Source of the DNA: Candidatus Iainarchaeum sp.
GTDB lineage: Archaea; Iainarchaeota; Iainarchaeia; Iainarchaeales; GCA-2688035
Direction of reading: 5' to 3'
Assembly: GCA_028713935.1 (NCBI GenBank)
Contig: JAQTNI010000012.1
Location: forward strand, 1-30,360
Length of the DNA stretch: 30,360 nucleotides
Shown: in pieces, positions 1-30,360 of the stretch
Position numbering within the stretch: position 1 is the first letter of the stretch
How the letters are laid out: every line of letters starts with the position of its first letter
Made by a program: the position numbers and the translations under genes
Notes under the pieces: generated by a model
Databases searched by the model: none
What the model saw: the letters and a program-made list of their open reading frames with translations, nothing else
What the model was told of the DNA's origin: nothing

Positions 1-106
1 TTAGGCTTCCGGAAACTTTTTGAAGCGCTCATAAATTAGCTTTCAAAAAGTTTGCAAAAAAAGTTGGAGCAAGCCTGAGACCTGGGTTCAAATCCCAGTA
101 GGGTCA
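1..106 (+). tRNA. tRNA truncated at its 5' end by the window edge, intron-containing; probable tRNA-Arg(CCG)
   Basis: T-arm CTGGG/TTCAAAT/CCCAG (82-98) and acceptor 3' half TAGGGTC plus discriminator A (99-106). Anticodon stem TAGGC (2-6) pairs with GCCTG (73-77), and the loop TTCCGG places CCG at 9-11. An insert of about 59 nt (13-71) after position 37 contains the hairpin AAACTTTTTGAAGC/GCTTTCAAAAAGTTT. A shifted register would read CGG (Pro) but loses U33. Confidence 0.6.
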
Positions 107-136
107 ATTTTATTAGCAGAAAAAAAAGGTGTTGTT

Positions 137-598
137 ATGAAGTATTACATTGGTTCTGACCATGCTGGATTTGCATTGAAAGAAAAATTGCGCGAATACT
201 TAAAACCGGAATTTGAATTAATTGATATCGGGGTTTTCAGCGAAGAAAGGGCTGATTACCCAAAAATTGCCTTTGAACTGGCAAAAAAAATTTATTTGGA
301 AAACGCAATGGGAATCCTTGTTTGCGGAACAGGAATCGGAATGAGCATTGCAGCAAATAAAATTAAAGGAATAAGGGCAGCAGTTATTTATGATGAATTC
401 ACTGCCCAGATGGCAAGAGAGCACAACAATGCAAACATTGCCTGCCTTGGAGCGAGAAACATTACGGAAGAAAAGGCAATTAAAATAACAAAAATTTTTT
501 TGTCAACAAAGTTTTCAGGTGAAACAGAAACAGGAAAAAGGCACTCAGAAAGAATAAGGCAAATAAAAGAATTTGAAGAAAACGCATTAAAAAAATAA
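137..598 (+). CDS. rpiB: ribose-5-phosphate isomerase B (RpiB/LacAB family)
   Basis: 153 aa with N-terminal IGSDHAGF and the motifs LVCGTGIGMSIAANK and HNNANIACLGAR, typical of RpiB. SD AAGGTG lies 6 nt upstream of the ATG. Confidence 0.85.
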   Translation: MKYYIGSDHAGFALKEKLREYLKPEFELIDIGVFSEERADYPKIAFELAKKIYLENAMGILVCGTGIGMSIAANKIKGIRAAVIYDEFTAQMAREHNNANIACLGARNITEEKAIKITKIFLSTKFSGETETGKRHSERIRQIKEFEENALKK

Positions 599-605
599 AA
601 ATTTG

Positions 606-1991
606 CTATTCCGAAATTAACTTGATCTGGCAAAGTTCTTGAAAGCCATATTTTCCAAGCTCCCTGCCCATGCCTGATTTTTTAAAACCGCCGAATGGAT
701 TGGAGGCATGCCAATGGTTTGCCTGGTTAATTTCAATAAATCCTGCATCAATTTGACCTGCAACACGCTTTGCTGTTTCTGGATTTGCAGTGTATATTTC
801 CGCGCCTAACCCGTATTCGGTGTCATTAGCAAGGCGGATGGCTTCAGTTTCAGTCTTGAAAGAAACAATTGGAAGCACAGGCCCAAAAACCTCTTCTTTC
901 CAGACACGCATTGTTGGCTTGATATTCACAAGAATAGTCGGCTCGAAATATGCCCCTTTTAGATTGCCTGGTTTTTTTCCGCCAGTAACTATTTTTGCGC
1001 CTTTTTGTATTGCATCTTTTACCTGGCTTTCCAATAATTTAACTTGGCGCTTGGCCACAAGGCTTCCCATTGTGGTTTTTTCATCAAGCGGGTCGCCCAA
1101 TCTGATTTCCTGGATACTGACCGCAAGTTTCTCAACGAGTTCATCAAACCTGGATTCATGAACAATCAGGCGTTTGGCAGCATCGCAGAATTGCCCCGCA
1201 TTTGTAAACCTGCTTGCAACAAGTTTTGGAACAGCTTTGCCAATATCTGCATCTTCAAAGACAATTGCAGGATTGCTCCCGCCTAATTCCATAAGGACTT
1301 TTACAAATTTTCCAGCAGCAATTTGATAAATGGCTTGCCCTGCCCTTGTGCTCCCAGTAAACCATATCAGGGTAATATCTCCCTGCAAAAGTTGCGCTCC
1401 TTGTGTTGCATCACCATAGATTTCACTAAAAACCCCTTTTGGCAGGTTTCCTTTTTTCATCAATTTTTCGAGAATTTCTCCATAAAGAGGGCATTCTTCA
1501 GAATGCTTGAAAACCACAGTATTTCCAGCGATGAGATTTGGAATTACGCCCCATATGAAACTGCCAAATGGAAAGTTCCAGGGAGAAATGACAGCAGCAA
1601 CGCCAAAAGGCTCGAATGAGATGTGATGAATTGTTCCCTCAATTTTTTTTGTTTCATCCTGAAGATAGGCAGCACCGTTATCCAAAAAATCGTTGAAATA
1701 TTTTAAGCCAGTTTCAACCCCTTTCCTGCATTCAACAATGGGTTTCCCAATTTCCAGTGCCATATTCTTTGCAAGCATTTCTTTGTTATTTTGAAATTCC
1801 TGGAAAATTGGCTTCAACAAAACAATCCTTTTATCAATGCCCAGTTCTTTCCAGGAATGAAAAGCATTTCTCGCCAAAGAAATTTTTTCCTGTATTTCAG
1901 TAAGTGGAGAAACAGGAACCTGGCCCAACACTTCAAAATTCCGCGCAGGATTAGTAGATATCAACAAGCCCATAAAATTCACAAACAACAA
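606..1991 (-). CDS. NAD(P)+-dependent aldehyde dehydrogenase family protein
   Basis: 461 aa with ALDH signatures: FTGSTRAG, ELGGSNPAIVFEDAD (catalytic Glu region), NAGQFCDAAKR (catalytic Cys), EEVFGPVLPI and PFGGFKKSGMGRE. The true start may be the internal MGLLIS (about 1973). Confidence 0.85.
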   Translation of the reverse strand: MLFVNFMGLLISTNPARNFEVLGQVPVSPLTEIQEKISLARNAFHSWKELGIDKRIVLLKPIFQEFQNNKEMLAKNMALEIGKPIVECRKGVETGLKYFNDFLDNGAAYLQDETKKIEGTIHHISFEPFGVAAVISPWNFPFGSFIWGVIPNLIAGNTVVFKHSEECPLYGEILEKLMKKGNLPKGVFSEIYGDATQGAQLLQGDITLIWFTGSTRAGQAIYQIAAGKFVKVLMELGGSNPAIVFEDADIGKAVPKLVASRFTNAGQFCDAAKRLIVHESRFDELVEKLAVSIQEIRLGDPLDEKTTMGSLVAKRQVKLLESQVKDAIQKGAKIVTGGKKPGNLKGAYFEPTILVNIKPTMRVWKEEVFGPVLPIVSFKTETEAIRLANDTEYGLGAEIYTANPETAKRVAGQIDAGFIEINQANHWHASNPFGGFKKSGMGRELGKYGFQELCQIKLISE

Positions 1992-2013
1992 TTTTAAAAT
2001 TTATAAATTTGCA

Positions 2014-2160
2014 TGCAGGGAGGAGGATTCGAACCCCCGAACGCACTAAGCGACCGGCCTGTTCCAATCATTCAATGTGAAAATCAATGGATTGCCAAGA
2101 TTTTCTTTCCAATAAAAGACTGCCTGAAGCCGGCAGGTTTGACCGCTTCCATATCCCTGC
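2014..2160 (-). tRNA. tRNA-Leu(CAG), class II, with an intron of about 63 nt
   Basis: Read on the minus strand: acceptor GCAGGGA/TCCCTGC plus A; anticodon stem CCGGC/GCCGG; loop TTCAGG (anticodon CAG at 2126-2124). The long variable arm is CGC-TTAGT-GCG and the T-arm is GGGGG/TTCGAAT/CCTCC. The insert after position 37 spans about 2060-2122. Confidence 0.8.
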
Positions 2161-2216
2161 GGATAAATAAAACCTTAACATCAAATCTTTTAATATAAGT
2201 GCCTGCAGTTTGGAAG

Positions 2217-2486
2217 CTATTTTTTATAAAAATTTTTTACCCAGTGCTTTTTGAAGAAAGGCAGGCTTAGCGTTGAAATAACAAAAGCGAGTGCGGGAAC
2301 AAGGGAATTGACAAGCGGTGCCGGAAGCCCAACAGCAAAAAAATAAATTGAAATTGCACAGTAGGTAAGCACAAAAATTACTATTTTTCTTGCCCAGCTG
2401 GTTTCCCATGCCTTGTCTGATTCAACTCTGGAATTTCTTTCATTTATTTTTTTTATTTCTTTTTTTAATTCTTCAATTTCATTCAT
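2217..2486 (-). CDS. small membrane protein (N-terminal charged helix plus 2 predicted TM segments), function unknown
   Basis: 89-aa ORF. It has a Lys/Glu-rich N-terminus (EIEELKKEIKKINERN) followed by two hydrophobic stretches (IVIFVLTYCAISIYFFAV and LVPALAFVISTLSLPFF). Confidence 0.5.
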   Translation of the reverse strand: MNEIEELKKEIKKINERNSRVESDKAWETSWARKIVIFVLTYCAISIYFFAVGLPAPLVNSLVPALAFVISTLSLPFFKKHWVKNFYKK

Positions 2487-2510
2487 AAAAAAAATGCCTC
2501 TTGGCCTACA

Positions 2511-2870
2511 CTAAATTCTTCTTCTCAACCTATGCCCGGGTTGAGACCTTTGAAAAAAGCCGCTTTGCGGCCTTGAGGTTACTGAAGGCATTGCCTGCCT
2601 GAATCTGCGCATGGCTGGCATTCTTGCCTGCCCTGGCTGCACACTGCTCCCTGGCAATTTCGGGTTTGAGCCAACAGGCATTCTGGTTTGCCTTTTCCAG
2701 CCCCTTTGCGCCAAAGCAGACCTGCTATGCCCAATTGCGCTTCTTAAGCCAGAGCCAATTCCAGACCTTGGCATCTGCCTGAATTGTTCCTTGGGAAAAA
2801 TCAAGCGGGGCAAAAATTCAAAGAAGCCGAAAAGCCAGCTAAAATCAAAAAAACCCATAAAAAAAACCAT
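2511..2870 (-). other. GC-rich island: either a 119-aa Arg-rich protein with an N-terminal hydrophobic anchor or a structured ncRNA (unresolved)
   Basis: Open on both strands (minus 2511-2972, plus 2611-2877). The minus frame from the ATG at 2870 gives MVFFMGFFDFSWLFGFFEF followed by four R-x-x-MP motifs. The locus also carries the hairpin GCCGC-AAA-GCGGC plus T6 (minus strand, about 2552-2574) upstream of the ORF stop, and the hairpin CTCAACC/GGTTGAG (2526-2547). Confidence 0.3.
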
Positions 2871-2920
2871 TAAATAATTGGAATTCCAAGAATTTAATTG
2901 TTTTGCCAGAAAAAGCCAAG

Positions 2921-3040
2921 CTTTTGCAAAACAATTTTCCCAAGGCTTTCGAAAGCGAGCATTGCGAAGCAATTTTCCAAGGTTTTCGAAAGCGACAGCG
3001 CTTCGAAAAGCTTTAGCGAGCGCTTCGAAAGGCTTTTAAA
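2921..3040. repeat. array of four TTCGAA-centred palindromes with two TTTTCC(C)AAGG motifs
   Basis: GCTTTCGAAAGC (2945-2956), GTTTTCGAAAGC (2982-2993), GCTTCGAAAAGC (3000-3011), GCTTCGAAAGGC (3022-3033). The degenerate unit of about 37 nt, CAATTTTCC(C)AAGG(C/T)TTTCGAAAGCGA, occurs twice. Confidence 0.7.
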
Positions 3041-3185
3041 AACAATGAAAAGGAATTATTTTAGTTGATAACCATGAGAAGGAATTTACTTCACAAACAG
3101 CAATAATTTTTCTAATTCTAGAGACTTGATTAGATATAAGAACATTTTGAATTCCATTAATCCTTATTTGTCAGATTCAAAAAAT

Positions 3186-3258
3186 GGCTGCGATGGTGCA
3201 GTGGTTAGCATGAAGGCCTGTGGAGCCTTCGAGCCGGGTTCGAGTCCCGGTCGCGGCC
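3186..3258 (+). tRNA. tRNA-His(GUG) with genome-encoded G-1
   Basis: G-1 (3186) sits opposite discriminator C73 (3258). Acceptor GCTGCGA/TCGCGGC; D-arm GTGC/GCAT; anticodon stem AAGGC/GCCTT with loop CTGTGGA (GTG); T-arm CCGGG/TTCGAGT/CCCGG. No intron. Confidence 0.9.
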
Positions 3259-3263
3259 TAAGC

Positions 3264-3292
3264 CTTTTCTCTTTTTCAAAAAAAGAGAAAAG
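3264..3292. terminator. polypyrimidine/polypurine hairpin with T-tracts downstream of tRNA-His
   Basis: CTTTTCTCTTTTT (3264-3276) is complementary to AAAAAGAGAAAAG (3280-3292). The T-rich arm fits archaeal oligo-T termination. The termination function is inferred. Confidence 0.4.
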
Positions 3293-3319
3293 TCTCCAGT
3301 CGTTCCAAAAGAGAAAAAC

Positions 3320-3327
3320 TATAAATT
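3320..3327 (+). promoter_or_regulatory. TATA-box candidate for hisS (leaderless or near-leaderless)
   Basis: TATAAATT is centred about 29 nt upstream of the hisS ATG (3353), and there is no SD in between. Confidence 0.4.
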
Positions 3328-3352
3328 CAACAATGAACAATAGTGATTCGCC

Positions 3353-4603
3353 ATGAAATTTCAGACAGTTCGCGGAATGCGGGATTTTTTGCCGGAACAG
3401 GCAAAGAAAAAACAGGCAATAGAAGACTTAATTAGAAAAGAATTTGAAGCCTATGGCTTTGAGCCATTGGAAACTCCCATTGTGGAGGATTTTGGTTTGC
3501 TTGCAGCAAAAGGCAGTGCAGGAGAAGCAATAAAAGAAGAAATTTATTATTTCAAAGACAAATCAGAAAGAGAGCTGGGATTAAGGTTTGACCTGACAGT
3601 GCCATTGGCAAGAGTGATTGCCTCAAATCCCCAGCTTGCAAAGCCATTCAAGAGATACCAGATTGGGCCTGTTTATAGATACGACCGCCCCGGAGCGAAG
3701 CGCTATCGTAGTTTTACACAGGCGGATATTGACACTGTCGGAAGCGCTTCAGTGCTTGCAGATTTTGAATGCATTGCAATTGCCTGCAATATAATGAAAA
3801 AGCTTGGATTAAAGTTTTTTATTCGGGTTTCAAACAAGGCATTGCTTGAACAAATCGGGCTTGCCTGCGGAATAAAAAACGAGCAGCTTGCCGATTGCTT
3901 CAGGAGCATTGACAAATTTGAAAAAATCGGCAAAGAAGGAGTTGCAAAAGAACTTGAAGAAAAAGGAATCTCAACAAAAATCCTGGAGATTATAAAAGAA
4001 AATGATTTGAAAAAAATTGAAAAAATTATAAAAGACAAAAAAGGTTTAAATGAACTGAAGGAACTGTTTGATTATTCTGAAAAAGCAGGAATTTTGAAAT
4101 TCGTCAAATTTGACGCTAGCCTTGCGCGCGGCCTTGAGTATTACACTGGAAATGTCTTTGAAGTTTCCTGCGAAGAAATAAGCGTTGGAGGCGGGGGGAG
4201 GTATGACAGGCTCATTGAAACTTATGGCGGGCCTTCCACGCCTGCAGTTGGAATCAGCTTTGGAATAGACAGGCTAATTGACTGCCTTGAAGGAAAAGAA
4301 ATTGCTGTGCAAAAAACACAGTTGCTTGTTATTCCAATCGGAGAGGAAGCAGCAAAAGAAAGCCTGAAAATCGCAAAAGAACTGCGTTCAGCAGGCCTGA
4401 ACATTGAAAACGATTTAATGCAGAGAAACCTGCAAAAAAACATGGATTATGCAAACAAAAAAAAGATTCCCTTTGTTGCAATAATCGGAGAAAATGAATT
4501 GAAACAGGGAGAACTGCTCCTCAAAAACATGCAAAGCGGAAAACAGGAAAAAATCAGGTTAAAAGAGTTGAGCAAACTTGCTGAGAAAATTAAACAGGCA
4601 TGA
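3353..4603 (+). CDS. hisS: histidine--tRNA ligase (class II aaRS)
   Basis: 416 aa with N-terminal VRGMRDFLP, motif 2 region YRYDRPGAKRYRSFTQADID, the HisRS-specific GGGGRYDRLIE, and GISFGIDRL. A C-terminal anticodon-binding-like domain is present. Confidence 0.9.
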   Translation: MKFQTVRGMRDFLPEQAKKKQAIEDLIRKEFEAYGFEPLETPIVEDFGLLAAKGSAGEAIKEEIYYFKDKSERELGLRFDLTVPLARVIASNPQLAKPFKRYQIGPVYRYDRPGAKRYRSFTQADIDTVGSASVLADFECIAIACNIMKKLGLKFFIRVSNKALLEQIGLACGIKNEQLADCFRSIDKFEKIGKEGVAKELEEKGISTKILEIIKENDLKKIEKIIKDKKGLNELKELFDYSEKAGILKFVKFDASLARGLEYYTGNVFEVSCEEISVGGGGRYDRLIETYGGPSTPAVGISFGIDRLIDCLEGKEIAVQKTQLLVIPIGEEAAKESLKIAKELRSAGLNIENDLMQRNLQKNMDYANKKKIPFVAIIGENELKQGELLLKNMQSGKQEKIRLKELSKLAEKIKQA

Positions 4604-5243
4604 TTCACAGGATGCCCAGCGCCAAAGAAATCTGCTTGCCCGAAGACTCAAATGGGCTGCGGGCACAGACAGGCTTGCAAGAAATCCCGAAACAAGAAAA
4701 TTTTCATGGGGATACAAAGAAAGTTTTCTTTATGAAGTCCAGGAAAACCTCATGTTTGATTTAAAGGAAGTCATGCAGCGAATGCAAATTGGAAAAAATT
4801 CCGGAAGAGCATTCAGGGTTCTGGACTTAAGCTGCCTTGAAGGCAATGCAATTGCAGAAATTGCACGTGATTTTCCTAATGTTGAAGCGCATGGCTTAAG
4901 CTTGCGGCGCGAGCCGGCATGGAAAAACCACAAAAATGTTTTTTGGCATGTCGGGCATGCACAAAAAATGCCACTGAAAGGCAATTATTTTGATTTTGTT
5001 TTTTCTCATTTTGGGATAACACATGCGCCAAGCTTGGAATCGGCTTTGAAAGAGCTTCACAGGATTCTAAGGAATGGCGGCGAAACAGCATTTGTTCTTG
5101 AACCTACAAGGGAAAATAATGTTCCGCATGCAATTGAGCAAATTGCAAGGCAAACCGGCTTTGAAGTAACAAAACACGAATATAAAAGAACAAGCAGAAG
5201 CCGGGCATCAAAGCACGTAATTCACTTAAGAAAAATAAGATAA
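4578..5243 (+). CDS. class I SAM-dependent methyltransferase (substrate unknown)
   Basis: Motif I-like VLDLSCLEGNA, then FDFVFSHFGITHA and LKELHRILRNGGETAF. The ORF start overlaps the hisS 3' end by 26 nt, and a later Met (MFDLKEV or MQRMQIG) could be the true start. Confidence 0.6.
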   Translation: MLRKLNRHDSQDAQRQRNLLARRLKWAAGTDRLARNPETRKFSWGYKESFLYEVQENLMFDLKEVMQRMQIGKNSGRAFRVLDLSCLEGNAIAEIARDFPNVEAHGLSLRREPAWKNHKNVFWHVGHAQKMPLKGNYFDFVFSHFGITHAPSLESALKELHRILRNGGETAFVLEPTRENNVPHAIEQIARQTGFEVTKHEYKRTSRSRASKHVIHLRKIR

Positions 5244-5275
5244 CGGTAACAAAAAAAAGAAAAAGGAAAAAATAA

Positions 5276-5974
5276 TTATCCGCTTGTTAAAGATTTGATT
5301 ATTTTTTTTCTCCAGTATAATTGCTGCAGGCGCGCCCTAGCTTTCGCTTTTTCGTAGCGAGGCCTGGCATCGCTCCAGTCATTGCCTCTGCCAAGTTTTT
5401 CCCAGATTTGCTCTTTAGTGAAACCTTCAGTTTCCAAAAATTCGGTTGGGGGATTCACCTGCTTCCTGTCAAATTTGTTTATTCTGGGTGCTTTAAAATC
5501 AGGAGAGTAAATTTCTGCAACCTCTGCATAAATAACAGGTTTTGCACCAGGCCTTTTTGCATAAAACTCAGAAACACGAACCTTGGCGGTTTGGTCCGGC
5601 AAATGAAACTCTCTTTGAAGCCATTTTGGAATTTTCACAACAAAAACAGCCAAAACATTTTTTCTAATTGTATAGCCATTTTCGCGAAAAGTTTCTCCAA
5701 TAAGCTTCCTTCCCTTGATTTTTTCGTGTATTGCCCTGATTGCAGGATTTGGAAATCTTTCAGGCAGGAAAGTAATTGCAAAAGTCCTTGAAATCCCTTT
5801 TTTGTCAACCAGGTGCGCCTTGCGGACAAAAGGAGGCGAATTTGTAACAACTCTTGCAGCAATTTTTCCATAGTCTTTGCCCAATTCATCAGTATGCAAT
5901 GAGCCTTCCAGTGGAAAATGCTTAGCCACTCCAATCCTTGCTTGCCTAGTTCTGCTGCGTACACCAAGAGGCAT
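5276..5974 (-). CDS. hypothetical protein (weak resemblance to chorismate-lyase/UTRA-like fold proteins)
   Basis: 232-aa ORF with coding-like composition. Segments such as AHLVDKKGISRTFAITFLPE and GAKPVIYAEVAEIYSP recall DUF98/UTRA patterns, but I cannot confirm this. Confidence 0.45.
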   Translation of the reverse strand: MPLGVRSRTRQARIGVAKHFPLEGSLHTDELGKDYGKIAARVVTNSPPFVRKAHLVDKKGISRTFAITFLPERFPNPAIRAIHEKIKGRKLIGETFRENGYTIRKNVLAVFVVKIPKWLQREFHLPDQTAKVRVSEFYAKRPGAKPVIYAEVAEIYSPDFKAPRINKFDRKQVNPPTEFLETEGFTKEQIWEKLGRGNDWSDARPRYEKAKARARLQQLYWRKKIIKSLTSG

Positions 5975-6032
5975 GAAAACAAATTGCGCCCAAACCTATT
6001 AAAATTGTTTTCAATGCTAATTTTTTGCTATT

Positions 6033-6104
6033 GCCTGTGTAGTTCAGTGATAGAATGCCATCTTGGTAAGGTGGAGGTCGAGGGTTTGATCCCCTCCACA
6101 GGCT
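6033..6104 (+). tRNA. tRNA-Thr(GGU)
   Basis: Acceptor GCCTGTG/CACAGGC plus T; D-arm GTTC/GAAT; anticodon stem CCATC/GGTGG with loop TTGGTAA (GGT); T-arm GAGGG/TTTGATC/CCCTC. No intron. Confidence 0.9.
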
Positions 6105-7249
6105 TTCACTTTTTTTAAATTTCTTGAATTTGAAAATCCAATGAGTTTCATCCATTTTTCTACTTGTTTATGGCCGTATACTTCAATGCAATAACTGTGC
6201 CTTTTGATATTGTGGTGCGCATAAAGAGGGAAATATTTTGAAAGGAATTCTTTCAACTGCAGAAACAATGGTTCGCTAACAGTCTGCAATGAGATTCTTG
6301 GATATGTTTTGTTGTAAATTTTTCTTTGGTCGAGGAAAACACAGCCATCTGTGTCAAAAATTCCTCGAATGGTGGCAAAAACAAATTTTTCTTCAGAATT
6401 CATTATTTTGTCAGGAATTTTTACCGTATAAGTTTTGGGGCCGATTGGAAAGCCGAATCTTTTTGTTAATAACATGAAAAGCTGCTTGGAATATAAATTC
6501 AAGTTCAATGCTTTGCTGTATTTTCGAAAATAATGTTTTGCATCAATATCAAAAACGTTTTTTGCAATCGATGACAACTTGATTAACAAATAATCCTTGT
6601 CAGAAACACTGTTTCCAACAATTTGAATATGATATTTTGATTTTCCTTGCTTTGTAACATAGCTATCTGTGCATCCATCTCCAATAAATGCGCCAATAAA
6701 TTCACAAAGGTCTTCCGATAAAGGCGCATTAAAGTTAACTGGTTCTGAAAGCTCCCTGCTCGCGACTTTTCTTTGAAACCCTTCCCTTAACCTTGCAATA
6801 ATTTTGTCAGAATTTTTGGCAAAATTATTTTTCCCGCCCTTTACAATGCCCCAGTTTCCTGACTTTTTTAAAATCAGGGGAGAAAAAGATTCTTGTTTTT
6901 CTTTTGGCAAAAGTGCGAGCATTGAATTGAATAGTTTTTCAGGCAGCAGTGTTTTTCCATATTGATATTTCTGAAATTGGCTTCTGTAAATATTAAACAT
7001 TCCAGCAAGCGCATCCCAGCTTGGAACGCCGCTTGCTTCTCTGACCGCAAAGAAAAACTGTTTTCTGGAATCATCACTAACAAAGCCAATTCTGTCTTGC
7101 ATAGCAGAACTTTCCGCTTTTTCTTTAATTATCCCTTGCGGGTTTGTATTTCCGCTATTCATAAGAATCACTTCCGCAGAATTCATTGAGAATCCAGATG
7201 TCCCTGTCATCAAGATCTTCTGGGTTGCTTGCAGCAAGCCTTTTGGCAA
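6044..7249 (-). CDS. free-standing double-motif LAGLIDADG homing-endonuclease-like protein with an N-terminal extra domain
   Basis: Two LAGLIDADG motifs: EFIGAFIGDGC (nt 6703-6671) and ATIRGIFDTDGCVF (nt 6379-6338). The last 20 or so codons run antisense through tRNA-Thr(GGU). The start is uncertain (7249, 7186 or 7162); see the upstream ORF 7155-7301. Confidence 0.8.
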   Translation of the reverse strand: MPKGLLQATQKILMTGTSGFSMNSAEVILMNSGNTNPQGIIKEKAESSAMQDRIGFVSDDSRKQFFFAVREASGVPSWDALAGMFNIYRSQFQKYQYGKTLLPEKLFNSMLALLPKEKQESFSPLILKKSGNWGIVKGGKNNFAKNSDKIIARLREGFQRKVASRELSEPVNFNAPLSEDLCEFIGAFIGDGCTDSYVTKQGKSKYHIQIVGNSVSDKDYLLIKLSSIAKNVFDIDAKHYFRKYSKALNLNLYSKQLFMLLTKRFGFPIGPKTYTVKIPDKIMNSEEKFVFATIRGIFDTDGCVFLDQRKIYNKTYPRISLQTVSEPLFLQLKEFLSKYFPLYAHHNIKRHSYCIEVYGHKQVEKWMKLIGFSNSRNLKKVKACGGDQTLDLHLTKMAFYH

Positions 7250-7301
7250 TCTTTATCTCTTCCAGTGTTGGAAGAGGAAACTCAAATTTTTCAAAATTCA
7301 T
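7155..7301 (-). CDS. 48-aa ORF with a strong SD: either a frameshifted N-terminus of the LAGLIDADG gene or a translationally coupled leader ORF
   Basis: GGAGGTGG (complement of 7307-7314) lies 5 nt upstream of the ATG at 7301. The product is MNFEKFEFPLPTLEEIKIAKRLAASNPEDLDD.... Its stop TAG (7157-7155) is overlapped by an in-frame ATG of the LAGLIDADG frame (ATGAATAG, 7162). Confidence 0.5.
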   Translation of the reverse strand: MNFEKFEFPLPTLEEIKIAKRLAASNPEDLDDRDIWILNEFCGSDSYE

Positions 7302-7340
7302 TCGAACCACCTCCAAAATAAAAAAGAAATTTTTTCTGGA

Positions 7341-7420
7341 GACGTTGAGTGCGTTGGAGGCATTAAACCCTTTGACCTGAGCAAAACGAAGGCAAAGGTT
7401 TAAGCCGAACAACGCACAAG
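7341..7420. ncRNA. candidate structured RNA or long imperfect hairpin (strand and function unknown)
   Basis: Nested stems. The outer stem is GTGCGTTG (7349-7356) with CAACGCAC (7410-7417), extendable to GAC/GTC. The inner stem is GGCATTAAACCCTTTG (7359-7374) with CAAAGGTTTAAGCC (7393-7406), 14 bp with 2 bulges and an 18-nt loop. Confidence 0.35.
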
Positions 7421-7470
7421 TCGTAAGAAAAAATTTGTTTAATGGAGGTGGCGAGAATTTAAGGAAAAAA

Positions 7471-8001
7471 CTAGAATTTTAATTCTTTAAAATCGTGGAT
7501 GTTTAATCCATATTTTTTGTAAACTTCTTCAACGCCAATTGAAGTTGCCTGTGAACGGGAAAAGCCGAGCAGTTTCACTGTTTTTTCAATTTCTGTTTTG
7601 CTTTTGGCTTCTATTTCCAAATAGGGGGGAATTTTTGGCCAAAAGTCAATTTCAATTTCTGTTTTGCCAAGCTTATAACTGATTCTTTTGTTTTCCTGAT
7701 AGGCTTTTGCAAAAAAACCAAGCTTGTTCAGCAAAAGATTTGTTTTTTCAAAATCGCTTACAGTTATTTCAGTTTCTTTTGTGCCGTCAATTTTGTTGCT
7801 TTGGATTTCTTTTACTGCAAGAGTTGTTTTTTCACCATTGTAGCGCAGCCTTAACCAATAGCCTGTTTTTCCCGGCATTAAGTCATAAACAAACCTGTGC
7901 ATATTGCGTTCAAGCACTTTTTTTGCACCGATTTTTTTTAACCGCGCTTTTACGCTTTCAACATCAATGCCAAGAATTTTTACTTCAAGCTCAGTTTCCA
8001 T
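7471..8001 (-). CDS. CYTH domain protein (CyaB-like class IV adenylate cyclase / triphosphatase family)
   Basis: 176 aa with the N-terminal ELEVKI signature (ExExK), then WLRLRY, TEIEIDFWP and PYLEIEA, which fit the CYTH beta-barrel pattern. Confidence 0.75.
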   Translation of the reverse strand: METELEVKILGIDVESVKARLKKIGAKKVLERNMHRFVYDLMPGKTGYWLRLRYNGEKTTLAVKEIQSNKIDGTKETEITVSDFEKTNLLLNKLGFFAKAYQENKRISYKLGKTEIEIDFWPKIPPYLEIEAKSKTEIEKTVKLLGFSRSQATSIGVEEVYKKYGLNIHDFKELKF

Positions 8002-8115
8002 GGTAAAATAGGTTGCAGAATAGTATTAAATTTTTATCAAAAAACTGATTTTTAAAAAAACCGCAAGGGTTAAAAACCACTTAAGCCTTATAATAAACAA
8101 TTAAAAGGTGCTTTA

Positions 8116-8508
8116 ATGAAAATTCAGCCAAAAGAAAAAATGGTTTTTTTTGCAGTACTGCTGATTTTAATGATTGCCATTACTGGCTGTGTTGGCGGAG
8201 ATGCAAAAACACTTGAAAATGGCTGCAATCAATTGGAAGCAACTTTTGGAAATACTGATGGCGTGACAGAAGCAAAAACCTGTGTCCCGCCACAGGGAAG
8301 CCTGCTTTCTGATTTGGTTGCTTTCTCTGGGCAGGGAGATTCCACAAAAACTGCTTTTGTTGAGGCAACCTGCACGTATAACACTTGGCCTGCAAGCTGG
8401 TTCGCAAAATGGCAGATTCCAATAGTAACAGTGAATTCTTGCACTGATGGCTGCATAGTGAAGACAGATGGAGGCGCTGTTTGCGCTGAAAATTTTACTG
8501 CAACGTAA
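8116..8508 (+). CDS. Cys-rich secreted lipoprotein, paralog 1 of a 3-gene family
   Basis: Signal peptide plus lipobox (LMIAITGC). The mature part has 8 Cys after the lipobox Cys, in a pattern shared with the next two genes. SD AAGGTG (8105-8110). Confidence 0.65.
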   Translation: MKIQPKEKMVFFAVLLILMIAITGCVGGDAKTLENGCNQLEATFGNTDGVTEAKTCVPPQGSLLSDLVAFSGQGDSTKTAFVEATCTYNTWPASWFAKWQIPIVTVNSCTDGCIVKTDGGAVCAENFTAT

Positions 8509-8552
8509 TGCTTTGATAGGAATAATTGGATAATAAAAAAAAGGTGTTTTTT

Positions 8553-8996
8553 TTGAAAAAAAATTCTTTGAAAATTGCAATTGTTTTGCCTGTATTATTG
8601 GCAACAATTGCCTTGGCTGGTTGTGCTGGCGACCCTTTTCAGCAATCGCAGGCTTATTGTGATGCGCAAAGCCAGGCATATGGTGAAATTGCAAATATTT
8701 GCCTTCCGGCTGGCTCTCCCCAATTAAATGCTGCTGCGGGATTCAACCAAGCGCCTATTCCAACGTATGCAAGTGCAGTGCAGACCAAATGCGTATGGAA
8801 TCCTGGAGTTTTTGGAATTGGCAGCAGTTGGACTCTGACAATTCCTGTACTAAAGGAATGCACTCCAGACCAGTATGCTGGCTGCAAATTGGATTCTGAT
8901 GGAATAAATGCGGATTGTTATAACCCGACAAATGATGATGGGCATACAATCCCTCCGATTGACGATGGAACTGGCGGAACTTTGCCTGAAATGTAA
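8553..8996 (+). CDS. Cys-rich secreted lipoprotein, paralog 2
   Basis: The TTG at 8553 lies 6 nt after SD AAGGTG (8541-8546) and gives (M)KKNSLKIAIVLPVLLATIALAGC, a classic LAGC lipobox. The track ORF starts at 8526. The Cys pattern and the W-x-L/I-x-I/V-P/x-V motif are shared with its neighbours. Confidence 0.65.
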   Translation: MKKNSLKIAIVLPVLLATIALAGCAGDPFQQSQAYCDAQSQAYGEIANICLPAGSPQLNAAAGFNQAPIPTYASAVQTKCVWNPGVFGIGSSWTLTIPVLKECTPDQYAGCKLDSDGINADCYNPTNDDGHTIPPIDDGTGGTLPEM

Positions 8997-9053
8997 AAAC
9001 CAAAAACATTAAGAATAACCTGAAACATAATCAAAATTGAAAAAGGTGTTTGA

Positions 9054-9635
9054 TTGAACCAGAAAGGAATTGCCCCTGCAGTAATTGTTTTGGCTGTAAT
9101 TGTAGTTCTTGGATTTGCATGGCTGTTTGTTCTTCCAGCAGTAATGGATTTGGTTAATGGAACCTGCAATGCTTTGGAAGAAAAATATCCTAATGGCGAT
9201 GCGTGGGAAAATGTTTGCCTTAACCCGAATGATCAGGCAGCAAAAGATTCTTTGGCTGCATTCGGCGTGAATATGAATTCTTTGGCACAGGACAGGAACA
9301 GCATTGCAAAGGTTTCCTGTGTTAAAAGCACGAGTGCTTTGTGCCCAATAATTCCCTGCTGGCAATTGCCAAGCGCAGAAATAACTGTAACCTGCGAGCC
9401 TGGTGAAAGATGTGTTAAAGCTGACAGTGCGCAGGAGGCCGCATGCGAAGCAAATATAGCGCCATGCAATAACAATGGAACCTGTGATGCCTGGGAAGAC
9501 AGTTCAAATTGCCCTGCTGATTGTCTTGTAGAAGGGCCCTGCAATAACAATGGAATTTGTGAAAACGGAAGCAATGATACAAACGACATAGGGGAGAATG
9601 CTGCAAATTGCCCCAATGACTGCATAGAATTGTAA
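9054..9635 (+). CDS. Cys-rich paralog 3 with an archaeal class III (type IV pilin-like) signal peptide and two C-terminal CNNNGxC...NCPxDC modules
   Basis: TTG start 5 nt after SD AAGGTG. The N-terminus MNQKG/IAPAVIVLAVIVVLGFAWLF matches the archaeal pilin/archaellin N-terminal pattern (K/R-G followed by [IV]-[SA]-P-x-I and a hydrophobic helix). The core aligns with paralogs 1 and 2. Confidence 0.65.
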   Translation: MNQKGIAPAVIVLAVIVVLGFAWLFVLPAVMDLVNGTCNALEEKYPNGDAWENVCLNPNDQAAKDSLAAFGVNMNSLAQDRNSIAKVSCVKSTSALCPIIPCWQLPSAEITVTCEPGERCVKADSAQEAACEANIAPCNNNGTCDAWEDSSNCPADCLVEGPCNNNGICENGSNDTNDIGENAANCPNDCIEL

Positions 9636-9735
9636 TTTTTAAATTTCTTATTTTTGTTATTTTCTTGTTTTTATGCCGGTTTTTGGCATGCACAAAAAAT
9701 AAATAGCCAAAGGGACTAATTATCATTTGGTTTGC

Positions 9736-10419
9736 ATGGCTTTGAATGAAGGGACAATTGAATCTCTGGCTTTAAGGTATGTAAAGCCGGGAATGGTTTT
9801 GGCTCTGGGCACTTCAGGGCATTCTGAAACTTTCTTAAAAAAAATTGCTTTTGAAATTGAAGAAAAAGGCCTGAATGTAAGCGTTGTGCCGACTTCCCAC
9901 AGGATAGCTGAATTGCTTGCAAGCCTGAAAATTCCAGTTACTTCTTTAAATGAAAATGAAATTGATGTTGCTTTTGAATTTGTTTCACAGGTTGACAGGG
10001 ATTTCAATTTTGTAAAAACAGATTCAACAAGCCTTGTGCGCGACAAAATGATTGCGCAAAGCGCTGAAGAACTGATTGTTGTTGCGGGCAAAAAAGATTT
10101 TGTGGAAAGAATAAGCGGCACAATTCCTTTTGAAATAGTGCATTTTGGATGGAAACGCACAATCATACAGCTTGAAAAGCTTGGAGAAGCACACCTGAGA
10201 AAAATAGGCGGAAAGGAATACAGGACTGAATCAAACAACCTGGTTGCGGACGTAAAAATTGACGATATTTATGATTTGTATGAAATAGAATCACAGGCAA
10301 AAGAAGTTCCGGGAGTAATAGAAACAGGCCTGTTCATTGGCTATGCTGACAGGATAATCCTGCATAACCACGGCCTTGAAGTGAAAAGCAGGCTTGATTT
10401 TGAAAAAAGCTTTTCTTAA
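9736..10419 (+). CDS. RpiA-like protein (ribose-5-phosphate isomerase A fold) with substituted signature motifs
   Basis: Collinear with canonical RpiA: ALRYVKPGMVLALGTSGHSE corresponds to the GxGTGST region, FVSQVDRD to DGADE, VKTDSTSLVRDK to KGGGAALTREK, and GVIETGLF to GVVxxGLF. ATG at 9736; the track ORF starts at the TTG at 9727. Confidence 0.65.
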   Translation: MALNEGTIESLALRYVKPGMVLALGTSGHSETFLKKIAFEIEEKGLNVSVVPTSHRIAELLASLKIPVTSLNENEIDVAFEFVSQVDRDFNFVKTDSTSLVRDKMIAQSAEELIVVAGKKDFVERISGTIPFEIVHFGWKRTIIQLEKLGEAHLRKIGGKEYRTESNNLVADVKIDDIYDLYEIESQAKEVPGVIETGLFIGYADRIILHNHGLEVKSRLDFEKSFS

Positions 10420-10551
10420 AAAGAAAACCTTGGAAAAGAAAGATGCTCAGCATCTAGTTCGCTATGCTCGCAAAAGCCCTGAAAAATTGAAACGATTTCT
10501 TTTAAAAACCAGCCAAACAAAAAATAATTTGCATTATTGAGAGTGAAGACT

Positions 10552-10640
10552 GCCTCGGTAGCTCAGCCTGGTGGAGCGTTCGACTCATAGGTTTTTATTG
10601 AGAAATCGAAAGGTCGCGGGTTCATATCCCGCCCGAGGCA
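10552..10640 (+). tRNA. tRNA with CAU anticodon (elongator Met, or Ile2 if C34 is modified) with a 15-nt intron
   Basis: Acceptor GCCTCGG/CCGAGGC plus A; D-arm GCTC/GAGC; anticodon stem TTCGA/TCGAA with CAT at 10586-10588. The insert GGTTTTTATTGAGAA (10590-10604) follows position 37. T-arm GCGGG/TTCATAT/CCCGC. It lacks the initiator-type A1:U72. Confidence 0.85.
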
Positions 10641-10709
10641 ATTTTTTAATTATCTGCTTATCGCGCATGTTTACCAAAGATTTGGATTCTTTTCTTTTGG
10701 CAACCTACA

Positions 10710-10736
10710 TTTTCTTTTCTTTTTAAGAAAAGAAAA
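10710..10736. terminator. polypyrimidine/polypurine hairpin between tRNA-Met and the giant gene promoter
   Basis: TTTTCTTTTCTT (10710-10721), loop TTT, AAGAAAAGAAAA (10725-10736): a 12-bp perfect stem. A role as an oligo-T terminator for the tRNA is inferred. Confidence 0.4.
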
Positions 10737-10742
10737 GGCGGG

Positions 10743-10750
10743 TTTATATA
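10743..10750 (+). promoter_or_regulatory. TATA box of the giant gene (predicts a leaderless or near-leaderless mRNA)
   Basis: TTTATATA is centred about 31 nt upstream of the ATG at 10778, with no SD between them. Confidence 0.5.
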
Positions 10751-10777
10751 TTAGAAATTCGTTATTTTTCTGAGATT

Positions 10778-13700
10778 ATGCCGGGAAGAATGGACAGGCT
10801 GCTTGCGCAAAAGCCGGACAAGGAATTTGAATTTGAGCCTACTTTGGCAAAAAGCCAAGGAGAAGGCTTTTCATGGCGGGTTTTGAAAAACAAAAAAATT
10901 GTTTTTGGCATTGCCCTTGCAGCAATAGCAATAGCTGCAGTTTTAACAGCGCTGTTTTTTGCTTTTCCAGCGCAGGAAGGAAATTTTGAAATTATTGTAA
11001 AAAACTCTGATGGAAGCGCGTTAAGCGGCATTGAAGTGAAATATTCTGTTGATGGGCTTGAAGCAACTGCAAAAACAAATTCTGGCGGAAAAATTTTTTT
11101 GCATGCCAAAAAAGACTCGGAAATTTCTGTTTTAATTGAACAACAAAGCATAAATGGCACTGATTATTCAGTTTATTCCTCTGATTTTGTTGTTGCGGAT
11201 TCTTTTTCAAAGGAAATCCTGCTTGAAAAGCTTGGCGAAACAATTGATGAACGAACAATTGTTTTTCAAAAAACAGACGGTTCGCGCATAACAGGAAAGC
11301 TTATTACAATCAAATTGTCCTGTGCAAATGGATTCAGGCTTGCACAGGAAACAGCAACTGATTCAGACAAAGACGGTCAAATAAAAATAGTGAAACCGGA
11401 AGAATGCAATATTCTTTCAGCAAGGCTGATTGCGCCTCTTGATTACAGGCAGGCAAATTTTACAATTGGCTCTTCTTCAAGCATTGTACAACTTGAAAGC
11501 AATTCAGAAGCCTCGCCAAAAGGCGAGATACGTGTTAAAATTGTTGATTCCGAAAACAATCTTGTTACTGCCACTGATTTTACTGTGCAGTTGATCGCTG
11601 CAGAAGGCTTTGTCCGGGATGAAAAAAAAACAGATGGCCGCGGAGAAATTGTTTTCACTGATGTTGAACTTGGAACCTATTTTATAAGCGCTTTTGATTA
11701 TGCGGGAGAATATGAAATAATGCAGGATTCGGCAGTTGTAATAAGCTCTGGTTTGGAACAGGAAAAAACATTGTTTGCTGCAAAATCCACTAAAGGCACA
11801 ATTGATGTTAGTGTAATTGACAAAGCCACAAAAATTGGCATTCCAAATGCAACAGTGCAATTGTTTGCAGCTTCCGGAGACCTTCTTGCGGAAGAAACAA
11901 CTGGAAGCGAAGGTTTCACAGTAAAATTTTCAGTGAAAGAAGAAGGCACTTACAAAGTGAGTGCAATGCAGGAGAATTATTTGCCGAATGAAACAACTGT
12001 TGAAACAAGGGGAGAAGCAACAATTGAGCTTGAGGAACTGACAAGCGGGAATTCAGGCATAATAGAGGTTAGCGTAGTTGACGAAGACGAATTGCCAGTG
12101 GAAAACGCAAAAGTTGTCCTCAAAAACCCTGCGGGAGAAACAATGCCCTATCCTGCAAAATACACTGATGCAAAAGGCATTGCAAAATTTTCAGGGGTTT
12201 CTGAAGGGGCTTATTATGCATATGCGGAAAAATTTCCCACATTTGGGGATAATTCTGCAGATGCAATGGAAATAGACATCAGGGGCAAAAACAATTTTAT
12301 TGTGCGGCTGGACATTGGCACTGCGACAATAAAAATAAGCGCTTTTGAAAGCAGTGAAATAATGCTTGAAGAGTCAGAGGCTGAAATTTATGCGGAAAAC
12401 GGGGAATTATTGCAAAGAATTGCAATGCCTGATGGCACAGCGGAATTTTCCACAAAGGCCGACAAAAAGGTTTTTGCAATAGCAAAGATGCCCGGCTATA
12501 ATTCTGTCCAGACAATTCCAATGCAATTGTGGCCCAATGAAACAATTGAATTCAATTTGCAGATGCGGCAAAAAAATTCAGGTGCTTTGCCTGAAATGAA
12601 GTTTGAAGGGATTTTTAATGGAAGCCAGAAAACAGGCATGCTGAAAGCGGGAAAAGAATACCTTGCATTGTTCAGCATTGAAATCCAGGAAAACAATGAA
12701 ATTTCAAGGGGAGGAATTCATTTTAGGGTTGGGGAAGAACAAAGCCTTGAAACAGAAAAAATTGCGATTACTGGCGCATTATTTGCAATGCCTGATTCTG
12801 TTTACGGCGGAAAAAGCTTTACTCCGAATCTCGGCTATGATGCAGACCTTTCAGATTCGATAACAGAGGCAAAATGGGTTAACATTGAATTTGTGCCTGG
12901 TTCGGAAGGCAAAAAATATTTTGTGGGCTTTGAATTCAAGGTGAAAAAAGAAACCCAGCCAAATGGCCTGCTTGCATTGCATTACAGGGCATGGTTTGAA
13001 AGCAATTCAGGAAAATTTCTGCGGATTCCGGAAGACTCTGAGTTGGGGGATTCTGAAAGCACTGCATCAAAACAGGGGTTGTATGCAAAGACACTTGATT
13101 TGGAGTTTGGAGAGGGAATTGACACTGACTGCGGGGAAAGCGTTTGTTACGGCAATGAATGGATTTTTGGCAACCATGAAAAAGAGCTGCAGAGGGAAAA
13201 TTATTCGCTTGGCCTTGACAGGGATTACAACCTGAATTTTGAAATAAAAAACAATTCCGATGCAGCAATTGAGAAGCCGGAAATTTCCATAATTGGAAGC
13301 AATGCGGAAGATGTGGAATTCAAAAACCTGATAGCTTACAATAAAGCAAAAAAAACATTGGAATCAAAAAAAGGAAACATTGAAAATTTTTCCCTTGATG
13401 GCATTGGACAGGGAGAAACAGTAAATTTCAATTTGCTTTTCACTCCAAAAAAACCCAGCCTCGGCTATATTGAAACAACAATTTCAAGCAATGGCAAAGA
13501 AATCTTTTCAGGAACAATCTGGGTTGACACACAGGCGGGAAAAACAATGGCCCTGGAAATAAAGCCAGAGGAAATTCCGGCTTTTTTTGAAGCAGACATA
13601 AATGCACTGGTTTCAACGGAAGACGAAGGGCCTGTGCAGGATGCTGAAATATGGATGACAAGGACTCTTGCTGACAATTCGATTGCAAAAGAAAAAGCAA

Positions 13701-16700
13701 ACACAAGCAGCAGAGGAGAGGCAAAATTTAAGTTGGCGGGTGCAATGCCAGGCACAAAAATTGTTTTTAAGGCATTAAAAGACGGCTATTATGATGAGCC
13801 GGTTGAAAAAATAATAAGTGAAAAAGTATTTGAAATTTCAGAGGAAGCGCTTGAAGCGCAGATAGACACAAAAGAAGACACGCAGGAAACTCTTAGCACT
13901 GCAATATCAAACCTTACTGCCGCTGAACTTGAAATTTTTTCTGTTTCAATTTCAGGAAGCACAAAAAGCCTGCTTGACAAGGAAGCAATGGACAATTTTT
14001 TCTCTTCCCTCAAAGGGACAAAAATTCAGGCATTGGAAAGCAAAACAATTGAAATGGTAAAAGTGCAATTAAGCCAAGGCACAGAAATTGAAAAAGACGA
14101 AACACTTGCCTTGCAGCTTCTTGTTACTGTTATAGAGCCGAAAACAGGCAAAAAATTTGATGCAAAAATTCCTTTGGCAGTAAAAATCAGGCCTTTTCCA
14201 ACAGCGGCAATGAGCTGCATAAAAGTCGACAAGCAGGAATGGCTTGGCAGCACAATAGGCAATCATGCAGTGCTGGAACTCGAAATGGAAAACACCTGCT
14301 CTGAAGAGGGAAAAAGCGAAGTACTGGCAAGGTTATTGGCAAAAACAGTTTGGGCTGAAAATTCAATTGGAATTGTGGAAATTCTTGAAGCGGATTCTCC
14401 CGATGGCGCAGCGGAAATTTTAGGCGAAAACAACTGGAGAACAGTGATGCAGGAAATAGGGGCGGGAAGAAAAATAAAAGTAACACTGGTTTTCACGCCA
14501 AAGCCGGAAACTCTGGGAAAAACAGCGGAATTCAAAATAATTCTTGACGGGCAGAAAGAAACAGAACGCGGATTAAAATTTGTAGGCAGCACTGAAATAA
14601 ATGCAAAAATAGACATTGCAAACATTGGGCAATGCATAAAAACAGACAAAAGCCTGCTTGAAATAAAAAAAGGCGCAAGCTCTGCGGATTTTTCAATTGA
14701 CACTACGGGCTGCCAGGCAGCAGTGGAAATAGGGTTTTGCAGGAATGATGATGGCTGCAAAGGCGGGGCAGCAGAGGGCACAATACAATTAAGCGCAAAA
14801 AGCATTATGCTTTCCCCTTCCAATCCAAAGGCAAAAATAATTGTTTCAAAAGGCTCTATTGCGGGAATGTACGGCGTTAACATTGAAGCAAAAACCCAGA
14901 ACAGCGATTGGGAGCAGATAAAAACAATTGATGTTTTAATAGAGCCGAATGACAATGCATTGTTTACTCTTGACAAATACGAATTTTCAATTATTGGAAA
15001 CAGCGCTAAAGACAGCGCAACAGCATTCAACCCGAATCTAAGCGAAAATGTTGAAGTGATTGCGCCTGTTGATTCCTGGTACCAGAGCGTGCAAAACACT
15101 GAAAGCTTTTTTGACCCAGAGCTTGCAGGGACAGGAAAAACCCATCTTGAACTTGCAAATGCAAAAATTGCAGCGGATTTGGCAAAACAAAAAATGGAAG
15201 AAATGGCACAAAAAGCATCAGGAGAAGCAGACAAAGGCCAACAGCTAAGCGATGCCGCAAAAAAAGCCCTTGAACAGGCAAAACAAGATTCAGACCAGGC
15301 AGACCAAAAGGCACAGGATGTCACTAGCCAGGCAGGGCAATTGGCATCACTCGCTGGGCTTCTTCTTGGGCAAGGCCAGGCTGTCGAAGCAGCAGTTGCT
15401 GCAAACCCATTCTGCAAAGCGGAATTGGTGGCAGCAAAAGCAATGAATAAGGCATTACTGACTGCAAAAACAGCTACAATGGGTGCAAACACTGGGGCAC
15501 AGGCAGCATCAAGCGCAACAAGCCAGGGAAAAAATAATTGCGAACAAGGCCAACAAATGGGCAATCAGGGGCTGGACAATGCTGTTCTTGCACAAAAAGG
15601 GCCTTGTGAAACACAAACAATTTCCAGCAGGGCAGGGGAAGGCGCGCAACAGTCTGCACAGGCAGCACAGCAAATGATGCAGGCGGCACAGCAGGACCAG
15701 CAATGCGGGCAGCAAATGCAAAATGCTGGAACACAATTCGCCAAGGTTGGAACAAATCTTGCGGGAACAGGGGCACAAATCGGGATAGTGGAAACACAAT
15801 CACAAATAATTGCGGCATGTGTGACTGCAGGGCCAGCCCTTACTGCATTCAAAACAAAATTTTATGCATTCAAAGCAACTGAAAACGGATTGACAAGCGC
15901 AAATGCTGCAGCGCAAAGCCAAGCTGAAACAGCAAAACAATCCGCTGACCAGGCAAACAATGCTGCCCAAGCAGCAAATAACCAGAATAATATTGCGAAT
16001 GACCAGCTGCAAAAGCTTTCTGTTGTTGAAACAAATGCAGAGGAAGCCGCAGGATTTGGAAAAGGAAGGACAATTGGAATTCTTGGCTCTTATGTTGGAT
16101 TGGCAACTCTTGTTGGAAGCTACAAGGGAAATGCATACAATGCATATCTTGGAAACTGCCCAAACGGCTTCAAAAGCACTCTGCCAGATTTTGTCACAAA
16201 CCTTAAAGAAGATTCTTCAGACATTGTTCTGGACAATCAGAATATTGTCGGAAACTGGAATACTGAAGAGGCAAAAATTTTTGGCGAATACGAAAGCCAG
16301 ACAGCTGGAATTTCCTTTGAAAACCAAAACCTTGAATCCGAAAAGCCAGTTTATGCTCTTGCAAGATTATTGGCTTACAGGCACAAGCACGTAGAGCCAA
16401 CAACGATAATAACAGGAACATATGCGGGTGCAGGAACAGCAGATGCATCGGCAGCAGTTGCAGGAACAAGCTTCGGGCCTTTCAATGTGCCAGATGAAGA
16501 AGAAAAAATGCTTGTTGAACAAAAATTCCACTTGAAATTCATTGCAGGCGAAAAAAAAGCCTCGCCAGCAGCAAATTCCGATGATGCCTGCTTGAACGGC
16601 GCAATGTTTGGCATTACAGGGGAAAAAGCACTGCCAAAAATAAAATTGAATTGGAACTGGAATGAAAGCGAAGGAATTTCAGAAGACAATTGCATTGCGG

Positions 16701-18286
16701 AAAACAGCAAAGCCATTTATTGTGATGCAGCGCAATTCAGCATAATGGCAAGCAAGCGCCTTAAAACACTGCAGGAATTCGTGGAAAAAAATTCTTCCAT
16801 AAGCTGCCCAACAAACAATGCCATTGAAAGCCTGAAATGGATTGTTGACAAATGGAACCCATATATCAATGAAATCGGAGGCCAGCAGATTCCAACAGAC
16901 CTGCAGGAACTGAACCCCGAATGCTGGATGCCAAAATCAACATTTATTTACGATGGCAAGCCAGCAATAAATTATTATGTTGAGGAAGCAGACAGCAAAA
17001 AAAGCGTTTCCTGGACAAGCAAAATAAAAAGTCCGGAAGGGCTTGAAAAATACATAAGAAGCAATGTCCTGCTCATAAAAGACGGTTATTCTGAAAATTT
17101 CCAGAAAGACTTTGCAAATTATTACAGCACAGCAAAATTAATGGATGCGCCCGAATGGTTTGTAAAAAATTCAAGCGGAAAATGGCTTGATTATTTCCTC
17201 AACAACGAAAAATTAAAATTCTCGCAAAAATTTTTGGATTCAACTGAAATGCCGAACGCAGGAATGTTTGAATCATTCTTCAACATTGATTTTGGGAAAA
17301 ACTGGGGATTTTTCAGCGAAGCAAAAACCCCGAAAGCAACAGTAAAAATAGAATTGAATTTCAAAAAAGAGCCTGAAGAAGGAAGCATGTTTTATTACCT
17401 GCCATTTGACGCGGAAATAGGATCGCAGGGAGGGGCAGGCAGGGAAGGTTATGGATTAAGTTATCAGAACAGCGAAAAAGAATTCCTTGTTGCAAATGCA
17501 AACAATGTGCCAATTTCAACAGTTTCAGGCAATGGCAGCGGAATTGCAGCGCTTTACACAAACACAACAGAAGACATAAGAATAACCAACAGCAGTTTTG
17601 CAAAAAGAGGCTTATTGCTCGGCATAAAAGAAACAGGAAGCCAGAATGAAAAACAACTGGATTTTTATCCCACAAACGCAACTCCGGCAATTGCAGAAAT
17701 AAGCTCTGAACAAAGCACAGTGCCTTTCAGCGCATATTACAAAGTCACTGAAGCCGGAGTTCCTGCAAAAGCAACTGAAAATTTTTCATTCTGGACAGCT
17801 GCAGGGGAATGCAAAAATTTCGATGAAAAGCCATTATTGGAAAAATTCAATTCCTTGCCTGACAGGTATGCGGAAGAGCTTGATTCCGCAGAACAAGCCT
17901 CGGATTCCTATGCTTTTGACTTTGAAAAAGCAGACAGAAGCGGCAAACTTTACCTTAAAACAATTTTTTACACTCCTGCAAGCAAGGCATATGCAGTCAC
18001 AGGAATTCTTAACCCTGACCCAATGCAAAAAGCTGCAATCACATTCAAAAGTGCAAACACTGGCTTCCAGGCAGGCATTGATCTTGATGGAACAGGGCAA
18101 AAATTCAACAACAGAAAAGCACAGGAAAATGCAGCAGGACTAGATAATCTTCTTGAACTTGTAAAAGAAAAAAGGGTTTGCATTACAAACAGCCAGGAAG
18201 AAACAAATCTCTGGTGGAACGAACTTCCCCTCCTAGAAACAGACACGGGCAATGGCTCAATAGCAGGCTTTAACGGAGAATGCTAA
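10778..18286 (+). CDS. giant (2502 aa) N-terminally membrane-anchored surface protein with CarboxypepD_reg-like beta-sandwich repeats, a Gln/Ala-rich helical module and a large uncharacterised C-terminal region
   Basis: Single uninterrupted ORF. TM anchor IVFGIALAAIAIAAVLTALFFAF (aa about 41-63). There are six tandem repeats (aa about 69-590) plus a seventh (about 930-1000), of the type IxVxVxD...PxxxAxVxL...TDxxGxxxF..ExGxY, e.g. IEVSVVDEDELPVENAKVVLKN...TDAKGIAKFSGVSEGAYYAYA. Q/A-rich segment at nt about 15148-16050. Many N-x-S/T sequons and paired Cys. Confidence 0.85.
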   Translation: MPGRMDRLLAQKPDKEFEFEPTLAKSQGEGFSWRVLKNKKIVFGIALAAIAIAAVLTALFFAFPAQEGNFEIIVKNSDGSALSGIEVKYSVDGLEATAKTNSGGKIFLHAKKDSEISVLIEQQSINGTDYSVYSSDFVVADSFSKEILLEKLGETIDERTIVFQKTDGSRITGKLITIKLSCANGFRLAQETATDSDKDGQIKIVKPEECNILSARLIAPLDYRQANFTIGSSSSIVQLESNSEASPKGEIRVKIVDSENNLVTATDFTVQLIAAEGFVRDEKKTDGRGEIVFTDVELGTYFISAFDYAGEYEIMQDSAVVISSGLEQEKTLFAAKSTKGTIDVSVIDKATKIGIPNATVQLFAASGDLLAEETTGSEGFTVKFSVKEEGTYKVSAMQENYLPNETTVETRGEATIELEELTSGNSGIIEVSVVDEDELPVENAKVVLKNPAGETMPYPAKYTDAKGIAKFSGVSEGAYYAYAEKFPTFGDNSADAMEIDIRGKNNFIVRLDIGTATIKISAFESSEIMLEESEAEIYAENGELLQRIAMPDGTAEFSTKADKKVFAIAKMPGYNSVQTIPMQLWPNETIEFNLQMRQKNSGALPEMKFEGIFNGSQKTGMLKAGKEYLALFSIEIQENNEISRGGIHFRVGEEQSLETEKIAITGALFAMPDSVYGGKSFTPNLGYDADLSDSITEAKWVNIEFVPGSEGKKYFVGFEFKVKKETQPNGLLALHYRAWFESNSGKFLRIPEDSELGDSESTASKQGLYAKTLDLEFGEGIDTDCGESVCYGNEWIFGNHEKELQRENYSLGLDRDYNLNFEIKNNSDAAIEKPEISIIGSNAEDVEFKNLIAYNKAKKTLESKKGNIENFSLDGIGQGETVNFNLLFTPKKPSLGYIETTISSNGKEIFSGTIWVDTQAGKTMALEIKPEEIPAFFEADINALVSTEDEGPVQDAEIWMTRTLADNSIAKEKANTSSRGEAKFKLAGAMPGTKIVFKALKDGYYDEPVEKIISEKVFEISEEALEAQIDTKEDTQETLSTAISNLTAAELEIFSVSISGSTKSLLDKEAMDNFFSSLKGTKIQALESKTIEMVKVQLSQGTEIEKDETLALQLLVTVIEPKTGKKFDAKIPLAVKIRPFPTAAMSCIKVDKQEWLGSTIGNHAVLELEMENTCSEEGKSEVLARLLAKTVWAENSIGIVEILEADSPDGAAEILGENNWRTVMQEIGAGRKIKVTLVFTPKPETLGKTAEFKIILDGQKETERGLKFVGSTEINAKIDIANIGQCIKTDKSLLEIKKGASSADFSIDTTGCQAAVEIGFCRNDDGCKGGAAEGTIQLSAKSIMLSPSNPKAKIIVSKGSIAGMYGVNIEAKTQNSDWEQIKTIDVLIEPNDNALFTLDKYEFSIIGNSAKDSATAFNPNLSENVEVIAPVDSWYQSVQNTESFFDPELAGTGKTHLELANAKIAADLAKQKMEEMAQKASGEADKGQQLSDAAKKALEQAKQDSDQADQKAQDVTSQAGQLASLAGLLLGQGQAVEAAVAANPFCKAELVAAKAMNKALLTAKTATMGANTGAQAASSATSQGKNNCEQGQQMGNQGLDNAVLAQKGPCETQTISSRAGEGAQQSAQAAQQMMQAAQQDQQCGQQMQNAGTQFAKVGTNLAGTGAQIGIVETQSQIIAACVTAGPALTAFKTKFYAFKATENGLTSANAAAQSQAETAKQSADQANNAAQAANNQNNIANDQLQKLSVVETNAEEAAGFGKGRTIGILGSYVGLATLVGSYKGNAYNAYLGNCPNGFKSTLPDFVTNLKEDSSDIVLDNQNIVGNWNTEEAKIFGEYESQTAGISFENQNLESEKPVYALARLLAYRHKHVEPTTIITGTYAGAGTADASAAVAGTSFGPFNVPDEEEKMLVEQKFHLKFIAGEKKASPAANSDDACLNGAMFGITGEKALPKIKLNWNWNESEGISEDNCIAENSKAIYCDAAQFSIMASKRLKTLQEFVEKNSSISCPTNNAIESLKWIVDKWNPYINEIGGQQIPTDLQELNPECWMPKSTFIYDGKPAINYYVEEADSKKSVSWTSKIKSPEGLEKYIRSNVLLIKDGYSENFQKDFANYYSTAKLMDAPEWFVKNSSGKWLDYFLNNEKLKFSQKFLDSTEMPNAGMFESFFNIDFGKNWGFFSEAKTPKATVKIELNFKKEPEEGSMFYYLPFDAEIGSQGGAGREGYGLSYQNSEKEFLVANANNVPISTVSGNGSGIAALYTNTTEDIRITNSSFAKRGLLLGIKETGSQNEKQLDFYPTNATPAIAEISSEQSTVPFSAYYKVTEAGVPAKATENFSFWTAAGECKNFDEKPLLEKFNSLPDRYAEELDSAEQASDSYAFDFEKADRSGKLYLKTIFYTPASKAYAVTGILNPDPMQKAAITFKSANTGFQAGIDLDGTGQKFNNRKAQENAAGLDNLLELVKEKRVCITNSQEETNLWWNELPLLETDTGNGSIAGFNGEC

Positions 18287-18343
18287 AAGGCATGAGGCGA
18301 ATTAATACATAACCTTTATTAAGGCGTTCAAACTAATCAAACT

Positions 18344-18577
18344 ATGAATGCAAAAACAATTTTGGGAATAATCCTTGTTATTCTGGGATTTGCAATTTAT
18401 TTTTTGGCAGGAAGCCTGCATTCTTTGCCGATAACCATTTGGGGTTGTTTCCAAATGGGTGGCTATGGTGTTAATATTGGCTGTGCCTTAGTTAACGCAA
18501 TTCCAGCAATTATAATAATAATTATTGGCGTAATCCTAATTTATTTGGGAAAAAACAAAATACAAAAAAATGAATAA
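18344..18577 (+). CDS. small membrane protein (2 TM), function unknown
   Basis: 77 aa with hydrophobic segments ILGIILVILGFAIYFLAG and AIPAIIIIIIGVILIYLG. A TATA-like TTTATTAA lies about 30 nt upstream. Confidence 0.5.
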   Translation: MNAKTILGIILVILGFAIYFLAGSLHSLPITIWGCFQMGGYGVNIGCALVNAIPAIIIIIIGVILIYLGKNKIQKNE

Positions 18578-18646
18578 GACAAATTTGCATTTGCTATATA
18601 GCCGGCTTCAAAACCTTTTTAAACATTTAATTCCAATTATTTTCCG

Positions 18647-19330
18647 ATGAAAAAGCAAAAACAAATCCTAATTCAGGACAACAAAATAGAGGAAAAAACA
18701 GGCGAAATCCAAAAAATCTGGCAAAATGCAAAAATAAAAAGCGATGCAAAAAGCCTTGCAATTTTTTTGGGATTATTCTCGCTTGCAGTCGGAGGCAGGG
18801 TTGCACTGCAATACGTTCCAAGTGTGGAACCCATAATTCCAATTGCAATTCTCGCAGGGCTCTTATTTGGCATGAAAGAAGGCGCTGGCTTAGGTGCAGG
18901 CGCATTTGTGGCAAGCAATTTTTTTATATGGGGTTTGCAGGGGCCATGGACAATTTTCCAGGCATTGGGAGCAGGAATTCCAGGCTGCCTTGCAGGGGCA
19001 TATGGAAAAATCAAAAAGCCAAAAACAAGGGACCTCGTTTTATTAAGCCTTGCGGGAACAATTATTTTTGAAATAACAATGAACATTTCAGGTGCAGCAA
19101 TGGGAATTGGAGTGCTGGGGGCATTCTCGCTTTTCACTCTGCCATTGTATTTCGTCACTTCGGCGCCATTTTCAATTGTTCATGTGCTAAGCAACCTTGT
19201 TTTTGCAAGGGCACTGGCACCATTATTAAAATTAAGGAGGCAAGACAATGAATTCCAAGTTGTTTCCATTAGCAGGCATTCTCCTGCTGGCACTTCTACT
19301 CTTAGGGTGTACAAGCACAGGGCAGACTAG
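18647..19330 (+). CDS. polytopic membrane protein, possibly an ECF-type substrate-capture (S) component-like protein
   Basis: 227 aa with about 5-6 hydrophobic helices. The GRVALQYVPSVEPIIPIAILAGLLFG pattern recalls DUF6580/S-component proteins that often neighbour DUF4430 genes (from memory, unverified). The 3' end overlaps the next gene by 83 nt. Confidence 0.45.
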   Translation: MKKQKQILIQDNKIEEKTGEIQKIWQNAKIKSDAKSLAIFLGLFSLAVGGRVALQYVPSVEPIIPIAILAGLLFGMKEGAGLGAGAFVASNFFIWGLQGPWTIFQALGAGIPGCLAGAYGKIKKPKTRDLVLLSLAGTIIFEITMNISGAAMGIGVLGAFSLFTLPLYFVTSAPFSIVHVLSNLVFARALAPLLKLRRQDNEFQVVSISRHSPAGTSTLRVYKHRAD

Positions 19331-19658
19331 CCTGATAACAGCGGAAAAACAAGTAGCAACAATAAAAGCAATTGATTCTGAAGGAAAAGAAATAGTAAAC
19401 AGGACAATTTCAATTGAAAAAGGAAAAAATGCTTTGGAAGCATTCAGGCAGGTTGCAGGCGTTGAAGCAAAAACCTATGTCGGAATGGGCTCCCTGGTCA
19501 CTTCAATAAACGGAATAACGCCCGATTCAGAACACTATTGGGGCTTGTACATAAACGGAGAATTCGCTGACAAGTCAATTGACGCATACACAATTGACAA
19601 GGACATTACAATTGAAATGAAAATGGAAAAAATTGATTTCAGCAAAATGGGCGGCTAA
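19248..19658 (+). CDS. lipoprotein with a DUF4430-like (transcobalamin-like beta-grasp) domain
   Basis: Strong SD AAGGAGG 6 nt upstream. Signal peptide plus lipobox LLLLGC. The motifs TSINGI, YWGLYINGEFA and SIDAYTI are typical of DUF4430. Confidence 0.65.
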   Translation: MNSKLFPLAGILLLALLLLGCTSTGQTSLITAEKQVATIKAIDSEGKEIVNRTISIEKGKNALEAFRQVAGVEAKTYVGMGSLVTSINGITPDSEHYWGLYINGEFADKSIDAYTIDKDITIEMKMEKIDFSKMGG

Positions 19659-19682
19659 AATTTAAATTTTAAAAAAGGAATT

Positions 19683-19707
19683 CTTTTGCTGAGCAAAAGC
19701 TTTTTTT
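19683..19707 (+). terminator. hairpin plus T7 tract after the DUF4430 gene
   Basis: CTTTTGCT-G-AGCAAAAG (19683-19699) is followed by C and TTTTTTT (19701-19707). Confidence 0.55.
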
Positions 19708-19816
19708 CCCAAGGCTTTATGATGAACAGGCTGAGGCGGACTGTGCCACAATGCGCAGGATGAAGAAGATTATGAGTTCTGAAACCTTTCTTAAAAAGAA
19801 GCCTTGGGAAAAAATT
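19702..19816. repeat. 16-nt inverted repeat pair carrying the TTTTCCCAAGG motif, flanking about 80 nt
   Basis: TTTTTTCCCAAGGCTT (about 19702-19717) and AAGCCTTGGGAAAAAA (about 19799-19814) are perfectly complementary. The same core recurs at 2790-2801 (-), 2935-2949 (+), 2973-2986 (+) and 10424-10437 (-). Confidence 0.7.
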
Positions 19817-19864
19817 TCCAATTAAACTAATTTAATAACCTTTTTACTTTAGAATTATTTCCAA

Positions 19865-20016
19865 GCCCCTGTGGTCTAGACCGGTTAAGGACTCCACCCT
19901 CTCACTGCCCTTTCTTTTCTTTAAGAAAGAAAAGAAAGTGTAAGTTGCCCAAAGAAAAGAAAAGGGAACGACGCAAGAGCGCGGTGGATACCTGGGTTCA
20001 AATCCCAGCGGGGGCA
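19865..20016 (+). tRNA. tRNA-Glu(CUC) with an intron of about 77 nt
   Basis: Acceptor GCCCCTG/CGGGGGC plus A; D-arm GTCT/GGAC; anticodon stem CCACC (19894-98) with GGTGG (19983-87) and loop CTCTCA (CTC at 19901-03). The insert at about 19905-19981 contains a 13-bp hairpin. T-arm CTGGG/TTCAAAT/CCCAG. Confidence 0.85.
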
Positions 20017-20051
20017 ATCTGTTGAATAAGTCGCTTAAATAATGTGAGAAT

Positions 20052-20543
20052 ATGAAAAAAGTTGATTTTCAAGAAATCGTGGCCAAGGCAAAAAATCTGG
20101 CAAAATACAACAAAACATGGCATTTTCATATGCTTGGAAGAGATTGCAAGTTCAACAACAACAGGGGAAAATTCAGAATAACCTTTGAGGATGAATCAAG
20201 TGGCAAAAGTTTTTACTCTGTTTTTGATAACAAACCTATTAAGGAATCAAAAAAGCTTGCTGATTTAATGTACGGACAAGGTTTTCTTAGGAAAAAAGAA
20301 AAAGGAGAACATAACCCTGAATTTGACTTAATCTTGAAAAAAGCGAAAGAACTGACTGAACAGGGAATAGAATGGCACCATCACCATCTGCACCCAAATT
20401 GTATATTCAATAAGCTCAAAGGAAAACACTGCATTGTTCTTGAGGACCCAAAAACCCCGAATTCATTAATTGCCGTATATAATCAAAAGCCAATGGAAGA
20501 TTTAGTAAAAATTGAAAAATTGTTCTACAAGGATTCCAAATAG
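20052..20543 (+). CDS. hypothetical protein built from two tandem copies of a His/Cys-containing domain of about 65 aa
   Basis: Internal duplication: AKAKNLAKYNKTWHFHMLGRDCKFNNNRGKFRITFED...VFDNKPIKESKKLADLMY aligns with KKAKELTEQGIEWHHHHLHPNCIFNKLKGKHCIVLED...VYNQKPMEDLVKIEKLFY. Confidence 0.6.
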   Translation: MKKVDFQEIVAKAKNLAKYNKTWHFHMLGRDCKFNNNRGKFRITFEDESSGKSFYSVFDNKPIKESKKLADLMYGQGFLRKKEKGEHNPEFDLILKKAKELTEQGIEWHHHHLHPNCIFNKLKGKHCIVLEDPKTPNSLIAVYNQKPMEDLVKIEKLFYKDSK

Positions 20544-20628
20544 CACGCTTTCTTATCAGCGGAAATTCACTGGAAAAATGCTTTTAAACTTCCTTATGGA
20601 TAATTTGTTTTAGAAAAGGGGTTTTGAT

Positions 20629-21477
20629 ATGGCTGCAAACCAGGATTCCGCTTTGGTTGTTTTTCAGAACAAGAAAATAAGGCGGGTATGGCATGAGAAC
20701 GAATGGTACTTTTCAGTGGTTGATGTAGTTGAGGCATTGACAGACAGCCCGACACCACGGCAGTATTGGGGCAAAGTAAAAGACAGAGAATTTTCACAGC
20801 TTGAGCTGTCCCCAATTTGGGTACAACTGAAATTGCCTTCGAGCGATGGCAAGGAATATGCTACAGATTGTGCAAACACCAAATCAATGTTTAGAATTAT
20901 TCAATCTATTCCATCGCCAAAAGCAGAGCCGTTCAAGCGCTGGCTCGCCCAAGTTGGATATGAACGCGTCCAAGAAATCGAAAATCCCGAATTGTCCCAG
21001 AAACGAATGAAAGAACTCTACAAAGCGAAAGGTTATTCGGATGAATGGATTGAAAAAAGAGTCAGAGGAATTGCGGTTAGGCAGGAATTGACTGATGAAT
21101 GGAAAAAACGCGATATTCGGGAAGAGCGGGAATTTGCGATTTTGACCAATGAAATAAGCCAGGCAACTTTCGGCAAAACAGTTGAAGAATACAAAAAATT
21201 CAAAAGATTGAACAAGGAAAATTTGCGCGACCACATGACGGATTTAGAATTAATCTTCACCATGCTCGGCGAAGCCTCCACAACCAAAATCGCGCAAAGC
21301 AAAGATGCGCAAGGATTCATTCAAAACAAAAAAGCTGCGCGATTAGGCGGACAAATTGCTGGTGGTGCAAGAAAAAAACTTGAACTGGAATCAGGAGAAA
21401 AAATCAGCACTCCAGAAAACTATCTGGGCGAACCAGAAACAAAGAAAAGAAAAAAATTAAAAGAGCCAATGAATTGA
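20629..21477 (+). CDS. Bro-N domain protein (DinD / phage antirepressor-like family)
   Basis: The N-terminus VFQNKKIRRVWHENEWYFSVVDVVEALTDS fits the Bro-N pattern (F...IR....g..WF.a.DV..aL). The downstream KAEPFKRWLAQVGYERVQEIENPE region is typical of DinD-like proteins. Lys-rich tail. Confidence 0.65.
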   Translation: MAANQDSALVVFQNKKIRRVWHENEWYFSVVDVVEALTDSPTPRQYWGKVKDREFSQLELSPIWVQLKLPSSDGKEYATDCANTKSMFRIIQSIPSPKAEPFKRWLAQVGYERVQEIENPELSQKRMKELYKAKGYSDEWIEKRVRGIAVRQELTDEWKKRDIREEREFAILTNEISQATFGKTVEEYKKFKRLNKENLRDHMTDLELIFTMLGEASTTKIAQSKDAQGFIQNKKAARLGGQIAGGARKKLELESGEKISTPENYLGEPETKKRKKLKEPMN

Positions 21478-21657
21478 TAGGGCATTTATTTTTCTATTTT
21501 TTGCCCAGCAGGGGCACTAAACCTTCTATTTCTGTAGCATAAGAGGCAAAGAAAAAAAGCCAGAACAGAAACCGCATTAATCAAACTCCAAAATGAGGCG
21601 GCAAGTAATAAATATAATAATATGTATATAATATTGTATACATATAAGTTGATTTAT

Positions 21658-22677
21658 ATGAAATTGATACGCGCTTCATTTGATGGATTAGTAGAAGTTG
21701 GCGAAAAAATGTTGCTCGCGGAGATAAAAGAGTATTCCGATGAATACATCAGAAACCACGGAATTTCTTTAACCAAAAATGAGGTTAAGTCATTCCACGA
21801 GCTAAGAGAAAGGACTTGCTTGGTGGTTTACAACACTACAAAGAAAAAATATTTTTTGTTCAGCGGCCAAGACATATCTGATTACTTGGACCGACAAAAA
21901 AGAAGCTTTGCTACAACACACAGAGCTTTGTACAGAATGTTTTCCAAGAAAGGGGAACCAAAAGTAAAAATATTCGACCCCGTTTTTGAGGAAAAAATCT
22001 TAGAGCTTAGCCGTAAGACACTGCAATTCCTTAAGCCGAAATTAGCAAACATTGAAGGAGTATTTCTCTTTGGGAGCTTTGCGAGAAATGAGCAAAAGGA
22101 AAAATCAGACATTGACTTGCTTGTGATTGCGGATAAAAAAATTGATTTGGGCAAAAAGGAAAAATTTGATTTTTTAATCAAGACAAGGGAACAATTTGAA
22201 ATAGAAATCAGGACAGACTCAACTCTTTTTCCAAGACAGGTTGTAAGCGAGGCAAAGCCAATTTTGAATGAATCCCTGTTGGATGAATTAAAAAAAGTAA
22301 AGCCAAAGCCGGATTTTAAGGAAGTTTTTGATTCTACACTCGGGGCTTTCAAAAAAACAAAAGAGTTATTGGAAATGAACCATGGCACTGGGCTTTTGGA
22401 ATCAAATGTAGCAATATACTCCCTCATTCTTAGGCTAAAAACTCTTTTCATTATCCAATGCCATAAAAAAAGCATAGCCTTTTCAAACAAAAAATTCAAG
22501 GAGCTGCTGGAAAAATATGGCTTCAGCGAACAAAAAATCAATGCCCTGCTGGAAGTCTGGCAAGCCGAAAGGGATAATAAAAAAACCAGCCAAAAAATTT
22601 TATTGGCTGATGCCCTAAAGCTTTTTGATGCAGCCAAAATAGAATTTTTAAAGACCGAAGCACTGGTGAAAAAATGA
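21658..22677 (+). CDS. nucleotidyltransferase (MNT/Pol-beta superfamily) domain fusion protein
   Basis: NTase signature GVFLFGSFARNEQKEKSDIDLLVIADKK (G-S-x9-12-D-x-D), flanked by an unknown N-terminal domain of about 130 aa and a helical C-terminal region of about 150 aa. I prefer the ATG at 21658; the track start at 21622 lies in an AT-rich promoter-like palindrome. Confidence 0.65.
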   Translation: MKLIRASFDGLVEVGEKMLLAEIKEYSDEYIRNHGISLTKNEVKSFHELRERTCLVVYNTTKKKYFLFSGQDISDYLDRQKRSFATTHRALYRMFSKKGEPKVKIFDPVFEEKILELSRKTLQFLKPKLANIEGVFLFGSFARNEQKEKSDIDLLVIADKKIDLGKKEKFDFLIKTREQFEIEIRTDSTLFPRQVVSEAKPILNESLLDELKKVKPKPDFKEVFDSTLGAFKKTKELLEMNHGTGLLESNVAIYSLILRLKTLFIIQCHKKSIAFSNKKFKELLEKYGFSEQKINALLEVWQAERDNKKTSQKILLADALKLFDAAKIEFLKTEALVKK

Positions 22678-22838
22678 GCAAGGCCAAATACAAAAAAGCA
22701 ATAAAATCACTTGACAAAAGGATAGCAGAACACAAAGAAAAACAAAAATACGCAAAAAGCCCAGAGCAATTCCATTATTGGGAAGAAGAAATCCAAAAAT
22801 TCAAGCAGGAAAAGAAGAAAAGGCAAAAAAGGCTGTAA
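22674..22838 (+). CDS. 54-aa highly basic Lys-rich helical peptide, translationally coupled to the NTase gene
   Basis: ATGA overlap of start and stop at 22674-22677. The product is MSKAKYKKAIKSLDKRIAEHKEKQKYAKSPEQFHYWEEEIQKFKQEKKKRQKRL. It is not in the supplied track because it is under 60 aa. Confidence 0.4.
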   Translation: MSKAKYKKAIKSLDKRIAEHKEKQKYAKSPEQFHYWEEEIQKFKQEKKKRQKRL

Positions 22839-22918
22839 AAAAAAGCAGCTAAAAAATTAATGGTAAATCGCATGTTTAATAAATTGTTTTGACAGGGAAT
22901 AAATTATGGGGGATGCCT

Positions 22919-23068
22919 ATGAAATATTTTTGTCCTAAATGCTATGGAAAAAAAATGGTTACAGTGGAATTGGCGCCTGCGGAAGGCGGAATTTATGTGT
23001 GCACTGTGAATGCACAGCACATATTTTTGATTGACAAAGACGGTTACCCAAGGTCAAAAAAAGATTAG
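22919..23068 (+). CDS. 49-aa putative zinc-ribbon protein
   Basis: MKYFCPKCYGKKMVTVELAPAEGGIYVCTVNAQHIFLIDKDGYPRSKKD has CPxC plus C-x5-H ligand candidates. A G-rich stretch (GGGGGA) lies upstream of the ATG. It is not in the supplied track. Confidence 0.4.
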   Translation: MKYFCPKCYGKKMVTVELAPAEGGIYVCTVNAQHIFLIDKDGYPRSKKD

Positions 23069-23120
23069 CAAAACAGAGTTTTCAAACTTGTTCTTAAAAA
23101 AATTCTGATGCTTGGTTGCA

Positions 23121-23720
23121 ATGGCTGACGGCTTGACAGCAAAAATCAGGGCTAGCATTTCAAAGCTCATTGACAGCGGAGCACACCTTGATGCCTACAA
23201 AACAACTGAAATCATTGCAAAAAAGCTCGGGTTAAGCCAGCGCATGATAAACTATACTCACATAGAAATCAGGAATACCTTAAATGAGTTTGGCTTCAAG
23301 TCAGCGCCTTACCCTGAAAGAGTTCTGTTCCTGCCGCATTGCCTTAAAAATTCTGAAAAGTGCAGGGCAAAATACACTGATGAAGGGTTGCAGTGCATGG
23401 ATTGCGGGGCGTGCCAGGTTCCGGAATTGAAAAAAATTGCAAAAGAATTAGGGTATAAGGCAGTTTTCATCACACCAGGAGGTAGCATGGTGGAAAAGCT
23501 TATTGAAAAACACAGGCCAAAAGCAGTCCTTGGGCTCTGCTGCTACGAAGAGGCAAACCTTGCTTTTGACAAGCTAAAAGGAAAAAACATTGCGCCACAG
23601 GCAGTGCTGCTATTGCGTGATGGATGCAGAGACACTCTTGCAAACATAGAAGAAGTAAAGGAAAAAATGCAGATGGCTGACAAAAAAATTTTTGAGGCAA
23701 ACTCAGCCAATATTGAATAA
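23121..23720 (+). CDS. DUF116 family protein (conserved Cys-rich, function unknown)
   Basis: LFLPHCLKNSEKC...LQCMDCGACQV...GYKAVFITPGGSMV...VLGLCCYEE matches my recollection of the DUF116/COG1852 pattern. ATG at 23121; the track start is the TTG at 23112. Confidence 0.6.
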   Translation: MADGLTAKIRASISKLIDSGAHLDAYKTTEIIAKKLGLSQRMINYTHIEIRNTLNEFGFKSAPYPERVLFLPHCLKNSEKCRAKYTDEGLQCMDCGACQVPELKKIAKELGYKAVFITPGGSMVEKLIEKHRPKAVLGLCCYEEANLAFDKLKGKNIAPQAVLLLRDGCRDTLANIEEVKEKMQMADKKIFEANSANIE

Positions 23721-24365
23721 TTCCAAAAAATCTTTTTTTGAAATCGCGCACAAAAAATTGTTTTCAAGGCAGGCAACCCCTTTTTTTGGCAAAAATCCCC
23801 AGATATTTTCAAAGCCGTTTTTTTCAACGGCTTCAAAATATTTTGTGACATTCAGCAACTGTGCCTTTTCCAGCAAAACCCTTGGAATTTTTGGCTTATG
23901 CTTCAAAGCCATGCAAAAAGAATATTCAAGCGCCAGATCAATTTTTTCAATTGAAATAAAAGGAAACAATTCGCATTGCCGAGGCCTGGCCCTGTAAATT
24001 TTACACAAATTCTTGGACAGGAAAATGCATGCGCCATTTTTGCCGCGCTTGAAAGCAATGCTCGGCAGCACAATAAAATGGGAAGGCAATGGCTCAAAGT
24101 GCTTTTTCAATTTTGAAGCAATTTTTTTTGGCAAAAAAACGCTTGAAACAACAAGCGGCCCGCCAGGGCCTTCCACTGGAAAAAGATTCAGGTGCAAAAC
24201 GCAGTTTTTTTCAATGAAATTTTTTTCAGAAATACGCAGAAGCCTCGCCTGCTTTTCCAGCTCTTTCGGCAGCACAGTTATCCAGTAGCGCCTGCAGCAT
24301 TCAGAACAAGCCAAACCTACACAATCAACCTTCATAAGTGCCGAAAAATAATCAATTATTTGCAA
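23703..24365 (-). CDS. YkgJ/UPF0153-like zinc/iron-chelating CxxCxxCC domain protein
   Basis: CSECCRRYW near the N-terminus and ACIFLSKNLCKIYRARPRQCELFPF near the middle. The start is either the TTG at 24365 (abutting the upstream stop) or the ATG at 24335. The 3' end overlaps the DUF116 gene convergently by 18 nt. Confidence 0.6.
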   Translation of the reverse strand: MQIIDYFSALMKVDCVGLACSECCRRYWITVLPKELEKQARLLRISEKNFIEKNCVLHLNLFPVEGPGGPLVVSSVFLPKKIASKLKKHFEPLPSHFIVLPSIAFKRGKNGACIFLSKNLCKIYRARPRQCELFPFISIEKIDLALEYSFCMALKHKPKIPRVLLEKAQLLNVTKYFEAVEKNGFENIWGFLPKKGVACLENNFLCAISKKDFLELFNIG

Positions 24366-24959
24366 CTACCTTGGTTCGTGCTTTACTCCTTCAGAGTATG
24401 GCTTGCAGACAATTTCCTGGATTGCTAGGTCAAAAAATTGGCTGCTATAAGCAGATTTTATTACAATGCAAGTGTCTGCTCCCAGGCCTGTGCCTGCAAT
24501 AGCCATTACCTTTTCTGCATTGGGAATTAATCCTGCATCCGCAGCCATTAGGGAAATTTCTACGCCAACCTTAGTGCCTTCGCCCAGAACTCTCAAAGTA
24601 TCACCCATTACGATTACTGGCCCTGCAGTGCCCCATCTTGCCTTGACTGCCCTTTCAATGCCGGAAAGGCAGTGCGTGCCCCTATGCATCCTGACTTTTA
24701 ATTTTTCTAATTTTGGAACATTTTTGTCCCATTGTTCAATGGTTTCTTTTTTTGTTGAGGCTGAAACAGTGACTGCCACAATATTGACAGCCAGATTCCT
24801 GAATTTTTCAGCTGCCTTCAGGGCAGTAGCACCGCTATGCGAAGCAACAACAATATGCCTTATGCCGCCTTCTTTTAATCTTGCATAGGCAGAATCCAAT
24901 GCATCAGAAGTATTTTTCTCTCCTGGCTCTTCAAAATAAAAAATTTTTCTTTCTTTCAT
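24366..24959 (-). CDS. stand-alone pyruvate kinase C-terminal (alpha/beta) domain-like protein
   Basis: 197 aa. The segments IRHIVVASHSGATALKAAE, IVAVT and MAIAGTGLGADTCIV resemble PK_C-domain-only archaeal proteins (from memory). Confidence 0.55.
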   Translation of the reverse strand: MKERKIFYFEEPGEKNTSDALDSAYARLKEGGIRHIVVASHSGATALKAAEKFRNLAVNIVAVTVSASTKKETIEQWDKNVPKLEKLKVRMHRGTHCLSGIERAVKARWGTAGPVIVMGDTLRVLGEGTKVGVEISLMAADAGLIPNAEKVMAIAGTGLGADTCIVIKSAYSSQFFDLAIQEIVCKPYSEGVKHEPR

Positions 24960-24963
24960 AAAA

Positions 24964-25036
24964 AGCCTCTGGTGGGATTCGAACCCACAACCCCCGGTTT
25001 ACAAAACCGGAGCAAAAACCGTTATGCTTCAGAGGC
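24964..25036 (-). tRNA. tRNA-Thr(UGU)
   Basis: Read on the minus strand: acceptor GCCTCTG/CAGAGGC plus T; D-arm GCAT/TTGC (13:22 mismatch); anticodon stem CCGGT/ACCGG with loop TTTGTAA (TGT); T-arm GTGGG/TTCGAAT/CCCAC. It ends 4 nt upstream of the PK_C-like start codon. Confidence 0.85.
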
Positions 25037-25107
25037 CCAAGTTAACAGCATAATAATTCGTTTTCAAAAAAGTATTTAAACCAACAGGAATAAAAAGCAT
25101 TTAAAAA

Positions 25108-26703
25108 TCAGTGTTTCCCGATTCCGTTCGGGACCTGGACCTTGCTTGGCTGTTTTGCTTCTTCAAGCTTTTTCCTGCAAAGCGCCCTTTTGTAAAAATC
25201 ATCGGAAAGCTTTCTGCCGAATTTTTGTTCCCATTCTTTTATTGGAAGGCCGAATTCTTTCTGTATCTTGTCCCTGTACCATTCGGGCACAACATTGAAG
25301 GCGCAGAAAGGCACAATTGGCATTTCTTTGGAGGGAGTTGCATAATGGATGCAGCAGCTTTTCACCCTGTCAATGTCATAATTGTACAAATCCATAAAAT
25401 GCATCATGCCAATGAACATGCTGTTCTTGTGGAAAATTCCCAGGGCATCATAATCGTGCTTTATGAAGACATCAAACAAAATTTTTCCAAAATTAAGTCC
25501 TTTAGGGGCATTGCTTTTGTCGATAAAAGAATTGAATTTGAAAAGCATTTCAGCGCCAACCCAGAGCTTGCTTTTGCCGTTTTCAAGCTCTGCTGCCTTT
25601 TCATCCAAAAATTCAATAAGTGCGGGAACATCCAAAAATCTTGTGATTGGAATCATTTTGTTTCCTTCCTTGAAAACATAGGTTCCCATGCCGCAGGCAA
25701 AATGCGAGGAAAGCTCATACTGCGGCTTTTTTGTCATCTGCTCAATAAACCTGCTCAAAGGCATTACAGTTGGCACAGGATAAAAATCGTCCCTTGAAAT
25801 TTCCCCTGCTGTCTGAGCCTCAATTCTTTTTATTACATCAGGAATAGTAATCCTGAATTGCTCCCTTTTTTTCTGTGGCATTCTTCCTACAAGCGAAACA
25901 GGCTGGAAATTAATTGCCCTTATAATATCAATATTCTGGAACCCGAAACGCAGAATGTCCCCGACTTCGTTGTCATTGACGCTGTTAATGACTGTCGGCA
26001 CAAGCACAATACCAAGGCCTGCTTTTCTGCAATTGTCCATTGCCAATGGAACTTCCCAATGGTTTTTCGGGTTTGTTTTTTCAGTAACCCCATCAAAGCT
26101 AAGGTAAACAGTATTGATGCCAGCATTCCTCACTTCAGAAGCAAGATTTTCTTTGAGGGCAAGGTTGACTCCGTCAGTATTCAATTGCACATGCTCAATT
26201 CCGTTTTCTTTTATTATCCTGATTATGTCAAGCAGGTCTTTCCTCAAAGTAGGCTCTCCGCCTGTAAGCTGGATTGCATTGCAGGGAACAGGCTTTTCAT
26301 TCCGCAGGTTTAGAACCATTTCCTTTACCTGTTCAAGGGTTGGCTCAAAAACATAGCCTGCTTTTTCCGCGAAAAAAAAGCAGTACCAGCAGTTCAAATC
26401 ACACCTGTTTGTAATAACCATGTTTGCAAGCGCTGTGTGGCCTTTGTGCTGCGGGCATAAGCCGCAGTCTTTAGGGCAGTCTTTTTCAACCTTGGTGCTT
26501 GGGTTTTCAATTACTTTTGCTTCCCTGCCATAAGAAGCGGCTTTTTTGTACATTTCAGAGTCGCCCCAGTAAAGCTCCCTGAATTTTCCGTGTTCAGGGC
26601 AGGTTTTTTCAATCCAGACTTTTCCCGCTTCTTCAAAAATAGATGCTTTCAAAAAAGAAAGGCATTCAGGGCACAGGGAAAGTGTTTCTTTCAGGTTAGT
26701 CAT
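25108..26703 (-). CDS. radical SAM protein, COG1964 / MJ0619 family (tetraether lipid synthase Tes / GDGT-MAS-like)
   Basis: 531 aa. N-terminal Zn-ribbon-like CPEC...CPEHG; extra cluster motif CPKDCGLCPQH; radical SAM CDLNCWYC (CX3CX2C); QLTGGEPT; INFQPVS; C-terminal CCIHYATP...PFCAFN. This architecture matches my recollection of MJ0619-type enzymes. Confidence 0.7.
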   Translation of the reverse strand: MTNLKETLSLCPECLSFLKASIFEEAGKVWIEKTCPEHGKFRELYWGDSEMYKKAASYGREAKVIENPSTKVEKDCPKDCGLCPQHKGHTALANMVITNRCDLNCWYCFFFAEKAGYVFEPTLEQVKEMVLNLRNEKPVPCNAIQLTGGEPTLRKDLLDIIRIIKENGIEHVQLNTDGVNLALKENLASEVRNAGINTVYLSFDGVTEKTNPKNHWEVPLAMDNCRKAGLGIVLVPTVINSVNDNEVGDILRFGFQNIDIIRAINFQPVSLVGRMPQKKREQFRITIPDVIKRIEAQTAGEISRDDFYPVPTVMPLSRFIEQMTKKPQYELSSHFACGMGTYVFKEGNKMIPITRFLDVPALIEFLDEKAAELENGKSKLWVGAEMLFKFNSFIDKSNAPKGLNFGKILFDVFIKHDYDALGIFHKNSMFIGMMHFMDLYNYDIDRVKSCCIHYATPSKEMPIVPFCAFNVVPEWYRDKIQKEFGLPIKEWEQKFGRKLSDDFYKRALCRKKLEEAKQPSKVQVPNGIGKH

Positions 26704-26801
26704 AATCTCAAACTTTTAATAGTTTTTAAAAGTTCTAATAGTAATAACCGTGTGCATAAGTATTAAAAAAGGTTTTCGGTTGTTTCTAATAAGTGTTTAA
26801 A

Positions 26802-27293
26802 ATGGGGGAAAATTCGGACAAAGTTGCGGAAATAGAGAAACAAATTTTTTCCTCTTTTGCTGCTGTTGCAAAAACAATCGGCTACAGCGATTTGCATGGA
26901 AAAATAATTGCGGCGCTCACTGTTGAAAACAAGCCTGTTTCGCTTCAGGAACTTGCAAAAAAACTTGGCTACAGCCCTGCAATGCTTTCCCTGAGCATTG
27001 ATTTTTTGGAAGTGCTTGGCGTTGTAAAAAGAATCAAGAAAACAGGCGACAGGCAGCTTTATGTCACTTTCCAGGGAAACTTATTGGACTGCCTGAGAAA
27101 GGCAATCCTGTTCAAGGCAGACCAGAGCATTTCAGAATCAATGATTGCATTTGAACAGCAAAAAAAAGATTTGCAGCAGATAAATGATTCCCCTGAAAAG
27201 GGAAAAGTTCTAAGGGCACTGAACATTCTGCAGAAAGAAATAAACAGGCTGCAGAAATACCTTAAAATTCTTTCAAAAATAAAACTACCCTAG
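26802..27293 (+). CDS. winged-helix transcriptional regulator (MarR/GbsR-like)
   Basis: KIIAALTVENKPVSLQELAKKLGYSPAMLSLSIDFLEVLGVVKRIKKTGDRQLY is an HTH plus wing. It is divergent from the radical SAM gene, and the C-terminus is coiled-coil-like. Confidence 0.6.
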   Translation: MGENSDKVAEIEKQIFSSFAAVAKTIGYSDLHGKIIAALTVENKPVSLQELAKKLGYSPAMLSLSIDFLEVLGVVKRIKKTGDRQLYVTFQGNLLDCLRKAILFKADQSISESMIAFEQQKKDLQQINDSPEKGKVLRALNILQKEINRLQKYLKILSKIKLP

Positions 27294-27301
27294 GTGATTC
27301 A

Positions 27302-27745
27302 ATGGAAAAAACAATTCAGTTCGTGGCGAATTATGATGAATGGCAGGCAGTGAAAAAGCTTGGAATTGATGAAAAGACTGATCCAAAAACAATAATGGAA
27401 TTTTTGGCAAGCCTTGGCACAAGCCTTGACAACAAGATAGAAGCCAATCTTGGAAAAATCGTTGACCTGAAAAAAATTGATGCCGCAATAAGCGAATTAA
27501 AAATTGGAAAAACAGATTCTGAAATTGCTGAAATCCTGGCCGATGTTAACAGCAGGAAAATAAATGCAATTATAAATGAAATCTGCGAAAAAGAAGGCAG
27601 GCAGCCAAATGAACAGAGAGAGCTGAAAGGCTTCTGCAGGGTTTATGCAATGAAAACAGCGCTTAAAAAATGCGGCCTGAATGTTGATTATTCTGGCATT
27701 GAAATTCCGGGAATGAAAAGAATAATGAAAAAAAAGAAGGAATAA
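27302..27745 (+). CDS. hypothetical protein
   Basis: 147-aa ORF beginning 9 nt after the regulator stop. Coding-like composition, Lys-rich tail, no motif I recognise. Confidence 0.45.
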   Translation: MEKTIQFVANYDEWQAVKKLGIDEKTDPKTIMEFLASLGTSLDNKIEANLGKIVDLKKIDAAISELKIGKTDSEIAEILADVNSRKINAIINEICEKEGRQPNEQRELKGFCRVYAMKTALKKCGLNVDYSGIEIPGMKRIMKKKKE

Positions 27746-27773
27746 AAAATTAAAAGGGAGAAATGTTTTTGCT

Positions 27774-28637
27774 ATGCTTGAACAGGTAATGCAGTTTGAC
27801 AATGCCTTTTTGCATGCAGTGCAGGCAATTTCTTCACAGCCATTGGACCTGCTAATGGCCGGCATTACGCTTTTTGGAAACCCTGTTTTCTGGCTGCTGA
27901 TAGTTGCTTTTCTCTACTGGCAGGGAAAAGAGCACGAATCATTCCATCTTGTAAACCTCATTGCAATCAGCTCAATTGTTATTGGCGCAGTGAAAAACAT
28001 TGTTGCAAGGCCAAGGCCTTCCGCAAACGATTTCAGGGTTGTTTCAACTGACAATTTCTCCCTTGACACGTATTCTTTTCCGTCAGGCCATTCTTCCCTG
28101 ATCGCGGCAAACTTTTTCTACTTAAAAAATTTTTTGAAAAAAAATTTGAAAATAATTTTTGCAATAATTGCGGTGCTCGTGGCTTTTTCAAGGCTTTACC
28201 TTGGCATGCATTACCTGACAGATGTGATTGCCGGCCTTATTATTGGCTCAATAATTGGCTGGGCATATTACAGGCTTGCGGGAAAAATTGCGCACAGCAG
28301 GCTTCAACTTACAAAATCGGGCGATGCAATCGCAATAATCGCAATCCTGGCAGCGGCAATAATCCTTGTCGGCTTAATGCAGTCAATTCCGCTCAGTGCA
28401 GCGCTAATTGGATATTATCTCGGATTTTTTTCTCTGAAAGAAATCGGGCTTCATGGAAAAGAGCTTTCAAGGCAAAAATTCATTACAAAACAGGCAATCG
28501 GCTTCATAGTGCTTCTGGGCATAACCGCTTATGCATATTCAGGGCCTGCTTTTTCGGTTTTATGGTATGGGCTCGCAGGATTCTGGATCAGCTGCCTCTG
28601 GCCCCTTATTTTTGACAAAACAATAACACACGACTAA
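27774..28637 (+). CDS. PAP2 superfamily lipid phosphatase (membrane-bound)
   Basis: All three PAP2 motifs are present: KNIVARPRP (KxxxxxxRP), PSGHSS (PSGH) and SRLYLGMHYLTDV (SRxxxxxHxxxD). Multiple TM helices. Confidence 0.8.
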   Translation: MLEQVMQFDNAFLHAVQAISSQPLDLLMAGITLFGNPVFWLLIVAFLYWQGKEHESFHLVNLIAISSIVIGAVKNIVARPRPSANDFRVVSTDNFSLDTYSFPSGHSSLIAANFFYLKNFLKKNLKIIFAIIAVLVAFSRLYLGMHYLTDVIAGLIIGSIIGWAYYRLAGKIAHSRLQLTKSGDAIAIIAILAAAIILVGLMQSIPLSAALIGYYLGFFSLKEIGLHGKELSRQKFITKQAIGFIVLLGITAYAYSGPAFSVLWYGLAGFWISCLWPLIFDKTITHD

Positions 28638-28708
28638 AATTGCATAAAAACCATTTCTTTTCCCTTAACAAAAAAAATAAAAACAACAAAAGGGCATATT
28701 AATTATAC

Positions 28709-29509
28709 ATGCCTCAAGGTAATTGGATTATGCCTGCAAAAAGAAAACCAAAAAAAGAAATTGAAAAAAGATTTGAAGATTTTGGGGAAGAAATGGAAGG
28801 TTTCGGAAAAAAATTTGAATGCCCAGCCCAAAGGCCTTTTGGCATTATCTGGCCAATTGTCTCAAGCATTTTTGGAATAATACTCCTTGCAATAGCAATC
28901 TGGCTGCTTGGTTTTATAAGCAGGGAAAGTGGAATCGGCTTTCTTGCCGCAATATCAAATTTTTTGCTTAATTACATAGGCCTGTTTTTTATACTTTCAA
29001 TTTTTTTTTCATACGCGGATTATTTCCGCAGAATAGCCAAAAAAGAATTCGCGCCTTTCTCGCCAATCGCAGGCGCGGCAGGAGTGACATTTGCATTTTG
29101 GATACTTGCGCACTTATTGCTTATAGCAAATAGTTACATTTCAATTGCGATATTGCAAAAAATCGCGCTTTTTGCCCTTGCACAAAAATACCTGATTTTT
29201 GTTTTTTTCCTTTTTGTTTTGTACCTTGCATTTTTGCTTGGAAGGAAAGAGGAAGAAAAAATTATTCGGGAGGAAAAACACTTGAACAAAAAAAGTGAAA
29301 AACAATCGGGAATCAAAAGGCTTTACAGGTCTGGAAAAGAAAAACTTCTGGGCGGGGTGTGCGGAGGAATAGCGGAATATTTTAACATAGACCCAGTAAT
29401 TGTGCGCCTGTTATGGATAGCGCTTTGCTTTGCAGGCGGGGCAGGCATAATTCTCTATATAATAGCCTGGATAATTATCCCAAGAAACCCTGAACACAAA
29501 TGGAACTGA
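28709..29509 (+). CDS. membrane protein with a C-terminal PspC domain
   Basis: LYRSGKEKLLGGVCGGIAEYFNIDPVIVRLLWIALCFAGGAGIILYIIAWIIIP is a canonical PspC domain. It is preceded by about 4 TM helices. Confidence 0.75.
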   Translation: MPQGNWIMPAKRKPKKEIEKRFEDFGEEMEGFGKKFECPAQRPFGIIWPIVSSIFGIILLAIAIWLLGFISRESGIGFLAAISNFLLNYIGLFFILSIFFSYADYFRRIAKKEFAPFSPIAGAAGVTFAFWILAHLLLIANSYISIAILQKIALFALAQKYLIFVFFLFVLYLAFLLGRKEEEKIIREEKHLNKKSEKQSGIKRLYRSGKEKLLGGVCGGIAEYFNIDPVIVRLLWIALCFAGGAGIILYIIAWIIIPRNPEHKWN

Positions 29510-30090
29510 ACCTGATGCCAAAAAATTCCCTGCTGGGCTTCTTTGAAACAATAAACAAATTAAAGCACACAAAAAGGACTGGCTGGGTGCTTTGCGGAGT
29601 GAAAAATGCGGAAAGCGTTGCAGAGCATTCATTCAGAGTGGCAGTAATGGCTTTTTTTCTTGCAAAAAAATTAAAATGCAATTCTGAAAAACTAGTGAAA
29701 ATGTGCCTGTTGCACGACCTTCATGAAAGCATTTCTGGCGACTTGATTCTTGATTACTCAAAATATGGCGAAAAACTCGGGGGCCTTGGCAAAGAAGAAA
29801 AGGCGGCAAAGGAAAAAAAAGCATTCGAGGAATTAACACAAATTATTGGACAAAAGGATTCAAAAGGATTCAGGGAATCATGGCTTGAATTTGAAGAAGG
29901 GAAAACAAAAGAGGCAATAATTGCAAAAGAACTTGATGTGCTCGAAATGATGATCCAAGTTGCCGAATACCAAAAAAACAAAAACTTTGAAATTCCCCTC
30001 TGGCCAATCTGGATAAAGGAAAACAGAGGGAGAATAAAAAACCCTGAATTAAAAAAAATTTTGTCTGAAATTGAAAAACAAATGGTTTAG
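29500..30090 (+). CDS. HD-domain phosphohydrolase (YfbR-like 5'-deoxynucleotidase family)
   Basis: KRTGW, ESVAEHSFRVAVMA and LLHDLHESISGD are the H...HD...D metal-binding pattern of HD_3/YfbR-type proteins. Confidence 0.75.
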   Translation: MELNLMPKNSLLGFFETINKLKHTKRTGWVLCGVKNAESVAEHSFRVAVMAFFLAKKLKCNSEKLVKMCLLHDLHESISGDLILDYSKYGEKLGGLGKEEKAAKEKKAFEELTQIIGQKDSKGFRESWLEFEEGKTKEAIIAKELDVLEMMIQVAEYQKNKNFEIPLWPIWIKENRGRIKNPELKKILSEIEKQMV

Positions 30091-30110
30091 TGCGGGCAAT
30101 TAGATTTCTT

Positions 30111-30350
30111 TTATATAGTATAATCCAGGATTCCAAAGAAATCAATTGCATTGTTTAGAAAGAAATAAAACAATGCCCCCTGAAAAAAAAGAACCATTAT
30201 TCGGATTAGGCTTTTTTTCAAGTTTGAATTTGCATTCCGCAAAAAATAGGTTGTTTTTATTTTTGCATCCTTGTTTTTTCCGACAAGCGGGCCGTAAATG
30301 ACTTTTTTTTCCAATGGATTGTATTTTAACCTGAATTCCAGCAGTGACAA
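30111..30350 (-). CDS. hypothetical ORF (weak)
   Basis: 79-aa ORF at the window edge, convergent with the HD gene. No recognisable motif and a low-complexity hydrophobic C-terminus. Confidence 0.2.
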   Translation of the reverse strand: MSLLEFRLKYNPLEKKVIYGPLVGKNKDAKIKTTYFLRNANSNLKKSLIRIMVLFFQGALFYFFLNNAIDFFGILDYTI

Positions 30351-30360
30351 TTGCTTACCC

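Follow-up and report, generated by a model that had tools for sequence, protein, structure and literature searches.

Two kinds of N-terminal signal described for archaeal surface proteins bear on the locus considered here. One is the lipobox, which ends an N-terminal signal peptide and which, in the passages of PMC12462473 cited here, is given as [L/V/I] at -3, [A/S/T/V/I] at -2, [G/A/S] at -1 and C at +1; the same passages describe lipoproteins as predicted to be prevalent in DPANN archaea, with AliA present (PMC12462473). The other is the class III signal cut by archaeal prepilin peptidase, for which positions -2, -1 and +1 are critical (PMC3387779). Class III signals are carried by non-pilin surface proteins, such as the Sulfolobus sugar-binding proteins, whose relatives elsewhere have lipid or transmembrane (TM) anchors (PMC3387779, PMC2910488). 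In filament-forming pilins, the hydrophobic segment is conserved (PMC4371748).

Here, we describe three adjacent genes (g1, g2 and g3) that encode copies of a single small surface domain, predicted to be rich in disulfides; the copies are old and evolve fast. The family is real, and it is a fairly ordinary orphan family.

Layout of the locus

The window is the whole stretch of DNA that we analyzed (30,360 nucleotides). We reject a bacterial (CPR) origin for it, because its closest relative is a MAG labeled Iainarchaeum, one tRNA contains an intron, and genes of archaeal type occur. The three plus-strand open reading frames lie in positions 8116-9635, exactly where a sequence-only reading had placed them, and the features of the locus are as follows.

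8062..8082, + strand: promoter-like element CGCAAGGGTTAAAAACCACTT (TATA-like, A/T-rich box preceded by a run rich in purines), some 35-55 nt 5' of the g1 start
8103..8110, + strand: Shine-Dalgarno motif of g1, AAAAGGTG, 5 nt before the ATG
8116..8508, + strand: g1 (G1 subgroup), 130 aa, from the open reading frame list
g1 residues 1-24, + strand: Sec/SPII-type signal peptide, with lipobox I-T-G-C25 at nt 8179-8190, read from the sequence
g1 after C25, + strand: ectodomain, ~100 aa, six Cys, alpha/beta
8540..8546, + strand: Shine-Dalgarno motif of g2, AAAGGTG, 6 nt before TTG 8553
8553..8996, + strand: g2 (G2 subgroup), 147 aa when read from TTG 8553; N-terminal signal peptide followed by a six-Cys ectodomain
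8613-8624, + strand: g2 lipobox L-A-G-C24
g2 C-terminus, + strand: Pro/Gly/Asp-rich tail, last residues PEM
9041..9048, + strand: Shine-Dalgarno motif of g3, AAAAGGTG, 5 nt before TTG 9054
9054..9635, + strand: g3 (G3 subgroup), TTG start, 193 aa, ending in EL
9054-9068, + strand: g3 N-terminus MNQKG, followed by IAPAVIVLAVIVV
9069-9146, + strand: g3 uncharged hydrophobic helix, 26 residues (residues 6-31)
9147-9452, + strand: g3 eight-Cys core (residues 32-133)
9465-9623, + strand: g3 4-Cys module CNNNGxC...CPxDC, two copies
9636..9686, + strand: four clustered T5 runs downstream of the g3 stop codon, resembling an archaeal terminator

The spacers between g1 and g2 and between g2 and g3 are 44 and 57 nt long. 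The g2 reading frame offers an alternative start at 8526; the start is probably TTG 8553, because GGTG lies 6 nt upstream, the orthologs begin with MKKN(S/F) at this point, and the public gene call (P0004) uses it. The two module copies in g3 form an internal repeat, with 87% identity in DNA.

Paralogy of the three products

The sequence-only reading regarded the three genes as tandem paralogs of a small Cys-rich protein. We compared the mature domains pairwise against composition-preserving shuffles (2000 per pair). We found that g1 and g2 score 69, compared with 29.2 +/- 5.0 for the shuffled sequences (z=7.9, 0/2000 as high), and that g1 and g3 score 54, compared with 28.0 +/- 5.0 (z=5.2, 1/2000 as high), whereas g2 and g3 show no significant direct similarity, either in the shuffle test or by BLASTP (E=0.97). 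The similarity therefore exceeds composition, and g2 and g3 are linked through ortholog profiles rather than directly.

Specifically, we aligned 15 sequences, comprising the window trio and its orthologs from four other lineages, and found six Cys and one Trp that are invariant and collinear (C37, C56, C86, W99, C109, C113 and C123 in g1 numbering). Profile hidden Markov models were then built from the five sequences of a single subgroup and scored against 3000 shuffled decoys. With the g1-type profile, the 10 proteins of the g2 and g3 types all outrank every decoy; with the g3-type profile, 7 of 10 do so; with the g2-type profile, only 4 of 10, each a g1-type protein, outrank the best decoy. 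In addition, the AF2 models of g1 and g3 place their secondary-structure elements in a similar order.

Could the resemblance instead reflect Cys content and signal peptides alone? The nonsignificant g2-g3 pair would fit such an explanation, as would the weak scores that hhalign gives between subgroups with two-sequence ortholog profiles. However, the shuffles preserve composition and were run on mature parts, the invariant Cys and Trp are collinear in 15 sequences, single-subgroup profiles pull the other subgroups above 3000 decoys, and the predicted order of secondary structure is alike in g1 and g3, leaving this explanation with a negligible probability. By these comparisons, g1, g2 and g3 are true paralogs of one small Cys-rich extracytoplasmic domain. 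The common motif proposed for them needs narrowing: NGxCNxLE occurs in g1 and g3, but g2 has QAYCDAQS, and the WQ(I/L)P element reads WTLT in g2.

Distribution and evolutionary rate

The family is small and narrowly distributed. An exhaustive profile search among 1.84 billion proteins returned 12 cluster representatives, word-index searches with g1 and g3 recovered the queries themselves and one ortholog, and an alignment query recovered 5 proteins. Pfam, NCBIfam and PDB sequence-profile searches gave no significant match for the trio, and Foldseek gave no match with E<0.1 in PDB or BFVD. A metagenome scan with the G3 alignment added no further lineage, yielding only unrelated proteins that have the C-terminal 4-Cys module. 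Judged from these searches, the locus defines a previously unannotated and structurally unmatched family, confined to a few closely related DPANN archaea of the Iainarchaeales type.

All members come from five related Iainarchaeales-like lineages, in which the family always lies just upstream of rpiA. The orthologs of g1 are P0005, P0006, P0007 and L006:6721-7179; those of g2 (whose window product is P0004) are P0008, P0009, P0011 and P0013/L006, all of them with a lipobox and a C-terminus that reads PEM or REM. The full trio is found in fixed order beside rpiA in the window, L002 and L006/L009, while L003 has a fourth gene that is a second G3 copy. The copy number of G3 thus varies: the closest relative, L014, has none, the window, L002 and L006 have one each, and L003 has two.

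Each subgroup keeps its own N-terminus, C-terminal tail and place in the order. Because each subgroup retains its own N-terminus across lineages, the triplication is, on this evidence, ancient, and the three subgroups separated before the five lineages diverged. Across these lineages, RpiA is 71-87% identical, compared with 33-58% for the trio; by this measure, the trio evolves about twice as fast as the neighboring housekeeping gene.

Transcription and translation signals

A core of the upstream element, CGCAAGGnTTAARAA, is kept upstream of the g1-type gene in 5/5 lineages, and we take CGCAAGGGTTAAAAACCACTT to be a putative promoter. At the other end, oligo-T tracts terminate transcription in archaea, and the T-run cluster probably ends the g1-g2-g3 transcription unit. 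Co-transcription of the three genes is probable, as is the operon, which the short spacers, a strong Shine-Dalgarno motif per gene, the conserved upstream element and the T-runs after g3 support; a T8 run (8547-8554) that precedes g2 in its leader counts against a single transcript.

A Shine-Dalgarno motif lies 5-6 nt before all three starts, as had been described; that of g1 recurs ahead of the L002, L014 and L003 orthologs, and the g3 TTG start with its motif is also found in L002. The common AAAAGGTG context had further been taken to point to local duplication. This part does not stand: among the 4 occurrences of AAAGGTG in the window, three precede g1-g3 and the fourth precedes rpiB at 137, the motif is retained in orthologs, and a DNA repeat comparison found no repeat linking g1, g2 and g3. 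We therefore reject Shine-Dalgarno identity as a duplication scar; the motif is a ribosome-binding site.

Predicted membrane anchors of g1 and g2

The lipoboxes proposed for g1 (ITGC) and g2 (LAGC) are canonical and are kept in 9/10 orthologs (4/5 G1 and 5/5 G2 proteins). Both signal peptides begin with a K-rich n-region (MKIQPKEK in g1, MKKNSLK in g2), followed by a hydrophobic h-region of 13-16 residues, within the range of about 7-20 aa for Sec/SPII signals; 15 hydrophobic residues follow MKIQPKEK and 16 follow MKKNSLK. In these respects, together with the [LVI][ASTVI][GAS]C motif, g1 and g2 resemble archaeal lipobox lipoproteins; they differ in that their mature domain occurs in no described lipoprotein family and in that one ortholog has no lipobox. 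This exception, the L006 G1 protein, carries an SPI-like AYA/QP site in its place, and tethering is thus not obligatory for every member.

The lipidation machinery, AliA/AliB, corresponds to arCOG02177, and AliA/AliB-dependent lipidation has reportedly been described in Haloferax volcanii. To our knowledge, no DPANN archaeon has yet been shown to lipidate its proteins. Given the conserved lipoboxes, the Cys of g1 and g2 is predicted to be lipidated.

The N-terminus and predicted structure of g3

For g3, a class III pilin-type signal had been proposed. The N-terminus is as then described, MNQKG followed by IAPAVIVLAVIVV, and in 5/5 G3 proteins MN[QR]KGI leads into 20-26 uncharged hydrophobic residues. 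K4-G5/I6 occupy -2/-1/+1 in all five, providing a charged residue at -2, G at a G/A position (-1) and a permitted +1 residue near the N-terminus, and the expected hydrophobic domain of about 20 residues follows the cleavage site directly (20-26 residues after G5). A relaxed class III scan of about 90 kb (the window plus related loci) matches G3 proteins only. As a result, g3 could be a genuine class III substrate, from which a PibD/FlaK-type peptidase would remove MNQKG, and which would form a short pilus- or bindosome-like oligomer with g1 and g2 lipid-anchored at its base. The critical role of -2, -1 and +1 and the use of such signals by non-pilin surface proteins (PMC3387779, PMC2910488) speak for this reading, which we nevertheless regard as less likely than a plain anchor.

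The residues that follow the site are part of the reason. Positions +1 to +4 read I-A-P-A in window g3 and I-A-S-V in P0010; Pro stands at +3 in 3/5 G3 proteins, and another has Cys/Phe at +2/+3. The FlaFind pattern admits I, L, M, V, T, A or S at +2 to +4. Presumably, P0010 alone among the G3 proteins would fit it, and window g3 would depart from it at Pro+3.

Conservation within G3 cuts both ways. Mean pairwise identity is 90% in the n-region, 36% in the core and only 31%, the lowest value, in the hydrophobic segment. The n-region is more conserved than a plain signal-anchor needs, but the G2 n-region MKKN is conserved to a similar degree without any such site. The weak conservation of the hydrophobic segment is as expected of a plain anchor, whereas filament-forming pilins conserve this segment (PMC4371748).

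The genomic context likewise argues against class III processing. No Peptidase_A24 and no pilus ATPase or platform gene appears among the Pfam hits of the open reading frames in the 30 kb window or among the precomputed Pfam hits in the syntenic loci, and the closest relative, L014, has no g3 at all.

The predicted structure is similarly divided. In the AF2 model, g3 forms one continuous N-terminal helix of 38 residues (7-44), followed by a beta-sheet head (core pLDDT about 84-94, C-terminal module <60); the helix is hydrophobic and then amphipathic, and g3 shares this architecture, its small size and its predicted disulfides with type IV and archaeal pilins. Unlike these, g3 has an extra helix between strands 1 and 2, a hydrophobic helix that is not conserved, a head unlike that of solved pilins, and paralogs with a lipoprotein signal instead; Foldseek against PDB found no pilin for it (best E 2.1). 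The g1 model (pLDDT 79, core 83-91) had its best PDB match in angiogenin, at E 0.14 with a TM-score below 0.3.

A comparison with the Sulfolobus sugar-binding proteins and their bindosome leads to a similar balance. Here too, a globular surface protein carries a positive -2 residue, Gly at -1, a hydrophobic +1 residue and ~20 hydrophobic residues; however, g3 has no nearby Bas/pilus assembly genes or prepilin peptidase, has Pro at +3 and a domain unrelated to substrate-binding proteins, and its processing is putative. It would go further to propose that G3 is a lipoprotein ectodomain turned prepilin-like (SPase III-processed), and that the trio is a minimal bindosome- or pseudopilus-like assembly in which G3 helices bundle in the membrane, the two lipid-anchored paralogs dock, and the 4-Cys module possibly contacts a host. 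We consider this proposal doubtful. Nor would mixed anchoring within one family be unusual, as had been supposed: among archaeal substrate-binding proteins, lipoboxes, class III signals and still other kinds of anchor all occur (PMC3387779).

Alternatively, g3 might be cleaved by Sec/SPI and freely secreted, so that the trio would not be uniformly tethered. The L006 G1 ortholog, with its canonical A-Y-A/Q SPI-type site, indicates that the family tolerates release, and small residues follow the hydrophobic stretch in P0010 and P0012. Even so, a stretch of 22-26 residues exceeds the length of a typical SPI h-region, no AxA-like site is conserved across G3, and the AF2 helix runs unbroken into the domain, making secretion very unlikely.

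Outside the N-terminus, mature Cys counts are always even when the lipobox, signal-peptide and TM Cys are set aside, and the two extra Cys of G3 come and go together. This pattern suggests that three disulfides lock the ectodomain and that the g3 core has four. The C-terminal module of g3, CNNNGxC(D/E)...CPxDC, is 35-55% identical to repeats in 18 unrelated metagenome loci and has no Pfam or NCBIfam model. It resembles the CGNGxCExGE..NCPxDC repeats of large secreted bacterial proteins, but the G3 proteins are tiny and carry it in one or two copies, appended at the C-terminus.

Neighborhood and the giant protein

Downstream of rpiA lies a gene for a giant protein (2502 aa), to which the trio had been thought to be linked; this protein has a TM helix at its N-terminus and contains Ig-like or CarboxypepD_reg domains. 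Since the order trio - rpiA - giant gene recurs in all five lineages and both are envelope proteins, the trio might be a dedicated accessory (an anchor, chaperone or adaptor) of this surface protein. However, the lineages are close (RpiA 71-87%) and collinear to hisS and beyond, and the shared order is therefore explained by descent; the proposed link reduces to this collinearity. Moreover, rpiA, which is a housekeeping gene, and a tRNA intervene, joined in some lineages by a mobile LAGLIDADG homing-endonuclease gene, T-runs lie directly 3' of g3, and the CNNNGxC module was not found in the giant protein. An accessory role is thus unlikely.

Discussion

We hold, with moderate confidence, that g1-g2-g3 is a lineage-specific operon for a membrane-proximal, disulfide-stabilized surface module of three anciently diverged paralogs. 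The genes, their paralogy, signal motifs, conservation and synteny are the observations from which we infer lipidation, topology, disulfides and co-function. Sec would export all three products, and the N-terminus would hold them at the external side of the cytoplasmic membrane: g1 and g2 as lipoproteins, their lipobox Cys lipidated by an archaeal AliA/AliB-type pathway, and g3 by a hydrophobic helix of 22-26 residues that would run straight into the first domain helix. Only 7-12 residues separate the anchor from the first conserved Cys, and with tethers this short the domains would sit on the membrane surface. Most likely, the three products act jointly and non-redundantly in an exposed envelope module close to the membrane, possibly as a hetero-oligomer, in which g3 would be an accessory, copy-number-variable member adding a widespread 4-Cys adhesin-like module. 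The homologs supplied no functional clue.

If g3 is not cleaved by prepilin peptidase, the locus amounts to an envelope operon that evolves fast, as is typical, and its interest is only local. If it is, the locus would show how readily surface proteins swap lipid anchoring for pilin-type routing, and, should the conversion of G3 be true, it would represent a natural lipoprotein/pilin-type interconversion within one operon of a DPANN archaeon. The locus adds a family to Iainarchaeales-type DPANN archaea, whose cell surfaces and host interactions have scarcely been described. It also provides a small natural panel for the study of archaeal protein targeting, in which one domain appears with an SPII lipobox in two subgroups, an SPI-like signal in one ortholog and a TM/SPIII-like helix in the third subgroup.

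Homology of the three products

The three adjacent genes for small Cys-rich surface proteins (the trio) lie on one strand, as follows.

8116-8508; same strand as g2 and g3; g1, open reading frame of 130 aa
8553 (TTG start); same strand as g1 and g3; g2, 147 aa, from the open reading frame and start evidence
9054-9635; same strand as g1 and g2; g3, open reading frame of 193 aa

Direct pairwise similarity within the trio is weak. BLASTP gives E = 2e-7 for g1-g2, with the signal peptide contributing in part, E = 0.15 for g1-g3 and E = 0.97 for g2-g3. For the mature parts, local alignment scores were judged against 2000 composition-preserving shuffles per pair. We found that g1-g2 (score 69; shuffles 29.2 +/- 5.0; z = 7.9; 0/2000 reaching the score) and g1-g3 (score 54; shuffles 28.0 +/- 5.0; z = 5.2; 1/2000) exceed the shuffles, and that g2-g3 is not significant (score 25 vs 28.9 +/- 5.1; 1624/2000).

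When 1.84 billion representative proteins were searched exhaustively with a profile, only 12 came up at E<=1e-3, all of which sort into three orthologous subgroups, G1, G2 and G3, matching g1, g2 and g3. In a 15-sequence family alignment, comprising these proteins and further members read from syntenic loci, six Cys and one Trp are invariant and collinear. Using HMMs of single subgroups, we scored the other subgroups mixed with 3000 shuffled decoys. The G1 HMM ranked 5/5 G2 and 5/5 G3 above every decoy; the G3 HMM did so for four G1 and three G2, and the G2 HMM for four G1. Therefore, g1, g2 and g3 are true paralogues, linked to one another through G1, and the tandem paralogy proposed by the sequence-only reading is borne out by shuffle tests, alignment and decoy-controlled HMMs alike.

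Age and synteny of the triplication

The triplication is old and conserved. No DNA-level repeat joining g1, g2 and g3 was found in the window, and the sole recent duplication in the trio lies within g3, in its C-terminal module.

9465-9623 (g3 residues 138-190); 4-Cys module, two copies, 87% identical at the DNA level

Gene order in the window and at syntenic loci of related genomes
Window: G1, G2, one G3; then rpiA, tRNA, giant gene
L002: G1, G2, one G3; then rpiA, giant gene
L003-L005: G1, G2, two tandem G3; then rpiA
L006-L013: G1, G2, one G3; then rpiA, LAGLIDADG gene (some loci), giant gene
L014: G1, G2, no G3 and no G3 remnant; then rpiA

The window belongs to a DPANN archaeon: it carries a probably intron-containing tRNA and genes of archaeal type, and of its public relatives a MAG labelled Candidatus Iainarchaeum sp. 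comes closest. By RpiA the nearest relative is L014 (87% identity). RpiA is 71-87% identical between lineages vs 33-58% for the trio proteins, which evolve fast within closely related genomes. Directly upstream of the trio, one lineage carries an inserted HicA/HicB toxin-antitoxin pair (L006:6155-6621, L009:8928-9394), a position occupied in the window by a CYTH-domain gene (7471-8001, minus).

Translation and probable operon signals

AAAAGGTG lies 5-6 nt ahead of each trio start codon. AAAGGTG has only four copies in 30 kb, three at the trio and one before rpiB, and such a Shine-Dalgarno (SD) site is absent from most other window genes. The shared SD had been taken as evidence of local duplication; it is kept in orthologues, and is a translation signal rather than a duplication scar. 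The mechanical ORF start of g2 is TTG 8526. Given a GGTG 6 nt upstream, the MKKN(S/F) of orthologues beginning at the same point and the public call P0004, however, the true start is almost certainly TTG 8553.

The g1-g2 and g2-g3 spacers measure 44 and 57 nt, CGCAAGGnTTAARAA is conserved in 5/5 lineages, about 35-55 nt ahead of the G1 start, and downstream of the g3 stop lie four T5 runs. Co-transcription of g1-g2-g3 is probable on these signals, and not certain because of a T8 run within the g2 leader.

The giant protein and other neighbours

10778-18286; giant gene, 2502 aa, with N-terminal TM helix, CarboxypepD_reg, Big_1 and SpaA-like domains and a Gln/Ala-rich low-complexity centre

The giant gene lies downstream of the trio throughout, and its product has about the same length in L002 (L009 has a 2468-aa gene call running past the locus end). 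Since trio and giant gene are separated by rpiA, a tRNA and, at some loci, a mobile LAGLIDADG gene, and since collinearity of close relatives reaches hisS, synteny gives no specific functional link between the two, and their suggested partnership does not hold up.

The intervening tRNA gene (10551-10641; 89-91 nt; Rfam 57 bits) received no assignment from ARAGORN ('anticodon at') and is probably an intron-containing archaeal tRNA. Free-standing LAGLIDADG homing-endonuclease-like genes occur at window 6044-7249 (-), abutting or overlapping tRNA-Thr 6033-6104 (+), and at L006:860-1945 and 9134-10051, each followed in L006 by a 48-aa ORF. Their variable presence in otherwise collinear loci (L010 has one that is missing from L009) suggests mobile insertions. 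This small genome encodes both an RpiB/LacAB-type (137-598) and an RpiA-type (9727-10419) ribose-5-phosphate isomerase within 10 kb of sequence; rpiA probably starts at ATG 9736, not TTG 9727.

A probable disulfide-rich ectodomain

Excluding lipobox and signal-peptide/TM Cys, mature G1 and G2 proteins have six Cys, or eight in two variants, and always an even number. The G3 core has six, or eight with the extra pair C97/C102 (LCPIIPCW), which is either complete or missing altogether. This even, pairwise pattern is compatible with a fully disulfide-bonded extracytoplasmic domain. Only 7-12 residues separate the anchor from the first conserved Cys, which places the domain on the membrane.

AlphaFold2 models of g1 and g3, made from a 13-sequence alignment, share the element order helix, strand, helix, then strands (four in g3; three long and one short in g1), with core pLDDT of about 83-94. 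The ectodomain matched no described family and no structure in Pfam, NCBIfam, PDB or Foldseek searches. Altogether, the trio is a narrow, fast-evolving new family of membrane-tethered disulfide-rich surface proteins.

The C-termini differ. The C-terminal 4-Cys module of G3, CNNNGxC(D/E)...CPxDC-x-EL, is 70% conserved, matched no Pfam or NCBIfam model and is not present in the adjoining giant protein. Unrelated high-GC organisms, represented by metagenome contigs, carry it as repeats in large secreted proteins.

Multi-copy 4-Cys module proteins, CNNNGxC(D/E)xxE..CPxDC
L016:3581-4720
L018:2063-5764
L019:3773-4831

G2 ends in a Pro/Gly-rich tail closing almost invariantly in PEM (REM in one lineage), seen at window 8976-8996 and likewise in P0008, P0009, P0011 and L006:7198-7650. 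G3 proteins end in x-E-L; in both subgroups the extreme C-terminus of an extracellular protein is conserved. The G1 orthologue of the Iainarchaeum MAG (L002:199-1236) carries a 210-aa Thr/Asn-rich C-terminal extension with repeated Cys-containing units, which window g1 lacks.

Predicted membrane anchors

The proposal that the trio uses differing tethering signals stands. The N-termini of g1 (MKIQPKEK, 15 hydrophobic residues, I-T-G-C25) and g2 (MKKNSLK, 16 hydrophobic residues, L-A-G-C24) are canonical lipobox signal peptides, with the lipobox retained in 4/5 G1 and 5/5 G2; only L006 G1 departs from this, with an SPI-like ...GAYA/QP site instead. According to predictions, lipoproteins are widespread among DPANN archaea, in which the AliA family of lipidation enzymes also occurs (PMC12462473). 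Elsewhere in the window, a DUF4430 protein (19248-19658) shares about 80 nt of coding sequence with an adjoining putative membrane protein (18647-19330). The orthologue of the DUF4430 protein in L002 carries the lipobox LLGC, in keeping with lipoproteins being frequent in this lineage.

In all five G3 proteins, MN[QR]KGI opens the sequence and leads into 20-26 uncharged hydrophobic residues, and in the g3 model residues 7-44 form one unbroken helix joining this stretch to the domain's first helix. We lean, with some reserve, towards a plain N-terminal signal-anchor. Processing of G3 by SPase III as a class III (prepilin-type) substrate would agree with K(-2), G(-1) and I(+1), the positions that reviews stress (PMC3387779), and with the known sites KGQV, KAIS and RALS, of the same type (PMC4371748). 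The n-region is also 90% conserved vs 36% in the core, and in a relaxed scan of the window and related loci (about 90 kb) this N-terminal type was found in G3 only. However, the G2 n-region MKKN is about equally conserved without implying a peptidase site, and three of the five G3 proteins have Pro at +3 and a further one has C/F at +2/+3, residues that would presumably fail the FlaFind pattern. Conservation is lowest in the hydrophobic segment (31%), unlike in filament-forming pilins; neither a prepilin peptidase nor a pilus ATPase or platform gene was found in the window or syntenic loci, Foldseek matches include no pilin, and G3 is dispensable in L014. We thus consider SPase III processing rather unlikely, and the routing of g3 as a pilin, as once supposed, is not sustained.

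For one family with more than one kind of anchor, the best precedent is that of archaeal substrate-binding proteins, whose anchors include lipid anchors and class III signals beside other types (PMC3387779); the bindosome is a precedent for class III substrates other than pilins (PMC2910488). The trio resembles ordinary archaeal surface lipoproteins with one signal-anchored, possibly SPase III-processed, paralogue.

Follow-up and report, generated by a model that had tools for sequence, protein, structure and literature searches.

A solitary, derived paralog in a family of giant envelope proteins found across the Iainarchaeota

The stretch of DNA analysed here (30,360 nucleotides, hereafter the window) encodes a 2,502-residue protein belonging to a family of giant envelope proteins that spans the Iainarchaeota, within which it is a derived paralog with a solitary gene. 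The Iainarchaeota are a phylum of tiny, uncultured archaea. The family forms a conserved, phylum-restricted set of surface proteins of about 2,400 residues, each with a 700-residue head that is a candidate for a novel fold, often together with a disulfide-closed hydrophobic hairpin. We hold with moderate confidence that the window protein is a non-enzymatic stalk-and-head protein acting in contact or tethering. Should the head bind other cells, both a marker and a mechanism of DPANN cell–cell contact would be at hand; a role as envelope scaffold or machine component would instead make the family a novel kind of envelope architecture in archaea. In both cases the family is sizeable (788 cluster representatives), every source name returned was 'hypothetical protein', and the family is relevant to the cell envelope of Iainarchaeota and to the question of whether their lifestyle is free-living or host-associated.

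The giant gene and its modular product

The features of the gene and its product, all on the + strand, are as follows.

10743..10750, +: TATA-box-like TTTATATA, 28 nt 5' of the ATG, recognised by sequence only
10778..18286, +: giant ORF, 2,502 aa plus stop, ATG start, dN/dS about 0.2 against orthologs
10778..10888, +: predicted cytoplasmic N-terminal tail, aa 1–37, without the motif LEDKYY..IPVYK.VDPIDK.VPSF
10889..10975, +: signal-anchor TM helix, aa ~38–66, Kyte–Doolittle (KD) 19-aa maximum 2.74
10982..12577, +: six tandem CarboxypepD_reg/transthyretin-like beta-sandwiches, aa 69–600, with conserved C182/C210 (Pfam, profile–profile comparison)
12578..15097, +: middle ectodomain, aa 601–1440, beta-rich modules with conserved Cys pairs 785/790, 1147/1174 and 1286/1312
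13229..13480, +: module aa 818–901, second repeat type, with weak likeness to aa 1165–1257
13595..13828, +: seventh CarboxypepD_reg-like beta-sandwich, aa 940–1017, hhalign probability 93–96%
14270..14548, +: module aa 1165–1257, partner of aa 818–901 (hhalign)
15128..16057, +: Q/A-rich helical linker, aa 1451–1760, Cys 1546/1588/1610/1643/1681, clade-specific
16070..16123, +: uncharged Gly-rich amphipathic helix TIGILGSYVGLATLVGSY, aa 1765–1782, at the site of the paralogs' hairpin
16157..18283, +: family-defining C-terminal head, aa 1794–2502 (709 aa; AlphaFold2, family profile)
16589..16810, +: most conserved head stretch, aa 1938–2011, C..G...G.TG..ALPK.KL.W.W ... YCDATQFSI ... CP

The intact ORF reported in a preliminary description of this DNA was confirmed, and its product is identical to a hypothetical protein deposited for a 'Candidatus ainarchaeum sp.' MAG (Iainarchaeota, DPANN). 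The general chimera risk of MAG contigs is the only argument that the ORF might be an assembly artefact or non-coding, and we regard the probability of this as negligible. Independent assemblies from separate samples carry collinear full-length orthologs of 2,508, 2,503 and 2,468 aa, whose heads share 78%, 64% and 53% identity with that of the window protein, respectively. The dN/dS of about 0.2 was obtained in each segment of the ORF, indicating purifying selection over its whole length. In addition, a search for tandem repeats in the DNA of the ORF found none, and its GC content is uniform except in the Q/A block (48%). The TATA box proposed for the gene corresponds to TTTATATA, whose 28-nt distance from the ATG is consistent with a leaderless archaeal transcript; this motif occurs twice in the window, a count that 15 of 100 shuffles also reach.

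The N-terminal signal-anchor noted previously is the single hydrophobic segment of the window protein, and an N-terminal TM helix is found in nearly all full-length family members listed. Four K/R residues lie directly N-terminal of the signal-anchor, so the N-terminus should be intracellular. The protein is predicted to be a type-II (N-in) single-pass membrane protein, with the ~2,430 C-terminal residues probably outside. The cysteines bear on the same point. The window protein has 24, of which 18 are each shared by at least 92% of the 106 family representatives compared, in agreement with the several Cys-paired modules described at first. The number of linker cysteines is even in 89–96% of family members; in the window clade, an odd linker count and C1794 together give an even total, and C1588 and C1643 are jointly missing in relative P0002. 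This conserved Cys parity argues that the window protein is extracellular. On the other side, N-glycosylation sequons are not enriched in it (21 observed vs. 20.5 expected).

Profile–profile comparison recovered seven copies of the beta-sandwich, as had been described (six in tandem plus a seventh), at aa 69–152, 160–242, 250–336, 341–425, 428–~510, 517–~600 and 940–1017. The hhalign probabilities were 93–99%, with lower values for the second copy (50–76%). A Pfam HMM search, one of the checks proposed in the preliminary description, matched CarboxypepD_reg (PF13620) above its gathering cut-off (48.8 vs. 32.3 bits); Big_1, SdrD_B and SpaA were also matched, the latter two above their cut-offs. 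Across Pfam, NCBIfam and PHROGs, the giant protein matched nothing beyond generic families of beta-sandwiches. The middle ectodomain (aa 601–1440) showed no match in Pfam or among PDB sequences, and its modules at aa 818–901 and aa 1165–1257 resemble each other weakly (hhalign probability 67.5%, E = 5e-5). The Q/A-rich block was borne out by composition (Ala 20–23% and Gln 14–19% over aa 1501–1700), and it had no match among PDB sequences.

About half of the family carries a strongly hydrophobic hairpin between stalk and head, closed by a disulfide between a covarying Cys pair (co-occurrence of Cys at family columns 1432 and 1794, 53/0/7/46; Fisher p = 1e-22). This hairpin is 40–55 aa long and Gly/Ala-rich, with KD values up to 3.0 and a CPPC turn in some paralogs. 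Its site is occupied in the window protein by the Q/A-rich, Cys-stapled insert (360 aa), where the linker segment has a KD of only 1.26 and Cys 1432 is missing. The helix TIGILGSYVGLATLVGSY is likely a remnant of the family membrane hairpin. The helix, the paralog hairpin and the tandem-gene cluster of other genomes had gone unmentioned in the preliminary description.

By analogy with fusion loops or peptides, such a hairpin, or its amphipathic remnant in the window protein, might insert into a target membrane and thereby bridge or fuse two cells. The length, hydrophobicity, composition and occasional CPPC turn of the hairpin would suit this role, as would the covarying Cys pair that closes it on the oxidising side and its distance of ~1,400 residues from the N-terminal anchor. 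However, the simplest view of so hydrophobic a hairpin is as a second anchor in the producing cell's membrane, the window segment is far less hydrophobic, Foldseek against PDB and BFVD gave no likeness to any known fusogen, and Iainarchaeota have no known host; we therefore consider insertion very unlikely. Canonical paralogs may have their 1,400-aa ectodomain tied to the membrane at each end, by the N-terminal TM helix and by the hairpin; such an arrangement would favour an arch or a compact assembly over an extended stalk.

The C-terminal head and the family that it defines

The head consists, in order, of a beta-sandwich, a Cys-rich helical part, a large beta-rich part and a conserved C-terminal Cys. 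It had no match in Pfam, NCBIfam, PHROGs or PDB sequences, the last of which were searched with its profile at three alignment depths. Structure prediction followed by Foldseek, another check put forward in the preliminary description, was run on the head. With 10 aligned sequences the AlphaFold2 model was poor (pLDDT 58) and its Foldseek matches were meaningless, so the model from a 31-sequence alignment was used instead, which is confident (pLDDT 82.4, pTM 0.73). Foldseek searches of PDB and BFVD with this model returned nothing at E ≤ 1e-3; the best E values were 0.038 (PDB) and 0.01 (BFVD), the top PDB matches had TM-scores below 0.2, and neither database gave a meaningful superposition. 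The earlier statement that the C-terminal ~700 residues could not be assigned therefore holds for a well-predicted structure as well. Since the head matches no known structure, we infer its cell-contact role rather than demonstrate it.

The absence of a recognisable catalytic domain, also claimed at first, extends to the family: none was found in the window protein (Pfam, NCBIfam, PHROGs, PDB sequences) or in 18 diverse members. A point on the other side is that the Asp, Arg, Tyr and Asn residues conserved in the head might make up an active site that went unrecognised.

Proteins that share the C-terminal domain make up a large family without annotation. Word-indexed homolog searches returned just 8, 3 and 7 proteins, and it was an exhaustive profile search that revealed the 788 cluster representatives. 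The domain sits at the C-terminal end in all of them, and the window protein matches its profile across HMM positions 1–710. Full-length members measure 2,206–3,251 aa (median 2,452, IQR 2,359–2,553). Among 106 representatives, the layout is fixed and collinear, comprising an N-terminal TM helix, a ~1,400-aa ectodomain, a linker and the head; occupancy is 0.86–1.0 across aa 51–1450, the repeat number is constant, and 164 alignment columns are at least 80% conserved. The window protein fits this layout.

A scan of related loci for taxonomic range, which used the 10-sequence alignment, placed 33 of 39 phylum-labelled loci in Iainarchaeota, so that among named genomes the family is nearly confined to this phylum. 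It was recovered from dozens of species-level iainarchaeal genomes, with several paralogs per genome that have divergent linkers. Literature searches found no description of this family. A viral origin was rejected, as no relatives of the giant protein were present in IMG/VR. Within the family, the window protein is a derived subtype, since it lacks the cytoplasmic LEDKYY..IPVYK.VDPIDK.VPSF motif found in many members, its linker KD is low, Cys 1432 is absent and its gene is solitary.

Gene neighbourhood and canonical loci

The neighbouring features of the window, again on the + strand, are listed below.

8116..9635, +: three small Cys-rich secreted/lipoprotein-like ORFs of 130, 156 and 193 aa, syntenic in the clade
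10552..10640, +: intron-containing tRNA, between rpiA and the giant gene
18344..18577, +: 77-aa two-TM ORF directly 3' of the giant gene, missing from close relatives
18647..19658, +: 227-aa multi-TM protein and an overlapping DUF4430 lipoprotein, with clade synteny

The three Cys-rich ORFs (8116–8508, 8526–8996 and 9054–9635) encode 7, 7 and 16 cysteines and have lipobox or TM N-termini. They had been described as a trio of secreted paralogs that the giant gene follows. The trio does exist upstream, but paralogy is demonstrable only for the first two (E = 4e-6), and rpiA and the tRNA intervene. On the 3' side, the link of the 77-aa ORF to the giant gene is uncertain because close relatives lack it. 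The 227-aa multi-TM protein and the DUF4430 lipoprotein always lie 3' of the solitary giant gene in the window clade, and they are probably a separate uptake pair. None of the small proteins encoded downstream in the window resembled the small membrane proteins of canonical loci in sequence.

Synteny comparison with related genomes, likewise proposed at the outset, showed that the window copy is solitary, whereas canonical paralogs lie in a tandem cluster. Most relatives occur as tandem pairs, downstream of which lie genes for five small membrane proteins and for a HerA-like protein without Walker A. A tandem paralog precedes the family gene in about 38 loci, with two paralog groups in conserved order; same-strand small multi-TM genes follow in 30–42 loci and a ~504-aa protein in 39 loci. 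This ~504-aa protein matches HerA (PDB 4d2i, E = 1.3e-4), Pfam DUF87 in 9/36 members and HerA_C in 1/36. Walker A (GxxxxGK[ST]) is missing from nearly all members of the HerA-like protein in the paralog loci, and the small proteins of the canonical cluster had no match in Pfam or NCBIfam. No HerA-superfamily NTPase was found within the window, and no partner gene of the canonical cluster lies in the window or beside orthologs of the window gene.

These loci raise the question of a multi-component membrane machine for DNA or protein transport or exchange, assembled from two giant paralogs, five small membrane proteins, a coiled-coil protein and the HerA-like protein. The giant proteins would be its extracellular arm, and the window copy an accessory or alternative arm. 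The ordered tandem paralogs, the recurrent downstream genes, the resemblance of the ~504-aa protein to HerA and the conserved cytoplasmic N-terminal motif of many members, which could be a docking site, all favour such a machine. However, the window protein lacks both this motif and the partner genes, the HerA-like protein mostly lacks Walker A, and the small proteins match no described family in Pfam or NCBIfam. Moreover, the cluster is also syntenic with PolB, so the linkage may in part reflect conserved gene order. Taken for the window protein, this explanation is distinctly unlikely.

The machine can be likened loosely to Ced, T4SS and T7SS systems. Ced/T4SS-type systems combine a HerA/VirB4-like ATPase with small membrane proteins, and the canonical loci likewise pair small multi-TM proteins with a HerA-superfamily protein. 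They differ in that the HerA-like protein of the family lacks Walker A, no VirB or Ced match was found, and the cluster lies outside the window.

A broader version, tentative and unlikely in our view, is that the family is the extracellular part of an undescribed, phylum-wide iainarchaeal envelope machine that bridges or penetrates a neighbouring membrane or envelope. One of the tandem giants would often contribute a long soluble linker and the other the disulfide-closed, Gly/Ala-rich membrane hairpin. The window protein would then stand on its own, as a variant whose hairpin was turned into a Cys-stapled, Q/A-rich arm.

Contact, scaffold and known systems

The reading that we prefer, a stalk-and-head protein for contact or tethering, would work as follows. 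Six transthyretin-like beta-sandwiches would form the base of the stalk, and the Cys-stapled beta modules and the seventh sandwich would lengthen this disulfide-stabilised structure. A Q/A-rich, disulfide-stapled helical linker of 310 aa ending in the amphipathic Gly-rich helix would come next, placing the conserved 709-aa head at the distal end, tens of nanometres off the membrane. There the head may bind a conserved partner, be it another cell, some surface or the envelope of the same cell. The integrity of the gene, the anchor, the repeats, membership in the family, conservation, Cys parity and the lack of known catalytic or fold matches are shown directly; the location outside the cell, the stalk-and-head geometry and the binding role are inferred.

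The common plan of bacterial fibrillar adhesins (SdrD B-repeat and SpaA stalks) is an anchor, a beta-sandwich stalk and a distal globular domain, and the window protein shares the surface anchor and the stalk of tandem repeats. Fibrillar adhesins carry a C-terminal sortase signal, whereas the giant family is anchored by an N-terminal TM helix and has a fixed repeat number in the 106 representatives and high sequence conservation. No adhesive or lectin domain was found in the window protein (Pfam, PDB, Foldseek of the head). The fixed architecture, high conservation and constant repeat number are atypical of adhesins and weigh against the contact reading. With fixed order and length, 164 conserved columns and a dN/dS of about 0.2, the family resembles a conserved part of the envelope or of a machine rather than an adhesin that evolves fast.

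The preliminary description was right in that the protein is giant, anchored, probably extracellular and without a recognisable catalytic domain, but its framing of it as a host-attachment device of an episymbiont is unproven, since Iainarchaeota are a lineage reported to be possibly free-living (PMC10936187) and a typical adhesin would be less conserved than this family.

A purely structural role deserves consideration here. The protein could be an envelope scaffold or molecular ruler, that is, a structural spacer or S-layer-associated tether that does not bind other cells. Length and domain order are near-constant phylum-wide, and the conserved columns, the purifying selection and the presence in dozens of species-level genomes agree with such a role. 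Furthermore, the sole match of the full-length family profile among PDB sequences is the NOMO2 Ig-rod (E = 2.1e-6), in the repeat region, and NOMO rods are thought to serve as spacers. This match covers profile positions 245–478, which is generic repeat region only. NOMO (Nodal modulator, a BOS complex subunit; PDB 9c7v_B) shares with the window protein tandem CarboxypepD_reg/prealbumin-like beta-sandwiches and a single membrane pass; however, it belongs to the eukaryotic ER, has 1,267 residues and lacks counterparts of the middle modules, the linker or hairpin and the 700-aa head. A simple ruler would not need multiple paralogs with divergent linkers, and the big conserved head suggests specific recognition; we regard a scaffold as unlikely.

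Giant size and a proposed cell–cell role in DPANN archaea are also shared with the SPEARE proteins of Nanohaloarchaeota, which carry protease, adhesion and restriction-endonuclease domains. They were not among the homologs of the window protein, and, in contrast to SPEARE proteins, the window protein and its 18 relatives have no serine protease, adhesion or restriction-endonuclease domain in Pfam searches.

Archaeal S-layer proteins, of the MSTP-like class or of the Ig-like csg type of Halobacteria, are also large, extracellular and mostly beta-sandwich. The MSTP-like class has been assigned to several DPANN phyla, with an Iainarchaeota candidate of 1,039 aa (10.1101/2024.05.28.596244). This candidate is a different protein, unmatched by the window protein (10.1101/2024.05.28.596244), in which no S-layer Pfam domain (MSTP/DUF1608-type), PGF-CTERM or C-terminal TM or anchor was found. 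The possibility, raised in the preliminary description, of an ordinary S-layer protein is weakened by this published assignment and by the lack of S-layer features.

Another family with MG-like beta-sandwiches is that of the bacterial alpha-2-macroglobulins, and a membrane-anchored protease trap of this type was considered. The window protein gave weak bMG3 and MG4 Pfam matches, bMG3 was found in 15/18 family members at E ≤ 1e-3 (best 8e-15), and bacterial alpha-2-macroglobulins carry an N-terminal membrane anchor, as the giant family does. However, the scores of the window protein fall below the gathering cut-offs (bMG3, 18.6 vs. 34.9; MG4, 22.5 vs. 24.7), no thioester domain was matched in it or in the 18 relatives, and no receptor-binding domain or bait region was matched. 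These results refute membership in the alpha-2-macroglobulin family and leave a protease trap extremely unlikely. The thioester motif CxEQ is absent from the window protein, and C[GLAS]EQ occurs in 1 of 106 members; 3% of the family retain the 'CEQ' that the window protein has at 1588.

The giant gene and its family

The giant open reading frame noticed in the preliminary description was found intact at 10778–18286 (forward strand), and its 2,502-aa product is identical to a deposited 'hypothetical protein' of a 'Candidatus ainarchaeum sp.' MAG, which assigns it to the phylum Iainarchaeota (formerly Diapherotrites) within the kingdom Nanobdellati/DPANN. The TATA box proposed for it, TTTATATA, lies 28 nt upstream of the ATG as a putative promoter. 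Independent assemblies hold collinear orthologs of 2,508, 2,503 and 2,468 aa, dN/dS against two orthologs was ~0.2 in every segment, and a search for DNA tandem repeats in the gene found none. Therefore, the chance that the ORF is an artefact is negligible, and the giant gene is a real gene under purifying selection.

Relatives were collected by searching exhaustively with a profile of the C-terminal 709 aa (aa 1794–2502, hereafter the head); word-indexed searches gave few. At E ≤ 1e-3, 788 cluster representatives were obtained, 516 of them at E ≤ 1e-30. Every full-length protein among the top matches carries the head at its extreme C-terminus, and the shorter matches appear to be fragments. 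The median length of the 106 full-length representatives is 2,452 aa (range 2,206–3,251). When GTDB was scanned with a single genome for each species, 130 encoded relatives were confirmed; the 72 loci kept were labelled Iainarchaeum/ainarchaeum/Diapherotrites (33), Micrarchaeota (3), only 'archaeon' (33), or Thaumarchaeota, Chloroflexi and Falkowbacteria (3 in all). The last three are probably mis-binned, because they come from a single study and the loci are of iainarchaeal type. No relatives were found in viral contigs.

Alignment of the 106 full-length proteins showed the window protein to be collinear with the family over aa 51–1450 and 1800–2502, at an occupancy mostly above 0.9, leaving only aa 1451–1790 as clade-specific. 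The alignment contains 164 columns conserved at 80% or more and 18 Cys conserved at 92% or more; the window protein has 24 Cys in total, in agreement with the Cys-paired modules described earlier. The giant protein thus belongs to a very large, phylum-restricted and unannotated family with a fixed architecture and a conserved Cys pairing pattern. Such constancy of length and sequence would suit a conserved envelope scaffold or ruler, a role that we consider unlikely.

Ectodomain, head and linker

In the giant protein, an N-terminal signal-anchor is followed by seven transthyretin-like repeats. Its single N-terminal hydrophobic segment (aa ~38–66) directly follows basic residues, and profile–profile comparison placed six CarboxypepD_reg-like copies in tandem within aa 69–600 and a seventh at aa 940–1017, as had been read from the sequence. 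A second repeat type is suggested by the resemblance of aa 818–901 to aa 1165–1257 (hhalign probability 67.5%), and the Q/A-rich block reported before was located at aa 1501–1700 (20–23% Ala, 14–19% Gln). The Pfam matches above cut-off were CarboxypepD_reg, Big_1, SdrD_B and SpaA. Consistent with the original remark that no catalytic domain is recognizable, no enzymatic domain was detectable, and Pfam searches of 18 diverse family members matched only beta-sandwich families. Among PDB sequences, the full-length family profile matched solely NOMO2, and the part it resembles is the NOMO2 rod of CarboxypepD_reg-like Ig domains.

An AlphaFold2 model of the head built from 10 sequences was poor (pLDDT 58), and one built from 31 diverse sequences reached pLDDT 82.4 and pTM 0.73. 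The modelled head starts with a beta-sandwich at its N-terminus, followed by a Cys-rich helical part (aa ~1984–2140) and a large beta-rich part. Foldseek comparison of this model with PDB and BFVD returned nothing at E ≤ 1e-3, with jelly-roll/CBM-like scraps as the best matches, and the head profile matched no PDB sequence. The ~700 C-terminal residues that had resisted assignment at first reading still do so, and the predicted fold matches no known one in these two libraries. Invariant head residues include Asp 2102, Asp 2111, Tyr 2206, Arg 2222, Tyr 2225, Asn 2271, Thr 2302, Trp 2339 and Trp 2480, to which no catalytic or binding site could be assigned, together with four or five invariant Cys pairs, the last residue of the protein among them. 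An A2M-like protease trap was rejected because the thioester is absent; such a role is extremely improbable.

In many family members, a Gly/Ala-rich, strongly hydrophobic stretch of 40–55 aa (KD up to 3.0) joins ectodomain and head; it has a two-helix appearance, with a CPPC turn in some members. It is flanked by Cys at family columns 1432 ('C-D-W') and 1794 ('DPC'), which are both present in 53 members and both missing in 46, with the second alone in 7 and the first alone in 0 (Fisher p = 1e-22, uncorrected for phylogeny). Linkers of members with this pair are short (median 79 aa) and hydrophobic in 74%; those of members lacking it are long (median 294 aa), and their Cys count is even in 89%. 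In the window clade, Cys 1794 adds to an odd count of linker Cys and makes the total even, and the closest paralog of the window protein has lost C1588 and C1643 together. The co-occurrence, the parity and the joint loss indicate that the linker ends meet on the oxidising (outer) side. Both large domains would in that case lie outside the cell, with the hydrophobic segment folded as a hairpin instead of crossing the membrane once. The hairpin also suggests a membrane-inserting or bridging device, which we regard as improbable. In place of the hairpin, the window protein carries a 360-aa Q/A-rich insert (maximum KD 1.26) ending in an 18-residue uncharged amphipathic helix (aa 1765–1782).

Candidate function

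Beyond the anchor, ~2,430 residues would lie outside the cell and form a stalk, then a helical joint, then the head, which may bind something. On these predicted features, there is about an even chance that the giant protein is a non-enzymatic contact or tethering protein. The earlier proposal of a host-attachment device of an episymbiont is conceivable but was not supported: Iainarchaeota are cited as a possibly free-living lineage (PMC10936187), and the evolution of the family is unlike that of an adhesin.

Among DPANN archaea, giant surface proteins are a known theme. The giant protein is not the iainarchaeal S-layer protein of a published survey, which assigned that role to a different protein of 1,039 aa (10.1101/2024.05.28.596244). 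In the literature searched, no description turned up of this family, including the fold-orphan head, the disulfide-closed hydrophobic hairpin and the cluster of tandem giant, small-TM and HerA-like genes.

Canonical tandem loci and the solitary copy

In other iainarchaeal loci, the giant gene usually belongs to a tandem array of two or three paralogs, in second place (~38 loci). Clustering of head domains separates mostly-upstream from mostly-downstream copies, and the window protein falls among the downstream ones. Many pairs combine an upstream copy that has a long linker with a downstream copy that has a hydrophobic hairpin. On the same strand, 3' of the giant genes, lie five small multi-TM proteins of 82–138 aa (30–42 loci) with no Pfam or NCBIfam match, followed by an antisense ~160-aa coiled-coil protein (43 loci), a ~504-aa protein (39 loci) and PolB. 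Examples among loci L013–L079 are L014 12140–16250 and L045 14250–17075. The ~504-aa protein is HerA-like (PDB 4d2i, E = 1.3e-4; Pfam DUF87 in 9 of 36 members, HerA_C in 1 of 36), and nearly all members lack the Walker A motif. This cluster could make the giant protein an arm of a multi-protein membrane machine, but the window lends that idea no support and we think it quite doubtful.

At L001 5490–12964 (same contig as L023), one member occurs as two overlapping ORFs (1,496 and 1,054 aa), through either a frameshift/assembly error or a genuine split; the annotated 987-aa P0010 is its C-terminal part. The first giant genes of two arrays (L004 1–7389 and L005 1–7493; 2,562 and 2,569 aa) have CarboxypepD_reg matches and gave none with the HMM of the C-terminal domain; each is separated from the next giant gene by a multi-TM gene of ~156 aa. 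They may represent a third, more divergent type.

In the window and the close relatives L002, L008, L009 and L011, the giant gene is solitary, in the order small Cys-rich secreted proteins, rpiA, (tRNA), giant gene, 227-aa multi-TM protein and DUF4430 lipoprotein. The conserved cytoplasmic N-terminal motif is absent from the window protein. The MAG containing ortholog L009 also has a contig (L012) with a tandem pair whose second gene bears the canonical motif, so the lineage has both the pair and the solitary copy. The family is a well-defined target for testing; the most intriguing context is the canonical cluster, and the window copy lies outside it. Features of the window are as follows.

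137–598, forward: RpiB (LacAB_rpiB)
6044–7249, reverse: free-standing LAGLIDADG_3 ORF, abutting tRNA-Thr (6033–6104)
8116–9635, forward: three small secreted/lipoprotein-like proteins (7, 7 and 16 Cys), syntenic 5' of rpiA in L002 and L008
9727–10419, forward: RpiA
10552–10640, forward: intron-containing tRNA between rpiA and the giant gene (Rfam, 57 bits)
18344–18577, forward: 77-aa two-TM ORF, after the giant gene and before the 227-aa membrane protein
18647–19658, forward: 227-aa multi-TM protein and overlapping DUF4430 lipoprotein, directly 3' of the solitary giant gene in L002, L008, L009 and L011
20052–22677, forward: Vsr-like protein (weak match), Bro-N domain protein and nucleotidyltransferase (Polbeta/NTP_transf_2), between DUF4430 and DUF116

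Archaeal features include the intron-containing tRNA, DUF116, DUF2666 and an HMPTM-type radical-SAM protein. The anticodon of this tRNA was not callable by ARAGORN; read by eye, its loop shows CAT (Met or Ile2) and then an intron of ~15 nt. The three Cys-rich proteins matched no family, and the third has repeated 'CNNNGxC' motifs. The 77-aa ORF had no homolog in any related locus compared, and L002, L008 and L009 have just a ~40-nt gap at its position. The 227-aa protein and the DUF4430 lipoprotein look like a small-molecule uptake pair; DUF4430 resembles the cobalamin-binding beta-domain.

The 20052–22677 segment looks like a variable island, possibly defence or mobile; syntenic L002 has ParE-toxin-type genes instead. 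The LAGLIDADG ORFs of the related locus L003 lie elsewhere (6701–7618 and 18838–19989), including between rpiA and the giant gene, which suggests mobile homing-endonuclease genes. Both types of ribose-5-phosphate isomerase, RpiB and RpiA, are encoded within this one 30-kb window.

Follow-up and report, generated by a model that had tools for sequence, protein, structure and literature searches.

Does the Tes-like radical SAM gene on a contig of Candidatus Iainarchaeum sp. encode an intact tetraether lipid synthase that belongs to its host, and how might its expression be controlled? Tes homologues have already been reported from DPANN MAGs, where they were termed unexpected (Zeng et al., 2022), and the presence of tes in such a genome is therefore not novel. 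We have analysed a window of 30,360 nt, which means the whole stretch of DNA presented here, and its features are collected in Table 1. The reading that we favour, with a probability of about 0.72, is that of a native and intact Tes orthologue in an Iainarchaeota archaeon, whose gene would be governed by a repressor-operator switch consisting of the divergent regulator and a palindrome on the tes promoter.

Table 1. Features in and around the tes locus of the window
Feature	Coordinates	Strand	Length (aa)	Basis and remarks
DUF116 (arCOG02078/COG1852) cysteine-rich predicted metal-binding protein	23112..23720	+		Pfam PF01976, 135 bits; convergent with tes
CxxCxxCC (PF03692) protein	23703-24365	-		Pfam; small gene between DUF116 and tes
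Stand-alone PK_C-like protein	24366-24959	-		Pfam; small gene between DUF116 and tes
tRNA-Thr(TGT)	24963..25037	-		ARAGORN, Rfam 62.4 bits; directly downstream of tes
tes, tetraether lipid synthase (GDGT-MAS) orthologue	25108..26703	-	531	Radical SAM enzyme, four metal sites
Perfect palindrome AACTTTTAA-N6-TTAAAAGTT	26711..26734			7 nt upstream of tes ATG; candidate wHTH operator
GbsR/MJ0223-type MarR-superfamily winged-helix regulator (wHTH)	26802..27293	+	163	Divergent from tes
DUF2666 protein	27302..27745	+	147	Pfam PF10869, 55.8 bits
PAP2 integral-membrane lipid phosphate phosphatase	27774..28637	+	287	Pfam PAP2, 88.8 bits
Membrane protein with C-terminal PspC domain	28709..29509	+	266	Pfam PspC, 91.6 bits, residues 203-259
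HD_3 / YfbR-like phosphohydrolase	29500..30090	+		Pfam HD_3, 139 bits

The tes product scores 728.7 bits against the NCBIfam profile NF045702 ('tetraether lipid synthase Tes', a curated equivalog with a cutoff of 450 bits) and 351 bits against TrsS (NF045646), which lies below the cutoff of 490 bits of that sister family. A sequence-only reading had assigned the protein to the Tes/GDGT-MAS family and had proposed its placement by HMM against other radical SAM clades, and the profiles agree with this assignment. Pfam has placed a Zn_ribbon_HMPTM domain at residues 4-46 and a Radical_SAM domain at residues 95-253, and the solved MJ0619 (PDB 7TOL) matches residues 5-494 with E=4.8e-151; the two proteins are 49% identical. 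The Zn-ribbon, the additional CxxxCxxC and the C-terminal CC...C motif that had been recognised from the letters are all present and align with the metal ligands of MJ0619: the 'Zn ribbon' (C11-X2-C14-X20-C35-X2-H38) has its counterpart in a rubredoxin-like Fe site of the crystal structure, the additional motif consists of C76/C80/C83 plus H86, the radical-SAM motif of C101/C105/C108, and the C-terminal site of C450-C451...C467 with M434 and Y454. All ligands described by Lloyd et al. (2022) are kept, and they are conserved or near-invariant in the other 83 aligned sequences. Judged by these profile and structure matches, the ORF encodes a Tes/GDGT-MAS orthologue of full length. Homology to MJ0619 predicts three [4Fe-4S] clusters, the radical-SAM one and two auxiliary ones, together with a rubredoxin-like Fe site; the enzyme would couple two saturated phytanyl chains of archaeol-type phospholipids at their terminal methyl carbons to biphytanyl chains, resulting in GDGT and/or macrocyclic archaeol. 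The other ORFs proposed earlier have likewise been found in their places, and on profile evidence the assignments of Tes, wHTH, DUF2666, PAP2 and PspC are strong family matches for which chance is excluded.

The divergent wHTH had also been noticed in the sequence-only reading; its longest ORF begins at a GTG at 26793, its Pfam matches (MarR/HTH_24) are weak, its family profile matches PDB 1KU9 (MJ0223) over the full length with E=3e-10, and its homologues are labelled 'GbsR (MarR family)' at JGI. Such a divergent wHTH has been found upstream of tes at 31 distinct genome loci (Iainarchaeota, Aenigmatarchaeota and related genomes), and all 3 look-ups begun from the regulator have led to a tes gene divergent from it. 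The palindrome, which occurs once in the window and gave 0 matches in 100 shuffles, has a centre-to-centre distance of 15 bp between its half-sites and overlaps the TATA-like TTTTAAAAA at about -29 to -21; with this core inside it, it may be conserved in part as a promoter. At up to 3 mismatches it stands beside tes, within 60 nt upstream, in 30 of the 31 wHTH-bearing loci and is all but missing from the rest of the 1.15 Mb covered; loci lacking the wHTH have given 4 weak matches in 52. Shared ancestry of the loci is a partial confounder of this co-occurrence. A metagenome scan begun from the motif has returned 120 exact matches, 16 of which abut a tes start, with a wHTH on the opposite side in 14 of these 16. 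Regulator, palindrome and tes are thus found together in Iainarchaeota, Aenigmatarchaeota and related genomes from any of the three starting points. Since covariation of the half-sites has not been found (30 pair-breaking vs 2 compensatory changes), the palindrome would work as DNA, and an RNA hairpin is excluded.

The tes gene and its divergent regulator constitute a separable two-gene module in which a dimer of the regulator is predicted to bind the palindrome. As palindrome and TATA-like box overlap in a tes promoter that appears essentially leaderless, the bound regulator would block transcription initiation, and a ligand or signal freeing the regulator would lift this block. If the proposed repressor-operator pair holds, tetraether synthesis would be switched by it. 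The palindrome could instead owe its conservation to a core-promoter role alone (BRE/TATA/proximal element, possibly bidirectional), with the wHTH controlling something else or only itself, given that the left half-site is centred on a sequence that makes a good archaeal TATA-like box and lies at the distance expected for a leaderless mRNA, and that such AT-rich palindromes arise by chance in AT-rich DNA, as in the 104 of 120 metagenome matches that have no tes nearby. This appears unlikely, however, because the outer AAC/GTT and the fixed 6-nt spacer are kept across phyla, because the palindrome is missing from those loci of the Iainarchaeota clade that have lost the regulator gene (L005, L012, L013), and because the tes promoters of Bathyarchaeia and Hadarchaeota, with their TrmB-type neighbour, do not contain it. 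That a regulator gene and a promoter palindrome travel with tes is apparently a new detail; no description of such a GbsR-type pairing has been found in the Tes literature searched.

Downstream of the regulator, the unknown 147-aa protein, the lipid phosphatase and the PspC-domain protein of the sequence-only reading have been recovered as members of DUF2666, PAP2 and PspC, respectively. The AlphaFold model of the DUF2666 protein (pLDDT 70) has no fold match in the PDB. The catalytic motifs of PAP2 are intact (K74x6RP82, P103SGH106, S139Rx5H146x3D150). As the DUF2666 start lies 8 nt past the wHTH stop, both genes are probably co-transcribed; PAP2 probably shares this transcript, and the PspC and HD genes, which overlap by 10 nt, may do so. 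One may consider a dedicated lipid/envelope operon of wHTH, DUF2666, PAP2, PspC and HD working with Tes, in which PAP2 might, for example, remove the phosphate from one of the head groups of the newly made tetraether or recycle polyprenyl diphosphate. The very short and conserved gaps (wHTH-DUF2666 at most 10 nt, DUF2666-PAP2 ∼28 nt), the retention of PAP2 beside tes in 12 loci and of DUF2666 and PAP2 next to tes where the wHTH is lost, and the closest, 90%-identical relative, which carries BacA, a second polyprenyl-diphosphate phosphatase family, in place of the PspC gene, are in line with this proposal. It is nevertheless doubtful, as the linkage is limited to one clade in which general synteny is conserved too, as a related locus (L085) has DUF2666 and PAP2 in the same order and 6 kb apart without Tes, wHTH or DUF116, as a homologue of the PspC gene has not been found in any related locus, and as PAP2 falls under every NCBIfam equivalog cutoff (e.g., SepP, 69 vs 250). 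DUF2666 and PAP2 are thus conserved Iainarchaeota backbone genes and not demonstrably part of Tes function, so that the lipid/envelope theme suggested earlier for the neighbourhood has turned out to be mostly backbone synteny. The HD_3 gene is kept in two related loci (L004/L081). On the other side of tes, DUF116, which is ferredoxin-like by prediction (PMC5898192), is found downstream of tes in the window and in 10 further distinct loci, all of an Iainarchaeota-like clade; the CxxCxxCC gene is kept in three loci (L004, L001, L002), and the PK_C-like gene shows no conservation.

The host belongs to the Iainarchaeota (Diapherotrites, DPANN): Ca. Iainarchaeum and Diapherotrites are the labels of the closest loci, all named DUF2666 homologues are from Diapherotrites, the order HisRS-RpiA-DUF4430-DUF2666-PAP2 is that of other Diapherotrites contigs and agrees with L083 and L085, and eight neighbouring genes share 63-93% identity with Ca. 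Iainarchaeum DeMMO3_25. The earlier premise of a DPANN host lacking lipid synthesis has therefore stood in its first part and become doubtful in its second, as Iainarchaeota, more often than any other DPANN lineage, are described as putatively free-living and lipid-making, with a mevalonate pathway and membrane-lipid genes. That the host is unable to make archaeal lipids and uses Tes and PAP2 to remodel scavenged host diethers into tetraethers would fit a DPANN organism and one reconstruction in which the shared ancestor of Iainarchaeota, B1Sed10-29 and Micrarchaeota lost its G1P dehydrogenase; scavenged archaeol lipids would also be chemically acceptable, because GDGT-MAS is non-specific in head-group binding and takes finished saturated lipids as its substrates (Lloyd et al., 2022). 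The repeated free-living, lipid-making descriptions, a regulator-tes module that adjoins the CDP-archaeol synthase CarS, an enzyme of the de novo pathway (L022), and the occurrence of PAP2 and DUF2666 without tes in L085 nevertheless make such scavenging improbable.

Membership in the Tes family is no guarantee of the product, since Halobacteria with Tes homologues have shown no GDGTs in published lipid analyses (Zeng et al., 2022), and MJ0619 itself yields both macrocyclic archaeol and GDGT (Lloyd et al., 2022). A product other than GDGT (only macrocyclic archaeol, or another C-C coupling), modelled on the suspicion about Halobacterial and bacterial Tes homologues, has a slim chance here, given the high equivalog score, the full conservation of the catalytic features and the Tes annotation of the nearest relatives outside DPANN (Bathyarchaeia, Hadarchaeota, Nitrososphaerales). 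In a quick NJ tree with MJ0619 as the sole characterised reference, the Tes of the window falls into a 13-member clade with synteny common to all members, whose taxon-labelled archaeal members are all Iainarchaeum or Diapherotrites. Mis-binning or chimeric assembly of a foreign Tes, from a host or another archaeon, is a possibility raised for DPANN MAGs by Zeng et al. (2022), and a related locus labelled as a Falkowbacteria bin (L013) demonstrates that bins can be wrong; here it is hardly credible with tes lying inside a 30-kb contig between the Diapherotrites-specific DUF2666 and the HisRS/RpiA/DUF4430 backbone, the same arrangement in at least 12 independent assemblies, Tes clades that track taxonomy, and a GC content that stays even along the window (near tes about 0.38-0.43). 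By synteny and phylogeny, the Tes gene is native to its Iainarchaeota host, and contamination is rejected.

Compared with the known enzymes, Tes shares the four-domain architecture over its full length with MJ0619 (Methanocaldococcus jannaschii, PDB 7TOL/7TOM) and MA_1486 (Methanosarcina acetivorans), and has ligand patterns identical to MJ0619 at the rubredoxin-like site, the N- and C-terminal auxiliary clusters and the radical-SAM cluster, with the equivalents of Met439, Tyr459, Gln268 and Ser271 conserved; it differs from both in that its gene belongs to a DPANN host and is accompanied by a regulator of the GbsR type and a palindrome in its promoter. The TrsS radical SAM (seleno)proteins have the N-terminal Zn-ribbon/rubredoxin and the radical-SAM core in common with Tes, whereas their match spans only residues 6-328, and the C-terminal lipid-pocket/cluster domain is of the Tes type. 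The best solved relatives of PAP2 are B. subtilis YodM/PgpB (5JKI) and LpxE, and these and SepP share its three catalytic motifs and core membrane topology but not its ∼120-aa extra C-terminal region with further hydrophobic segments. Hadarchaeota and Bathyarchaeia tes loci, often adjoined by CarS, also have a divergent winged-helix regulator directly upstream, which is of the TrmB family, unlike the GbsR type of the window. MJ0223, the structural prototype of GbsR-type MarR proteins, has both its wHTH and its C-terminal helix covered by the profile match; the choline-responsive CudC repressors give a weak full-length match, far under the equivalog cutoff (28.6 vs 218 bits), by which an orthologous choline regulator is ruled out. 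GbsR-type systems (B. subtilis GbsR, CudC) show the same arrangement, with a divergent repressor gene and a target promoter that carries a palindrome; their target is an osmoprotectant gene, whereas the predicted target of the wHTH is a lipid-modifying radical SAM gene.

Tetraether lipids are the basis of archaeal membrane stability and of palaeotemperature proxies, and the synthase that forms them was identified only in 2022. The radical SAM protein encoded by tes had been assigned to this enzyme family (Tes/GDGT-MAS) by the sequence-only reading, which is confirmed by a score of 728.7 bits against the NCBIfam equivalog NF045702 "tetraether lipid synthase Tes" (cutoff 450) and by a full-length match to the reference enzyme MJ0619. 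The GDGT-MAS crystal structure (7TOL/7TOM) aligns collinearly (E=4.8e-151, residues 5-494 to chain residues 23-514), and the identity to MJ0619 amounts to 49% in an alignment of 84 Tes sequences. Against the sister family TrsS, in contrast, the window Tes scores 351.1 bits and stays below the cutoff of 490. An exact look-up of the protein in public assemblies has matched no record. The further ORFs named in the same reading have all been found where it had placed them.

Four metal sites have been described for the M. jannaschii GDGT-MAS (Lloyd et al., 2022). The rubredoxin-like site C9X2C12X20C33X2H36 is present in the window Tes as CX2CX20CX2H, with C11, C14, C35 and H38 aligning with C9, C12, C33 and H36, and the N-terminal [4Fe-4S] cluster, which is held in MJ0619 by C73/C77/C80 and a His, has its counterpart in an auxiliary CX3CX2C + His site (C76, C80, C83, H86) that is invariant in 84/84 sequences. 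The radical-SAM cluster, CX3CX2C in MJ0619, corresponds to C101, C105 and C108. For the C-terminal cluster, with its labile Met439 and conserved Tyr459, the equivalent residues are M434 and Y454, accompanied by C337, C450 and C467, whose invariance suggests that they are the ligands of this cluster. The three motifs that had been named for the protein are real and coincide with functional ligands, but the supposed Zn ribbon holds iron in the crystal structure. Judged from sequence, the family of the enzyme and the integrity of its cofactor sites are established.

Features of the window and the calls on which they are based
Feature	Position	Strand	Evidence or remark
RpiB	137-598	+	LacAB_rpiB
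tRNA-Thr(GGT)	6033-6104	+	
LAGLIDADG_3 ORF	6044-7249	-	401 aa, free-standing
RpiA	9727-10419	+	
tRNA of 89-91 nt	10551-10641	+	Rfam 57 bits; no anticodon assigned by ARAGORN
Giant ORF	10778-18286	+	2502 aa
ORF of unknown type	20052-20543	+	
BRO-N protein	20629-21477	+	
Nucleotidyltransferase	21622-22677	+	
DUF116 protein	23112-23720	+	cysteine-rich; arCOG02078/COG1852
Downstream of tes: tRNA-Thr(TGT), PK_C-like protein, CxxCxxCC protein, convergent DUF116 gene			Pfam, tRNA calls
tes product	25108-26703	-	531 aa; Pfam Zn_ribbon_HMPTM + Radical_SAM (Radical_SAM 92 bits)
Perfect palindrome	26711-26734	.	7 nt from tes ATG
Winged-helix regulator	26793/26802-27293	+	marginal Pfam MarR/HTH_24 matches
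DUF2666 protein	27302-27745	+	Pfam
PAP2 phosphatase	27774-28637	+	Pfam PAP2 (PF01569) 88.8 bits, cutoff 27.2
PspC-domain protein	28709-29509	+	C-terminal PspC domain, Pfam 91.6 bits
HD_3 hydrolase	29500-30090	+	Pfam

Aligning the intergenic regions upstream of tes has revealed a palindrome, AACTTTTAA-N6-TTAAAAGTT, which occurs once in the window and in 0 of 100 shuffles. Its left half-site contains TTTTAAAAA, about -29 to -21 from the tes ATG, which is the position expected of a TATA box for a leaderless archaeal mRNA; the regulator gene has its own separate AT-rich box nearer its start. In 31 distinct loci, belonging to Iainarchaeota, Aenigmatarchaeota, a closed 833-kb chromosome and unclassified archaea, the regulator gene stands directly upstream of tes in divergent orientation, and in 30 of them the palindrome (<=3 mismatches) lies within 60 nt upstream of tes. 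The 52 loci without the regulator have given only 4 weak matches, and elsewhere in 1.15 Mb only 10 matches with three mismatches have been seen. Where the regulator has been lost within one clade (L005, L012 and L013), the palindrome is absent too (best match 7 mismatches), and a degenerate relic has been kept in L014. The same association has been observed when starting from either of its parts. At least 120 exact matches to the palindrome have been found in a metagenome collection; among the matches listed, 16 abut a tes start, and the regulator lies on the opposite side in 14 of these, while most of the others listed lie in AT-rich DNA, and most matches without tes look like chance. The Tes proteins reached in this way go down to 43% identity to the window Tes and still score 686-724 bits, above the Tes cutoff, and in searches from the regulator, each of 3/3 regulators on long contigs has been found to face a divergent tes at a distance of 60-94 nt, the palindrome having 1-4 mismatches. 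At the level of sequence, regulator, palindrome and tes form a conserved triad, from which binding of a candidate tes operator by a GbsR-like dimer is predicted. A reading of the palindrome as an RNA hairpin has been rejected, as its predicted stability is only -6.5 kcal/mol and the half-site changes comprise 30 pair-breaking versus 2 compensatory ones; since the hairpin is weak and the changes are uncompensated, the palindrome acts as a DNA element. At one related locus (L082), the called Tes is 551 aa long and starts upstream of the palindrome (10023-10046, region 10001-10060), which places the palindrome inside the coding sequence; the true start probably lies some 20 codons further downstream than annotated.

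MJ0223 (PDB 1KU9), which serves as structural prototype for the GbsR-type MarR regulators, is matched along its entire length by a profile of 20 members of the regulator family (E=3e-10, positions 6-155 to 4-148), and this match covers the winged helix and the C-terminal helix. Homologues have been annotated as GbsR by JGI. The choline-responsive repressor equivalog NF047500 (GbsR/CudC) is not reached by the window protein (28.6 bits versus a cutoff of 218), which is related to CudC, yet stands outside the choline regulator group. A link between GbsR-type regulators and tetraether synthesis has not been found in the literature.

The genes beyond the regulator had been read as a lipid- and envelope-themed neighbourhood, which as a functional lipid cluster stands only partly. 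The PAP2 protein carries all catalytic motifs of its family (KX6RP K74-P82, PSGH P103-H106, SRX5HX3D S139-D150), and among solved structures it comes closest to B. subtilis YodM/PgpB and LpxE; it remains below every NCBIfam equivalog cutoff (SepP 69.1 versus 250, PgpB 31.8 versus 261, LpxE 30.4 versus 177). For the PspC-domain protein, the family match is confined to the PspC domain, the score against the equivalog TIGR02978 does not reach the cutoff (54.9 bits versus 104), no PspA/IM30 match has been seen among the window ORFs scanned, and none of the related loci has an equivalent of the gene. In the closest relative, Ca. Iainarchaeum DeMMO3_25 (L081, the same as L004), a BacA (PF02673) undecaprenyl-diphosphatase-family gene (4035-4853) sits between PAP2 and HD, exactly in its position. 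The DUF2666 protein has given an AlphaFold2 model with pLDDT 70 and no Foldseek match in the PDB below E=0.4, and no paper mentioning the family has been found. DUF2666 and PAP2 genes adjoin tes in 12-13 loci and DUF116 does so in 11 (10 and the window), all within an Iainarchaeota-like clade, in which the general gene order is conserved as well. Because the gaps are short and conserved (regulator to DUF2666 <=10 nt, DUF2666 to PAP2 ~28 nt), co-transcription of regulator, DUF2666 and PAP2 is suggested. The Diapherotrites contig L085, however, carries DUF2666 and PAP2 at a distance of 6 kb from each other but has no Tes, regulator or DUF116, and the two are therefore backbone genes not tied to tes. 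Considering this contig and the unshared PspC gene, the functional cluster, or "lipid-themed operon", dissolves mostly into backbone synteny. L085 lacks the DUF116 gene, which is convergent with tes in the window, just as it lacks tes and the regulator; for the DUF116 product, metal binding of a ferredoxin-like kind has been predicted (PMC5898192), and a role as reductant partner of the radical SAM enzyme is pure speculation.

Several further features have been observed in the window. The 3' end of the LAGLIDADG_3 ORF overlaps the opposite-strand tRNA-Thr(GGT); in L004 and L001 (an unclassified archaeon), the gene directly following tes is a homologue of this ORF (57-63% identity), and an intein with a LAGLIDADG domain resides inside some Tes genes (L208, probably also L155 and L200), so that the ORF may be an intein derivative or a mobile homing endonuclease. 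The tRNA of 89-91 nt probably contains an intron. The window encodes ribose-5-phosphate isomerases of both types, less than 10 kb from each other. The only domains recognised in the giant ORF are Ig-like and CarboxypepD_reg-type ones close to its N-terminus, and tandem repeats have been looked for in it and not found; GC rises up to 0.48 and AT skew to 0.40 at 15-16 kb, within this ORF, which has a partial counterpart in L001 (54% identity over 681 aa) and probably encodes a surface protein. The three ORFs at 20052-22677 have no counterparts in the syntenic relatives and may represent an insertion that derives from a mobile element or a virus.

Regarding the host, the closest genomic Tes match is that of L004 (90% identity), followed by L001 (81%) and by other Iainarchaeum and Diapherotrites MAGs (~65%). 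Flanking tes in L004, eight genes share 63-93% identity with their equivalents in the window and mostly keep the order, all named homologues of the DUF2666 protein belong to Ca. Diapherotrites, and L085 holds HisRS, RpiA, DUF4430, DUF2666 and PAP2 in window order (35-67% identity). Since Ca. Iainarchaeum is moreover a member of the kingdom Nanobdellati, that is, of DPANN, the host is an Iainarchaeota archaeon, and the guess of a DPANN host in the sequence-only reading has turned out right. Tes homologues have been reported from all archaeal superphyla including DPANN, where the matches were termed unexpected and only Huber-, Parv- and Pacearchaeota were without them; contamination of DPANN bins was offered as an explanation and left open (Zeng et al., 2022). 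Tes in DPANN is thus already published, and the core of the finding is not new. Diapherotrites and Aenigmarchaeota are not named in the supplementary text of that study, and Castelle (2021) and Coleman (2019) have yielded no readable phylum-specific lipid-gene calls. In a neighbour-joining tree rooted on MJ0619, the single characterised reference, the window Tes falls into a 13-member clade in which all taxon-labelled archaeal members are Iainarchaeum or Diapherotrites, and the Tes of Bathyarchaeia, Hadarchaeota and Aenigmatarchaeota form groups of their own. As synteny is common to all members of the clade and composition is even across the window, contamination as the source of tes is disfavoured, and has been rejected on synteny and tree coherence. 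One contig (L013, JAFCBY010000016.1) is labelled "Candidatus Falkowbacteria bacterium", yet carries an Iainarchaeota-type tes, DUF2666 and DUF116 block, and is probably mis-binned or mislabelled.

A remodelling of scavenged lipids had been proposed on the premise that the host is unable to make its own. This premise is weak for Iainarchaeota, which have been described as putatively free-living, with a mevalonate pathway and membrane-lipid biosynthesis genes, though one reconstruction infers that G1P dehydrogenase was lost in their ancestor. At a related locus (L022), the regulator-tes module directly adjoins the gene of the de novo pathway enzyme CDP-archaeol synthase CarS (PF01864; 6378-7361), which follows immediately after the gene of the GbsR-like regulator; in many Hadarchaeota (e.g., L056, L057), CarS adjoins tes. 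Scavenging is somewhat disfavoured for this phylum. The window and its relatives answer the question left by Zeng et al. (2022) in that the DPANN tes is native, syntenic and intact, so that a capacity to produce or complete monolayer lipids of their own is probable for some DPANN lineages.

By homology, the window Tes would join the phytanyl termini of saturated archaeol phospholipids by radical-SAM C-C coupling, giving GDGT and/or macrocyclic archaeol. Comparative genomics suggests that tes would be repressed at the palindrome by the GbsR-like protein, presumably a dimeric repressor, whose predicted operator overlaps the tes core promoter. In its widest form, the proposal is that Tes and the repressor constitute a portable two-gene "monolayer switch" of genome-reduced DPANN (Iainarchaeota, Aenigmatarchaeota and relatives), which would turn diethers, possibly those of other archaea, into membrane-spanning tetraethers when needed, with a small molecule or a lipid as the signal that the repressor senses. 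We give this reading a chance of about one in eight; if true, a transcriptional control dedicated to GDGT synthesis would be described here for the first time. No earlier description of a control of this kind has been found in the literature, and the regulator-operator module of tes, apparently undescribed so far, is of modest novelty. It offers a concrete handle on the control of tetraether synthesis, one protein and one 24-bp candidate site, as an incremental addition that leaves current understanding unchanged. Compared with other tes loci, the GbsR-type regulator and palindrome of the window contrast with Hadarchaeota and Bathyarchaeia, where a TrmB-family regulator stands upstream of tes and the palindrome is absent; the TrmB-family arrangement has been seen in 15 loci of Bathyarchaeia, Hadarchaeota, Pelearchaeum and Nitrosopumilales. 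Because a TrmB-family protein takes the place of the GbsR-type one in these lineages, it seems that tes repeatedly has a divergent regulator at its side, supplied by different protein families.
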